NCBI GenBank assembly: GCA_977862235.1
Contig: OZ374565.1
Span: forward strand, 1,612,001-1,676,000
Length of the DNA: 64,000 nt
Direction of reading: 5' to 3'
Source: Dudresnaya verticillata
Lineage: Eukaryota
The notes under the pieces are model-generated. The model made no database searches and was not told where the DNA came from. It saw nothing but the letters and a program-made list of their open reading frames with translations. This document shows positions 1 through 64,000 of this stretch, one piece after another (position 1 is the first letter of the stretch; each line of letters starts with the position of its first letter). The position numbers were made by a program, and so were the translations under genes.

Positions 1-330
1 TCCTCCCGTTTAAAAGCCCGAACGCGGTCGCTCAGTGCTGGTTCCTGGCAAGGATCTGGAAAGCCGTCGCGTTGATGCCTTGTCCGTATAGCCGAGACGT
101 AATGGTCGATGGATCGGGAATGCACTCTCCCTTCTTCGAAAAGGAATCCGACATACGCCAGGACAGACCCTTTGCCCGCGGGCAGTGCCATGAGGTCTTC
201 CTGCGCACAGAACGTGGCGAACTTCTTACACCGGCTTGACTTCGAAGCCCCTGTCGTGGAAGCGAGTGCAGAAGAAGCTAGTCTTCGGCTTGCGCGCCCA
301 GCCGAAGTTCTAGGGAGCTGAGTCTCGATG
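1..330 (-). pseudogene. DIRS tyrosine recombinase, N-terminal core-binding region (truncated by window edge)
   Basis: Manual translation KKFATFCAQEDLMALPAGKGSVLAYVGFLFEEGRVHSRSIDHYVSAIRTRHQRDGFPDP has the typical F..FC...P.......Y...L......SI..Y.SAI...H...G..DP pattern. It lies directly after the MT domain. Confidence 0.75.
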
Positions 331-600
331 GCAGCTTGGACCGCCGCTTGTGCCGGGGTCCCACTTCGGCCAGCTCGAGTGCCCAAGCCGGATTCACGGA
401 TACGGAGTCGAAGAGAGCGCCCTCTGTCGATGGGACCACACGTGACGATAGGCAAACGCGACGCAACAAATTGTACCAGCTGGCTCCCGTCCAGTGCGGA
501 ACCACCACCACGCCGTGAGCTCGCTCTTTCTCGATCTTGAGGAGTGTCGTTGCTATCCACTGGGGGGAGAATTCCAGAGTCTGCTCTGGCCGTCTCCCCA
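278..600 (-). pseudogene. DIRS Dam-like methyltransferase domain, degenerate
   Basis: RLWNSPP ... KIEKERAHGVVVVPHWTGASWYNLL matches the NPP...K......LV.P.W....W pattern of the DIRS MT domain. The frame is disrupted near 553-575. Confidence 0.7.
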
Positions 601-1307
601 GAACTCTCTCAGTTGCGCCTTAATTACCTTGGCTCGAGCCGCCGGGGCGTCCCCCAGAGGCCAATAACGCCGCACCCGCTGAAGCTGCAAGGAGTCCTGC
701 AACAATTGCCTCAGTGAAGGAGTCGCTTTCAGGTCCTTCGGATTCCAGGTACGGCTGAGGCGATCCGCATGCTTGTTGACCGCGGAAGGAAGCCATACGG
801 CGCGTAGGGTGACTTTCATCTCCACTAAGACTTGGTGAAGGGCGCGTCGCTCGTCCATCAGCTCCGGGGTACTGGATACCATGTTGTTGATAATGTAAAA
901 TACGCTCATGTTGTCCACATGTAGAATCAGCCTCTCGTGGGTACCAGAGACTCGAGCATGGACTAGATCGGACTGCAATGAGAGTCGGACGGCTAAAACC
1001 TCGCGGTGAGTAATGGATTTGAGACGCAAGAACGGAGACCATATACCTTGAACTTCCACGTCTCCGGGAGAGCCAGCAGCCATATTCCGCCCCAGCGTTC
1101 CTCCAAAACCGACATCTGCAGCGTCCGTGTGCAGGTTCCAATGTGGGTTGCCGCCACCTATCAATCTGCCATCCCCCTGTAGCATATGTCGCCAAGCCTT
1201 GAGATCTCGAAGGCCCGCATTTGAAAGGCGCACACATAGTGTGGAGCCGGATCCCCAGACGCCTTTGGATGGGTGTCTCAATAATCCCAGTCGGTTGAAC
1301 AGGACGT
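553..1307 (-). pseudogene. DIRS RNase H (with RT tail; apparent internal deletion between RT and RNase H)
   Basis: RNase H catalytic motifs HTDAADVGFGG, ITHRE, HVDN and NKHADRLSR are present. Confidence 0.85.
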
Positions 1308-2171
1308 AACACTAATTTCGCCGGCTACAGAATTTCCAAAACAGAACAGAATTTTTTGAGGGTCCTTGAATCCCGGCGTTTGAGAGCGCGTTGGAAGGGG
1401 GGCGCTACCCTGAGAATAGTGGTGCAAACAGATTGGAGCAAACGCAAATAGTTTCGGAGTTATGCGCTCCGGCATATGGCCCCCCCCGGGGTCGAAAGTT
1501 CCCGAAAGTTGTGATTTTTCCGAAAAGTTCCAATAAAAAATTCTCCAGAAATTGATTCTGGCCCGTCCCGCCGCCCGCGCCCCCGCCCCCCGACCGCACA
1601 CCGCATTCTGGCGACTTCCCGCCGCATTCTGACGCGCTCGGACTTGGCTTCCCACCGCATTCCGACGCGCGCTCGGCCACCTCCCCACGTACGACAGCCA
1701 CTCCCACCATCACCCTTCCTGGTGCTGCTACTGGCCCACGCATTCCGCATTCTGGCGCGTGCGCACGCGCTCTGCTTCTGCGTTGCGCGTAATGAGGCGC
1801 GCTTCCCCACCCCCTCCCAGACCCGTAGTGCCGCTCCCCGCCCCAGTCCGGCCTGTGACCGCACTCTGTCTCACGCTCCCTGCCGTTCACCGACACCTCG
1901 CCGTCACCCTTCCCCGTTCACCGCGCCCGGCCGCATTCTCACACGTCCACATCACGTTGCCGCATTCTGACCCACGGTCAGCCCCGCCCAGCAGTCCCCC
2001 GACACGCCTCCCTCACCACTACCCCGTGCGGCACAGCCACCCGCATTCTCACCCGTGCTCACAACTGGGCCCACTACCCGCCCGACCTGGTACACTACCA
2101 GGTAGCTAAGCCGCTTGCGCACCCGCGGTTCAGACTTAGCTTGTGGCGTAGACGGGCGCTACAGGCGTCGA
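1308..2171 (+). repeat. Left long terminal inverted repeat (~860 bp) with CCGCATTC subrepeats
   Basis: Reverse-complement similarity to 23946-25081 is followable up to ACAGGCGTCGA at 2171. Confidence 0.9.
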
Positions 2172-2241
2172 ATGGCCCTGCATTTCTCGTGTGCTGCATC
2201 AACCTGAGAGTATACTTTACTGGTTGTAGCTGTTTCTCGTA

Positions 2242-5200
2242 TCAAGAGCCGGCATACCTAACTAACAACGGCGATTCTCTGATTCTCTTCTGGACGAGCT
2301 GCGGTACACGTCTCTTCGTAAGAGCTTCGAATTCGACCATTACGGTCGCGACGCCGACAGTACCAGTCCATGGCTGCTTAGTCGCTGAGAATATGGATGC
2401 CTTGTCCTTTCCGTCCCAAGCACCCTTACCGTCATAAGCCTCGTACCATCTTATATACAGCTCAGTAGCCTTTCCCGTAGCGTCTTGCACAACATCTAGA
2501 ATCTGTCCAATCCAAAATGGGCATCGTGCGGTGGCGTTCTCCCTCACAACGGCAACGAAGTAGTTCTTCGTGTACTGCAGGTCTGAAGAGGGGGTCACAG
2601 TCTCCTCCTCACCGTCATCCCCTTCCGGTACGTACTCCAGCGCCGCTCTTCCGCTGTACTTTCCCCTTGTCTCAAATATGCGTCCCATATCCCAATGAAA
2701 CGTTTCCAGCCTATCTCTGTACACGTGGCCCCGCAATTCCTGCAGCTCCCTCATCTTTCCCGTGTCATTCACACGTGTCTCTTCAGAACGAAACCTGTCG
2801 TTGACTTCCTTCAAATCTGGCGGCGATTTGACCACTGTTGCTGGAGTCTTGCCTATAGTATCTCTACCGGCACCACCGAATGCGGCGCCGGGATGAGACC
2901 CCAAAGGACCAGGAAGATCGGTCGGATTTCGTAGAAAACGGCCGAACGTAGAACGGACCTGCGCGCCGGTAGCAAGCCAGGTAGAGCGGGAGCGCGCAGA
3001 CGAAGTCGCGGCCAAAATCCTGGATGAGCAGTGGAAAATGGCCGAGCTGGGGAAAGGTTGCAAAACTTTACTCCCAACCTCTGGCGGGACGGCTTCGTAC
3101 CTATTCTGGCCGAGCCGTGGTCTGTGGCCGTCTAAGTAGGCCCAAAATCGGCCACTAGAGCTAATCTAGATCTATTCTACAGTTAGTGGCAGAGGTTACT
3201 CCCCGTCGGCCATAATATCTACTTGTGTTCCGGTGTCGGGCCAATATTGTACCCTTACCAGACTAAACCAAGTACTTGTTCGTTAGTGGTTGGCCAAATG
3301 AGTTAGATTTTCCCTTGATTTTTCTGCTGTCTTCTGCTTGATTTCATGCGCGGCCAAATCCAATTTCCTTTCCGCACTTGCTTCCAGATCCGATCGCACC
3401 GATCATACGTGTACAGCGAGCCACGTGGTGCGCTTAGGTGTCGTCGGTGGCCACGTGTGACACACGTGTACACTTGTTGGACACGTGTGCCCCTTGCGCA
3501 GTGTTCACCGTCGTCCGCTCGGCCGCACTCTCGTCGGTTGGCCAAACGTATCTTTCTGATTGGGCTGACTGTCCCACTTGGCCCGGCCGGTTACGCCCGT
3601 TTTGGAGGCCCCTTGGCGTTGCACCACATTGCCAAGGTCAGGAGGGGATAGTATGAACTCCTTATGCTCTCCTCCTGTCTGCAACGGAACCCAGTCATCC
3701 GCGCATGTCATTCTCAATTGACAGCCTGTCACGAAAGCTGCAACAGATTCTGCCTCTTCCGTCGCAGCTGGACCCACACGGTGAAATCTGAAATAGCGAT
3801 AGGTCGTGAATGCCTCGTGAATGCCTCAACATTACCAATGCATCCTTCCTGTCGGCACAGGCCTGAGAAATTCACAATTTGAAGCATGCGACTGACAACT
3901 GGTTCTGGACTGTACGACTGCCGAAGCTCTTCCATCAATTCAGTCATTGTGACTGCGTCCCGAACTTTAAGCCGGCGTGCCGTGCAGGAAAAGGCCTGAT
4001 CTATATCTGTGTGAGTGTGCCCGACGGGCAGGAAAGACACGAAGACCCCTTGGAACACACCCCATGCAACGAGACTCTCCAGGTATGAGAACAAAAAGGT
4101 ATTTTTGTTCTCTCTCGAACAGTTGTCGACTTGTAGAAATAAAGTCCCTTGTAGCTCTCCTCTGGACTGCTTGTCCGAAAGTGTTCTGTGCAACGCCTCG
4201 ATAATGTGGTTCGCGCCGGTCTCGAACTCACCGGTCATTGTGTACAAGTGCAGACGCTTCTCAGCCCTGTGTTCAAGCACCCCAATAAGTTTCGCTTTCA
4301 TGGCATGCCCAATGCTGGCTTTGGACGACACCACAAAATGGGGAAGTCCAAATGCGGACTGATCAGCACCATCCACTATGAGGGAGCAATACTCTTGCGG
4401 CGATAGTATCGCCTTCTCACATTTTTCTGATATTCACGTCTCTCTGCCTGTATGAATTTCAAGTGAATGTTGCGCCGCTCATGCAGGTGTTCAGTGCCTG
4501 CTCCAGAGGTCCCTGCCTGAGCAAGTCGCTCGCGAATGAGTTCGCATTCGCTGCACTTTGCAAATCGGTGTGTCTTTCGCACCTTAATGCGGGAGCAACT
4601 GTGTTTCCATACAAAGTAAAAGTAACTCTGACACGGAATTTCCCTGTTTCTGTACATCCTGGTGTGGTCCAATTTGAATATGTCATACACAACTGATTTC
4701 TGAAAGTAGGGGAAGTGTGACTCCCCGTTATCGGGCATTGGTTCAGCAGTGCTGTCTGCAAGACGTTCAAGGAAGCAAATGATAGCATCCTGCTGATGGG
4801 ATGAGGTATCACGCCTCGCATTGTTTGGGAGCTGCAGCTTCCGGGACTGCTTCGTGCCTTTTACAGAGGTCTGTAAGTCACGGGAGAATCCAAAGGCCTG
4901 CTCCAGAAAGTTGTAACAGACAAGCAGGCGGTTGAAAAAGTATTTCATCTTTCTCGTGTCCAACAGATTGCGAAGATACGTTCGCCTTGCTTCTACGTTC
5001 ATTCCGGCAATTCTGCGCGCCTCCGCCTTTAAGTACACTTGCTCCACACTTTGGAAGCATTTGTTCCCGATGCAGCATCTCATTGACTGCGTGTTTGCGG
5101 CTTCCAGATCTTTGAAGAGGTTCTTACGTCTCTTCTGAAGACTTCCTCTCCCACTGAATGCCTGCTGCTTTCTCTTCCTGTAAGTATACTTTCGCTTCGT

Positions 5201-6018
5201 CCTGACCTGCACCTTCTGAAAAGGGTCATACGCATCGTCATCACTTTCCGACACGTGTCGTACGGCGTCCGCATCATCATGGCTGGCCTCCCTCAAATGT
5301 TCTCGCGGTTCACTCAATTCCTCACTGCTCGGAGCATTGCCAGGCGGGGGTGTTGTTCGAATTGACCGCGCTGCGGCATCCGCTTGCGGCCCCGCACTTT
5401 GTTGGAGGGGTGATGCTGGCCTTGTTGTTTCAACTGGTGTCATCTGCTGGCTCGATGCGGTAGGGGCCACCGCTGCCGAATTGTGTTCTGCAGTTGACGT
5501 CGGGGGCCAATTGCTCAGTATTGGGTAAATTCTGCGACGAACTATGCCCTGTCGTGGAGAGTACAACCGTCTCTGGCACAACGGCGCGATTTCTCGATTG
5601 CCGAGATCCTGAATGTAGTTCACATCCCATGCATGAAAACCCCCACCCATCTCCCCAAGTGTGTGCGGAACTGAGTCCGTTGTCTTGTACTTGTATTTGT
5701 ACTGAAGTTTCTCATACGGTTGCATGATTTGTGCTCGGTAAACCACAACCAGCTTCTCCCCTTTTTTCTGACTGGGAGACAATTTGTGGCCATGCAGGGT
5801 GACACAATACTGCCAGACTGGTCTGCGTCCTCTTTTGTCCCCGGTCTCTTGACAATAGCAGTGCCGACCATTTCCCTGTCATACAGAAGAGCAACACGCC
5901 CTTCGTCGCGCGCGTTGCCTCCTCCTTTCTTTGCTTCATTTTCTCGCTCAGCGCAATCCGTAGTTGCCGGGCTCATTTCCATGTCGTTCAAAATGTCCTT
6001 CCGCGACGGTATCTGCAC
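2242..6018 (-). pseudogene. Sola-like/DUF7869-type transposase, disrupted by frameshifts and a solo LTR
   Basis: Putative DDD triad IVDGADQ, QVDNCSRENKN and VGHTHTDIDQAFS, with upstream Cys/His motifs (CCIGNKC, FAKCSEC, H..H). Lesions: frameshifts near 5800 and 4424 (A-run), an 11-bp duplication CGTGAATGCCT near 3805-3826, and the insertion at 2854-3628. Confidence 0.85.
2854..3628. mobile_element. Solo LTR (775 bp) inserted in the transposase
   Basis: 5-bp TSD TTGCC at 2849-2853 and 3629-3633; ends TATAGT...CACCACA. Removal restores SPPDLGKTPATVV in the transposase frame. Confidence 0.85.
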
Positions 6019-6531
6019 ACAGCTTGTGAGAGTGCCACTCGTTCTGTCTTCCCTTCACGCTCTAAGCAGAGCACCCACTTTGCAGTCTGTTAAGGCACCT
6101 GGACGACATGGTGGGGAGGTGCAGCACTTCACAGCAAAACGCGTGCGCATTAAATACCCTCTGTGATACCGCGGCGCGCCGCCTGTTGCCTGCTCTTGAG
6201 GCTTCACACCCGTGGAGCGGCACGAGTGGCTGCAAGGGGGGCATCTGGGTTATTCTGCAACCCAGATTCTGTTTGTGATCAGATTCTGGTTCTGCACTTG
6301 GCCAGTTACATTTCAGGACAACTCTCCGCATGCCTGCGGAGCCACACAAGCTGCAGCTTCTGGGAGGCGGACACATAAAGCTGACGGTCACCCTGGGGTG
6401 ACCTGGCAGCTGCAGTGCTCCGACATCACGAGTTGATATCGTTTTCACACGCTTCCAAGGAAGTCGCGGCACAGCACGAATGGCATTTCTGCTGCTCCAG
6501 TTGTCTCAGTAGCTTAAGGTTCTGCAGTAGC

Positions 6532-7260
6532 ATGATGGTTTCGGGATCAGCGAAGCAGACGACAGGGCTCAGGACAAAGACGATGGACATGTGGCGCCAG
6601 AAGAGTGGCGTCGGAAACTTCATCAAATCAATGAACCTGATCATCAAGGAACGCCTGAACACAAAGTGTTTTGTTACAACGGAGATATTTGAGGTTAACG
6701 GGCAGTTAGAAGAATTGTATCCAGAGCGAATATTATCCTTCAAGAGGACATGCCATGATCGAGATGGTCAATATGAGAGGATAGGTGCAGTCAAGGCAGA
6801 GCTAGCAGGACAGGACTTCGGGGTATAAGTATTGGTGTCACTCACGACAGGACGGTGTGTTCCTCATCACGCGCTGCATATGCAGCTGACAAAGGGCGAT
6901 CCAGGAGGAAAGAAATGGTGGATTTGTTGCCCGCATGGGAAGAGGATGAATGGAACGCGTAATCTGAGCTCGCTCTCAGTAGATGTGGAAGGTGGCGAAG
7001 CAATGCGTGAGGCACAGAAATGGAACACCCCGAAGGTCGGGCTCAAGGGCACAGCGACAGCAACCACGAAAGTGTCTGGTGATGTAGATACGACTGTGAC
7101 TATTCCCGAGGGCTCCGTGACGGGACTGTTGGAGCATCATGGACCTGAGCCGCGGCGCCCCGCGGGGCTCCAGTGGACGTGCGGGACCCCTTCTCTTGGC
7201 ATTAATTTGTTATCCGAGTTCAGGACATCAAGACGTAGTGTCCACGTAGTTGTTTTGTGA
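6532..7260 (+). pseudogene. Possible cargo gene of unknown function with one in-frame stop
   Basis: ORFs 6415-6828 and 6832-7260 are in the same frame, separated by one TAA. The composition is protein-like but I recognise no domain. Confidence 0.35.
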
Positions 7261-7824
7261 GTAAAAACCGCTTGAGGGGAGCTACTGTTGACTAACAAAG
7301 GTCGGGCACTTGTGACACTGTACAAGCCGCGAGAAAGAGGCAACACAGCCATCCCGGCTCGCCGGGCTTGTGAGCCTTCACGATGAGGCCGTTGCATGTA
7401 CCCAACTCGTGGAGGGCATTAATGGAGCAGGAAAAGTCCTGGCTTAAGGGGTGGGGCAGTGGTTGTGGTGTGGGCAGGTGGGTGGAGAGTAGAGAAAGCG
7501 GAAGGCGAGCGGCGTGCGAGCGGGGCTTTATACCGGCGGGTGGGATGCGGGTGGTGGCGTTAGGAAGCAGGCGGGCGGGTATTGCCGGGTGGCGGGCAGT
7601 GCGGCGTGTGTGGTGGCGGACGGGAGTTGGGGCCATGGCGGCGGGGGTGGCTGTTTGTGAATCAAAAGGGCGGAGCAGTGGCAGACGTGATGCGTGGCTG
7701 ATGACTGACGGTTTGTCGATGGCGGCGGTGATGCGTACGTGCGTGTGCGTGTGTAGGTGTGTGGGCGTATGCCCTTCACGTGGGGCGCGTTGGGGCGCCA
7801 ACCTCCCCCCTCGTCCAGTTCGCT

Positions 7825-7873
7825 AAGTGTTGATGCGTAGGCATCAACACTTGATGCGTAGGCATCAACACTT
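7825..7873. repeat. Perfect 12-bp hairpin with a 21-bp tandem duplication
   Basis: AAGTGTTGATGC-GTAG-GCATCAACACTT, with TTGATGCGTAGGCATCAACAC present twice. Confidence 0.85.
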
Positions 7874-8887
7874 GGGGAGCTCCCCGTTAGAAGTTTGTAA
7901 GCCCAAAACGGTTTTTGGACATGGTCGTGCGATAATGTCGGAGCCGTCACCATACGGAGGTCACCAAACCACATGAACAACGGCTAATTACGATTGCAAG
8001 CGCATGGCTACTGCCCATGAGGCGGAGATCCTGATTCTTGTGCATCATCTAACTATAATGCCTGCCTTATTCTTTTTTTCGAGAGATGACAACGCACGTG
8101 TCTATTAACTGTAGGTATAGTAAGCGTCTGTAGAACACCTGGATTTGTGTTTGTGCTTCCTCTCCCACACGAACTTGTGGCTTCTCTCTCATGCGAATAC
8201 GCACGAGACGAACCAGAGTGCAAACATGCCTATTCGTTCCAGAAACTTGTGACGTGGGACGGTTGAAGTGGAGCGAGGAGCAAGTGCTCTCCGCAGTGGT
8301 ATTGTAAACTGAAGTTAACCTTCATAAATGAAAACGCAATTTCATGACTGAGCCACATACTTTGAACTGACTGCAGATACTGGTTGCGAACTTTGTGCGA
8401 GTGCTATTGCTCAGAGGGAAAGAATAGCGAGATTGACCTGTTGGCATCACCTTGTAAGGCAATGGTTCAATGCCGGTCCCTGGTGCAGTCTGGAGCTTAT
8501 TGAACGAGAATGAGCCATCAAGGATTCAAGCCATCAAGAAGGATTCAGCGTGTCAGTACGAACAAAGCGAGTCTCGAGAAAAGAACAATAAAGTGCACCG
8601 GCACTGCAGGGCCTACAGATCATCTCTAGAAGTGTCGCTGCCAGCTGTATTGCGATCGCCAACAGTCATGAGGTTCTCCTCGTGGTCACCTAATGCATGA
8701 AGACAGATAAAGACCGCCGCGCTTGGCACATACCCACTTCGCAAGATCTTCCTCATGAATTGTGCGTCCCTCTCGACGGTGCATGTACAAGCGGTCGACC
8801 AGCTCCCTCTCGATGACGTCCAGCACGTCGGCACAGGCCAGGGAAATGGTTTTTGCACTCGCGCTTGCACTCTAGACTGCTGACTGC

Positions 8888-9538
8888 TGTGGTGAAGTGA
8901 GATTCGGCATCCGAAACGGTGGAAATGCATATAGTGTGGCCTGAACCGTTGTGGGATTTTTGCACGTGTATCCGTGTCCGTTTTGGGTGCATTGTTGTGT
9001 GCTGGCGTACATTGCTGTGTAGCAGTGGAGCGCACCAACCGAAGCGGAGTATTTGTAGTATTTATTCTTTATTTTTAGTGAGTATCTGTACAGTGTGTAG
9101 AGTAGTGCGCCAGCCAATGAGAATGCTGCGCATGTCCGTGTTGGAGATTGGGACCAGCAGGGCCGATTCCACCATGGGTCCAGACCACTAGGGTCTGGAC
9201 CTCACGGACCAGACCGCTCGGTGCCACCCTGACTTGTATATCAGGGCGGCACCGCAGCGGCTCCTATGGTAAACGGGTAAGCAACCTTAGCCCAATCCTT
9301 TACGGTTTTCCCCGCGCCGAGCCCGTTGCGGTCTACCACCACCACCGTTACGGAGTCCGTTCCGGCACTTGTACCACCCCCTTGTCTGTTGCTTCCCAAT
9401 ATCCGTCTCGGTTAGCCGCTCGCTGTTCTCCCGTCTCGGTGCGAACTGCTCTACCACCCCGTAGAGGTAGTGTTGCTCTCGTCCGTTAAGGAAAGTCAGG
9501 CCAGCTGTCCGTCTCGGAGTTCGTGGGTTTTCACTACA
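8888..9538 (+). repeat. 5' LTR
   Basis: Direct repeat of 17401-18051; about six substitutions seen by eye (~99% identical). Confidence 0.95.
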
Positions 9539-9548
9539 CCACATCTTT

Positions 9549-9561
9549 TGGTCTCCCGAGC
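9549..9561 (+). other. Putative primer-binding site
   Basis: TGGTCTCCCGAGC lies 10 nt after the LTR. The TGG start is complementary to tRNA CCA, and the motif resembles the complement of a tRNA-Tyr-type 3' end (GGGAGACCA). Confidence 0.45.
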
Positions 9562-9691
9562 TAGAACACCGTCACGGTTGGAAGAAACAGCCGTCGAACT
9601 CCGCTACGGTAGGAATTCGGCTGTACCGCCAACCCGTTACGGAATATTGGATAGACAAGCAAGAACAACCGTTGTGTTCCGTTAAGGTATC

Positions 9692-12170
9692 ATGCAGAAC
9701 GAAGAACACGCAGACCCTCCCGTTACGGAACCTAAAGCGGGTGACACTACCCCCGCTGCGCGCAGTTTGCGCAGTGAAGGAGGTGAAATCCGTTCCGGAG
9801 TGGAGAACCCAGAAGACATCCTAAAGGGTGCTGCTGGTAAGGCTCCCCGGTCCCATGTCGGATCAGACGCCTCGAAGACAGCAGCTCCGCAACCCAAGCC
9901 GGAATCCCATCGGGTCCACTGGGTCCTGTCGGAGGTCCTTTCTAGGGCGTTAGAGCATCTCCGATTGGAAGTACAACCTGGAATGGTAAAAGAGGTGGAG
10001 ATATCCCTCTCGGGAACTGTTCCGTCTTTGGTTAATTCCTATCTGGAGCAGCACCTTCCTCGGATAGTGCAAGCTTTGATCCTACAGGAAAAGGTGGCCG
10101 CCGAGCTCGAGAGCCAGATTGCTCCCGGCATGGCAAGGCCTCCCGCTACGGAAGCTTTTACTGAGCAACCACCGTTACGGAATGACTTCCCGGTCGAGGG
10201 AAGAACGCAGCAGCCGCAACAATCCCCCGTTATGGGATTACAGCCGGGCACAGTACCCTCTGGGCCACTGCCACCGGCTCCCGTAACGGGTTCTCAACAT
10301 CAACAAGCCCCTACGGGACCAACACACACTCAGCCACCGTTACGGTATTCTCCTGGACACGTAGATGTGCCTACGCCAAGGCGCTATCAGCAAGAGCGCT
10401 ATACCGTTCCGGCTCGATCAGGTGGAGGCAGCGACCATCTCAGCGATGCGTCCAGCTCACCCCATCCGAGTCGGAGGACCGGTCGAGGTCGGCATAAACG
10501 AGATGCCCGACACTCCCGCTCTGACCCTCCCCGTCGGTCGCACATGGGCGACCACACCCAGCGACGACGCCGCCAATCCGGTACGGAATCCAATGAGAGC
10601 AGCTCAGAATATCCAACACCGCCGTCGCAAGAGGAGAAACAGAAGATCGCGGAAACGCGAAAAATGGCATGACTCCTCTACCTCTACGGATTCAGACTCA
10701 GAGAGTTCTTCCGTAACGGATAGAGAGAATAGGCACCGCGCCAGAAAACACGGTGCCAAATCCGGAAAGGTTAAGGTAATCCGGCCACTACATGACAAGT
10801 TTGTCAAGTCGCTGGACTACCGCACCTACCGATTGGATAAGAGGAGTAAGACCTACGGCTCCAAGTTCTCACAGAACATGAGCCGTATACGGAAGAAACT
10901 CGACGTCCAAATGTCGTCCCATACATTCTATGGGACGGACCCTATTACCGTCTTGGGATTTCTCGCTAAGTTCCGTGACGGTTGTAACATCAACGGCATC
11001 GCCGAAGGGGTTGCCGTCTGGTGCTTCCAGTTTTTCCTTAAAGGACATGCCGAAGCCCTTCTACAGGCTAGGCTTGCTGGAGGTACCATGGCGGTTGACG
11101 TGGAGCAGTCCGAGATGCTCCGCACATATCCCGAGGTGGTGAACTTTTTATTGAGAACCTACGCTACGGATGAAGTGCTTGCTGAAGCCTATACGGATGT
11201 CAGCAACTTCAGGCAAACATCCGCCATGACGGAAGAGCAGTTCTCGAACCAGCTCTGGGCCAAGGCTCTCCGTTGCGGTACAGTATTTTCCGATCGGGCA
11301 TTGAAGTCACTGTTCGTTGAAGGACTCCTACCGGGTACTCGTCAACAGATGAGAAATTATCTAGCGACGCATTCCCAGTTGGATTACCAGGCCATCACTC
11401 GCTATGCGACTGGCCTGGGTCAGTCCCATCGGGCAGCTCGACGCCAAACCGTTCCGGCTCACGTCTTTGATGGGCACACTAAAGCGCGCCCGTCTAAGGT
11501 GTTGTCGCTGGATTCCGTATCGGATGTATACTATGAGCCGCAAGGGAATCTTTCCGCTACGGATAATCAAGTGCTAGCCGTCGAGGGAGGCCACGGTGCC
11601 GCTACGGGTACGAGCACGGGGGTTACCTTTTCTACCACGTACTCCTCGCCCCCGCAAAGCGTCCACCCTACTCCGCCCAGGATGCCTCGCGCGCAAGGTC
11701 CCCCCTATGGTGGATCTCGCCCGGCTCCTGGCCCCCAACAGCAGCCGGGTCACCGTTACGGAAATAATGCCCACGATGGGCGAGGACAGCAGCAACAAGC
11801 ACCTCCGCTACGGGATGAGTCGGATCCTCGGGTCCGACGCCTTTACGGAAGTGGTAACTGTCGCATCTGCCTTTCGTCAGAGCACGTTGTTTGCCTATGG
11901 ATACAAGACTCCGATCGGGTTAGGCTTATGGAAGAGCGCGAGCGCAACTTCCAGAAGCACTACCCTGTAGGTCGCAGGTTCGTAGTAGGAACCAGTTCGA
12001 ATCCGCAAGGGAATCGGGGCAGACCGCAAACGCCCCCTCCCCAACGGAATGCCCCGATACTATCGGTGGAGGACCATGACGGAGTGGAACTCGCAGAATT
12101 GCGCGAGCCCATGGAGGCGGATCCGACTGGTGCAACCTTGAATTCGGAAAACTCAAGGGGGGATGCGTAA
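9692..12170 (+). pseudogene. gag: Gypsy gag (frameshifted near 10610-10670)
   Basis: Capsid-like region (FYGTDPITVLGFLAKF, FRQTSAMTEEQF, FVEGLLP), degenerate knuckle CRICLSSEHVVC and the SEN end motif. It is spread over two overlapping ORFs, 9692-10672 and 10365-12170. Confidence 0.8.
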
Positions 12171-15100
12171 GGGCGCCGCCATCCCCGCCTCACGGCGTTC
12201 CACCTCTCGCGAGTGTGGACCCGCCAGGGGATCGGCGAGATACCGTTACGGAACTCCCATTGGCTTATCAGACTAATGATACTATCTTCTTTATGCAACA
12301 TCAAAATTACAAGATGCAAATTACCGTGGGACGGACAGATAGCGTGATGCTTCCTTTAATCTCCGTCTTGGACTCTGGCGCTGGGCCCAATCTCATTAGT
12401 GCCAGGCGCCTTCCGCGCCAATGGCTCCCACTCATACGCCCAGCAGCCAGTCCTCCATTACGGGATGCGTCTAATCGCGCTGTACGCCCTCTTGGTCAGA
12501 TCCAACTTTTCGTCCGTATCGGAGAGCTCCGTGCTCGCGTTCATTTTCTAGTGGTCGCGAACTTGGCGGCTCCCTGTATTCTGGGAACTACCTTCATCGA
12601 CCGCCACGTGAAGGAAATCCTCCCTCCGTTACGGAAAGTTGTTTTTCATCATTACCCACCGGTATCCCTTGTCGGTCAAGCCAAAATTCCGAAGACGGGA
12701 ATCACTGCCACCCTACAGCCCTCACCTCTCTCTACCGCCACGGTTTCTCAGAAAATTCGTTTAGCAAAATCTACCCTTATTCCCCCTATGACTCAAACCA
12801 CCGTAACGGTTAATACCCCCACGGGTGGGTTATGTTTTCTACAAAATCATCCTAAGCCGGCTTTTAAACACCTTACGTTAATGGCTAATGGTATTATGGA
12901 TGTTGTACCTAACAAACCGTTTCGGATCTGGGTCTCCAATTTTTCTAACAAGCCGTACGGTTACCCAAATCTACTGTCGTGGGCCTCGCTACTGCTGCCC
13001 CTTCTGCTATTTTTACCGTTGACGATATACCTCCATTTAAGGAGGGGGGAGGAATTATTCAATCATTTAATTCTAACCCTACCTCCGAAAAGGCCAGCAG
13101 CAACTCCCCTCACGACAAGGAAATAAGCAAACCCGTAACGGAAAATGCAAATATTACCGACTGGAAGGATCAAGTCCAGATTGGCACAGAAGAAGCATCG
13201 CTCCGCAAACGGATTTTAACCCTACTCGAGGAATATAAGTCGATGTGGAGTGGCGATCTTGGCAACATTACAGCTGCCAAGCACCGCATCGAGTTAACTC
13301 CCGGAACGAAGCCAGTATATCAAGCCCCATACCGTGCCGGACATAAGCAGCGAGATCTCGAAAAGACAGAGATTGATCGCATGCTTTCCGCTAAGGTAAT
13401 TGAACCAGCCTCATCGGAGTGGGCCAGCCCCGTGGTTTTCGTTCCAAAAAAGGACGGCACCATGCGGTTCTGTGTTGACTATAGAAGGCTCAATTCCGTA
13501 ACGGTTAGGGACTCATATCCCTTGCCCAGGATGGATGAGTGCATAGATTCCCTTGGGGAAGCTACTGTATTTACCACCCTGGATTGCAATAGCGGATATT
13601 GGCAAGTCGAGATTCCGGAAGAGGAAAGGGACAAAACTACCTTCACTAGCCATTTTGGCTTATACAGTTTTCGGAGAATGCCATTCGGATTGAAAAATGC
13701 ACCGGCAACCTTCCAACGGGCAGTGGATATAATCCTTTCTACGGTTAAATGGCAATTTGCCCTCGTCTACCTAGATGATGTAATTGTCTACTCAAAAACC
13801 GTTACGGAACATTTCCACCACTTGAAGGAAGTCCTTACGCTTTTACGATCCGCTGGGGTAACGTTGAAATTGTCAAAGTGTGACTTCTTCAACGCGTCTG
13901 TACAATACCTGGGGTATGTTATCCGTCCCGGATAATTAGAAGTGGATAATCGGAATATCCAATCCGTTAAGGTCGCGAAGCCGCCGACTAACCAAACGGA
14001 ATTGCGATCCTTCTTGGGAATGTGCAACGTGTATCGTCGCTTTGTACCCAACTTCGCTCGGATTTCAGCACCGCTAAATAAGAAAACCGGCAAGGGCTCA
14101 CCCTTTGAGTTTGGAATATTATCCGATACGGAATATGAAGCCTTCGAGGAACTGAAGAGACGCCTTATCTCTCCACCTATATTGGCTCTACCCCGTCACG
14201 GATATAAATATACGTTGGACACTGACGCATGTGACCACCAAGTCGGCTGTGTCCTTCTGCAGGAACAACCGAATGGCGATCACCTCCCTATCGGATATTG
14301 GAGCCGAAGCCTCACCGATGCGGAGAAAAATTATACGACAACCGAAAAGGAATGCTTAGCCGTGGTCTGGAGCATGTTAACACTCCGACCCTACCTTTAC
14401 GGTGATAAGTTTATTCTCCGAACGGATCACGATGCTCTGCGGTGGATCCTGAACCTCGCAGACTCATCTGGCCGCCTAGCCAGGTGGAGGCTCCGCCTAT
14501 CGGAATTTGAATTCGAGGTGCAATACCGTCCTGGAATTAAGCATCAACTCGCCGATGGGATGTCGCGACTCCGAACGGATGGCGGTGACGATAGACCTTT
14601 GGATGAAGAGATACCCTGCTTTGTCGCCGAAAACACCGTCGACGGATTATATGAGCATGGAGTATATTTAACCGATTGGGCCACATCACAAGAAACCGCT
14701 ACGGAAAATAACGTAATATGCGCCGTGGAGCCCGCCAGTGGGAGTGCATCCGCCTCCCCTAGCCCGACGCAATACCGTCACGGTTTACTGTAATCCAAGA
14801 ATCCGACGTTAAGGATGAGACAATTACCAGGGAGGAGTTCCTTGAAGCGCAAGCCCGAGACCCTTTCTGTCGTCTCAAAGCCGATACGGTAGGCTCCCCT
14901 GGATCACAGTTTGACTATGGTCGTAACGGATTCTTGGTACGCAAGTCCCAATTGGATGGTGCTCTGCAGAAGGTGGTGCCAAGCGAACTCCGTAGACGGG
15001 TATTGTATTTATCCCACTACACCCTGATGTCGGGTCACCCAGGCGGAATTAAGATGTATTATACACTCCGACAGGATTATTATTGGCCTCATATGGCCAA

Positions 15101-16460
15101 CGATGTATTTGAATCCGTTCGGACGTGTCGCTCCTGCGTGAAGACAAAGGGAACCCGCTTTCGGAACCAAAGATTTATGAAGCTTTTCCCCGCTAGCGGA
15201 CCTTTGGAGTTTGTCGCTATCGACATTGTCGGGCCACTTCCGAAGACAAAAAGGGGTTATGTCTACGTTTTGGTAATAACCGATCGGTTTTCTAAGCTGA
15301 CGCGCTGTATTCCGTTACGGACAACAACAGCCGTTGTGGTGGCTAACGCCTTTCTGGACTTTTGGGTGTACGCCTACGGCGCACCCCAATTTGTCCTAAC
15401 CGATAACGGACCGCAGTTTACTGCTAACTTCTTCGACGCGGTGTGTTCCTTACTCGGAGTCAGGCACCTGCTCACCGCTGCCTACCATCCGCAGACAAAT
15501 GGGCAAGCTGAGCGATTTAATAAGGCAATCGCTCAGCGTTTGCGCCATTACGTTGAGGATCATCACTCCGATTGGGATCTGTACCTGCTACCGTTGACTT
15601 ATGCGTACAACATGCAGGTACACCGTGTTACGGAAACAACGCCATTTGATTTGGTGCTGACACGCCGCCCATCGGATATCGTTGTACGAGGGGCTCCTGT
15701 CGAGCATCAAGAAACCGTTACGGAAGGGCGTATGACCCCGGTGCTACAGAAGCGGAACACCATGCGCCGTTTACGGTATGCGCTCCAGACAGCGCGCACT
15801 AAGCAAACAGTGGCTCAGCAAAAAGCCAAGGCACTGTTTGACCGTAAGGTGCGCTTTAGGCCTATAATCCGTAACGGAGATCAAGTCTACGTCGACAGGC
15901 CGCCCCATAACTTGCGGCCTGCCGAACGCCGTGAACGGGACCGATTGGAAGGCAAGCCGGATGATGTAGGCGAGGTGGCTCAGGAAATGAAGAAACTCCT
16001 TCCGAGAGCCACGGGGCCTTATGAAGTGGAATCCGCAACGGAACATGTTGTTACAATCCGAAAGGAAGGGGTATTGACCCCCGTAAGTATCGATCGCATC
16101 ACGAAGGTTCCGATCGGAGTTGCGGTTCAGCCGGCACCCTTGATAGTGCCGCCTGTCACGCCATCAACCGTCTACGGAGAAGTAGTGCTACATCCAGAAG
16201 GTACTACAGTAGTACCTCCTTCTGAAGGTACTACTCCTTCCGCAACGGAACCACTGCAAGCCGATACGGAATATGTGATCGACAAGATTGTCGGTCACCG
16301 CGACGAACCTACTGGGATGACGTACAAAGTCCGCTGGTATGGTTACCCTCCGGATCAGGATACCTACGAACCCGCCGAAGTTTCACCGCTTCCGCGGCAC
16401 TCTTCCGTCACGGAACTCGCTCTGGACACCTCAGCAGAGCCGTTACGGTGTTCGTCGTAG
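12146..16460 (+). pseudogene. pol: Gypsy pol: protease, RT, RNase H, integrase, chromodomain
   Basis: Motifs LDSGAG; RFCVDYRRLN, MPFGLKNAPATFQ, YLDD; DTDAC..GCVLLQ, TDH; HHCC plus DIVGP/TDNG/GQAE; EYVIDKIVGHR...YKVRWYGY. Lesions: frameshifts near 12955 and 14770, and a TAA at 13933. Confidence 0.95.
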
Positions 16461-17387
16461 CCATTCTGGGAGGGGCACGCCTTTTTCTTGCGATGAGCGG
16501 CCGCCCTAGCACGTTTGGGCCAAGAACGGCCCCTTCCGCGACGGTACAGGAAAATTCCTCGGTCTCATTATTCTTCTCAGAGTCCCGGGGTATATATTAA
16601 TATTGATGTTAATATTAATATTTTCAATATATTATTATATTAAAAATAATATATTAACACCCGTCGCGGGTTGGGTTCATCTCAAGAGGGAGAGGTTGGT
16701 GGTGTGTCTCATAAGGGCAGAAGTGAAGGTATTCGCCTGTAACCGCTACGGATTCCTGAAACGCGCCGCCTGCGCCGGTTTGTGGCGTACCTAGCCCCCC
16801 AACTTCTCGCCACCCAAGTCGGAACAACTTCCGTCAGGAGGTTGCGGGTGTGAAGTACCGTCATCCGATCGGAGTACGAATCGTCCGTTGTGGATATGGG
16901 AGCGTAATCGATGGCGTGTTCGAGCAGACCGTCGGGGAAACTTATTCCGGTACGGTGAGAGCAACACTCTCCAAGAGTGTTTGCTCCTTTACGTGTGGTA
17001 GGACCCCCATGTCGGATTTTTGCAAATGAGGCTGTCTGTGAGGTGCCTGGATTGCAATCCCGTTACGGTGAATCTGGCGTCTGCAGCGCTGACACACTGG
17101 AGGAACCCGTTGCGCATGTTTAATGAGGCAGAAGACTGGCGACCAGCCTAGGCAAGAAATCCTTGCGGATGGCGCGCGACACTCGCGTCAAGCGCGTTTT
17201 GGTTATTCTCCGTGACGGAAGTCCTGGTATTGGAGGTGCGTGGGGTATCCCAACGCATCGATGCAAACCGTGACGGCAGTAGGGACGTTGATGAGAGACC
17301 TGGAAAAGCTTTTCGAATCCGTTGACGGTGCGTCGGACCCAAGCCGCAACTTCTTGAAGGTGGGCGCACGAGGACGTGGCGCCATTT

Positions 17388-17398
17388 AAGGAGGGGGG
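17388..17398 (+). other. Polypurine tract
   Basis: AAGGAGGGGGG two bases before the 3' LTR. Confidence 0.85.
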
Positions 17399-17400
17399 TC

Positions 17401-18051
17401 TGTGGTGAAGTGAGATTCGGCATCCGAAACGGTGGAAATGCATATAGTGTGGCCTGAACCGTTGTGGGATTTGTGCACGTGTATCCGTGTCGGTTTTGGG
17501 TGCATTGTTGTGTGCTGGCGTACATTGCTGTGTAGCAGTGGAGCGCACCAACCGAAGCGGAGTATTTGTAGTATTTATTCTTTATTTTTAGTGAGTATCT
17601 GTACAGTGTGTAGAGTAGCGCGCCAGCCAATGAGAATGCTGCGCATGTCCGTGTCGGAGATTGGGACCAGCAGGGCCGATTCCACCATGGGTCCAGACCA
17701 CTAGGGTCTGGACCTCACGGACCGGACCGCTCGGTACCACCCTGACTTGTATATCAGGGCGGCACCGCAGCGGCTCCTATGGTAAACGGGTAAGCAACCT
17801 TAGCCCAATCCTTTACGGTTTTCCCCGCGCCGAGCCCGTTGCGGTCTACCACCACCACCGTTACGGAGTCCGTTCCGGCACTTGTACCACCCCCTTGTCT
17901 GTTGCTTCCCAATATCCGTCTCGGTTAGCCGCTCGCTGTTCTCCCGTCTCGGTGCGAACTGCTCTACCACCCCGTAGAGGTAGTGTTGCTCTCGTCCGTT
18001 AAGGAAAGTCAGGCCAGCTGTCCGTCTCGGAGTTCGTGGGTTTTCACTACA
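17401..18051 (+). repeat. 3' LTR
   Basis: Direct repeat of 8888-9538. Confidence 0.95.
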
Positions 18052-19692
18052 CTGCCCCTCCTGCGGAATCAGACGCAGCTTGCCAAGAAACTCGACCAAG
18101 TCGGTTGACTTCATCCAGCACGCGTGCTGCAACGTCTGCTTGCAGAGGGATTCAACTAGATCTAGCACTTGCAGATGCATGAGGTCGGAGGGCTGCAGCT
18201 CGTTGATGGCAGCGGCGGCGGACCTTGATACCGAGTTGCAGGTCTCGCAGCAGATGTACTTGACGTCAGATGGGTTTCCGCTTGCGTCCATTGCCCTCGT
18301 TGAGAGCGCATTGGTTCGGTGCGGGAGAAGGAAGAGGAGCGCGATGGTGGTGATATCAATTGGTGTTGTGAGTGACATTTTTGGACAGGCCAGGTGTGGA
18401 GACAGGGCAGAAGTTTCTTGAGATGTGTTTCGGGGTGCTAGCCGAGATGGTTGCGGGTAAGAACAGAACAGTGCACCAGCGTCATAGTTGCAGGCGCGCG
18501 CAACAAGAGGTGACTGCCGCGGTTGCACGGCTGGGGGTGTGGTTGGACGTCAGGTCATAGGAGCAGGGTAAGAGCAGTACTGCACGTGGTGGGCTTTCCG
18601 GAAGCAGGACGGTAAGCAGGCAGGCAAACACAACGGCGGTATTACGCAGCGGAGAGGAAGGGGAGTGGAGGAGGATACCGTGAGCGATGGATTCGCGGAG
18701 CGGGAGTCGTCGCGGCGAGGGTAAGGGCGTTTGTGAGGCAGTGTGTTGTGGCAGGCGTATTTGTGTCCACATTCTGGGCATTCAGGTCGTGAGCTCGCAG
18801 CGCCGAGGCCAGATAGATTGTGGAGTTTGCGGGCTCTCAGGACCAGTTCCCCGATACTGATATTGCATTTTGGGCTTCTGCGTTGCCGTGAAGCACAATA
18901 TCTGTTCTCATAGCAATGTGACTTGGCCGCATTCAGAAGCTGTAAAGGTGTTGACGGCGGTCCAATGGAAATACCCTTTTACAAGCTTATTCAATATCAT
19001 TGGACAGAAAATTTATACAGGTTTTTCAGCGCGCAATTTGCCACATCAAATGAACAGCTATTTGGCCCGGCGCTCTCGCCCCACCTGTTCCCTGATACTG
19101 ATATTGCACCCACAGGTGTTGACACCTCCCACCCCCGAGAACCTGTTCCTGGTAAATTGACCGCCGCGCCCCCCGCTGGCACGCCGCTGGCAACGGTGTG
19201 CCAATACTCACCGAAACAGTGTGTGGCATGCTATTTTACTCGCAGTATCAGCACCTGGCCAGGCCGGCCTCAACTTCAAAGCCCGGCCAAGTCGCCTGGG
19301 ACAACGAGCAGCATGCCCTAATTGACTTTGTTACATCTCGCCCTGCAGGTCCGCTGAAACCTGCATTCTACCAATTCCAACTGTACGACCTGTGCTAAGA
19401 ATAGTTCTGATGGAGACTGTCCACACCCGTTGAACAATCCACGTGACCTCCCGTGCCATCTCAGAATTTGCGGCACATCCATGTCGTACTCCCGCCGTCC
19501 AGTGTGTCGAAAGCCCGTATGGTGTCAGTCGAAAACGGCACCCTGCAAACATGAGCTGGGGACGTAAAGAATTTCTTGCGGAAGGTTTTCTGAACAGAAT
19601 CTGGACAACTCGTCGGACATGCAGTACCCCTTTCCGTACTCTTTCAAGGAGAGCGGTTTTCACGTGCACAGTGAGTCTTTCTCTCGCACACC

Positions 19693-22600
19693 ATGTCGAA
19701 GCGCAAGAAGCGGAGCAGGGGGTCAAGTGAGCCCTTGAGGAAGGATGACATGGCACAGGCACTGTTTGGAGATGTCATGGAGGGGTCTACCAACATTCGA
19801 ATAGACCCCAGGTCCTGTGTTCCGATGACTGATATAAGGGACAGCTCGAGATCCGGTGTTGAGAGGCTCAAGAAGATTTTCAGGGGTGGTGCGACGAGGA
19901 GCGCTAACTACAACAACGGGTACATTGCCGGTTCTGATGCGCCCATACTGGCTCGCCTAACAGGTCCCTTCAGGAGTTTCATTTTTGAGTTTCTACCAGC
20001 TAAACGGAATGCGGATGGGACAGAGTATACAGAGAAACAGGTGAAAGAAGAGGCCTCCAGTCGGTCGGAGTGGTTCGGAGTTGTTGATGGCATGCATCGA
20101 CTTATCGCCATTATGGAGCTAATCGATGAAGACCGGGAGACATGGAAGGGGTTTGCTTTGACTGCCACTGTGCTTAAAGGGGGGCACAACATCCAGATTC
20201 TGAAGCAACTGGCTCGTCATCAGAACAGAAAGCACGACTCCAGCTTTTTTGTAGAGACCACGTTTTACGATCAGATATGCGGTCTGAGGAAAGAGGCAGA
20301 CCGTCTCGAAGCCAGTAATGGGAAGATTCCGACTGCGACGGCAGTTGCCGAAGCATATGATGGATGCAGTCACCTATCGGAAAACACTATCAAACAGACA
20401 TCGGCAACCGTTCTTCGTCTTGACCGTCGCGTTATCGATGTAGTTGGGAAGATAGTGAAGGAGGAGGTCCCTGAACTAGCAACTATGCAACTGTTGACTG
20501 CTTCCGGAAAGGCCATAGACTCAAATGTTGCGATGCAGAATCTGGATTGCAGAGTATACAGACGCTTCATTCACGTCAGTTCCATCAAGTCTTCCAAGGC
20601 CTTTATGAATGCAGGCAGCTCTGACAACGGCATTACTGTGCAAATAGCTACCCTGTACAGGCTTCGAGAGGTGTCAAGGACACACAATTTCAAACCTGTT
20701 TCGGCCAAACACACACAAGAGCAATTCGTGAAAGCTTCAGCCGCCCTTTCCGAGACTCGGAAATTTGAAGCGATGAGGGAGAGGACAGAATGGCCGTCAG
20801 GCATGAGTACATTAAGAGAAAACCTGTTACGCACTACGAAGCTGGACGTCGAGGTCATCATGAATCGAGGTAATGACCGTACACTGTTGAAAACAATAGT
20901 TGAGATGTACAGAGAGTGTTGTCCGGAAGAGGCCCCAGTGAAGTTGCAGAAGTACAAAGATCTGCAAACTGTGATGGATTCGACAGAAGGCAGACGTGAT
21001 GACGCTGTCATGACCCGCCCGGGTTACAATGAATGTGGAGCAAAAGATTCTGACGGTCAACAGAATTTGGACTGCACGTTGTCACCGCAGGTGGACGCTA
21101 CCGGAATCTCTAACGACGACGAGGTTTTGGACTTAGTAACATCAACCAATTCGAAAAGGGAAGAAGGTCGCGAACCAGCAGAATCTGGACAGGCACCGGT
21201 CCAGAACGCAGACCCTACAGCTGCATGTGCAGCCAAAGACCATTCTGTACCGGAAAAGAGTCCCACAGACCACATTATATCAACTGTGTCATCAAAGCAG
21301 TCAGTTCGCCTCAACATGGGTACTAAGCCTGTGCCGGTGGAGGACGGATCGCTTTCTGTTCCAATAGATTATCTTGCGGAAATGAAACTGACATGCTTTC
21401 AGATGACATGGCAGAGCTACGAAAGTACCGTAAGGAAGGAAGGTGACAAACGATTCGATTTAATCCTCACAGATCCACCATACGGTACACCGAAATCGCA
21501 GTCTAAGTCGGGGAGGTCATTCGATAATTACCTCAGCGAGGAAGACATTAAGAAGATAGTTGAGTTCTCGAGGCGCGTACTTGTAGCAGGGGGGTGGTTG
21601 TTTGTTTTCACGTCATTCCTAAACTTCAGTGTATTCCACGATGCTCTGAAGAAGGCACAATTCATGTGCCCAGCATAACCATTCGTATTCTCCAAAGACC
21701 CCAAGACCATGCAGGAACATCGGGGGAGCGATATGCCCCAGAACTGTGTGGAAATAGCCGTCATGGCGCGTGCCCCAGGTCAGCATGGCGGAGGGTTCTC
21801 GCTCGACCTTAGGAGCGAGTATAACTGCATTACCTCCCCAGAAAAGCGGAAATTCGCGTGCATGTCCTCTCTACCAACACCGAAACACAAGTTGCTACGC
21901 CCAGGCACCAAGTCCCCAGTTCTGGTCGAAGAGAAGTCTCCCGAAGTACTTGTGGAGATAATGACAACATTCTGTCCGGAGGGCGGGTCAGTTCTGGATA
22001 TGCCCAGCGGAACCATGACGACTGGGATTGCAGCTGTCAGAACAGATCGTCGGTGTACACTAATCGAATCACAGGTCGAAACTTTCAAGCTGGGGGCTGA
22101 ACGTTTGCGTAGGCTTGCCACGGAAGCATATGAAATGAAGACAGGTCGTAAACGCTTGGAATCATGTGCTCATGACGAACTGAATGGTATCGGTGAGGCA
22201 GCAAGAGGTAGTGTTGTCAAAACAGATTCTGTTCAACCAACAAACCATTCCGTAACGAGGAAGGGACCTCAAATGTCCCATCTGACGACACCGTCCGAGC
22301 ACGTATTGGATGACCCCGAAGAGAGTATCGAGAAGCACGGCAGGAGTGAAGACATAGTTGTAGGAAGTGTGGAGCTGAATGAAAAGTACAGGAGAAGGAA
22401 AACACCTGAACCTTGTGCAATGCCCAAGGCCGGAGACAGAGTCACGCTTCTTGCAGATGATAAGGAAGTGGGGGAGGCCGTGTTGCATCCTGAAAAGACT
22501 CCAGGAGGGAACTGGAATGAACGCGTGCACGGCCACGATCTGTCAGAATCCGCCAAACCAGGGGAGCATCTTGTGGTCGTCTACAGTTTGAAGGTCATGG

Positions 22601-22725
22601 CGGAGTATGAGCTAAGTTCGTATTTGTATATATTCAAGGGAGTAGAGGACCCTCCTGCCAATCTCAAGGGCCTAAAAAGCTTGTTGTTCTCGTGGGACTT
22701 GCACAACATGAAGAAGATTGGGTAG
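19693..22725 (+). pseudogene. ParB-like/HTH + beta-class N6A/N4C DNA methyltransferase fusion (~1010 codons, one in-frame TAA at 21676-21678)
   Basis: N-terminal basic NLS-like MSKRKKR; ParB/Srx-like IR..S..GVERL...G...PIL...VVDGMHRLIA; FDLILTDPPYG (motif IV); RRVLVAGG; EKS..VL..IM..F...GGSVLDMPSGTMTTG.AA...R....IE (motif I region). ORFs 19693 and 21709 are in the same frame. Confidence 0.88.
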
Positions 22726-23233
22726 GAATTATAGTCAGTACAGTACTATCGTCATAGGCCGAATTGAACATTTCTCCAGCATCCGTATTCTGAACATGTC
22801 TTTGCGTCTTGCTTCCGCCATGGTCCATGAATTCGACGTCGTTCAGGCACCATTTACTCGAATGAAGCCAGTGCTTTCACGTGTTGTACTATGAACGCGG
22901 GGGTTATATTTGGTCCACCAAACAGAATCTGTCACGGAAGGCTGTCGCGAGTGTTGCATATGTACCGTACTGCTGCAGCTGTTGGCAACGTTATGGCATA
23001 TTGGCAGTAAGTGATTGATCGACTACGTACCGGAGTGCGCCCAGGGCTGTCTCTAACGCATATGAAATGGACACCCGTGAGCTCATGGAAAGATGGACCA
23101 TGTATTGTCCAGGCACGCAGTGATCCTGTCGCAGTTAAAGGCCTCGGCCATTTCGGAAAGAGAGCTGAGATGAAACGAAGTGTTCGTTCACTACCATAAT
23201 CTGCTGTGACCAGAATACCGCTGTATTGAGACC

Positions 23234-23755
23234 ATGGATGACTTGATTCTGGATGTGGAAAAGCTGTACAACGCCGTTAAACGTCGGATGGAGGAAGATC
23301 TTAATCGTGAGGCACGAAAATGGACGCACCAAAGCCCTAGCAGTGACGATGACATTCTGGACAACCACAATGACCTGGATCGTGCCCAAATGGCTTGGGA
23401 ATCATCACAGCAATTTTACGCAGACAAGACGATGATGGAGCAATCTCACCATCAGAAAGCTTTGGAAAAGTTGTACAGGTTGTTGCTGAAGAAAATCTTT
23501 CTCGTGGGAAGGGGCAAGTACGTACACGGTGCAGCCCATGCTATATGCTTCGCGATCGTCGAAACGCTGCACAGGGGCGGAGAGAACGCGTATCAACTGG
23601 ACCGCTACATACGTCTGCTTTGCACAAAATTCTACATGTCCAACAGCCGCGCAATGAAACCGGAGGTGAGGATGTGCATCATGAGGAGCCTGAACAATGA
23701 AGTGTCTAGTTGTGAAGGGCTGTATATGCGGAAGCATAATAGCAGCGATTGCTAA
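23234..23755 (+). CDS. Hypothetical helical protein (173 aa), transposon cargo
   Basis: ATG in CCATGG context and an uninterrupted protein-like ORF just inside the right TIR. I recognise no domain. Confidence 0.55.
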   Translation: MDDLILDVEKLYNAVKRRMEEDLNREARKWTHQSPSSDDDILDNHNDLDRAQMAWESSQQFYADKTMMEQSHHQKALEKLYRLLLKKIFLVGRGKYVHGAAHAICFAIVETLHRGGENAYQLDRYIRLLCTKFYMSNSRAMKPEVRMCIMRSLNNEVSSCEGLYMRKHNSSDC

Positions 23756-23945
23756 CTTTAGAGATAGAAAAGTGGTGGCCTTCTCCCATGAGCACAGCAG
23801 TGCGCTTCATTCCATTTGGCGGCCTACAATCGGGGATGTGCCCCATTGAAGTATGGCATGGTCCTCAGCTGCGGCGCAATAAACGCGGCGCAGACAACAG
23901 AATGCAATGAGGTCAGGCTGGCGTTGTGCAGAACCGCAAGGGAAA

Positions 23946-25081
23946 TCGACGCCTGTAGCGTCAGTCTACGCCACAAGTTAAGTCCGAACCGCGGGTGCGC
24001 AAGTGGCTTAGCTACCTGGAAGGGTACCAGGTCGGACGGGTAGTGGGCCCAGTTGTGAGGACGGGTCAGAATGGGGGTGACCATGCCGCTCGAGAGCGGG
24101 GTAGGGGTGAGGGAGGCGTGTCGGGGGACTGCTGGGAAGGGCCGACCATGCGTTCGAATGCAGCAACTTGATGTGGGCGTGTCAGAATGCGGCCGGGCGC
24201 GGTGCGCAGGACCGCGGGGAAGGGTGAGGGAGGCGTGTCGGGGGACTGCTGGGAAGGGCTGACCATGCGCCCGAATGCAGCAGCTTGATGTGGACGTGTG
24301 AGATTGCGGCCGGGCGCGGTGCGCAGGAACGCGGGGAAGGGTGAGGGAGGCGTGTAGGGGGACTGCTGGGCGGGGCTGAGCATGCGTCAGAATGCGGCAA
24401 CGTGATGTGGACGTGTGAGATTGCGGCCCGGCGCGGCGAGCGGGGAGGGGTGACGGCGAGGTGTCGGTGAACGGCAGGGAGCGTGAGACAGAGTGCGGTC
24501 ACAGGCCGGACTGGGGCGGGGAGCGGCACTACGGGTCTGGGAGGGGGTGGGGAAGCGCGCCTCATTACGCGCAACGCAGAAGCAGAGCGCGTGCGCACGC
24601 GCCAGAATGCGGAATGTGTGTTCCAGTAGCAGCACCAGGAAGGGTGATGGTGGGAGTGGCTGTCGGACGTGAGGAGGTGGCCGAGCGCGCGTCGGAATGC
24701 CGTGGGAAGCCAAGTCCGAGCACGTCGGAATGCGGTGAGAAGCCAAGTCCGAGCGCGTCGGAATGCGGCGGGAAGTCGCCAGAATGCGGTGTGCGGTCGG
24801 GGGGCGGGGGTGCGGGCGGCGGGGCGGGCCAGAATCAATTTCTGGAGAATTTTTAATTGGAACTTTTCGGAAAATCACAACTTTCGGGAACTTTCGACCC
24901 CGGGGGGGCCCATATGCCGGAGCCCATAACTGCAAAACTATTTGCGTTTGCTCCGATCTGTTTGCACCACTATTCTCAGGGTAGCGCCCCCTTTCCAACG
25001 CGCTATCAAACTCCGGGATTCAAGGACCCTCAAAAAATTCTGTTCTGTTTTGGAAATTCTGTAGCCGGCGAAATTAGTGTT
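23946..25081 (-). repeat. Right long TIR (~1135 bp) with internal tandem expansions
   Basis: Inverted copy of the left TIR. A 117-bp unit occurs three times (starts ~24105, 24222, 24339) versus once on the left, and a ~33-bp unit three times versus twice. Confidence 0.9.
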
Positions 25082-25800
25082 ACGTCCAGAGCTGACGAGA
25101 GATCCTCGCAGTCCTTGGAGGTGTTGGGCGAAGAACCGTTTCCGGGAACGAGGAGGTAATCGTCTATCCATTGGAGGACGCGGCAATACAATGCAGAGCG
25201 CATATACGGAGTCAGCGGACTTAGGAGATGGCAAAACAAGTAGGGTGACCTCGTCCAACCGAAAGGCAATGCAATGCAGCGGTAGAAACAGCCGTCGTAG
25301 TGAAACAAGAACCAATCCCATATGCGTGAGTGGAGTCGGAAATGTCGATATCCACTCTTCCAGTCGAACGACAGCATATGGTCCCCTTGAACAATGCAGG
25401 AAGCAAAGGAGCTGAGCGATTCCATCATAACCGACTTCTTGTCCAAATGCGATGACTGGCGTTGTAGGTTGATAATGAATCGATCTTTGCCGGAACTCCA
25501 TTCCACAAATGCGAAGGACACGTAACAGCCTTTCTGCACCTTCTAATTCGCGTACGCTTCGGACACGCGTTCGTATCTACCAACTTTGCATCCTTCCTCC
25601 AGATCCGACTTGGCAAAACGCATATCCACCTTTGAATGTGGTACCGCAGGCAAGATAGCACCAGCCGTGAAGGATCGCTGGGGAGGATCCCAAATACCAA
25701 ATGTTAACATCCGAATCACGAAATAGGATGCCCAAATCCCGGCCTACTCGTTGGACTGGCGTTGGGTGGATGAACATTGGGCCTGTAACCAGGTTTCCGG
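25082..25800 (-). pseudogene. DIRS reverse transcriptase (5' part), frameshifted
   Basis: KDRFIINL, SFDWKSGYRHF, ALPFGWTRSPYLF and WIDDYL are DIRS-type RT motifs. Confidence 0.9.
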
Positions 25801-25823
25801 GCGTGAGGGTCCTGTGGGAGCCA

Positions 25824-26700
25824 TCATTGATCGCTCGCAACCTCCTTGGGCCCGGTAGCGTTACGAGTGATGGCTTTCGCAGCTTCGTTGATGTATTTGG
25901 CAGAGAGCTCATTATAAACATCGGTGTAGAGTGCGGAAGGTACTTGAGAGTGCTTTGATTCCACCTTAGCCTCGACAAGATCAGCAAGCAGGCGTGTCTG
26001 TGCCGGACCCTTCGTGAGAATGGCGTGGAAATGCGATATGCGCATCGCGAGGATTTCCTTACTGGCACCAATTTATTATTCGAGTATGAAGAGCAAGCGA
26101 CCCTGCTCTTGCGGATCCGAACTAGACTTGAATAGTTCCAGGGCGGCAAGCGACTGTTCCAACTAAGTACCGGAGCTGTGTATATATTCGAGCTCTTTCC
26201 CATTACGGCGATCCTTTTTGACGGTGTCGCGGTACAAATTGGACTGGGGCTTGAAATAGCTTGGATGATGCGGTTGAACAAACTCGCTGCGTGGCCAAAG
26301 CTGAGCACGACCAACAAGACTGTTAGCCATGAGGTGATTGAGAACCTTGCTGTACTCCTCCGGTTCGGCATCTTTGATGTTGCTTTCTCGAAAGGCTTGG
26401 TTCTCGGTCATCGGTCTGAGACGTTCCCACTCGGAAATGAGCGTGACACCTTTACCAACTTGTTTTGTTGGAAAAGGATGAACTTGCGGAACTCTCTACG
26501 AAGCGTTTCCGGCTCCCTTAAGTACAGCCTAGATGTCCCCGAGAGTAGCGTACAAGGCATTGCGGAGTATCGCCCGGGAGTCGTATTGGGAGTCACTGTT
26601 GTTGACACCATTTTCGGCACTGTACCCAAATTAGCGTCCTGCATTTGCGAACCATCTTGAGTCGGCGTCAATCCTGGTGACAACTATTCGGTGGACCATA
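25824..26700 (-). pseudogene. DIRS ORF1 (gag-like), degenerate
   Basis: A long helical-looking frame with several stops (26163-26411 continuing into 25824-26045) lies immediately upstream of the RT. Confidence 0.55.
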
Positions 26701-26791
26701 TACAGTACCCTAGATACCCCTTCGGGACGCTCAGCGAAGTTCGCTGTTCTTGGTCAGTCTTTTCATACCTGTAAAGCGGCATCTTTGACAC

Positions 26792-26921
26792 AACATAAAA
26801 ACAGGAGGCATGGCATGAATCGACGGGGGCTTCCAGTCTGAAAAGAAATCAGGGCTTCCACCTTCCATTTTTTTTCTGACTGGAGCCCCCGTCGATTCAT
26901 ACCATGCCTCCTGTTTTTGTT
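26792..26921. repeat. Long imperfect hairpin (~50-bp arms, ~20-nt loop)
   Basis: AAAAACAGGAGGCATGGCATGAATCGACGGGG...CCAGTC pairs with GACTGG...CCCCGTCGATTCATACCATGCCTCCTGTTTTT. Confidence 0.85.
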
Positions 26922-28499
26922 ATCGAAGCGTTGGTGGCAGTCGCTGATTGCACGCAACCACATTGCTTTGAGATGCATCCTACAGTACACCAAGCATTTT
27001 GGTTGCACATTATTAGAGGCTCTCTCAGTCCCCGTGGAGAGTTCTGCAAAACTGTCCTCATGCGGACGAGACAACGCAGAGAATTGTTGCTAGCCAAGAA
27101 TTGCGTCCACCCAAAGAGCGGCTGGCACTGCGCTGTGGGTCGAACATTGCGGCATGAAAGCCTCGTTTGAAGAGGTTTGCCAAAGCACCTTTGGATTTTG
27201 GTTGTGATCTGCAAGAGCTCATAGCTGTTCACCTCCCTGGGACAGAAACTGGCCTGCTTGCGAGTGTAATGCACCCGTTTTGGAGCGATACTCGGAGAAG
27301 TTGCGTTCGCTGCAGCGTGCAGGCGGCACAGACCCGTCCTTGCACTTCGAATTCCCTTCGAACCTCATCACGTACTTGCGGAAAGCTTGCCAAACTTGTG
27401 GTTCTTTTCATATAAAGGACTGCAATCGCTTTGCGTCATAATGCGTTTGCATAATTGCTTTGAGGACTGGTGCGATGATCTTGTGCAGGCACAAATAGTC
27501 GACGCTAGTCTCGGATAGCCGGAAGCTTCAATTTCGCAGTTATACTTGAAAGCATTTGTTGCAGATTCCAACTTCATGTTGGGTGCTCTCAATGAGAACC
27601 GAGGCGCATTCCTTGGCGAACATTGAAGCGACATAGCTGCTGAACGTTTCGCAATGATGATGTGCATCGCTGTTGAGCGTTTCATAACGATAGTAGTGGG
27701 CAGAGACCGTGACTGAGCGGAGGATGCTGGCTGTAGCGATTCTCCACAGAACCAAAGGACTAAGTAGCACAAAGGCCGTTGAACATTCTTACAGGGAATT
27801 CTCTGCAAGCTTGGAGGTTCGAGATTAGGTGTGCCGGCATTTGGGCAGACACGCAGACCAGGCCCGTGTGTCGGTGCTCTTCTTATACAGATCTGGCGGG
27901 AGCTGAGAGGAGTAGGTTAAAAAGCAGGTTTGCAGAGCCTCCTACTATGGCACTTGAATATGCAACTGTTGTAGCTGCAGTCACCGACGTCCGAAGAAAC
28001 ATGGTCGACAAGTCAGTCGGGCAACAAGGAAATCAAACTTGAGATGGAAGCAGACCGGTCATGTTGTCTCCTGGTATGCCTTGACGAAAAGCACGAAGTG
28101 CTCTGCACGGTGAGGATGATGAGCCGCGGAACAGAAGAAAACATTCTGCATTCAGCACAGCGTACCAACCCACAACAGAGTCCGTGAAGGCTCAGGCTCG
28201 AGGTTTCAGTTGGGCAACATGCCACTTGGACCTCAATTGTGCAGTCGCTCGCATCGAGCCCCATGTTCAAAGGGACTCGGGTGGTAGGAGTGCCTTCGGG
28301 GAAGGGGTCGCGTGGGCGGGAGGGAGAAGCAGCATCGTTGCGATGGCGCAGCTTGATCCGAGCCCGAAGCATACCGAGAGGACCTTTAGGCACACCCAAT
28401 AAAATCACTTAAAACAGCTGAATAAGTCATTTGCTTCGTTTCAATACCCAGCAACGCCGATGCTCCTTCACTACAGATTCCGCACGTTGCAGTCCCTAT

Positions 28500-30917
28500 T
28501 AGAGCACTGTAATTTCGTGAGGGTGGAACTCACAATCTGCTGAGGCCATGGCTGGTCGTCCAAAGGTGGCCCATGGTCTTGCTTCGTCGAGCAATAAGCC
28601 AGTTTCCTCTTCGACCTCTATGTCGGTGTGCTCAACATGTACCTCTCATATTCTTGCGCGTGGTGCCGACCATAGCCGAAGCAGCAAAGGTGAACGAAAT
28701 CCCACCCACCATCCGAAAATTCGCTCATATTCACACACCCTGCCTTCAAGTTCAAGCGCATTTCCTTCAAGCAAGGATACGTATCATTGAGAAGGCATCT
28801 CCAAGACAGGAATCCAGAAGTTTCAAATGCACACAAGCGCATGGTTTGAGATGCGTTCCCCGAGTTGCACCGTGAGTACCATTCCCTGCGCAGCTTGCTC
28901 ATAGCTCAATACATCAGGCCACCAGGCCGTTCGAAGAGAGTGGATGATTCCTGGGTACTGCGTACAGTCTATCTTTTTGCTTCTGGCGACAGGTTCTTCT
29001 TGCAGTGCATCGGATGTAGGTGTGACCCAAACCCACTCTGAGTAATGACTTCTTCGACACCCATAGATGCTTTGGGTGTGTGAAGGATTCAGCGCTTTCG
29101 CCAGGTTTGTTGATGACGCTGCAGTGCAGCAGCACCTTACAAGGACTTTTCCGCGACAAAGGATCATTGCGTGAAATGATATGGCTCGCTACAATCCCAT
29201 GACGGACTCCAGCCGTCTTCTGAGTTCTCCTTGAGATAATGATGGGGTGGGGTTTGTCGCTCAGTACTGATGCGGCCTTTTTTCTGCACTCCTGCCAACA
29301 AGAAAACGCTTATTTGTACATCTTCTTGGTCTTATCATGCTTGATTCTCGTACCCCAATTGCTTTGAGTAGCCTGGAATGTTACAGGGAACTGCTGATGC
29401 CAATTCAAGAGACTGGACACTCTCAGAATCCTCAGGACAATGCCCAGACAGGTACCTTATCGTCTCTGCAGCTCCATTTCGAGAAGAGCTATAGAAAATT
29501 GATTTCCTTACAAGGTGCTGCCCGCCCGTACAGTGGATATACAGCTTGGAAGGCAATCGCTGATCGGTGCCGCCGGATGCATTATTCTGCACGTAGCGGT
29601 TCTCTTTCGCTGCAAATGTCAATTTTGGAACATTTGGAGGGCTCCAATATGTAGGATGAACCAGCTCATAAGCGGGAACCCCCCCCCCCGGAGCTGGGTT
29701 AATATCCACAGCCGTTCTTGATATAAGAAGTTACTTCAATCAAGCTACTGCATCTTGCGGTTAAGGCCTGCATCGCATGCAGGGATGCCGAATGAGTTTT
29801 CCAGAGGCTGGACATTGTGCATCAAAACGGAATGAATTGGGGATCAGTTAAGGGGGACAGGGGACATAATGGAAGTCAGATACAGGCAAAATGCCCATGC
29901 CACCATAGAAGAAACCAGTATATCTCAGCTAGCGCCTTATTGCTGAAGCAAAGCCGTCCGTGAATCCAGCAAGCAAATTCTTCTTGCATCTTGCTGATAA
30001 GAAAGGTACCTCCCCAACGCCAAAGAACCTCTCTTATGACAACAATCGCTCCCTTTGCCATTTGGGATGTAGCCGTGACAGACAATCGTCGCGACATGTT
30101 TGATTTCTGCTTTCTTCTTGGTCTTGGCTGGGCCCCCGCAACAGGCCTTCCATATAGTCCGTGTGAGGAGAGCCCCCCTCCTATCTTTCCAGGAACGTTG
30201 CGTCAGGGAATTTCTTGCAATAGTACAGGGCGCCTATGTTGCGAATGATCATCTCAGTGACGGTACAATTCCTGTGTGGATGATATTCGAAAGCCTGAAC
30301 TGAGCACAGGCTTTGGATTTCTCTTCGAGTTTCTGATCGGGCTTGAAGGTTGCATTGTTTTCCGTGTTGCGTCTCTCGACAGTTACAGAAAGAGCGGATT
30401 GGCAGCGTAGGCTAGATTAATGTGGCTTTTCGGAAACAAGAAAGGACTTGCAATGCTTTGAGTCGTCATGGTGGAGATACAAGCATCGTCCGACAGAGTA
30501 TTCTCCAGATGGAACCACAGGGCTGCAGGGAGACAACGAAAGTGGCTGAACAAGATCAAGTTCAGGTGTGCGCTGGAATCTCTGGCGGGTTGAGAAGCTT
30601 TGAAAAAAAGAAGAATGGTGCTACATACGTGCTCACACTGGATTCGGGTCACAGGATGGTGTAAAACAATGGTCTTCGATCTTCGCTACGTCGCCCTTGT
30701 GTCTCGATGCATGGGGTACAGATCGACCGGGGCTGCAGAATTCAGGAAGGCCTTCGAGGGGATCATAGTGACCGAAGTTTCTTTCTGCTCTAATGTTTAC
30801 CAGGCCCAACCGCCACGCCCAAGAAGATCTCTCCAAGCTGGTTTTCAGCAGTAGCCTGTCGTGCCATGGGCTCCTTGCGGCATCTGATGACCACGAAGCC
30901 ACCTTAATGGCTATCAT
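28500..30917 (-). pseudogene. Highly decayed coding remnant, possibly of the HET-like family
   Basis: Scattered fragments in shifting frames (IVCHGY, FACWIHGRLCF, YGGMGILPV, YQERLWIL) fall in roughly HET-motif order, with many stops. Confidence 0.25.
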
Positions 30918-31075
30918 ATTTCAGCCAGTCCCGACCTCATGGCATGCGCTAACTTGGTCTTGATGGGATGGAGGGCTCTTAAGAGTGCTTCACCGGTGTT
31001 CAAGAAGGAAGGGGATCGCGGAAAGAGAAGAGAAGCTCTTGTCAATGCGGTTACCGCATCGCTGTGTTAAGTATA

Positions 31076-31078
<3 letters not shown>

Positions 31079-31112
<34 letters not shown>
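31079..31112 (+). repeat. (GT)n microsatellite
   Basis: About 17 GT units. Confidence 0.95.
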
Positions 31113-31114
<2 letters not shown>

Positions 31115-31470
31115 TGGAAGAAAAGGGCGGGCGTGCCGTAATCTTTTACTTTCATGGCTTGCAGTATAGAAGATAATGCGAAAAAGGGACTTGTAGGAAG
31201 CGATGTTAAGTTTTATTGCATGCTTGAGGTGAGCTCTCGCGGGCAGCATAGGCCCATACATGCACGCCAGAGATGGAAGCGAATAGCTGATTTGAGAGTA
31301 TAGAGTTTGCTTGTCAAGAAGATTCCCAAAGAAAAGCACACTGCGCGATGGCTTTGGGTTTTGTCCGTGGGGACGCGCTCTGGCTCGGAAATGTTGGAAA
31401 AGAATTTGCGATGTTGCAGTACAGGATCCGCAGCGTGGACCGCGAGCTACCCGCAGCGTGCGCGCGGCCC

Positions 31471-33591
31471 CTAGTTCCAACTGAGCTGGCTGTACCTTAC
31501 CTCGTCTGTCCTCAGATTTCGATACTGCTTCTTCACCCCACTCCCAAACAACCCGTGCAGCAACAGGTTGTGGAAAAGTGCCTCTCCCACATCGCACACA
31601 TCAACCCACGGCCACGGTTTCCAGAAAGCCCACAGCTGCACCGCACCCACGAACAGCCATGCCCCAAGCGTAAACTTGATCAAAATGATGTTAATTGTCA
31701 GGAAAAACATTATCCGGAGCGGCCTATACCACACGTACTCCAACCTCATAGGCTTACACGTGATCAAAATCCCATCATCAGTAACCTCCGCCTGTTGGTC
31801 TTCGTCCGGGTCCACCCGATGTACCAGGTGGGGAGGCAGCAGTGTTTTATCCCACAGCCCCGTCGCCTCTGCCACCGCTGTCACGTGTCCCTCGCGCATA
31901 GTCGAGAAACGCGCCAGATCCACTACCAGCGTGCGCTTGTGCATCCGGTCATCGCTCAACAGTGTCATGATCCCAGCAACGTGCCCGGTCGTCGATGCGT
32001 ACAGGCTCATCGACACCCTATGGTCCAGAAAGTCCATGATTGCCTTGCGATCCACCACATTGCAGCTGCCGGGCAATATCCCCACCCATTCCAGCACCCC
32101 GTCCCACCCTGGTGCTTTGCGGTAATCCATCGACCGCTGCATGCTCATGTCCAAGTAGTTTTCCCCCACCAGGGCATCTGATCGGCACGTGATCGACTCC
32201 CAGAACACGATGGTGTAAAACTCCCGAAAACGAATCCGAAACTGCTCCCCCTTCATCATCATGCTACTGTGCCGCTTGCTGTACGCGCCCTCAGCAATCG
32301 TCCGTAGCGCCCATGCCTTCCACGCAGAAGCTGCCCGCTGTGTGCGCATATCCTCATTTGCCTCACGGACGCTCACACTGTCAGTCAATAGTGCCGTCGC
32401 AAGTGCAAGCGTCGTAGCCCGCAGATATATCCCATCGCCACCGATACGGGCCAGCCCGTTGCCCAACCTATTGTAAATGGAGGATCCATAGTAGATCGTG
32501 CTGTCGAACTTCCGCAACATGTAGTCGTCAACCAACAATCCACGACCAGCAACCCCGAGAACCGTCTCTAGCTTGCGCCAAAAGTCGGTTCCAAAGTACT
32601 TCTCATTGAGGTCGTATACTCTCACCACGGGGCACACCGCATAGGCAAACAGACCAAAATCCTCCCAGTCGACCATGCTGTAGAATTCGCTCACTTTTTT
32701 GAAATCCTTGCCCATGTTCACGAGACGATCAATCCAGATACGTACGTGGTGGGTCCCTGCAGTATTTGCGAGGGCGCGGCACGAGCCCACCATCTGGCTC
32801 CACCGAAAATCGTCCAGAAAGTCAGAGGTCATGCTGACCTCGAACTGCTGCAGCACTGACTCCTCCTCCGGGCTACCATCCTGCGTGAGTACTTTCATGC
32901 GTCGGGTCAGCTTGATCGACTGGCCTTTGTACGAAAGCGCAACTAGAGTGACGTTTTTGTCCACTGTATCGGGCTGGGTGTCGTACGGCCGGCCGGCTCG
33001 CAGCTCGTTGCGGAAGGCCTCCCAGTCAGCAGTGCTGCGCACGTCGATGGCGCGGCTATAGCCCCTTGCGTATGCATCGCGGGCCTTCTGGGCGGCGACT
33101 GGCCCCTTGCGTTCGAAGACGTCTTTGAAGACATAGTCTGCCGAGTTTTTGATAGTAGAGAGCTGGTCTATGAGGGTGAGATCGCACTCGTTGTTCACAA
33201 TGCCCGAAAAGTTGGTATGACCGCAGACGCGGGCGTAGAAGGCATTGGTACCGGAGGCACTGAGGTCGGCGGCCAGAGCTGGGCTGGCGTTGAACTTGCG
33301 GATTGCATTCTCGAAACGCTGTTGTGGGTGATACTTGTACTTCGGGCTGATTCGGCCGTAGATCTTGGTGTATTGATTCTCGGCAAACTGCCCCACGAAG
33401 GAGACGGAATCGCGCATGGAGTTGGACCAGCGGAAGTTGGAACCCTTCCGGGTTTCGACGAGCAACATGTAGAGGTTCATGAGCTTGATGTATACATCTG
33501 ATATTGTGAAGTGCGACTCCGCTTGGCTTGCTTGCTTCGAACTAGCCTGCGGCGGCGTGGTGGCCTGCGGCGGAGGACTTGGCTGCTGCAT
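31471..33591 (-). CDS. 706-aa single-exon protein with HET-like domain and C-terminal hydrophobic segments
   Basis: Long intact ORF. Motifs LVALSYK, VRIWIDRL and DFWRKLE parallel the HET-domain ALSY.W / WID..CI / R.W..QE motifs. The C-terminal IMFFLTINIILIKFTLGAWLFVGAVQLW is hydrophobic. The gene call is firm; the domain call is tentative. Confidence 0.8.
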   Translation of the reverse strand: MQQPSPPPQATTPPQASSKQASQAESHFTISDVYIKLMNLYMLLVETRKGSNFRWSNSMRDSVSFVGQFAENQYTKIYGRISPKYKYHPQQRFENAIRKFNASPALAADLSASGTNAFYARVCGHTNFSGIVNNECDLTLIDQLSTIKNSADYVFKDVFERKGPVAAQKARDAYARGYSRAIDVRSTADWEAFRNELRAGRPYDTQPDTVDKNVTLVALSYKGQSIKLTRRMKVLTQDGSPEEESVLQQFEVSMTSDFLDDFRWSQMVGSCRALANTAGTHHVRIWIDRLVNMGKDFKKVSEFYSMVDWEDFGLFAYAVCPVVRVYDLNEKYFGTDFWRKLETVLGVAGRGLLVDDYMLRKFDSTIYYGSSIYNRLGNGLARIGGDGIYLRATTLALATALLTDSVSVREANEDMRTQRAASAWKAWALRTIAEGAYSKRHSSMMMKGEQFRIRFREFYTIVFWESITCRSDALVGENYLDMSMQRSMDYRKAPGWDGVLEWVGILPGSCNVVDRKAIMDFLDHRVSMSLYASTTGHVAGIMTLLSDDRMHKRTLVVDLARFSTMREGHVTAVAEATGLWDKTLLPPHLVHRVDPDEDQQAEVTDDGILITCKPMRLEYVWYRPLRIMFFLTINIILIKFTLGAWLFVGAVQLWAFWKPWPWVDVCDVGEALFHNLLLHGLFGSGVKKQYRNLRTDEVRYSQLSWN

Positions 33592-36247
33592 GCTTGGGGT
33601 AGAAGTTTTGAATCTTTCGTTGGTTTCGTGACCTGGTAGTGGGGGTGGCTGGGCGGTGGTGAGACGGCAAGAAGAGAAGGACTGTGAAGTCGGGTGGTGC
33701 AGCTAAAGAAATTGTGGGCGAAGTGTTGCGTTGCAGGTTGCACAGTGGTGGAGCAGCGCCTAGCGCTGGTGTCTATATGTATATACTCAGCTGTTCGCGA
33801 TCGATGCAGATGCGCAAGCGGCGAAGTATGGTGAGCCCTTGTCGGAAGGGCAACAGCACGGACATTGGAGAGGTTCAGACATTCAAAGAAAATGGGTGCC
33901 AAGCGGTTGATGATGTAACAGATGAGATTGCTACTACTGTAGACGGGGCTCCGCGGATGTTGAGCGTGAGTGGAAGAAGATGCCCTTGTACCGGCAGCTC
34001 AAGGGCGGGTTTTTGAGTTTGGTTAGTCATAAATAAGCGAATGCGGAAGGGATCGTCAGAGGGGGAGAAGCCCTGGGTATGGATCAAAGCGTCGACTCAA
34101 GCGCAGTAGATATACACCGGGACAGCACACAACAATGCAGTCGGCGTGCCGCGCGGTGTGGGTGGCAGTTTGGGCCGCAGGCTGTGCATCTCCGACATGC
34201 GGGCAACTGTGCGCGCGACAGGGGAGGCTGGACAAGTTGGCTTAGTGCCTCGGCGGGCCAAGCGAGGGCTCTTGACGACGCTTGTCGAAGAAGACGGCGG
34301 CGCGGCCCCTTCTTGACAACAAGCTGTCAGCGCGGCGGAGCACGTTCTGCGCAACGCGGCGAGTGCCAACTCGGTGGTGTGTGAACAAGTCGCACCCGTC
34401 GCGACCGGCATCGCGATTCATACGACGCCTGAATTTGGCGGCCCGGGGCCGCGGTCAGGGTTAGTGTTGTACCCAAGCATGCTCATGTTGTGAGTGTAGG
34501 GCAGCATACGGATGCAGCTATATGCATACGTGAGTGGTGGAATGCTGCGCTGGAAATGCCGATCACGAATAAGGCAATCTGAGGCATTGACCGTGTGGTC
34601 AGCTGCAGCTGTAGATCTCGGCGGAGAGCTAGGGGTAGTTGGGTCCTGTCTTGCCGGTGAAGGGTGTCACAATGGTATCGTATGGTATGAGGTACAGTCA
34701 CAACAGTACAGTGTAGAACGTTTCAGGTGGCAGGCCAATAGGGCTTGTACACTTGTCGCAACCCGGCTGGGCCACCAAGTCGGTGCCTTTGCACCTCGGG
34801 TGACCTCGCGAGGTACCCGGGGTTATCGGCGTGCGCCGCAAGTCTAGACTGTCATTTTGTATAAGTCCCCCGACTACCAGGCTAGGGATAGGGCACGATC
34901 GTGACGATTCCTTTTCTCCAGTTTCTCTACCAAAACGCAGCAAACAAAGGTGTATCATAATGCGTGACATGCGTTTTCCAGCTCTGCGTCGGGCCAACCT
35001 TTTGTCCATGGACAAAAACCTTTTGTCCAATTTTACTTGTCGCTCTGGTATTCGCCGCCGCGCTGCAAGCCCGCTCCTGGGATTGGCCACCGAGTGCCAA
35101 GATGGTGCTCCTGATTGGACGCCCTGGGTGGCACGCTTCCTTGCAGCGGCCTATGCAGCGGGAATCGCCGCAGCGCTGGGGGCGCCCCTGCCCTCCGGGG
35201 ACCGGTCCGCCCCATCGAGACCCGGGGGCCAGGAACCGGACCGTGGCCCTCGGTCCGGGCCGGTGTTGACGCGGGGTGCCACGCGCCACCGCCGGGCTCT
35301 TACCACCAGGCGCACAGCATGTACACGTCGCCACGCCACGCTCTCCAGCAATGCATTGGTGCGCGCTACTGGGGATACCCACGGACAACAGGGGGACATC
35401 CTCATCTGCATTCCTATTCGCTTATCCGGGACATACACTCCCCTTCCCTCCCGCGGGCCACCCAGCCATGCATGTTCCCGCCAGCCGGTCGTGCCTTCTC
35501 CCTCCCTCCCCCTCCCCCCCGCCATGCCTCGCTCCCGCTCCAGCCAGCTCATCCCTCCCTGGGCTCTCCACCCCAGCTATACCCACTACCACCGCCATCT
35601 AGCGCTCTCACCAACCATGCCCGCTACCACTGTAACGACAAACACCGCCATCTAGCGCTCCCACCAGCCATGCCTGCTACCATCGCCCTCTAGCGCTCTC
35701 GCCCCGTCACCCTGCTCAGTGCACACCTCGCCCTAACTATTGTGGCTTCTTCCACACACTGTCACCGCTATGCTACTCCTCTCCTTCGCAGTAAGAACAC
35801 CCGCTATGCCCCACCACCAACTGCCGACTTCACCATGATGCTGAAAATACTAAGTCTTTTCACTTACAATGAGGTGTGCTGCCAGCCTTCATCGATGGAG
35901 ACGAAACATCGCGCATACCCTACACGTTCACTAACTTACAAGCTACGACATTCGCAAACCCCGATGAACTTCAAGACACACACGAATAGCATTTAACAAC
36001 ATGGCAGTAATGCCAAAGATTCTCATACTAGCAACCTTTTCCTAACAATCGCCTACACTTCACTTCATGAATAGTACATATTGTATTGAGCGGTAGCGGA
36101 GATAATGACTTATCTTGCGAAACAATGCTGAGTCCAAAACTGTTCACAGGTCGAAATTGACCTTCTTGTTCTCAATTTCCAAGCGCAAACGACCGCGGCG
36201 GAAAAAGTCAATCTCTCCTTCTCTCGGTTCCCAGATTTCAACGGCGG

Positions 36248-37672
36248 ATGCATGATGCTGCTCAATGCACCTCTCCCAGTACCATCTCCACGCCTTCTCA
36301 AAGTGACGGTAGTGATATTGATACCCCGACCTCTCAATTCTACGCACGTGTTTCCGCGCATGCACAGATGCATCATGTGTCCCAGTTTCTTGATTCAGTT
36401 TTAGAGCTAATCGAGTTTTGCGCATGCGAGCACTTGGCTCTGGTGTACATAATGCCAACTGCATCAGCCCCACTCACTTTCGACAATTCTCCTGGAAGCA
36501 AAGCTGAATTTCTTTCCGTAGGTATACCGAACAGTTCAATAGAGGGAATTGCTAGTGCATCTGTCAGTCTGCATGAGAAGTGTTGTGAAGAGCTCCAAAG
36601 GTTCTCAAGATGTCAGCACTCCGGTCCCGGTCTCGTTTGTGATGCTTGTATTGCAAGGCTGACTGTCCACGCCCGGAAGCTATGTGAAGTTAATCCGGTT
36701 CTATACAAGTTTTGTACGGAACTTATTCTTACAATCAATCGGGCGCGATCTCATGGACGAAATGTGGCAAAGCTGGTCGCGGGACTCTGCTCTGAGCACC
36801 TTTCTGCAGCGAAGCAATTCTTTTTGGACTTCGATGCCAACCGCCCTGAGACGACAAAGGCATACCATGAGCTGTACGGAAGAGCAATTCCAGAAGAAGA
36901 AGAACATGAGCTGGATCCTAAAGATACTGGGATATGCTTTCCTGGGCGTCTGAGGTATCGAAAGCTTGTAACATTCGACAAGAAGGAGCGTCACCACTGC
37001 TCAAAACAGTACCCGAGCCCGCAACGATTCAGTCCTGGAATATTAACTGTTCAATGCGTGTGCATTCACCCCAAGTGCATAGGGTTCATTGTCATGACGC
37101 AGCCGGAGTCAATAGCTCTTGCATTATCATCCGTGCTATCACACTTTAGGGTTCCCCCACGCACTGTTTACTACGACAACGGATGCAACTTGATGACGTC
37201 TGCGTTAATGCGAGTTCCCTGGTTTCTTCATCTTTCACGCCTGATGGTTGATCGATTCCACTACAGCGGTCACACATGTGGTCCATTCTTCGACGCAAAC
37301 TATTACAAGTCGAATGACAACCAGCGGAGTACAGCAGCAGAGGCAATCAACTCGCGGTTGCAAAAGTCCGTCCCATTCCTGCGATTTGTTAGTGGGACAC
37401 ATCTCTTCCCATTCTTAACTTCTCGTCTAGCAATGCTCAATATAGCGTCCGCTGCACGGGAAAAGCTTGGAGTCGGCGACCTTGAAGACGTGAACTTGAC
37501 GCAGTTCTATCAGAATAACTACAGTTGCAGATGCGCCGCTTGCGGTCTACCGCCGAAGGAAGAGGATGTTGAGCTTCTGGAAGACATATCAGGAATACAA
37601 CCTGCTGATTCCGGGCCGGAGAATTCAGATTCCTCCACTGATTCAGCGACGGGCTCGGATGTGGAATCATAG
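36248..37672 (+). CDS. KDZ transposase catalytic region (probably 5'-truncated)
   Basis: CSKQY...SPGILTVQCVC.HPKCIGFIVM..PES, VYYDNGCNL, VDRFHYSGH.C and STAAEAINS are characteristic KDZ motifs. Confidence 0.88.
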   Translation: MHDAAQCTSPSTISTPSQSDGSDIDTPTSQFYARVSAHAQMHHVSQFLDSVLELIEFCACEHLALVYIMPTASAPLTFDNSPGSKAEFLSVGIPNSSIEGIASASVSLHEKCCEELQRFSRCQHSGPGLVCDACIARLTVHARKLCEVNPVLYKFCTELILTINRARSHGRNVAKLVAGLCSEHLSAAKQFFLDFDANRPETTKAYHELYGRAIPEEEEHELDPKDTGICFPGRLRYRKLVTFDKKERHHCSKQYPSPQRFSPGILTVQCVCIHPKCIGFIVMTQPESIALALSSVLSHFRVPPRTVYYDNGCNLMTSALMRVPWFLHLSRLMVDRFHYSGHTCGPFFDANYYKSNDNQRSTAAEAINSRLQKSVPFLRFVSGTHLFPFLTSRLAMLNIASAAREKLGVGDLEDVNLTQFYQNNYSCRCAACGLPPKEEDVELLEDISGIQPADSGPENSDSSTDSATGSDVES

Positions 37673-38437
37673 AGTTGTGACAATATGTATCGAACTATTC
37701 AATTTGTGCATTGCTCGTCTCTGCCATGGAGAGCTCCCGGAGGTAAAGGTATTCCTTGTATATATTCACTCGCTCGCTCGCTTGGAGACTCTCGACGAGT
37801 CACATGCCATGATAGGTATGCATCGGTTTCGGGTCCGTTGTGGTTCGTGTGTTGCGGTTCCAGGAAATGTTCTGACCTTTAAGCTTAAAGAGCTGGCTCT
37901 TCATGTTCGGCAGGAGCTGGAAGGTCGACCTGCTACATGAAGCATGGTTTCACGTCTACAGTGGGACTCCTGAATCATGCATGCATGCATGGTGAACAGC
38001 GCATTGTCAAGACACGCGGGCCTGGATGAATACAGATCAAGATCCAGATTGCTGCTGTGATGGTGCCACGATACAACATCATGATCTCATAATTTGATCC
38101 TTTCTCAAGAAATGTGACCTATATTTGGCCAGGAAATTTCCCGCGCGCGCGCAATTACGTTTGTGCACAAATGACATGTCGAAGCTCTGTGGAGATGTTC
38201 ATCCACTCCCCACCATAGTCCGTCCGTTTCTGAGCATCAGGTGGTTCACACTATTGCTCCACCCGTGCATTGCGGACATACAGAGCGCTTGACCACTCTC
38301 TGCGCTTCATCGCTTGGGTCACCCTTCAACCAGCACTCAGGTTCGCCTTTTGCTCATTCAAGAGAAATTGAGAGCTCTCACGCCATTGCTTATACGTCAG
38401 AAGATCGAATAGCTATTCATAACAGTCTTTCCGCGTC

Positions 38438-40874
38438 ATGGGGGATAATGAAGAGGACCTTAACAGTGACTCTATAAGGCGTGCCTTAGATCTTACCGCT
38501 GTTGGAACTGTTCCAGGGCTTGGTGGAGAAATCGTTGAAGTCGTGGAGAAGCTGAATGTAGCTCAGAGAAGATGGAAATCTGGGAGGCTACACCTCCTCA
38601 TGGAGACGGAAGGTGCCGAAGCCATTGCATCTGGAACAACATCTTCTCAACGAGAGATATTCGTCCTATTCTCTCCGAGTATCGATTTCGCGAAGGAAAA
38701 CTGCAGGAATATTACTAGAACACTGGCCAGTTCCATAACAATGTTTTCGTTTTCAAACAACCCAAGACGGGCGGGAGCATCCTCTTCACAAGTCCCACAG
38801 CAACATGTAGAGCCGAGTGCCTTGCCAACAGAAGAGGATGGAGTGAAACTGATGAGAGCAGCATTGCAACGAGCCCAAGGCCCGAACTGGTTTCCAGGTA
38901 CCAAGACTTCTGGAGCAGGAATAGGTATTCTCACCGTGGACATAGAAATATTCCAAAAGTTCATGGAGCTTCCAGTGGAGCATCTCGACAACCTGTATGA
39001 CAACTTCGTCTTTGAAGGCTATCAGGAGCTGAAGTCAAGGATGCTGAAATCAGACCCAAGAGCTAGGAGGATGCGCAAGCGAGAGGCTATGACGCCGCAA
39101 TGGTTTCGCAAAAAGATGAAGGCTGGTGAGCTCGTGATTGATATTCTGGAACCACTTCTTCCTTCCAAACGAACGCTCAGAGACAAGAGGAAAAGTGCAA
39201 AGCAGTCAATGATATTATCGGCATTCTACAAAAAGGAAAGTGAGTTTGCTAAGGACGTGTTGGATGTTATGCATTCCGTGGCACACACGTTGCCTAGTTA
39301 CGACAAGATACAATTCGTCACAAACAATTCAACTCGTGACTCTGCCAGGCATACGGAAGAAGTTAGGGCTGAAGCGCTGCGAGATACAGGAGATACAGAA
39401 CAGTTACAACCGCCTGCAGATTCCAGTAGTGCCGAAGGGAATGAGACAATGGCTCCACCACTTGATGCTGTAGCATTGGCGACGTCTGCAGCGTCCCAGC
39501 TACAGTCAATCTCGGCAAACGCGCACGCCGCGGGCCATGGGGTGGATAATCAATCATCGCCTTCCCCACGTTTTCCACAACAAAGTGTATCCAATGCTAC
39601 CTGCGCTATGGAAACCACTAGAACAGCTTCTCGTACAAGAAATGAACAAGACAAAAATACAGAGCAGTGCCCGTGTCCTTCATCCTCTCAGAAAACTATT
39701 CGTACTTCAACTCAACCTTCAGCACAAAGTCCTTCTGGAATAGAAGAAGGCTCTGTAGCCCGGGCAATGGGTGCCAAACATATCGCCCCACACAAAATGA
39801 ATAGAGACACACGTGCGAATGAAATCAATTCGGACATACTGCAGGACGAAGAAGGGACGGGTCAAGAGCATCAGGCAATCGACAAACGTCTACCAGACTC
39901 AAGCCTGGGGAAGAGACCAGGTCACCACTCAGAACTGCCATCCAGGGACGAACTGGACCGCGGAAAAGACGGAGAGGACGGGGTGAGCTCAGAGAGTTTC
40001 GCAAGTGATATTCCAATCGCTCAGATCAGGCGTACACGTCAAAAACCGCGGAAGCATCGGCGCGTAGGCTTTCGAGAACGTTGTTTGAATATTTGGACAG
40101 CAATTACAAACCCAATCCATGATCAAAGAACCAAATCGTCATCTGTAACGCACAATACTTGTGCACTGCCACCGGCATGCAATCCCTCCGAACAGTCTTC
40201 ACGCGTGCAATGATAGCTATTCAAAGTCTTGTCTCATCACCTCGACCAAAAACTAGCGAGCCTCCAGGTGCTGCTCCCGCAAGCAACAGAATAACCTTTG
40301 AAGCTGATATTGCAGATCATCAAAGTATTCAGAACAGTACACGTGTGACCACAGCAAGGGCATCGGCAGGTTATGGTGACCTCATGACTATTATTAATAA
40401 TGAAACCATACAAAATGCTGGAAAGAACGCAGAAGCTTCTGCCCTAGGGACGGAACTTACACCACCACTTGCACCACTGTCGCAGATAATGGAATTCAGC
40501 TCTAGTGATGATCAGCAAGACATTTCTGATGAGGAAAGCAATTCAGATGAAGACACGTTAAGAATGACAACGTTTTCAGATAAGAATGACCCTTTGTGCA
40601 CAACCAAGATGCTTGAAGTCAAGATATACTGTTCCTCGGAATTCTGTGCGAGTTCCGCTTCAGAAAAGAAAGACAAGTTCCTGATCTTCTGAAAGACATT
40701 TGCAACATGTGCGGACTAGTACTGCACTATTCATGTCAGGTCCTGAATGACCAAAATCCTAAGCTGTGAGCCATCTGCAAGCGTTGCCAGATGAAGATTG
40801 ATTTCGTAGATTTCCATTACCTGAATGCTCGTTACAACACGCTTAGTAGAGACTTTCTGCCGTCATTGAGTTAA
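38438..40874 (+). pseudogene. KDZ second ORF: globular N-terminus, long disordered region, C-terminal PHD finger (frameshifted)
   Basis: ORFs 38438-40213 and 40159-40692, then a shifted frame giving YCSSEFC...ICNMCGLVLHYSC...L*AICKRC (C4HC3). Confidence 0.65.
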
Positions 40875-43800
40875 AAAATTGCCTTTGTTCTGTTTCCCAA
40901 CTTGTCAGTAGAGTTCAGCGAAAACGTTTCTTGTAGTAGTGTAGGGAATATTCCAGGGGTGTTTTAAACCGCCAAGATGTAGTAAAAATGTTTCTCGTTA
41001 GAGCAGGGCGTCGCACAGTTCCTTGCAGGCGGTAGGTAGGTGCAAGGGTGCTATTCGTGAGGTGGTTCGGGTGACTTGAAGGTAAGTGTTAATCAGGTTT
41101 TGCTCAGAAGGGCAGCGCGCGCTCGGGTGCCCGCAATTTGGAGCGGTGAAGCATCAGAGATGCAGGGTAGTACGACCGGAGGTGTGGCGGGTGAGATAGA
41201 GGGTGCTGCCGGGTGCCGGGTACGGGGTGCGCATGCGGGCAGAGGCATGGGGCGCGCGGGGGGGGGCAGGGTGCGCGGGGTGGCGGGGGACGAGTGGGAG
41301 GCAGGGTGACCCCGACTGCTGAGAGCGTGAGGGCAGGGTGTCCGGCTTCGCTCGACTGATATGGTGCTTACAATGGAAGAATGCCAGGTGGCGCTCCAGC
41401 TCTCTCCCAGCAATGACACCACTAGTATCCCCAGTGGCTGCGGCGAGCGAGGCGCCCGGTATCCCAGCAGCCGCCGCGGGCGGCTGGCCAGTGAGACACC
41501 TGTCCAGGGCCGATGACGCGGCCCCCGCGGCGGTGCGGCCCAGATGGGAAAAGGACCACTGCGGGGCGCCGGGGCGGACCGGGTGGGCAAGGGGCAGGAC
41601 GGCCCGCCCCCCAAAAGGCCCACGAGCCTACAAGAAGGCTTACAGCCATAACTGTAAGTGCCCCGCTCGCTAGCAGCGGGTGCAGTGACCAGCGCCGCCC
41701 GAGCGGCGCCGAGGGGCGCCTCCTTTTGTCCAATGTCTTCATACAAAGCTGTTTTTACGCGACGATTCACAGTAGGGAACTTTCCCGCCAGGCGAAATGC
41801 TTCTAAGTGTCCAAGTGCTTCATATGCCGCTCGCATTCGCATAATCGTACTCTCTACTAAGCGGAAGGGTCCTTGGCGTAATTATAATGCATTTCAAGGG
41901 CGAGAGCGTTACGAAGCGTTACGTCCAAACAGCAAAACGTGCCCTACTCGCCAGGCTAGCTGGGCGGGGAGGTTTTGGGGAGAGGAATATTGTTTGTACA
42001 CTGCGGTCGCGCACCTCGCCGGCGCCACCTCAGTAAACCACCCCGCCGTCGGGGTGCTTCCTTCTACAGTTTGATACTCCACATACAGTCCGCCGGTTGC
42101 ACCGACAGCAGGTCCTGACGAGGCTTTGTTGTGCATACGTGATCACGTACCTTATCTGTGTGATACTTCAGAATCGGGATACGGGCGATGAAGCTGTATT
42201 GTCTAGATATCAATGGCTTGGCAGGCGCTACAGTACATCGTAGATGCGGTGACGCAGACCGAGGTGCTGCGTCTGTTGTTGCAAACTCCGTATATGTTAC
42301 GCTACGGCAGCAAGCATCCACCCTGTCCGTTAGGCGCAGCGAGCGTGGTAGGTTCGCAAGTCCTCTAGATGTGGGACGGTATCTATTAGTCTCGCGAGGC
42401 TACTCTTACCATGGCTATGTGTGGTGTGGGGCAGACTGGGCTCACGGTTGGAGCAGTGTGCTGGCAGTGGTGAGCTTGTTTGTATCTTTTTGGGTACGGT
42501 CAGCGTGTGATGATGATGATGATGCGGGGCTTGGTCGATAATTGTAATGAGAATGTAGAGCGAAGGGAAAGACTAGCATTGGTGCGGTTTCTGTTACAGT
42601 TTCCAGAGGGTGATGGGAAACTTTTATTGGTTGTCTTAGGTGGTCCCGGGCGACTTAAAGGCCCATGTGCAGTCACACCAGAGGGTGGAGCCACTGCACT
42701 CCACCAGCTCAAGCTAGTTGGTTAGTGAAGATTGTGTCAGTAGTGTGTTTGACAGGTGGGGAAGGATAGTTTCCAATAGGAAGAAAACTAGGTTAAGGCA
42801 AGCGGGCTCTGGTTTTGTTATTAACTTGGTCCCCCTTAAGGGGCTTCCCGTCTGCTCTCAAAAAAGGTCCCCCTTCTTATTCCCCCTCAATAATAAGGGG
42901 CCCTTTGTTTCTTTCAGTAAAGCGTTCTACCACGAACAGTACGGTACACTATAACAAGTATTTTGTTATTCCGTGAAGGTAGGACACTTGAAACAAGAAC
43001 AAGAAATGATTTGTAAAGTATGTGGTCTAAGATCGCTGCTATCCAGCCGCAGAAGTGAGTAGGAATCTGTGTGCTTTCTGCTGGAGCTGTGCGCGAGTGT
43101 TACAGCATGGTACAATATCACGAGCCTCGAGCCTGAGACCCGCGGGTATGATATCAACCGGCTCGTCGCCTTAATGCGACGAGGAACTACTCGGCTCAGA
43201 GCCGTGGGTTGTACAGTAGCTCGTTGGACAAGGTTTTAGGCAGATCGAGGTGTGTGGCTGGGTTTTTCAAGTTATGCGTGTACAGTATGCGTGTGTGTTG
43301 TACACAAAGATGATGCTGTTTTGAGTGCTCAAGTTCCTACAAGGATCTTCTAGCTAGGTACACATTGTAACTCCCGAGAGAGGGGTTGGTACTGGCACGA
43401 AGGATTTTTTTTTGCGGCCGACAGCTTTGTACCCATCCGTGTCCACTGTCCACCCATAGGATATCTTCTTTCTGCGAGAAAAGAGGGGCAACAGCACGCA
43501 CCAACTGCTCTGGAAAGCGTGTCGCAAGAAAACGGACCGACTCGGTTAAAGGCAAGTTTTCAAGCATGACGTCGTTCAGGAGGGGGCATTGCATGGGCAG
43601 AAGCGTTGCGTGTTTCCGATGTGTTTGTAGCTCGACGCCAAGCCCAAAATCTCCTGCAGAGCCGTTGTTGTTGTAACCAGTAATGCTGTTGCCGAAGGGA
43701 CACCACACCACCGGCTGGACCACTGCGTCAGCGTCCACCATGCGCGATGCGCGACTGTCAACCACCCAGTGCAGCGACACACCCCGCACACACGACGCGT

Positions 43801-45767
43801 GAATCACAACAACAATAGATTGAACCCCCGTACAATCGACAAAAAGCCACAGCCACGAAAGAGCCACGGTGCTGGGTGTCACAGCAGAGACCGCACCGTC
43901 GCCATAATCTACCGACCACACCTTCGAATCTTCTGACTCCCACGCAAATTGGCATCTCCTACAACCACCCATATACTGTACGTGCCCTTGTCTGCGTTGC
44001 CTTTGGTCCACTCTCCATTCCTGTTCCGGGTCCCTATCCGGCCCACACGTGTTCATTCCATGCATAAAGTGTAGTCCCTCTCGTTGCGTACCTGCACCCC
44101 ATACTCGCGCTACTTGGAAACGACTTTCGACAGGTTTCGCTGCGCCCACACCCCTTCATGCGTGTAACAAGTCAAGTCTGCCTTGCTGTCTCGCTGCCTG
44201 TCTGCCTGTGCTGTTCATTGAAGAAACTGTAGTGATTTCTACGAATCCGCGCGTGACGACGCTGGCGGCGATCGACGGCAATCCCGACGTCGCGCTGATC
44301 GCACTCTTGTCTACGCCTGCATCTGACCCCGACGGGAGGAGGTTTACTGATGAGGTCGGCGCCGGCTAGTGCAACGAACCGACGAAAAACAAACCACAAG
44401 CAGAAAATGCGTGCGACTCGAATTCCGCACTTTTGCCGCAAGCGTACCACCACTGCGATACAGCCAGCAACCAATAAATGCGCTTGCAAAACCAAAGGTT
44501 TGGTAGTTAGTCTAGTTTGATACTCCCTGTCGGAAGCCTCGTTCTATCTCTCTGGCACTCTGCTTGTCCCGTAATGAATGACAAAACGCGAGCAGGGGCG
44601 TTGTGGCCCTGCCCAACCGCTTGGAAGGGTGAGGGCGGCCCCTCTGGTTGATGCTGCGTTGTGCATAGCGTCGGCGACGCTCGACACAACGACGATGCCA
44701 TCGGCACGGTTCTGCAAATGAGTGAAAACATTGCTTGCAGTGCAACGACCGCTGTAACGTGGTAGTGGTAGACCCTTCAACGTGCTCCAAAGAATCAAAG
44801 TGAAGGCAATCCTTGTGCACCTGGACCCGCAACTGAACCATACAAACGCGGCATCTACCTCGTTTGAAATATGGTTGGCACTCTCCTGTATGTCCACGAA
44901 CGCCTCACGTTGCGGGATTGGCGCAGGGGTACTGTATGTATATGCCGGCCAACCCCGTATCTAAAAGTTTGTGTCTCACAAACAAGCGAAACATGAGACA
45001 GACGGAGGAGCAACGGGTGTGATGAAACAACGCCGCCGTGAATTTGCGGCTTCGTTCTTTCTGCGAGCTTCACACGGCGCAACAATGTATTCAAAGTTAC
45101 ATCGAGACCCGGGTGACACTGCCGAGTCCCCATATATTATTTCTCTCCCTGTCGCTGCCCACGGGGAGTGCGAGTATCTTATTCTGTACCAGCTGCGGCT
45201 CCCAGCGAAAAGAACGTAAAATGCAAACGTGTTGTTTGCACGAAGAATACGCAGTTGATCGGGCAGCGAAAGCCGAACACGCCGTTTTGGAGTTGTCCAC
45301 GGCGAGCGTGCAAATGAAGGGGCAGCCTCAAACGGCAGTAGACATTACGTACTGTATGTACTGTACAACCTGCCTATGAGTACACATTTTGTGTATTTAC
45401 TTTTGGCGGGGCGCAGGACGTACCCGATAAGCCAACTGGACAGGATAGCTGTGCCAGTAACTTTGTAAACCAGGCTTAGGAGGTGGTGCTACCCTAGTAG
45501 AAAGCTCTAAACACCCTTACCTCATGTTATTTTAAAGGCTGCATGTACTGGAGCCATGTGTAGCAACCCCAAGTTTGCTGCACTAAAATCATGCTACACA
45601 ACCGCCTAACCACACGTCAGTCTTGCTCTATTCGTGTTCAGTAGAGCGATAGATCTTAATGAAAGGACAGCCACCCTGTATACCATACAGCAGTTGCTGC
45701 TAAATCATCAGCTGCATTTGACGCTAATGTTGCACCGTTTGCAGAGTATTACTTGCCTTCTGCCACC

Positions 45768-46172
45768 ACTAACAGGGCCTAACGCACTCACTGTCGCGTC
45801 GCCATCATGGGCACTGCCACCCAGCCACACAAACCCAAGACTGGTTGTAAAATTCTCATGTGAACAATCATAGTTACAGCTGGCATATGCTCTCAAAGCA
45901 TGTTCTGCTATGGACAGATAGAGGCAGACAGTAATCTTACTTCCAGAGCATTGTTTTTCTTCTGCCGCAACTAACAGGGCCACGCAACGCACTTACTGTC
46001 GCGTCGTCATCATGGTCATTGCCACCCACCCACACTCGCCCAAGACTAGTTGTCAGTCTATTTGACTAAAACTCTCATGTGAACAACCACAGTTACAGCT
46101 AGCATATGCTCCAAAAGCATGTTCTGCTATGGACACACAGATAGAGGCAGAGCAGACAGTAATCTTGCTTCC
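45768..46172 (+). repeat. Diverged ~200-bp tandem duplication
   Basis: ACTAACAGGGCC...CTCATGTGAACAA...AAAGCATGTTCTGCTATGGACA...CAGACAGTAATCTT occurs twice. Confidence 0.85.
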
Positions 46173-46574
46173 TGTTATCTCTGTCATCTTTCCCTCTCAC
46201 TACCAACACATTTCCTGCGCTTTGCGTACGATGTGATACAACTGCATCACATTCTGCTGTAGACAGCACAAACTGCAACATACAACTGAGCCTCTTCTTC
46301 CTATGTCAAGCAAAGCGCATCAGTCTGCCCTTAGCGTGCGCCGCTACGGCGCACGTAGGACCTCGCTAAAGGTTACCCAGCACCTATCAATCGCACTATG
46401 CCCCGTTATTCACCGCTATATCGACACTTATTTACGCCATCACCGTCGCAATTTGCGCTCCCCTCAAAAACCCCACCGCTTGCAGCTAACTGCGTGACCC
46501 CATCGCCTCTTAACTCCATGCTATAACCCTCCTAGATCTCTCTCACACGCCCTAAAAACGAATATAACATCCGC

Positions 46575-46581
46575 TATAAAA
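46575..46581 (+). promoter_or_regulatory. TATA box of Cys-rich gene 1
   Basis: TATAAAA 118 bp upstream of the ATG, with similar spacing in both paralogs. Confidence 0.7.
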
Positions 46582-46692
46582 GCCGCGAGAGTTCCGCAGA
46601 CTGCACTCCCGCCCAGTCTCCAGTCCAACCTCCGCAGGACACACCACCAACAGCAACCACCCTTCCTCCGAAACCTCGCCGAAGAATCCGAA

Positions 46693-47184
46693 ATGAGGGC
46701 CATCTTCCTTACCCTCTTATTCGCGCTCTTCGCGGCCGCCCTGACCTTTTCGCTAGAGGAAGATGACAAGACCGTGCTTCTGACGGAGCGTGCAGAAACG
46801 ACCCCAGGCCCATGCCCGTGCCGCTGTCTCCCGCGCCGTCGCCGCCGCCGCGTGCGCAGGAGTTGCAGAAGGCTGCGAGGAATATGCGAGGTGACACCGT
46901 GCGATCGGCCGGGCTTCACGAGACCTGGGTTGCAGTGCTGTGATGTGGAAGTAGAGATGTCGCCGAGCATGACGCCGTCGTCTTCACCGTCAGCCACGCC
47001 GTCCATGACGCCATCACCATCGGCGTCGCCATCACCTAGCATGAGCATGACACCTGCTCCGATCGCCTGCCCTTGCAGGTGCAGGAGGCGTCGTCGGAGG
47101 GCGCGCAGGGACTGCAGGGGACTCCGGCCGTTCTGCCGGGTGACTCGGTGTGCGAGGAGGAGGTTCTATTGCTGTGACGCCTAA
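46693..47184 (+). CDS. Secreted cationic Cys-rich two-domain protein, paralog 1 (Arg-rich)
   Basis: Signal peptide MRAIFLTLLFALFAAALT, acidic segment, two CPCxC...C..L...C....C...CCD domains and an (SP/TP) linker. Confidence 0.88.
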   Translation: MRAIFLTLLFALFAAALTFSLEEDDKTVLLTERAETTPGPCPCRCLPRRRRRRVRRSCRRLRGICEVTPCDRPGFTRPGLQCCDVEVEMSPSMTPSSSPSATPSMTPSPSASPSPSMSMTPAPIACPCRCRRRRRRARRDCRGLRPFCRVTRCARRRFYCCDA

Positions 47185-47869
47185 CCTGTCGAGTAAGTGA
47201 AGGTTTGAAATGAACTGGACAGTGCTGGAGGAACGTATGATCTAAGCTGTTTTGTTTCTGTAGTGAGTCGTTGGCTTCAGGCTGTGTCTTTTGATTTTCA
47301 TTTTCTCATGTTCTCTTCTTTGTCCCTGAGCCCGCTTCGCAGGATTGCTGCTGAATTAGGCAAGCGCAATCGCCATCTGAATACTTTGGATATGTTTGAA
47401 ACTGAATAAACTAGTTGTCGCATGTTTCTGTACCTCTCGTGTTCAGCGGAAGTTAGCCTTCGTATTCTTTGTGAAAGCGGCTCCGAGGCTGAGCCTTATT
47501 GCGGAGATAAGCGCTTAGTTGTAGTTGCTCTCTAATAGCGTAGCAGGATGGTATATCATACCTCACTACGACAGTTATTGGCGTTCCGCAGGCGGCCACT
47601 GGTCCCCCGATCTGGGCACGTCTCTGACAGGAGATGTGTGAAATGAGAGAATAATCCGTTAGGAGTTGGTGAATGCAAGACACCGCACACACACAACAAA
47701 CATAGATTCGCGGATTTGGGGTGCGGAGAGGCCCTGCATACGTCATCGCGTTGCGGCCGAGAATTTCTCTCTTTCATCACAAATGTTGTGGCAGGGCTTA
47801 TCTTCTCTTTGAACAAGGGTCGTCTCTCATATTGCAGCGGCACCGGGGAAAATGAACGGGGAACAGATA

Positions 47870-48368
47870 CAGTGAAACCCCGTTGAAAGCATCCTGCACT
47901 ATGCGCATAACCGCGCTATATGCATACTGAACCATTCCGCCACCAAAGAACCTGCGATTTTGAGCCATATACTGTAAGTGTGCACCCTGCATACCTGCAT
48001 AATGCATACAGATCCGAGGACAACCCTTAAGTTTTGATTAATATTTGGCCCGTTAGTACGCCAAAATGCATAATTGTGGCGGAGGATGAGGACACTCTTT
48101 CAGTCGAGCAGGAGCTTCTCCGTCTCGTTCAGGCTCGGTCCATCCTCGAAAAGAATGGTAGCCTCTGTGACGCAGGCCGAAAGGCTTTTTACAAGTGGCA
48201 ACGCTCTCTAAGAGTGGAGAAAGTTGCTTCTATGAAGCAAACAAGGATCTTAGACCACTTTTCGAGGAAATAATGAAGTTATTGTCTAGCTCTCGGAAGT
48301 TGCATACCCCCCATAAAAGCATAAACACCCTTTCTCCCAACTAGCGTGCTTATAGCGAGGTTTCACTC
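47870..48368 (+). mobile_element. pogo/Tigger-derived non-autonomous element (499 bp)
   Basis: TA-flanked TIRs CAGTGAAACCCCGTTGAAAGCA / TGCTTATAGCGAGGTTTCACTC. It retains a transposase C-terminus with a PIP-box-like KQTRILDHF. Confidence 0.8.
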
Positions 48369-49769
48369 TATGAACCTGCATCACCAGTTGCTTGCAAGTA
48401 AAGATGCTGGACCAGGACAGCTTGCACTGCATTGCGAAGGGCGGTCTTAGGGAACATGTCCCGCAAACGTTTATCTAATCAAAATCCTGGCAAATGAAGC
48501 TGCGAATATGCAATTGCAGCTGTGGCTCACGACAGTCAAGTGGCACTTAATATTAGAACGTAAGTAATGTTAGTGGCACTTGCAGGCACAACAAAGAACG
48601 ATGTATCAGAAGAGGTGACCACAAAGGGTTACCCCAGTAGCCATTTTGAGATGGTAGCACCGTGGCTACCAAGTCCGCGAAGAGAGCGTTTTCCGCATAG
48701 TAGCGGAGGCCAGCCGGTGTAACCCACTGATTCAGTAGAACGAATAGAACTAAAGTTACACCAGAACTTGCAGGTAATAGATGAATAGCCGTGGGCGGGC
48801 TGGGAATCAAAAACAGGGCAACAGTCGGACGCGACTTTGTGGCAAGAACTCGAAAAGTTTCCAAAACTTCGTGCACGTCGCTCGCAGTCTCCAATGCGGA
48901 TTGGCGCCGTGATCCACTTCCAGCCGCGCCTTTTTTCGTCCAACTCATCCCGCTATCGACATAGAACCATTTCTACGTGCCTCGAAACACACTACCTCTT
49001 CCCCGTCCCGCTAGTCGGGGTCGGGGACTGAAACATTCTAGGGAAGGGGGCGCAACCGCTGCGCCCGCACGAGGGAGGGCGGCTACCCCTGGGTGTCCTC
49101 CGGGGATATTTCGGAGGTGCCCGCTCCGACACCGTGATGTGATAGATGCGCAGGTACAGTAGATAGATCGAATCGCTGCCGAACGCATGACGGCGTCAGC
49201 TATTGGATGTAACGCCCATCGCGCACGCGGCTAACGGCCAATTAACGTGGCAACGGCCAGATGTGCGAGCGTGTTGAGCTTGTTTCATTTCACAGCAAGA
49301 TAGCAACAGCGGACATGTCCCTGACTGTCCCACGATCGGTGACGCGTGTGTACGTGGACGCACCCGTTAATGCCCCTGCCGGGCAGTGATCCCGACTTCG
49401 ACTGCAGGTCCCGGCGGCGCCTCTTCGTGGCCGTTACTGAAGCAACAGGCTCTGCTGCTGCTGCGGGTGGATACGGCAGATGTGCGAGTTTGCACAGAGC
49501 TTTCTGTCTCGATGCAATTCGCGCAATCGCGGCATGGTGGAACCGCACTGGGATCCCGCCTCGTCTTTTGGCAGAATGGGAAAGCCAGAAGGTTTTTTTG
49601 CTCGACTGTGTGCCCACAGTTGCGCCGCAACTCTTGTTCCGCCGTTCCTGCAGGCAAACATTGCGAGCACATGGCGCCAATGATAGAAGATCATCAGCGG
49701 CACGAAGCGTTTGTTCTTTTTGACAGTTTACACAGCCCCGTGAGGGCACATCTTCTGGCAAATATCCCC

Positions 49770-49770
<1 letters not shown>

Positions 49771-49800
<30 letters not shown>
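49771..49800 (+). repeat. Poly-C run
   Basis: 30 consecutive C. Confidence 0.95.
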
Positions 49801-49801
<1 letters not shown>

Positions 49802-51340
49802 ACCTGTTGTAACTTTTACCGGTGGTCAAGATGCAGGAAAGGCCAGGCTGCGGGCCCGCTGCCGCTTTGAACCAGTGAGCAAGCAGTAAGAAGCACCACC
49901 GAGCGGCGAATGTCAGCAAAGGGCGTCTCAGCAGTCTTGACATTGTCCTTCGCGCTCACGTCATCCATGCGCCTGGTTTGGTGTGCCGCAAGTAATGCTT
50001 TCCAACCAAGCGCGACCACTTGTGTCTGTCTGTCTGTCATCGGATTGACAGACAGCTCGTAGAGAGGTTGGCGGCTGTGTTTGTTTTGCTTTATCGGCGA
50101 GAGTCTTCTTCCTCGTTGGCATTTATAGGCCCAGCCGCTCTCTCCCAGACACGGACAAAACTCAAGAATGATAGCCCGCGAGGACCTTCCTGAGATCAAC
50201 GTGTCATCCGCAGCCCCGAGTGTTGATGACAGCACTATCCACGTGGTCCGTCGTCCCTGTCCACCACCTGACTAATGTGGTACGTTGCGAGGCTCCTGAT
50301 TCTTGTGTTAGACTTCTCCTATCCTACAGTAGACGGCTCTGATGGATAGACGGCTCTGTGGAGCCGTCTACAAACATAGTAAAAGAAACCCTTCGTCTGC
50401 CTTCTTTCGTGCATTGTGTCATTGCCTGTACCTATGTCAGTTGCACAGCGAGGCGCAAACTGGATACAACAACAAAAAACGGTCCAAAGGGAATCCCTCG
50501 GAAGGCCCCAACGGATGAACTACGTCTTCCTCTCGAGCTTAGATGCCGCCACGCACACTCGTCTATACTGCGCGTCGGCCGACAAGCGAAACAAGGTTAC
50601 ACAAAACAAACAAACAAAAAGACACACATGTGCGCGCGTTCGAGACAGAGATTGGCAAGCAGCGCCATGTCATCAACGTCCATGACAATCACTATCGTGG
50701 TCTGTTTCTCGAGAATGCAGCTGCATGCGACTGGGATGAAACAGTCGCGATGAAAGGCTGTCGCCAAAAACCGTCCGGAGTGCCCACCTATTCCACACTT
50801 GCTCTGAATTGCTTGTGTTAATTGCCCACTCTGCAGAGGCGGTCAGCATTGGCACAGCTTAGAACAGCAACGCAGCATATGGGTCTCCGTGCACACGTGT
50901 GTCATAGGAAATGAAGTCAATCGACGCTCTCTGCACACTCTGAGGGGCATTAATTAGTCCAGAGTCAACATCTTCGACAAACAACGAATGCAAATGGGAG
51001 CGACCTCCACCCTGTCGCATCCGTCATGATCTTGTCACCGGCACCCACCGGCGCTGCGCTAAAACAAATTCCTCCCAAACAACCAGCTGCCCCCTGATGT
51101 TTGCTTGCCATTCAGATCTGCAGCCGCCGTAAAACCAGCATAGAGGAGCTCCCGCTGCGCTTTCAGCTTCGGTGCTAGTTTCATCAGTTACATTGATGAC
51201 AACAGGCAGAACATGCCCTAGAGGGCAGCAGAATAGGCCCTCTAGGGCCTGTTCTGCCTGTTTTGTTAGAGTCCCCGCAATAGCACACACCCTCGCACGA
51301 TCCACCATATCTGAACCACGCGACCGGACCCCCTCAAGGG

Positions 51341-51346
51341 TATAAA
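51341..51346 (+). promoter_or_regulatory. TATA box of Cys-rich gene 2
   Basis: TATAAA 111 bp upstream of the ATG. Confidence 0.7.
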
Positions 51347-51451
51347 GGCCGACCCGCTCAAGCCCGATCCCCCATCTTTCTCTCTCCTTCCCACCTCCAG
51401 CACTGCCCACCCTCCCCGCCCCCAGCCCTACAACCCCTCGCAATCGCTACA

Positions 51452-51964
51452 ATGAAGTCCATCTTCCTGGTCGCCCTCCTGGCGCTCATTGCCGCCGCCT
51501 TTTCGCAGGTCACCGTTGACCAGTCCAACCTCGGAGAGGAGATCATGCGATCCGAGATCTCCCCGCCGCCGTGTCCGTGCATCTGCTTCCCTAAGTTCAA
51601 GAAGAAGAAGGCTAAGAGGCAGTGCAGGAAACTTCGTCCGTACTGTGAGGTGCAGAAGTGCCTCTTTGGTAAGAAGAAACGCAAGGGATTCCAGTGCTGC
51701 GACCCGGAAGTCGAGATCTCTCTCAGTCCGAGCCCTAGCGCCTCCCCATCGGCGAGCCCGTCCTCGACCCCGTCCGCATCTCCGTCCGCGTCGCCTTCCG
51801 CATCCCCCGTCGAAACCCCACCGATTATCGAGTGCCCGTGCAAGTGCCGCAGGGGTCGCAAAGGAAAGAAGAAGGCTAAGAAGGAGTGCAAGACTTTGAA
51901 GCCGTTCTGCAAGGTCATGAAGTGCCGCCGTAAGAGGAAGGCCTTCTGGTGTTGTGACGCTTAA
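51452..51964 (+). CDS. Secreted cationic Cys-rich two-domain protein, paralog 2 (Lys-rich)
   Basis: Signal peptide MKSIFLVALLALIAAAFS, the same 8-Cys domain twice, an SPSASP linker, and the CCDA end. Confidence 0.9.
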   Translation: MKSIFLVALLALIAAAFSQVTVDQSNLGEEIMRSEISPPPCPCICFPKFKKKKAKRQCRKLRPYCEVQKCLFGKKKRKGFQCCDPEVEISLSPSPSASPSASPSSTPSASPSASPSASPVETPPIIECPCKCRRGRKGKKKAKKECKTLKPFCKVMKCRRKRKAFWCCDA

Positions 51965-54779
51965 GGCTGAGACGATTGCTCGAGTTTGGGCTAGCTCAAA
52001 GCTGTTACCACGGGCTGGTAGTTGCTGTTTGTGTTCCCAGTCATTTCGATCTCCGAATGGATGGGCACGATTTTGCGTTCTCCTCGATGTAGTTAGACAC
52101 ATGAAATGGGGCCTTGTCGTGCAGTAAGTTGTAGCTCAGTGGAATTGTAATCGATCTAGAAAAGTAAACTTTCTGCCGGGAGGTGCGGTCGGTAAGCAAT
52201 CGCTCCTTCGAAAGGCATGAACTTTCTGATGTCATTTCGCAGTCCAGATGCTGCTCGACGTTTCTTCTGTGCGAGCCCGCAGTGATACGACGTGTCAGTA
52301 TTGCTTTAGTGAAAAGAAGGCCCAAAACCTAACTTCTGGATGATTTGAATCCGGTTCTTGGGATTTTGGGGCAGGACATGCCGGCTGGGTGCCAATGTCT
52401 GGACTTTGGGGCACTCTTCGAAATGGGCGTAGTAGAATGGAAGTACAAATATCGGTTAGGCACCGAACGAAGACTTTGAGGAGCTGTTTCAGCACACACG
52501 GATGGGCTCGGAAGAGCCATACTATGTTGCGAAGGAAGATGTGACGGAAAATCTTTCCTCGCTCAACTGCGTCTGCAAATGTAAAGGAGATGTTCGACCA
52601 GCGACAAGCAGTTGGCAAGGGCCACGGAGAGCTACAGCTGAACTAGTGCTGAAAGGCGGCAGCAACGTATGCTACATCGTATTCTCGAGGTGGATAAACC
52701 GTAACCCGTCTAGTCGTCTGGTACAGCACAGAAACGCGTGTCCTATGGTGCGATAACCCTACCACTAGCAGCAGGCCATCTGCAGCTGCAGTACGGACTC
52801 TTCCCACTTCCCGAACCTTCTAGTTTGCGTGCTGGCAACAGCGGCGGGGAACAATCTCTCATTGATGCTCCGAAGGGGCTTACCGTTTAGAGTGTTCGTA
52901 AGGGCCTGGGTCCTTTTCGATTATCAACAGATTTCAGCGATGACAGACATGTCGGTTGTCTGCAAAGCAAGCAGTTCTGAAATAATCTCGCGCTGGACAT
53001 TTGCACTTGCGTTTTCGCACGATTGCCGCGGTCGTGTGGTCATACACCAGCCCGCTGTGACGCTGTGCAGTCGCGGACTGGACAGTGTCTGCCGTTCTTT
53101 CACAGTGGACATGTCCAATGCCACCACAAACTCGTTTCTGGTTTCAGCATTCGCGTTTCATTCATGCGTCTTGACCATAACACTGAACGCGTGCTGCCCC
53201 TTCGGCAGAATGCCACCCACGATGCAATCCTAGTCCGCTTCGCGGCTGCCGGCAGGTTGGTCTGCTTCACGCACCATCGATTTCCGGGAACAGACTGCCG
53301 ATAGGCTCTGTCATGCTGCTTGTGTGCACCGCCCAGGGGTATCAAATGTTGCGCCGAATCTGGGATGTATGACGAAGTTACGCTAGTCGATGATGTGTCC
53401 CGTGAAGCAGCCCAAACCCAAACTTGACAGGCTCGCGTCATAGACCAAAACTATCCGTTCAGGCCGGTGTCCTTTACAGAGTTCTTGTCTTATTGAAGGG
53501 CCTTCCTGGCCGTCAATAGAATTTTCTTCGATGTCCTTCCGGGAAAAGAAGAAAACTTGAAGATTCGGTAATTCGGCTGCGCCGCAGTCGAAGGAGGTAT
53601 GTTAAATGTTCCCAGTAACGTTCAGTGTATGATGCTTCATTTTATGCATAAAGTCTCTGCCACATTCTGAACCAGCAAACTGCTAAGTGTACCTTTAGGA
53701 CAATGCTGTAGCCAATGGCCCTAATCACCAGGAAACAGAAAAGAACGGGACAGCGATAACAGTACTCACGAGACGGTGCTCGGAAATACCCTCCACAGAG
53801 ACAATAGCTGCGGCTTCTAAAGTAGCAATAGTTACAGCTGTGTCTAATACGTTACTGGTTCCCTCATAAAGTCTTTCACTTTCCCTAGCGCTTCAAGCTT
53901 CACAGTATCCAATCCTTAAGGACTGTATGAAGAACGATATTTTGACCACGGGCTAATACTACTTTGTCGAGATCCGAAAGCTGCAGAAGCGGAACATTGC
54001 ACACCGTGCTTAGCGTTGCTCTGAAAAGACTCGGGACGACCACAATAGAACTCGTAGATAAACATCATCTGTGAATCCGGACCCCTGCGTGTAGGGCATT
54101 CCTGTATTCCAGCTTCACAATCAGCGTAAGTTTTCTAGAACTTCACGCTCTCGTGGCCGCACTCCTGTCTGGTTTTCCGCATAATACTACCCCACAACAA
54201 GGATCGCGCTGTGCGAACCGAATCACCATGACACCCAGTACCAAATCCTATCTTCCTGGTTGTATTGTACCGTAAGAATCTGTGAGGTAGCCCTCCCAGC
54301 CACGAGAGCTCTCATCGACAAAACTGTCCCGCAAGAAGCATAAGTAGCGAATACAAGCTCTCCGTGCAAATATCTGACTTGTTTGACATTAGCAAGGTTG
54401 TGTCCCTCTCCATTTCAAGCGTTTCTCTCGCTACTACCATATGTTCTGCTCTGTCCTCTTGGCTCTGCCAGTGAACCAAGATTCTTCCGAAATCTGAGAT
54501 GACATAACTACATAACTACCCTTTCACAAACAAACCACTTGACATCCAATATCATGCGCTGAACCACAGATCTTTGACTGCACCACTGCGAAACCGTTCT
54601 CCATTCGCAAAGAAATCCTACGTTTCTCTACCCATAGCTCATGTGTTGCAATACACAGCTGTCAACTGTATTCTCTGGCAGCGTTGTATCAAACATTAGC
54701 CCAAACTTCAGGGGCTATTTTCCAATCGAATCGGGCCTCCTTGCTTTTCCCTCGTTGAGGCATCCCCTGCCTGGTTGCC

Positions 54780-54786
54780 TATAAAA
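54780..54786 (+). promoter_or_regulatory. TATA box of Cys-rich gene 3
   Basis: TATAAAA 115 bp upstream of the ATG at 54895. Confidence 0.7.
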
Positions 54787-54894
54787 GCTGACCCTGAGCC
54801 GAACTTCACCCTCTCTGGCTTTATCTCATTACGACCGGGAGAATCTCCGCAACAGCAACCACAGAAACAAACGACACAGATAGTAGGCCCAAAA

Positions 54895-55383
54895 ATGAAG
54901 GGACCTTTCTTCACGCTCCTTCTGGCACTTGTGTGCACTGCCTTCTCGCAAGACTGGGGACTTGAGGAGATCCCCGTACGTGCTGAAACGTCTCCACCGC
55001 CATGTCCGTGCAAGTGCTTCCCAAGGTTCAAGGTCAAGAAGGCAAAGAGACAATGCAAACAGCTCGTTGGAGTGTGCGAGCTGGCTCGCTGCTTCCGTGG
55101 GCCGTTTAAGAACAAGAAGGGTGTGCACTGCTGTGACATCGAGATGGGGATGATGACAGCGTCACCTTCGGCTACGGCAACACCTAGCAGTTCGACCACA
55201 GCGACAGCTTCGCCGACGCCGTCCATGTCTCTTATTCCTTCCCCCGAGTTATGTCCTTGTAGGTGCCGACGAGGGAGGTTCGGTAAGAAGAAGGCCAAGA
55301 AGGAATGTAAGACGCTTGCTCCGTTCTGTGTTGTTTCGAAGTGTAAGCGCAGGCCGAAGAAGTTCTGGTGTTGTGATGCTTGA
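54895..55383 (+). CDS. Secreted cationic Cys-rich two-domain protein, paralog 3
   Basis: The start is MKGPFFTLLLALVCTAFS by paralog alignment (the ORF-track start at 54775 is not an ATG). Same architecture, ending FWCCDA. Confidence 0.9.
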   Translation: MKGPFFTLLLALVCTAFSQDWGLEEIPVRAETSPPPCPCKCFPRFKVKKAKRQCKQLVGVCELARCFRGPFKNKKGVHCCDIEMGMMTASPSATATPSSSTTATASPTPSMSLIPSPELCPCRCRRGRFGKKKAKKECKTLAPFCVVSKCKRRPKKFWCCDA

Positions 55384-56173
55384 GCAGGCGCGTGCAAGCC
55401 ATGATATGCACTTGGAATGGTAGCCGACAATGGTGAGCCCGATTTATCTCCCGATTGTACAATGCTGCTTCATACTGCTGCTGTCTATAGATCCTGTTTT
55501 CTCTCCCTATACAATGTTAGGTTCAATAATGACGTGAGTGAGTGCATAATTCGCGTGTTGACAATGCTGAAGGTTGACTGCTACCAGAAAGAGTCGTTCC
55601 AGGCTATTAGTCCAATACAGCGTATGGAATAAACGTCCATTGTCAAGGCTTTGGATGTGACTTCTGTGAACATGAACCGTTTAGCGTCTCGATTTTACCT
55701 CTTCCTGAGGGTATGCCCCCGGCCGACTCTCCTGCATGAATAAACTGCAGGTACTTTACCTAAGAGATGGAGACCTTTATACATAGGAAATACTGCAGCC
55801 CCGCAAGGCCTACATTAGGCCCCCTGTGTCGAACTAAAATAGGTATCTTATGAACGTGTTGACTTCAGCACCAACCAATCACCTCGCAGCGTATACGGCA
55901 ACGGACGCGCAACGTGGGCCACGTGGACCAATAGATTGTACACAACTGGACACGTTTTCACCACGCACAACGCCCCGACTTGCTGTGGCAGTTACCGAGT
56001 TCGACTCCCGCCACGTCCCATGTTTCTGCAATAAATGCAAACATCACAAGCGCGTCTTGCTCCCCGCCTCACCCCCGCGGGCGCCACCGCTCCACCTCTC
56101 CTCGCTGGACCCAACCCCACCGCCGCAGCCCGCTCGCCGCTTTGCAACTGCAGCGCAAGCGCGTGCCCGCGAC

Positions 56174-57079
56174 ATGGCCGACCGCGCGCCGCGGCCGCCG
56201 CGCGCCGCGCACCTCGCGCGCGGAGCTGCGTCGCCGCACGCGCGAGCAGCAGCAGCGCAGAGGACGGTCCATCGTGACCAAGTCGAACGCCTTCAGCGTC
56301 GACAAGCTCAGCCGTGACAAGCAGGGCTTCTACCGCTCGTTCCGCCAGCTACTCGCGCCCAGCACGCTTGCGCGCGCCGACATCATCTGGCGCTATCTGC
56401 AGCTCGTCAGTCCTCGCCTCCGCATATCCCGCGAAGACTGGTTTCACTTCCTGGAAAAGCAGTTTGTGCGGGACGGCGCCGTGTTTTTCTGGCACGGCGT
56501 TTTTCTTACTTGCATCGACATGTCCAGTCTGTCCGCCGATAAGGACGTCGCGAGGTACCGCCGCATCATTGATGCAGACGATATTCGGGTCCAGGTAAAC
56601 GAGGCCATCCGAATTCCGCTCCTCGGTGTTACCTGGTTCGATGACGAACGTGTCTTCGACGTGTCTTGGGCTGGACTCTTGCAAGAGTGCGTGACGAGCG
56701 CGCCGTCAATGCTGTGCTTTTCGTCTTCGCTCCCACTGACCCACGCTTCGAAGTGGACGAAGAAACGGAGATCTTTCGCCTTACCCGTGTGGCTGCTGCC
56801 CGCGAGATTTCGTCTCGCTCAAAAGAGCGACCCAGCTATGTCAAGAAGAATCGACAGATGTGGGGAAAGCACTTTGGTGCCATGTGCGTTAGTTGCCAAC
56901 TGATCACTGAACGTTGCAAAAAGTGCGCGGCTTTTGAGCAAGTCCACTACTGCAGTAAGGCATGTCAAAGGGAAAACTGACCAAAGCACAAGGCGGCCTG
57001 CAGGGATTACCAGTCTAAAGGAAACGCACGCTCCGCCGCTATAAACCCGAGTAGCCCCAACGCTACACACTCTGTTTAG
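56174..57079 (+). pseudogene. MYND-type zinc-finger protein, disrupted
   Basis: CVSC...CKKCAAFEQVHYCSKACQREN*PKHKAAC fits the MYND consensus, with W changed to TGA at 56978-56980 and one Cys lost. There is a frameshift near 56660 and the start is uncertain. Confidence 0.75.
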
Positions 57080-57799
57080 CTCAACGCACCAACACAGCAT
57101 TCCATTCCGAAACGGAAGATGAGCACCAAGCCGGCAAAACCCCAATCGCAGGTCATGCGGCATGCCTCCGAGATGTACAACCTCCTTTCCAACCAAATCG
57201 TTGCAGTCTCTATCCACAGTGCGAGCTAGCGCATCTCTCTGTTAAAATTGACTGCAATGAGCAATGCCCGCGGTTAATAACACTGCCCACGGGATAGAAA
57301 GCATCACCGCATACAACCGCGACGCCGCACAGCGTGCACAAGCACCGTCGCCCCTCGTCTTCCCAAGTAATAAACCCTCGCTAATTTGCATGTCATAGGC
57401 CAGGGCGACACGCGCTCTACTGGCTAACTTTGCAGGGGCAATGCCGCTGCTCTCCGTCAATGGACAACCGTTCACAGGGTCAAAGGACTTTCCCGCCCAG
57501 GGGACATTACCATTAATGTTTGGTGTTTGGCATCTTGATGCGGTTTGGATCAAGACAATGTTCTACAGGAACTCACGAGGCCTATAAACGCGGTTGGGTC
57601 CCGCAGGTGCTGTAATGTGGGAGTATGTGGGCCGGGCTTGAGAATCTCAACACCTTGGTCTGAGAATCTCAACACCTTGGACAACTCTACCCAGCGCCTA
57701 TCGAGCAGCAAAATTTATCTTAGTTGACGCGACGCTATCCGTCTACGAGCAAGAAAATCGGAAGTGAGAGCTACAAGGCGACCAGCGTGGGTTGCGTTG

Positions 57800-60261
57800 T
57801 TAGCCCACTGAGGTTTTCGTTCGAAACTGACCTAGGCCGTCGACGCTGCCAATCCGTGAGTAAGATTTCTGAACTCGCCACATCCCGCGCTCCCTTCTCA
57901 GTTTCAAGAACACGTCCGAGGCGAGCGCAAGGAATGTGTTCCCTCCACACACAACGGCTGCAAGCTGCTGCGTAAAGGCTGGCCTTGACAGCCTGTCCAT
58001 TCGTACTCCTTCCTCATCTTGAGCTAGATACCTAAAAAGCATGTTTCGAGACCGTGTTGATACCTTGACATCACCGTAGACGATCTGTGATAGCACCCAT
58101 GCTGCACCGGACTCTCCAAGTAAGCCCATATTCATAGCATTCAAGACTAGACGGTTGGAGTCATGTCCGCCGTACAACGGGTTGTGGACATCCGATATCT
58201 GATACACAGGATTGTTTGCAGCGACCCATCCCATTGTTTTCAACACAAACTGTATATCAATCCGGACTAGTTTCATCGAACCTGCAGAAACGCGCAATAC
58301 CGCTGGCTTGCCGTCAAACGAAGTGACACATGTTGTCTTGCCAGTTAAGTGCGATTGGATACCAACAAGACGAGAGCTCAAGTTTCTTGACGAACAACGA
58401 ACCGGTTCTCTGTATTCTGTGTCCCCAATATACACAGATCCGGATGCCCTGTGCTCGACTACTGGGGATTGTAGTGGAGACCATTCTTCCTGCTCTAGTT
58501 TCTTATCTAGATCCTCTTGAATTTCTTGATACTGCTCGCTTTCCAAGATATCATCGAAGCCGCAATCTTCAAGGTATCCCATCATGGCAACTCTATTGTA
58601 GAGCATTCCACCTTCGGGCTCCTCCTCCGCGGTTTCAAGCCGAAACAAGGCTACCAGACACTGTGCCTCTTCATAGTCAACGAGTTGACGCGCACGCCAG
58701 GATTCCAACAATCTTCTGTAACGAAGGCAAGTTGTGTAAAACTGCGGCGAAGCTACGCTGCCTTGCAAACGAGGAGAGATCCGCACGAATAGGTATAAAA
58801 ACACAAATCTTTCGTAGTGGTCTTGAAGACCACTCATCGAGTCGACTGCAGCAGGGTCCGCCTGTAGCTCTTCTAGAAATGCGTACGGGACCAAAAGTGA
58901 GGCATTAGTTAGCGAGAAGAGCAAATATGCGTCCCTCTCAGACTTGTCCTTAATCTGACGAGAGAAGATGATGTTGTACGCAACATTGCATACGATTTCG
59001 TCCCTTGGGAATGCAGAATAGTCGACGTCCGCAAGATCCTCAAATGTCACCTTGGCGCCAGTGACGTTTGGTGGCCACCTGAGTCCATCCGACGACAACA
59101 CCGTCCCGTTTGCATCATTGTCCACGCGCTCGTAACACACGGTAAGGCGTTGCAACATACCCTTGTGACGATGATTCACCTCCCGGGCAAGCTCAAGAGG
59201 GAGAAACCACATCCGTGACGCGGGGGCATCGGCACTTGGCACATAGCTGGGGCGTGCGCCCGAGCATATGTTATTCTCGATAGCCACAACCTCGTAGCCC
59301 GCGAGGTCCTCTGCATACGACTGGGCATACTTGCGCCAGTCTGACACGGCAGAGAAAGAGCTTCTCGTCCGTGACAAAGTCGGCTCCGGTGTGCCCTCCT
59401 TGAGCAGCTCAATCTGATCCGCCATTCCGACTGTATTCCCTGACCAGGACGAGCGAAGCAGTCTCTCAGCAGTAACGGTCCACAACTAGACGTGGAACAA
59501 TGGCAAGGGACAACTCACTGGACTCAACAAGCGGGGCCGCGTCGGCTCCCTCCCACCGCGAACGGGCCTTTGTCCCTTCCCCTCGCCGCCTTCGCTGTCA
59601 TCGCAGTTGCATTGTTGGATTTCGGTGTACCCACACTATTTTGACACATTTCCAATTCTACACTTTCGCCGTCCAGAAGCCCGTCTGCGAGCACCTGTGT
59701 CGTCTCGGTAGACGCAGAGTTCATGTCCAGACTGCCAGCATTGCTAAGCTCTCGGCGAGCGCGGAAACACAACGCCGATTGGCATTTGCAATAGCTGCAG
59801 GTGGCACGGTCGGGGAGAACGGCGTCGGGAAAACTCTGCGGTCGTGATATGGCATCCGTGTCGCCGAACAGGGCCACTTTCCGTTGTTGAGTGAGGTTAA
59901 TAGTCTGTCCAGCCGTGTTCTTGAATGGACTCTGCACTGACAGGAGGTGGCAAGCATTCATGATTGAAAGCCCCGAAAGCAACACCAGTACCTGCCAAAC
60001 ACCAAACCCGCTCAGTGAGAAGTCGTTGTCTGTACCATTCTCTCTCAGTGAAGTTGAGAATGCCACGAACGCCATACGACTACGACAATACTCCCAAAAG
60101 GATGAGTCCATACGCGTCACCAGCTCCACGCGGGCTCTCACGCCACCTTCCGCCAAAGGCCTTCCTCTATCCCTAGCATGAGCTGAAGCACCATTCAATG
60201 GTACACTCTCACACGTTGCAACGCTTGGCCTTTCTGAGACCATTACGCAACACCTCTTCAT
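57800..60261 (-). pseudogene. Large protein gene in two frames (561-aa ORF plus upstream ORF), possibly HET-like family
   Basis: Long ORF 57800-59485 lacks an ATG start and is preceded by a stop; upstream ORF 59524-60261 is in another frame. Weak motif echoes (DW..Y, SRMWFLPLE) are present. Confidence 0.55.
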
Positions 60262-62616
60262 CTATGCCAAGCTCCGCGTTCAACAAGCTGCTCGGCTGCT
60301 TTGCACGAAGCATGCAGACAGAGACTGTAAAGGTGACCATATTGAAATCTGCGCACCAAACAGTGCATGCGAAGCCTCGTCTTGCCGCTCAAAGTGAACT
60401 TATCTACACTTCCACACCTACAGCTCCCATGACGGGTCAGCCTGGCTATTGGTGTTGCGCGGCAGAGAGCATGGTTCCGTAAGGTGCCACGACAGGAGAG
60501 CACTGATGATTCCACTTCTAGCGAGGGTGAGCTGATGAACAGAATCTGCGATCCAGGCCGGTTTCGCTCCTTTCGATTCGCCTTCTTTCTTGTCAACTCA
60601 TTCCATGCGATGCATTCCTCCCGCCTTGTTACTCGCATCTCCGTTGCCACTCCCGTGCTGAAGAATTAGCATTGCGCAGCGCGCACACAAAGCCGAAAGC
60701 GTGACGAACAAGCACAGAGAGGCAAAGAGGCATCCCTCAACGCACAAAAGGGGTGCTGCAATTGCCGGTTGTCGTGATCGCTTCTGACAACGCTACCATC
60801 CCAGCCGTGGCGCGCAGACACATAGATACCATTGCGAAGGAACATGTGCACGCGGCCCCCGCCGGACGCGCACGCTGCGCATGTGTGCGTGCGCTGCGCA
60901 GCACGCGCGCATAAGGCGCGCTGGTTGAGCTCGCAGAGGGATCACAAGCGGTGTCCTGGCGGGAGCGACAGGGTATATGCGCGTACTCATGCGTAGCAGC
61001 GCATCACGTTTTAGTGCCGTCGCTTTTGTCCGGGGCCGGGGCGGTGGTCAGCGCTCGCCAAGTGCAGCGCTGGCTCAGGCAGTGCATCGCGGCACTTTCA
61101 TCCTTCCGCGCGAGGATCGAGGCGAGCGGCTCATGGCGGACGCGCCACCGGATTGCGCATGGGCGGACCGCGCCTGCCTGCAATGGCGGGCGGGGCGCTT
61201 CAGGGGGTAAGTCGTGGGCGCCCGGAAGGGGAGAAGATCCTCGGAGTTGGCGACGTCCTCGTTGCGGCGTCGGGTTCGTGCCATGGTGGGATTCAGTTGT
61301 TGAGGAACGGTCAGAGTTGTACGGCGCGTCCGACGGAGAGGCGCTCTCCGTTCAATTACAGTGTAAGAATGGTCCGTGATGATCTCGAAGACAATATGCC
61401 ACACTAATTCAAGCCCTTTTGAGTATATTGACCCCAATGTAAGATACTGTAATGATTACGGATCCAATGAGTACTTAACGATCGTCCGCCCGGTGTGTGG
61501 CAGTATGGACGCTGTCAGCAGATTGGCTTACAGAAGCGCACTTCTTTTCGCGGGACAGACTGTCCCTTGATCAGGACAGCTGTCCTTTCATCGCTGTACA
61601 CGTGGATGACACGTGGGATACACGTGTGTACACGTGTGTACACGTGGGCTTACCGCTATACGCGTGGCATACACGTGGCCTTGTAATGACGCCAGTTGGA
61701 CACCTCGTATTGGCTGATTTATGACGCGCCGCTGCGCTCCTACTCACGGACGAAGAGCACCTCTGCGGTCAGGGTATCGACAGTGCAGCCGGGACCTCGG
61801 CTTGCACACCGGCGCATCCGCCACCAAGTCCCCTAACTGGAATGCATTCCCACTTTTGACTTGTACTGACTGTATTAACCTTTGTATCTATAATCGTAGA
61901 CTAACTTAGACCCCCTTTTTGGGCTGATAGAGTTTTCGGCTGTCAAGCCCTACTTATGGGCGCCGGAATAGCCGGTGCCCTCAGAATAAACACTCAGCGG
62001 AGTTGTTCGGGAAGTTTCCACCTTTTGGTCGCTCGGACGCTCCGCGCCTGCAGGGGTCGCCCAGTACAGGCCCGGACATCGTACGATAAGTACTCTACGA
62101 AACACCGGGTCGCAACCTCTATACTTTCCTTCAGTCGGTCGCGCCGAGTCTTTACCGTGCTTCCGCAACCCCCCCTTTCGGGTCACCAGGGCCCGCCTTT
62201 TCCAAGCCTCTACCAATCCTCCCTCGAGCTACCACCAATTAGCATGTGACATCGGACAGCTGTCTTTTCTTGTTCTTTGCTGTTTCTGGCCGCTGCCATA
62301 CTGTTACACGGTGTCCGCCCCCCTCTAGACGCGACCATCGATCATTACCCATTCCACTAAAGGACCCACACCATCCCATATGGTAGCATCAAACTGAGGC
62401 AAGACTCTCCTGTCTCTCAGCTGCGCTGTTCAAAGCTTTCTAGAGTGTACGGATCAACCCTGCTAGAAGACTTTCGCAAGGAGCCCGTCGACCCGTCCGA
62501 TATTCTCGGTTTCGTGCACCTGTTGACATCGTCCAACGCGCGATAATTCCCCGACAAGATCCATAATCGTCAGCACTCGTTTCCGAAACTTCAAGTGCTA
62601 ACACCAACCCATCAAC

Positions 62617-63884
62617 ATGACTGATCCCACTCCGCTCCCGCTGAGCAATGCATCTACCCCTTCAGTCGCTGAATCTTTCAACTCAGAGGCTGAACTCATT
62701 TGGCAGCTATTGGACCGTGAAAGTGTCCTCCCGGACTTAGTCTCGTACTGGAAAGGTAATAACGCGGTTTCTCTCCGCGAACAGATAATTCCGCCGCATG
62801 ATCCTTCCTCCGGTCCGATGCCTTTTGGATTTGCTTACTTCATTCTCAAGGACCTATACACGCCTCATGCCTCCCGAACGTAGAGCAAGCCGTGTATCGA
62901 AGTGCATATCGAAGGGTTCCCTCAAAGACTACCACCAGACTTCGGAATCGATTCTTCACCCGTTCCGGATTTTCTACTGCAATCGGCAACGTACCGGTAC
63001 TCTTCGCAAGAAAACATTACAATGTATTCATGATGAATGGATATGACCTGTACCGAGACTCTGACGATAAACCTATACATGGCTGTAGTATAGCTGTCAG
63101 CACACTATCAGCATCGGCTGTAAGGTATGCTGGCAGCGCCGCACTGCAATGGTGCACACGATGACGCCCGCTGGCAAGTCGTGGTTGGGCAGCGTGCCCT
63201 TAGTTTTTTCGTTGAATTAGTAGCGGTCGACCGCATTGCTGCCGGCAGCGGCCGCGGGCCGTGCCGCACACGGCTCGCCCCTGTGACGCTCTCCGGCATC
63301 GAGCCGTTGAGAGGGCCGCTGCCCGTTACGCCCCGCGCGCGCCCACGGGTAACCGTTACCCGGACGTGTCGACACGTGTATGGGCGCGCGCTCGCACACC
63401 TCCCGCGTTGGTGTTGTGGGGCGCACCTACTGTAGAAGTAGTCGTAGTGCACATAGTGTAGGGTATTTAAGACCGTCGGCCATCGACGGCTCAGTAAACC
63501 GGGCAAGCAACAGCTCGCGCTGAAGCTTGCCCCCAGCCTTTTCGGGTTCGATCCCTTTTCCTTACGCCAGCGGGCGGTTTCCCTTTTCCCCTTGCCTCGC
63601 TAGGCTTCCCCCTTTCCTTTTCCTTTCCGTCGGCTTCGTGCCGCCCTTCAACAGGGACGCTGGGATCCGGCCGCTGCCTACCAGCGTACGGTACGCCCCG
63701 TTCGCGCTCCGGCATCGACGCCGTCGATCCGCACCTGCGGGGCGCACGCGGCCGACACCGCTCTACCAACCCCAACAGCTAACCATCGGCGGTTCTGTGT
63801 GGCGGCTTCGGACCAGCATGTATCAGACGTCGGATCGACCCGACGTCTATACTACAATGGCGACGAAGACATTGTCGATTGTGA
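62617..63884 (+). pseudogene. Decayed ORF interrupted by two LTR insertions
   Basis: The frame YDLYRDSDDKPIHG continues as DEDIVDCD after removal of 63084-63856 and one TSD copy. It is then cut by the LTR at 63885. Confidence 0.4.
63084..63856. mobile_element. Solo LTR (773 bp)
   Basis: Perfect 10-bp terminal inverted repeat TGTAGTATAG / CTATACTACA with 5-bp TSD ATGGC (63079-63083, 63857-63861). Confidence 0.88.
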
Positions 63885-64000
63885 TATAGTGAAAACCCGC
63901 GAACTCCGCAACGGACAGCTGGCCTGACTTTCCTGTGTTGTAAACGCGTTTGATGACAAACTGCACCTCCGGACCGTTCGTAGTCCGGTAGGTAGCCGCT
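63885..64000 (-). mobile_element. 3' end of an LTR related to the 8888-18051 Gypsy family, reverse orientation, runs off window
   Basis: TATAGTGAAAACCCGCGAACTCCGCAACGGACAGCTGGCCTGACTTTCCT closely matches the reverse complement of the Gypsy LTR end. Confidence 0.8.

What the first reader, a model, noticed from the sequence alone, without database searches (positions are those of the whole stretch)
8888..18051. Gypsy element saturated with an everted CCG-N3-CGG motif (commonest CCGTTACGG/CCGTAACGG)
Seen: by eye I count roughly 55-60 CCGNNNCGG sites, nine per LTR (8911, 9039, 9252, 9323, 9345, 9357, 9403, 9431, 9509). About 40 more lie through the UTRs, gag and pol (e.g. 9601, 10172, 10281, 10711, 11753, 12243, 12801, 13799, 14881, 15312, 16261, 16441). 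A base-composition estimate gives about 3. The sites occur in non-coding DNA and in different codon phases (PLR, TVTE, ADTE), so protein constraint does not explain them. The related LTR at the window end also keeps one (~63907). Inference: a dispersed binding code for a dimeric factor (CGG half-sites recall Zn2Cys6 proteins), analogous to sequence-specific anti-silencing of plant VANDAL elements, or a packaging or RNA-structure signal.
Basis: partly seen in the sequence, partly recalled or inferred. Interest (0 to 1): 0.78.

Follow-up and report, generated by a model that had tools for sequence, protein, structure and literature searches.

The report
Retrotransposon saturated with a palindromic code
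A Gypsy retrotransposon, probably from a red seaweed, carries one short gapped palindrome 73 times along its whole length, even inside its genes, about twelve times more than chance; the repeats are likely binding sites for a two-part DNA-binding protein that would keep the element from being silenced, but that protein is not identified.

Summary
Confirmed and stronger than reported. The element (8888-18051) holds 73 CCG-N3-CGG sites. One LTR plus the interior holds 62, against 4 in dinucleotide and 18 in 6-mer-preserving shuffles; the ORFs hold 42 against 5.7 in codon shuffles. Of 65 places where the protein allows the motif, 41 carry it. The flanking 55 kb is not enriched.

It is a recently inserted, now broken chromodomain Gypsy element whose integrase groups with Chondrus and Agarophyton proteins. 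Flank preferences are mirror-symmetric but do not covary, G-U pairs are not favoured, and 2- and 4-base spacers are also enriched. This fits a double-stranded DNA site for a homodimer better than an RNA hairpin. The same test did detect true dispersed hairpins in other Gypsy loci (L100, L001, L338), so an RNA packaging signal remains the main rival.

None of 120 related loci, 14 further contigs or 60 unrelated LTR elements shows this enrichment. No DNA from the element's own clade was available. No reader protein was found, and the clade's antisense-ORF domain was not detected here. The anti-silencing role is inferred only. Ten literature searches found no report.

The parts
8888..18051 (+). 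Ty3/Gypsy LTR retrotransposon with chromodomain integrase; 73 CCG-N3-CGG sites
8888..9543 (+). 5' LTR (656 bp, TG...CA); 9 sites (8911, 9039, 9252, 9323, 9345, 9357, 9403, 9431, 9509). Two sites intact in the 3' LTR are broken here by single changes at 8979 and 9142
9549..9560 (+). Primer-binding-site-like stretch starting TGG, 5 nt after the LTR; the tRNA was not tested (none in the window)
9252..9790 (.). Densest cluster: 12 sites in 540 bp across the LTR's 3' part, the leader and the gag start
9692..12170 (+). gag, broken by a frame change near 10640-10670. N-terminal part Pro/Gln/Ser-rich; 10740-11459 folds like an Arc/retroviral capsid; 18 sites in 9692-12170
12170..16460 (+). pol in the order PR-RT-RNase H-integrase-chromodomain. 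Frame breaks near 12940 and 14760-14830, a stop at 13933-13935, and a chromodomain matching only profile positions 1-37 of 53; 25 sites in 12171-16460
16591..16660 (.). 93% A+T patch between the pol end and the antisense frame; likely a terminator for convergent transcripts (inferred)
16709..17385 (-). Possible decayed antisense frame (about 225 codons over three frames, ATG beside the polypurine tract). No homologue found; does not match the clade's antisense domain
17388..17398 (+). Polypurine tract
17401..18051 (+). 3' LTR (651 bp, 6 differences from the 5' LTR, lacks its last 5 bases); 11 sites
8884..8887 (.). Target-site duplication CTGC, repeated at 18052-18055
11290..16872 (.). Secondary perfect palindrome CCGATCGG at 11290, 11911, 15280, 16110, 16865; none in the rest of the window
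63880..63934 (-). End of a related LTR (55 nt, 91% alike). Keeps the CCG/CGG arms of the homologous site at 63906 while 2 of its 5 differences fall in the 3-base spacer

Best explanation
This Gypsy element carries CCG-N3-CGG at about two-thirds of the positions its proteins allow, and the sites are likely an additive binding code on the double-stranded DNA for a homodimeric protein, host- or family-encoded and not identified, that would coat the element and keep it expressed against host silencing. Shown: the enrichment, its restriction to the element, its independence from protein sequence, the mirror-symmetric preferences (A/T-rich flanks and spacer, outer CC/GG strict, inner G/C relaxed, spacer 3 with 2 and 4 tolerated), and unrelated flanks around the sites.
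For: (1) Mirror symmetry without pairing. Positions -1/+1, -2/+2 and 3/5 each depart from background (p 6e-4 to 4e-15) and match their mirrored complement (p 0.27, 0.82, 0.26). Yet left and right flanks do not covary: 24 vs 22.2 and 15 vs 19.3 Watson-Crick pairs among 62 sites.
(2) Constrained folding is no better than with swapped flanks (z +1.7), whereas the same test gives z -7.4 for L100 and -5.8 for L001. Hairpin probability is 0.22, against 0.26 for 22 control G/C stems.
(3) G-U-compatible variants are not favoured: TCG 2, CTG 1; TGG 12 vs AGG 11 and GGG 10. Compensatory stems are near chance except CCA/TGG 7 vs 2.7 and CCC/GGG 6 vs 2.4.
(4) CCG-N2-CGG (10 vs 2.7) and CCG-N4-CGG (12 vs 2.7) stay enriched after masking, with A/T-rich spacers. 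A 2-base loop cannot close the inner G-C pair.
(5) Graded tolerance like a binding profile: inner-position variants 23 vs 7.4 and 32 vs 8.4; outer-position variants 2-7 vs 6-8.
(6) Density is highest in the LTRs and leader (14-20 per kb) and lowest in the integrase core (2.4 per kb).
(7) Motif-compatible peptides are 4.8-fold over shuffle in pol and 6-fold in integrase, so protein sequence has probably been bent towards the motif.
(8) Precedent: VANC binding depends on motif density (PMC5735166, passages). Red algae have DNA methylation, TE small RNAs and H3K27me3 on repeats (review PMC8566409, passages).
Against: No reader was found. The antisense-ORF domain present in at least 42 related ORF pieces is not detected in this element, and the short antisense frame has no homologue. 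There is no binding, methylation or expression data. The centre base is polar on the sense strand (T 33, A 13, p 0.005); stop avoidance explains 7 of the T's, but 26 vs 13 remain, and position -3 is also asymmetric (p 0.004). Relatives in the wider clade carry dispersed short palindromes that do look like RNA hairpins, and motif-free windows of this element fold slightly better than flanking DNA (z -0.38 vs -0.11). The element lacks the flanks' TpG/CpA excess, but relatives without the motif also have CpG o/e near 1, so this does not discriminate. In this copy the sites did not prevent decay: 2 of 6 LTR differences hit motif arms and 3 of 6 are CpG transitions. Only one full copy was seen.
Confidence: 0.45

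Rival explanations
1. The sites are many minimal RNA stem-loops, CC(G-UNA-C)GG, read by the element's own Gag to select and compact its RNA for packaging.
For: Dispersed sequence-specific hairpins exist in other Gypsy loci. L100 has 16 sites with centre C in 16 of 16 and covarying flanks. L338 has 22 sites with flank covariation z 6.8. L001 has 27 sites (z -5.8). L089 and L090 have a covarying inner pair, 14 of 25 and 18 of 25 vs about 6.5. Many members of the wider clade show a 1.3- to 2.3-fold generic excess of short palindromes at gaps 4-7. In the window, CC/GG spacing is flexible (N4 77, N5 87, N6 67 vs 41.5 after masking), the centre is T-biased on the sense strand, and the densest cluster lies over the leader. 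Isolated 13-mers fold at -1.9 kcal/mol on average. The concept is established for RNA viruses (PMC6281560, passages).
Against: No stem extension, no flank covariation and no G-U preference; hairpin probability equals controls on both strands. The commonest spacer gives the weakest hairpin in the energy model (-0.2 vs -1.4 kcal/mol). Mirror-symmetric flank preferences have no obvious reason on a single strand. No Rfam match.
Confidence: 0.27
2. The sites are double-stranded DNA sites, but they act on the unintegrated cDNA: integrase, Gag or a host protein coats, protects or tethers it on the way to integration.
For: Same symmetry evidence as the best explanation. Coverage of the whole length, longest gap 438 bp, suits a structural role. 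Selection at the cDNA stage would act directly on each new copy (inference).
Against: No DNA-binding domain beyond the standard integrase and chromodomain; the folded Gag part resembles capsid only. No clear 10-11 bp or nucleosome-scale periodicity. Higher density at the promoter end suits a transcriptional role.
Confidence: 0.12
3. A mutational or repair bias writes the sites without benefit, as modelled for cyanobacterial HIP1, for example methyltransferase-directed repair or template switching during reverse transcription.
For: All three reading frames are used and synonymous opportunities are near saturation, as for HIP1 (PMC4390886, abstract). Outer near-misses are slightly below expectation (16 vs 28 summed over four classes). 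A DPPY-type N6/N4 methyltransferase-like gene lies 1.6 kb downstream.
Against: The enrichment stops at the element's ends, and the region around the methyltransferase gene is not enriched. Template switching should perfect any palindrome, yet only CC/GG stems peak among 16 dinucleotide stems. Density follows coding constraint. For HIP1 itself, conservation argues for selection (PMC5861425, abstract).
Confidence: 0.1
4. Ordinary causes: codon or amino-acid bias, local tandem duplication, or base composition.
For: Some sites lie at conserved peptides such as PLR and YRAG. Three LTR sites share the TCT spacer.
Against: Codon shuffles give 5.7 vs 42. Relatives, including those with the same residues, never use the motif at 14 homologous positions (0 of 107 cells). 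Flank identity between sites equals random (6.02 vs 6.03 of 24). 6-mer-preserving shuffles reach at most 27.
Confidence: 0.02

Closest known systems
VANDAL/VANC sequence-specific anti-silencing (Arabidopsis MuDR-like DNA transposons; PMC5735166, passages)
   Same: A short motif at high density confined to one transposon, rare outside it; density proposed as the signal.
   Different: Here it is an LTR retrotransposon. The motif is a gapped palindrome, fills coding sequence, and has unrelated flanks rather than tandem arrays. No element-encoded factor was found and no methylation effect was tested.
Multiple dispersed packaging signals of RNA viruses and HBV (PMC6281560, passages)
   Same: Many degenerate copies of one motif across the whole genome, inside ORFs.
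   Different: Those are stem-loops with a strand-specific loop. The window's sites fail the stem-extension and covariation tests that L100, L338 and L001 pass.
Cyanobacterial HIP1 and alternate HIPs (PMC4390886 and PMC5861425, abstracts)
   Same: A G+C-rich palindrome over-represented by more than tenfold within and between ORFs.
   Different: HIP1 is genome-wide, ungapped and tied to known methyltransferases. This motif is gapped and confined to one element.
Retand antisense ORFs with the TRP28 domain (plant Gypsy; PMC11963269, passages)
   Same: The wider clade carries a long antisense ORF between pol and the 3' LTR, a candidate regulator.
   Different: The domain here has no Pfam or fold match, and it is not detected in the window's element. 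The passages read describe no dispersed target motif.
Zn2Cys6 everted sites (Leu3/Uga3 type) and papillomavirus E2 sites (recalled, from no call)
   Same: Everted CCG...CGG half-sites around a short spacer, read by a homodimer; E2 sites also prefer A/T-rich spacers.
   Different: Recalled spacers are 4 bases, not 3. No such protein was found in the element, and the host proteome was not available.

Membership tests
Ty3/Gypsy LTR retrotransposon (chromodomain-bearing) | Two direct LTRs with TG...CA ends and a target-site duplication | tested here: met
   99% identical over 653 nt; CTGC on both sides
Ty3/Gypsy LTR retrotransposon (chromodomain-bearing) | Order protease-RT-RNase H-integrase | tested here: met
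   RVT_1, RT_RNaseH, Integrase_H2C2 and rve in that order; the protease is recognised from the LDSGA motif upstream, without a Pfam hit
Ty3/Gypsy LTR retrotransposon (chromodomain-bearing) | Chromodomain at the integrase C-terminus | tested here: met
   PF00385 E 2.5e-8, profile positions 1-37 of 53
Ty3/Gypsy LTR retrotransposon (chromodomain-bearing) | Gag with capsid fold; primer-binding site and polypurine tract | tested here: met
   Model pLDDT 82; best Foldseek rows are Arc and retroviral capsids at E 0.007 or weaker; PBS-like and PPT stretches read directly
VANDAL/VANC-type anti-silencing system | Short motif at high density specific to the element | tested here: met
   7.3 per kb inside vs about 0.35 outside; not enriched in 120 + 14 + 60 other loci; close family members not available
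VANDAL/VANC-type anti-silencing system | Motifs mainly non-coding and spread as tandem repeats | tested here: not met
   42 of 62 sites are in ORFs; flank identity equals random
VANDAL/VANC-type anti-silencing system | Element-encoded sequence-specific factor | tested here: inconclusive
   No Pfam, homologue or profile match for the antisense frame; this copy is broken and the factor could be supplied in trans
VANDAL/VANC-type anti-silencing system | Binding causes loss of DNA methylation and derepression | not testable with these tools
   No methylome or expression data; no runs listed
Dispersed RNA packaging signals | Motif presented in a stem-loop with covarying stem | tested here: not met
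   z +1.7 and hairpin probability 0.22; positive controls z -7.4 and -5.8. A 2-3 bp protein-stabilised stem is not excluded
Dispersed RNA packaging signals | Strand-specific loop motif | tested here: inconclusive
   Centre T 33 vs A 13; 26 vs 13 without the phase where stops are avoided
Dispersed RNA packaging signals | Capsid or Gag binds the sites | not testable with these tools
   needs binding assays
HIP1-like iterated palindrome | Genome-wide over-representation | tested here: not met
   19 observed vs 14.1 expected in 54.8 kb of flanks; whole genome not held
HIP1-like iterated palindrome | Cognate DNA methyltransferase | tested here: inconclusive
   A weak N6_N4_Mtase gene lies nearby; its target is unknown and its surroundings are not enriched
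Zn2Cys6 binding site | A Zn2Cys6 protein that binds it | tested here: inconclusive
   No hit in the element's ORFs; host proteome not available

The most novel reading that the evidence does not exclude
Gypsy retrotransposons can write a family-specific self-recognition code over their whole length by point changes, strong enough to reshape Gag and Pol. In this red-algal family the code is a DNA dyad read by a dedicated dimeric anti-silencing factor, the first such system in an LTR retrotransposon. In other Gypsy families (L100, L338, L001, L089) the same role is filled by dispersed RNA stem-loops that act as packaging signals.
Probability: 0.3. Interest if true: 0.87.

Novelty: new variant of a known kind. 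Interest (0 to 1): 0.66.

Why it matters
How LTR retrotransposons stay active against host silencing, and how they pick their own nucleic acid out of the cell, are open questions. Sequence-specific anti-silencing is established for plant DNA transposons (PMC5735166), while antisense ORFs of Gypsy elements are only suspected regulators (PMC11963269). The counting test used here also turned up clear dispersed RNA stem-loop codes in other Gypsy elements, so it can be run across transposon libraries.

Tried and rejected
Data that could not be had:
- No whole genome is held, so there is no genome-wide density and no second copy.
- Sequencing runs: none was listed; this is no evidence.
- Viral contigs: no relative with RT as query; 4 distant loci with the integrase alignment; no match for an LTR-end pattern. 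A paired-motif pattern gave 120 viral loci selected by the motif itself; the one long locus rich in it, L192 (38 vs 7), is a 48-bp tandem array.
- The same kind of pattern in 5 MAGs gave only scattered matches.
- Small contigs nearest in identity (50-63%) were too short or not enriched.
- The large HMMER search never ran because the queue stayed full, so distant homologues of the antisense frame remain untested.

Searches for a reader protein:
- Window antisense frame: no hit among longer proteins (weak evidence); Atlas best score 0.83, a lead only.
- Clade antisense domain: no convincing Pfam hit; only its own two records in the protein search; no PDB sequence hit. The model has pLDDT 56, with no Foldseek match at E <= 0.001 in PDB or viral libraries and best VIA Z 3.7. 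Atlas scores were under 0.9. This shows neither a new fold nor a function.

Ideas rejected or downgraded:
- My early reading that relatives each carry their own DNA dyad code: several are hairpins or a generic palindrome excess. GGC-N4-GCC (L036, L051) and the outer flanks of CTC-N6-GAG show no covariation and stay undecided.
- Periodicity: nothing clear (amplitudes 0.04-0.13 vs about 0.07).
- Myb-type AACGG as the core: only 12 remain after masking, and many sites lack it.
- Lack of CpG decay as support for anti-silencing: not discriminating.
- My notebook said codon usage explains the centre asymmetry; one search shows T and A equal at GNN third positions (200 vs 192), so it does not.

Other blanks: Rfam and tRNA scans were empty. 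Earlier-findings look-ups returned nothing.
Full report
1. Observation. The window has 92 CCG-N3-CGG sites, 73 of them in 8888-18051. The other 54.8 kb holds 19 against 14.1 expected. To avoid counting the LTR twice I used one LTR plus the interior (8513 bp, 62 sites). Shuffles that keep 2-, 3-, 4-, 5- or 6-mers gave means of 4.0, 5.4, 5.8, 8.5 and 18.2, with a highest value of 27 in 200. In six stop-free coding segments there are 42 sites; synonymous-codon shuffles give 5.7, at most 13 in 1000. Of 65 positions at which the protein permits the motif, 41 carry it (5.6 expected); for CCGTNACGG it is 19 of 23 (1.2 expected), and three control patterns are at chance. Flanks of different sites are no more alike than random, so the sites are not tandem copies.

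2. The element. It has two LTRs (8888-9543 and 17401-18051, 6 differences in 651 bases), a CTGC target-site duplication, a PBS-like stretch at 9549 and a polypurine tract at 17388. Pfam finds RT, RNase H, integrase and a partial chromodomain in Gypsy order. A model of gag 10740-11459 (pLDDT 82) has Arc and retroviral capsids as its best, though weak, matches. The copy is young but broken at several places in gag and pol. The best named integrase hits are Chondrus crispus proteins at 57-61%. In a 58-row tree (30 selected loci offered, proteins P0001-P0025 plus named ones, short matches dropped) the window lies in a 27-row group with Chondrus and Agarophyton proteins at support 99/98. The host is therefore inferred to be a florideophyte red alga. 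None of the DNA loci in that tree falls inside this group.

3. Shape of the motif. The profile is roughly W-W-CCG-T-W-A-CGG-W-W. After masking the 62 sites, variants at the inner G or C are enriched (23 vs 7.4; 32 vs 8.4) while variants at the four outer positions are not (3, 2, 4, 7 vs 5.8, 6.0, 8.2, 8.0). CCG-N2-CGG and CCG-N4-CGG remain about fourfold enriched, with A/T-rich spacers. CCGATCGG occurs 5 times inside and never outside. Density is 14-20 per kb in LTRs and leader, 8-9 in the poorly conserved coding stretches and 2.4-5.4 in the enzyme and capsid cores. Peptides compatible with the strict motif are 4.8-fold over shuffle in pol, against 2.0 in proteins at least 55% identical and 0.8-1.4 in more distant ones; shared ancestry confounds that gradient. 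At 14 homologous positions, 10 relatives never have the motif (0 of 107 cells), even where the residues are the same. A related LTR end at 63880-63934 keeps the arms of one site while its spacer differs.

4. DNA or RNA. Preferences at -1/+1, -2/+2 and 3/5 are strong and mirror-symmetric, but the two sides do not covary and stems do not extend. G-U-compatible variants are not favoured, and the predicted hairpin probability (0.22) equals that of control stems (0.26) on both strands. The test has power: L100 (z -7.4, probability 0.79) and L001 (z -5.8) pass it, and L338 shows strong flank covariation. Against a pure DNA reading, the centre base is T 33 times and A 13 times on the sense strand, 26 to 13 outside the phase where stops are avoided. 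Position -3 is asymmetric, CC/GG spacing is flexible from 4 to 6, and motif-free windows fold slightly better than flanking DNA. I put DNA-level readings at about 0.6 in total and an RNA signal at about 0.27.

5. Relatives. Among 120 loci from three scans (about 100 retrotransposon-like, the rest bacterial integrase loci; capped scans, best 80 of 553 in the metagenome scan), none has CCG-N3-CGG among its top three enriched pairs. No locus with 6 or more sites exceeds 2.8-fold, against 11.7-fold here. Fourteen further contigs are also negative. In a panel of 60 unrelated LTR elements, taken from the 150 listed RT matches in handles G006, G008 and G010, five pass -log10 p 6 for some palindrome: four from tandem repeats and one (L338) from dispersed hairpins. 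None approaches the window's 42. Several members of the wider clade do carry other dispersed palindromes: CTC-N6-GAG in L089, L090 and L260 (18 of 54, 18 of 41 and 12 of 59 encodable positions; 2-3 expected), GGC-N5-GCC in L001 (14 of 32) but not in its sister L002 (2 of 18), and GGC-N4-GCC in L009, L036 and L048. Dispersed palindromic codes thus recur in this clade and differ between families, but the window's is the most extreme and does not behave like the hairpin cases.

6. Search for a reader. At least 42 ORF pieces from related loci share a domain encoded antisense between pol and the 3' LTR. It has no convincing Pfam, PDB or fold match. The window's pol-to-LTR stretch is only 940 bp and does not match that profile. 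It holds an A+T-rich patch and a possible decayed antisense frame beginning at 17385, without homologues. None is shown.

7. Mechanism. I commit to a dispersed double-stranded-DNA binding code for a homodimeric factor that keeps the element active (0.45). The enrichment, its limits and its symmetry are shown. Three of the six LTR differences are CpG transitions (p 0.045) and two hit motif arms (p 0.12). This is compatible with methylation of this copy after insertion and shows no protection of the sites. Rivals are RNA packaging hairpins (0.27), a cDNA-stage role (0.12) and a mutational or methyltransferase-linked origin like the HIP1 model (0.10; PMC4390886 and PMC5861425, abstracts).

8. Known systems and novelty. 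It is a member of Ty3/Gypsy. It is not a VANDAL/VANC system by definition (retroelement, coding sites, no tandem origin, no factor found), though it may work like one. It is not HIP1-like in extent and fails the stem-loop test for packaging signals. Ten full-text searches returned no listing that describes such a motif in an LTR retrotransposon or in red algae. The literal-motif search had 46 papers, of which 25 were listed; all matched only the plain 9-mer, in unrelated topics. Apart from the eight papers opened I saw only listings, the library lacks most subscription journals, and no supplements were read. I also saw the abstract of 10.64898/2026.08.24.746577 and passages of PMC13547354, PMC11963269 and PMC6281560; what I saw of them describes no such code in a retrotransposon.

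9. Verdict. Real, large and element-specific, and unexplained by composition, protein or duplication. The mechanism is open between a DNA and an RNA reader, and the evidence rests on one copy. New variant of a known kind; interest 0.66.

Noticed in passing
L100:949-12195 and L338:493-11634: Distant Gypsy elements (eukaryotic contigs filed in a bacterial MAG) with 16 and 22 dispersed sites around a GTTCAAC-like core. The centre C is strand-specific and the flanks covary strongly: clear dispersed RNA stem-loops, like viral packaging signals. L100 also carries a TatD nuclease ORF after pol.
   Followed up: partly
L089, L090, L260 (whole loci); L001; L009, L020, L036, L048, L051: Family-specific dispersed palindromes in the wider clade: CTC-N6-GAG (inner pair covaries in L089 and L090), GGC-N5-GCC with extended stems, and GGC-N4-GCC among many 4-base-gap stems. 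Also a 1.3- to 2.3-fold generic excess of short palindromes, much weaker in unrelated LTR elements (median 1.03).
   Followed up: partly
L001:7371-9716 (-), L089:7213-10233 (-), L020:4988-6979 (-) and about 40 other ORF pieces: A long antisense ORF between pol and the 3' LTR with a shared domain of about 170-210 residues, without Pfam, PDB or fold match.
   Followed up: partly
window 19693-22725 (+): A gene of about 1010 codons with one internal stop, carrying a DPPY-type N6/N4 DNA methyltransferase domain (Pfam E 2.6e-5 and 0.007 for the two halves). Its N-terminal part resembles ParB/Srx by eye (recalled, no hit).
   Followed up: partly
window 1302-2187 and 23930-25087: Long inverted arms (about 92% over 758 nt) 22 kb apart, with a 117-bp tandem unit, enclosing a DUF7869 ORF (3729-4433, -), the Gypsy element and the methyltransferase gene. 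Either a large DNA transposon or two opposed repeats.
   Followed up: no
window 18045-18055 vs 9532-9543 and 63880-63891: The 3' LTR stops 5 bases short of the end seen in the 5' LTR and in the related LTR, at an upstream CA; possibly an off-register integration cut.
   Followed up: partly
window 26797-26918: A 35-bp inverted repeat, 97% complementary, with 52 nt between the arms; MITE-like.
   Followed up: no
window 51602-51926 and 55285-55345: Repeated 61-nt units coding Lys/Cys-rich peptides, probably two paralogous genes.
   Followed up: no
window 45739-46150 and 35577-35720: Diverged tandem duplications with periods of about 205-219 bp and 38-53 bp.
   Followed up: no
window 10800-10860 (+), gag: A conserved Y-R-x-Y-R-L-like stretch at the start of the folded Gag region, shared across the clade (two of its positions are nearly invariant among 31 rows); basic, and a candidate nucleic-acid contact.
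   Followed up: no
L192:4001-4750: A viral contig with a 48-bp tandem array containing the same motif (38 sites in the locus).
   Followed up: no

Follow-up and report, generated by a model that had tools for sequence, protein, structure and literature searches.

A DNA transposon of 23.8 kb carrying a gene that joins a ParB-like part and a predicted helix-turn-helix (HTH) to an amino-DNA-methyltransferase (MTase) was found in a 64,000-nt stretch of Dudresnaya verticillata DNA (GCA_977862235.1, contig OZ374565.1, positions 1,612,001–1,676,000; hereafter the window). The copy in the window is decayed. In other elements the MTase gene is, as we strongly infer from contigs matched in size and source, linked to a transposase gene. 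A transposon-borne ParB-like/amino-MTase gene is of a kind already published for Ectocarpus; the size of the family, a domain common to the MTase and the transposase (domain X) and subclades lacking the DPP[YF] motif are additions that were not found in the literature searched.

Structure of the Element and Its Flanks

The limits of the element (1308–25081, with AAC ends) were placed by AACACTAATTTCG, which is read inward at each end, and by ACGT on either flank (1304–1307 and 25082–25085), taken as a 4-bp target-site duplication. ACGT is palindromic, so a duplication of 2 or 3 bp fits too; the 4-bp reading agrees with the Ectocarpus element Sola1-1_Ec32. The left terminal inverted repeat (TIR; 1308–2187, + strand) starts with AACACT and contains seven copies of CCGCATTC, and the right TIR (23930–25081, − strand) contains subrepeats of 117 nt and 33 nt and ends with AGTGTT. 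The two arms were 92% identical over 758 nt and reached about 880 nt. A chromodomain Gypsy LTR retrotransposon (8888–18051, + strand) with 99% identical LTRs and a CTGC duplication is nested in the element, which measures 14,606 nt once this insertion is subtracted. Sixteen copies of CCGCATTC were counted in the 14.6-kb element core, none in the Gypsy element and one in the 40 kb outside; one copy, at 18927, lies upstream of the MTase gene. Both TIRs were found to be densely packed with repeated motifs that include adenines. Word-depletion scans of the element gave no convincing methylation target word (strongest z −3.0, likewise low outside). A 173-codon ORF (23234–23755, + strand) without a Pfam match is a possible third gene of the element.

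The element interrupts a single reverse-transcriptase frame: the right flank, which gave a Pfam match to RVT_1 (E 2e-6), ends with SSALDV, and the left flank picks up VLFNRLG. This frame is presumably DIRS-like. Contigs aligned to the region showed low depth over the MTase gene, and among those listed none spanned the element and no empty site was seen. A single DNA run (X1, share 0.06) and no RNA run was listed as containing the sequence, which says nothing about expression.

Other features were also observed in the window. Cys-containing frames on either side of the Gypsy element (18056–18340 and 8613–8887, both − strand) possibly represent an element gene split by it, and a pair of exact 21-nt direct repeats making a palindrome lies between the MTase and transposase genes (7817–7881). 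A fragment at 63880–63934 (− strand) resembles the end of the Gypsy LTR (about 91–94%), and short MITE-like inverted-repeat elements are present at 26797–26918 and 51201–51262 (arms of 35 nt and 26 nt). A long Cys-rich ORF (36161–37672, + strand, with 38423–40692) has YYDNGC/DRFHY-type motifs, which to us recall a KDZ (Kyakuja-Dileera-Zisupton) transposase, and no Pfam match. Three paralogous ORFs (46498–47184, 51284–51964, and 54700–55383, + strand) begin in the manner of signal peptides and contain an SP-rich linker and two repeats rich in Cys, Lys and Arg; the one scanned against Pfam gave nothing convincing. Two long ORFs at 31471–33702 and 57800–59485 (− strand; 743 and 561 aa from stop to stop) had no Pfam match.

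The MTase Gene and Its Decay

The MTase gene (19693–22725, + strand; 1,010 codons) is interrupted by a single stop (TAA, codon 662, 21676–21678). Base composition predicts about 52 stops in this interval and the remaining five frames have 18–58, which rules out a chance open frame. A bacterial contaminant was likewise ruled out, since the gene lies inside the TIRs together with the nested chromodomain Gypsy element. Thus, the reading in the initial annotation of one frame within TIRs, broken only once, was borne out, and the NLS-like start described there is present in the sequence.

With the stop read through as X, the protein matched the Pfam family N6_N4_Mtase (PF01555) at 36.1 bits (E 9e-9), above the gathering cut-off of 26.7 bits, and the MTase match expected of the stop-repaired protein was thereby obtained; either half of the frame, taken singly, matched weakly, and six homologues scored 42.7–57.8 bits. 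Within this domain (21457–22089, + strand), DPPY (21472–21483, residue 594) precedes the SAM-binding motif I (LDMPSGT, 21994–22014, residue 768), which confirms the beta order proposed earlier. The closest solved relatives by sequence are also beta-class: PDB 8URK, named "Methyltransferase" (E 3e-10), DpnA (E 2e-8), and, weakly, CcrM.

The N-terminal part (19750–20420, + strand), which includes DGMHR (20086–20100), had been assigned to a ParB/Srx-type domain. Structure comparisons support a ParB/Srx-like nucleotide-binding fold for this predicted region, and Pfam gave no match to PF02195 or any other ParB family; only weak DndB matches were found in Pfam scans of this protein and its relatives. 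An AlphaFold model of residues 20–430 built from nine sequences was of low confidence (pLDDT 57.5). With this model, 21 of the 23 top rows listed by Foldseek against the PDB were of Noc/ParB/KorB/Srx type, none of them at E ≤ 1e-3 (best E 3e-3), and the search against BFVD gave four viral matches at E ≤ 1e-3, two named ParB-type and two unnamed (best E 3e-4). The ESM Atlas placed the region with phage ParB/Srx clusters (0.92). Features of the canonical ParB CTPase clamp were not found: the protein has DG[MQ]HR instead of a GxRR-type motif, and no ParB_N profile match. The HTH suggested at PTATAVAEAY (20329–20358) coincides in location with two predicted helices (pLDDT about 60–80), and it stands as a prediction only.

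The copy in the window is decayed. At the position of its stop, all eight close homologues have Y or H, and where it has DMPSGT in motif I all eight have D-x-Y-[AG]-G-T. The divergence of motif I in the initial annotation is thus real, but peculiar to this copy. Of 159 columns with no other variation, 18 deviate in this copy, compared to 1.4–7.8% for intact relatives.

The Transposase and Its Probable Superfamily

A broken DUF7869 transposase gene (2272–5901, − strand; Pfam E 1e-45) that contains stops, an insert of about 730 nt (2857–3590) and no fewer than three frameshifts was found inside the TIRs, head-to-head with the MTase gene and on the opposite strand. Intact relatives showed 49–70% identity to it in conserved parts (tblastn). 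Acidic residues were kept in at least 95% of 121 transposase rows, which fits a DDD/E enzyme. The literature search for DUF7869 returned nothing.

The element, whose superfamily the initial annotation had left unnamed, likely belongs to the Sola1 group. The 4-bp target duplication, a Sola1 trait, is present as ACGT at both ends, the palindrome permitting other readings. The termini AACAC..GTGTT agree in three of five letters with AACCG..CGGTT of Sola1-1_Ec32, which speaks neither for nor against the assignment. The target preference AWWT/AWDT given for Sola1 in the accessible text of PMC3845634 was not matched at this single site, as ACGT retains the A..T without the inner W.

A conserved beta-rich domain forms the C-terminus of the transposase (2272–2520, − strand); in one relative it gave a weak BAH match (E 0.04), a possible chromatin reader. 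A DUF7869 transposase relative (P0088, 52%) was found filed in a Bacteroidota MAG and is probably eukaryotic DNA in the bin.

A Domain Common to Both Proteins

The last approximately 100 residues of the MTase (domain X; 22411–22719, + strand) matched the frameshifted N-terminus of the transposase of the same element (5609–5901, − strand) with 38% identity over 66 aa (E 1e-14); this domain had escaped the initial annotation. The model of domain X is a small beta-barrel (pLDDT 86), predicted to be SH3-like and of no named family: there was no Pfam match and no ESM Atlas name, and Foldseek gave nothing significant, the best matches (E 0.17) being SH3-like barrels such as KOW, PsaE and LSm. The domain may resemble the C-terminal domain of CACTA TnpA, a likeness that Pfam did not support. 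A domain X profile matched 10 of the 120 transposases listed (best 120 of 192) and 12 of 50 full-length MTase representatives. In all six MTase–transposase pairs it was present on one gene or on both: here both genes have it, in the 8748-nt pair the transposase alone does (P0030 with, P0002 without), and in four pairs the MTase alone.

Probable Linkage of the MTase Gene to a Transposase

Close homologues of the MTase formed eight clusters, with 39–45% identity to the copy in the window where measured and about 40–63% mutual identity. The listed sequences of seven clusters are full length; for the eighth, full-length sequences occur among its members. Linkage was judged from matching contig sizes and sources, not from the DNA between the genes. 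For the MTase, 24 distinct contig sizes were available (in the case of one cluster, from the 15 listed of its 19 members), of which five under 3 kb were left out; for the transposase, the best 120 of 192 matches and the members of 10 clusters were used. Twelve of the 19 MTase contigs of at least 3 kb were equal in size to a transposase contig, and 10 of the 19 agreed in source as well; the remaining two size matches, from another source, were counted as chance. In a shifted-set control, 0 of 200,000 reached 6. Nine further transposase clusters compared with the MTase contigs added no match.

A transposase partner was matched for five of the eight MTase clusters, and the possibility of a one-off capture raised in the initial annotation was not upheld. 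No matched transposase was found for P0005, P0185 and P0184, the contigs of P0184 (4.3–4.4 kb) being too short for both genes. Distances between MTases and between transposases were correlated over six pairs (Mantel r 0.85, p 0.003; P0037 used in place of its cluster mate P0165), with one divergent pair weighing heavily. Shared ancestry alone would yield such a correlation, which therefore speaks for joint inheritance and not for function. In the transposase tree five partners fell within one 11-member clade and P0043 outside it; for the sister transposases P0034 and P0036 of the same clade (contigs of 8.6–12.7 kb) no MTase was matched. A search of metagenome, genome and viral collections for family members with context returned only prokaryotic and phage MTases of 22–32% identity.

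The Wider Family and Loss of the Catalytic Motif

A profile search of 1.84 billion representatives gave 241 clusters at E<1e-30. At E<1e-10 there were 997, a set in which ordinary MTases are probably included. Among the best 150 matches, the ParB-like and MTase parts occurred together in 47 of the 48 listed proteins of at least 750 aa. All eight close homologues retain DPPY, DG[MQ]HR and D-x-Y-[AG]-G-T, so that a loss of SAM-binding residues in all copies, considered beforehand, did not hold.

In the wider family, DPP[YF] was kept in only 20 of 56 full-length relatives (16 DPPY, 4 DPPF; the rows are not independent), and neither SPPY nor NPPY was found among the 56. Clades with EPPS/EPPP/RPPP or ALPS/AIP/QVPR in its place showed FastTree support of 0.99–1.00 and open frames of 660–1,190 aa; activity may persist in a few DLPY/DIPY variants. 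Most members of the clade containing the element of this study have DPP[YF]. The Asp of motif I was present in 54 and the acidic motif II in 52 of the 56 relatives, and D285 and R287 of a helical region, among the most conserved residues, in all 56. DGxHR was retained in 15 of 20 DPP[YF] proteins compared to 7 of 35 others. The absence of canonical DPP[YF] from 36 of 56 relatives weakens a purely enzymatic reading of the whole family.

Relation to Known Systems

Published systems are compared here as described in the accessible parts of the sources cited. Sola1-1_Ec32 (PMC12477816) shares with the element AAC-starting ends and a 4-bp duplication (21.5 kb there, 23.8 kb here with Gypsy), and encodes a 1,104-aa protein with a ParB-like part and an N4C/N6A MTase. 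The gene for this protein and that for the transposase are on opposite strands, and the protein is proposed to bind the element that encodes it and to modify that DNA. Its accessory gene has the same layout as ours, likened by description and not by sequence. A precedent for a transposon-borne amino-MTase, which the initial annotation had anticipated, thus exists with the same layout and the same hypothesis. Sola1-1_Ec32 differs in its TIR (282 bp, compared to about 760–880 bp here); a domain in common with the transposase is not mentioned in the accessible text, and the supplement calls the gene "Ectocarpus specific". The same source cites Iyer 2011 for green algae.

In red algae, Plavaka PAG2/PAG3 (bioRxiv 10.1101/2025.02.11.637652) are also found on DNA transposons with a PF01555 methylase and a ParB-like domain, and self-modification is proposed for the Plavaka accessory genes. 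These domains are on separate genes (MTase with SET; ParB with 2OG oxygenase), in EnSpm/Mutator/Zisupton elements, and red-algal accessory genes are described there as moving between TE families. Membership in PAG2 was rejected, as the present family lacks SET: none was found in the 7 + 46 proteins scanned (46 relatives at E ≤ 0.001).

The nearest matches outside the family include fusions of ParB_N and N6_N4_Mtase, and all 10 scanned had both domains at E<0.001. Phage fusions of this type, from ParB-terminase loci (PMC4738411), have these two domains in identical order and DPP[YF], in agreement with the bacterial/phage layout named in the initial annotation, but they differ in length (420–620 aa), in sequence (22–32% identity), in a GxRR-type ParB motif and in the absence of domain X. 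In a 31-row tree the family was monophyletic (100/100), and its placement beside the phage fusions was unsupported (53/82, long branches). From the architecture, a phage-type source of the MTase gene is likely. Membership in the clades of section 5 of PMC4738411 was rejected, its eukaryotic ParB-HTH fusions being Group-2 and unpermuted.

LTR/DIRS retrotransposons carrying DAM (bioRxiv 10.64898/2026.05.21.726589) likewise place a prokaryote-type adenine MTase on a eukaryotic TE, and raised 6mA and transcription are reported for the DAM-carrying LTR elements. They differ in being retroelements with a Dam-type domain, and ParB, Sola and PF01555 are absent from the accessible text. The bdelloid N4CMT (PMC8885841) is also a eukaryotic beta-class PF01555 enzyme; it differs in being a host gene with SPPY and a chromodomain that writes 4mC and has no ParB. 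The literature searched, which excluded most subscription papers and Repbase Reports, contained no reference to a domain common to methylase and transposase or to catalytic loss in such a family, and no experimental test of such elements.

Possible Function of the MTase Gene

For intact copies we put at about even chances a reading, drawn from sequence features, in which the protein, its ParB-like/HTH half bound to the DNA of its own element, would write 6mA there and thereby aid expression and escape from silencing or control the transposase. The loading site of the ParB-like fold and HTH would be a repeated motif of the element, for example CCGCATTC, the DPPY domain would methylate adenine near the loading site, domain X would hold methylase and transposase together at one site, and the methyl mark would benefit the element by escape from silencing or by regulation of the transposase. 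According to the accessible text of PMC8885841, bacterial 6mA enzymes typically have DPPY, and 4mC enzymes SPPY; DPPY in all eight close homologues and SPPY in none of the 56 relatives were counted for 6mA. Also taken in favour of the reading were the matched contigs, the correlated distances, the other motifs kept by the close homologues, the beta-class solved relatives, the phage fusions, the concentration of CCGCATTC in the element core, the Ectocarpus precedent and the DAM-carrying LTR elements. The broken state of this copy and the replacement of DPP[YF] in supported subclades with open frames were counted against self-marking, as were the MTase clusters and sister transposases with no matched partner, the position of P0043 in the transposase tree, the use of contig sizes as the basis for linkage, and the failure of any target word to stand out in the element. 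Besides, 6mA is reported to be lost from major multicellular lineages (bioRxiv 10.64898/2026.05.21.726589, in part), so a host reader of the mark may be absent, and the CCGCATTC-type repeats may simply be transposase sites.

A tentative alternative, to which we give clearly less credence, is that binding is the selected function: the protein would coat or bridge element DNA through ParB-like loading, pair the ends and shield the element from silencing, and the MTase fold would be an optional catalyst or base-reading module. The 36 relatives without DPP[YF], which keep open frames, the motif I Asp and the acidic motif II, and the invariant D285 and R287 fit this reading, as do red-algal PAG3, which joins ParB to another enzyme (bioRxiv 10.1101/2025.02.11.637652), and the DIRS MTase domains described as inactive in the accessible part of PMC4738411. 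It is opposed by DPP[YF] in most of the element's own clade and DPPY in the eight close homologues, and the degenerate relatives may not be transposon-borne.

Dam methylation controls IS10/Tn10. By analogy, an active enzyme could serve as a switch of transposition, with methylation of ends or promoter blocking the transposase until the DNA is hemimethylated after replication, or marking occupied DNA against re-insertion. The head-to-head genes, the dense adenine-containing motifs of both TIRs and the domain common to both proteins would suit such a switch, which we consider unlikely; the degenerate relatives, showing that catalysis can be given up, count against it. Still less probable is that the enzyme produces 4mC, or has single-stranded DNA or RNA as its substrate, and does not make 6mA in duplex DNA: PF01555 covers both activities and the solved relatives include the single-strand enzyme DpnA and MT-A70 proteins, but SPPY does not occur among the 56 relatives and the N4CMT structure was a non-significant match (E 0.23). 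That the gene rides along passively, or as a selfish cassette in its own right shuttling between transposons, with no service to the element, as the movement of red-algal accessory genes between TE families (bioRxiv 10.1101/2025.02.11.637652) and the sister transposases without a matched MTase might suggest, is the least probable of all, given the divergence correlated with the transposase, the shared domain X and the motifs kept across about 55% divergence.

Self-marking by intact copies remains the preferred reading. More speculatively, and with no more than a modest chance of being right, the family could be a two-protein machine in which a ParB-like sliding or loading methylase is coupled to the transposase through a beta-barrel on either partner, with some lineages writing element-specific 6mA and others having become a catalytically dead binder or reader. 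If true, this would be a chromatin system run by a transposon; its divergent members would number in the hundreds, and the hosts may themselves lack a 6mA system.

ParB/methylase genes in algal transposons have been noted twice, in passing. The present analysis supplies intact single-ORF relatives, a candidate target motif and DPP[YF]-less subclades for comparison, and suggests that the gene is not confined to one species but accompanies a single transposase lineage. If active, the element would represent a cut-and-paste transposon that writes a DNA mark of its own, as a counterpart of the plant VANDAL anti-silencing system, and its enzyme would possibly be a new sequence-targeted methylase for eukaryotic cells.
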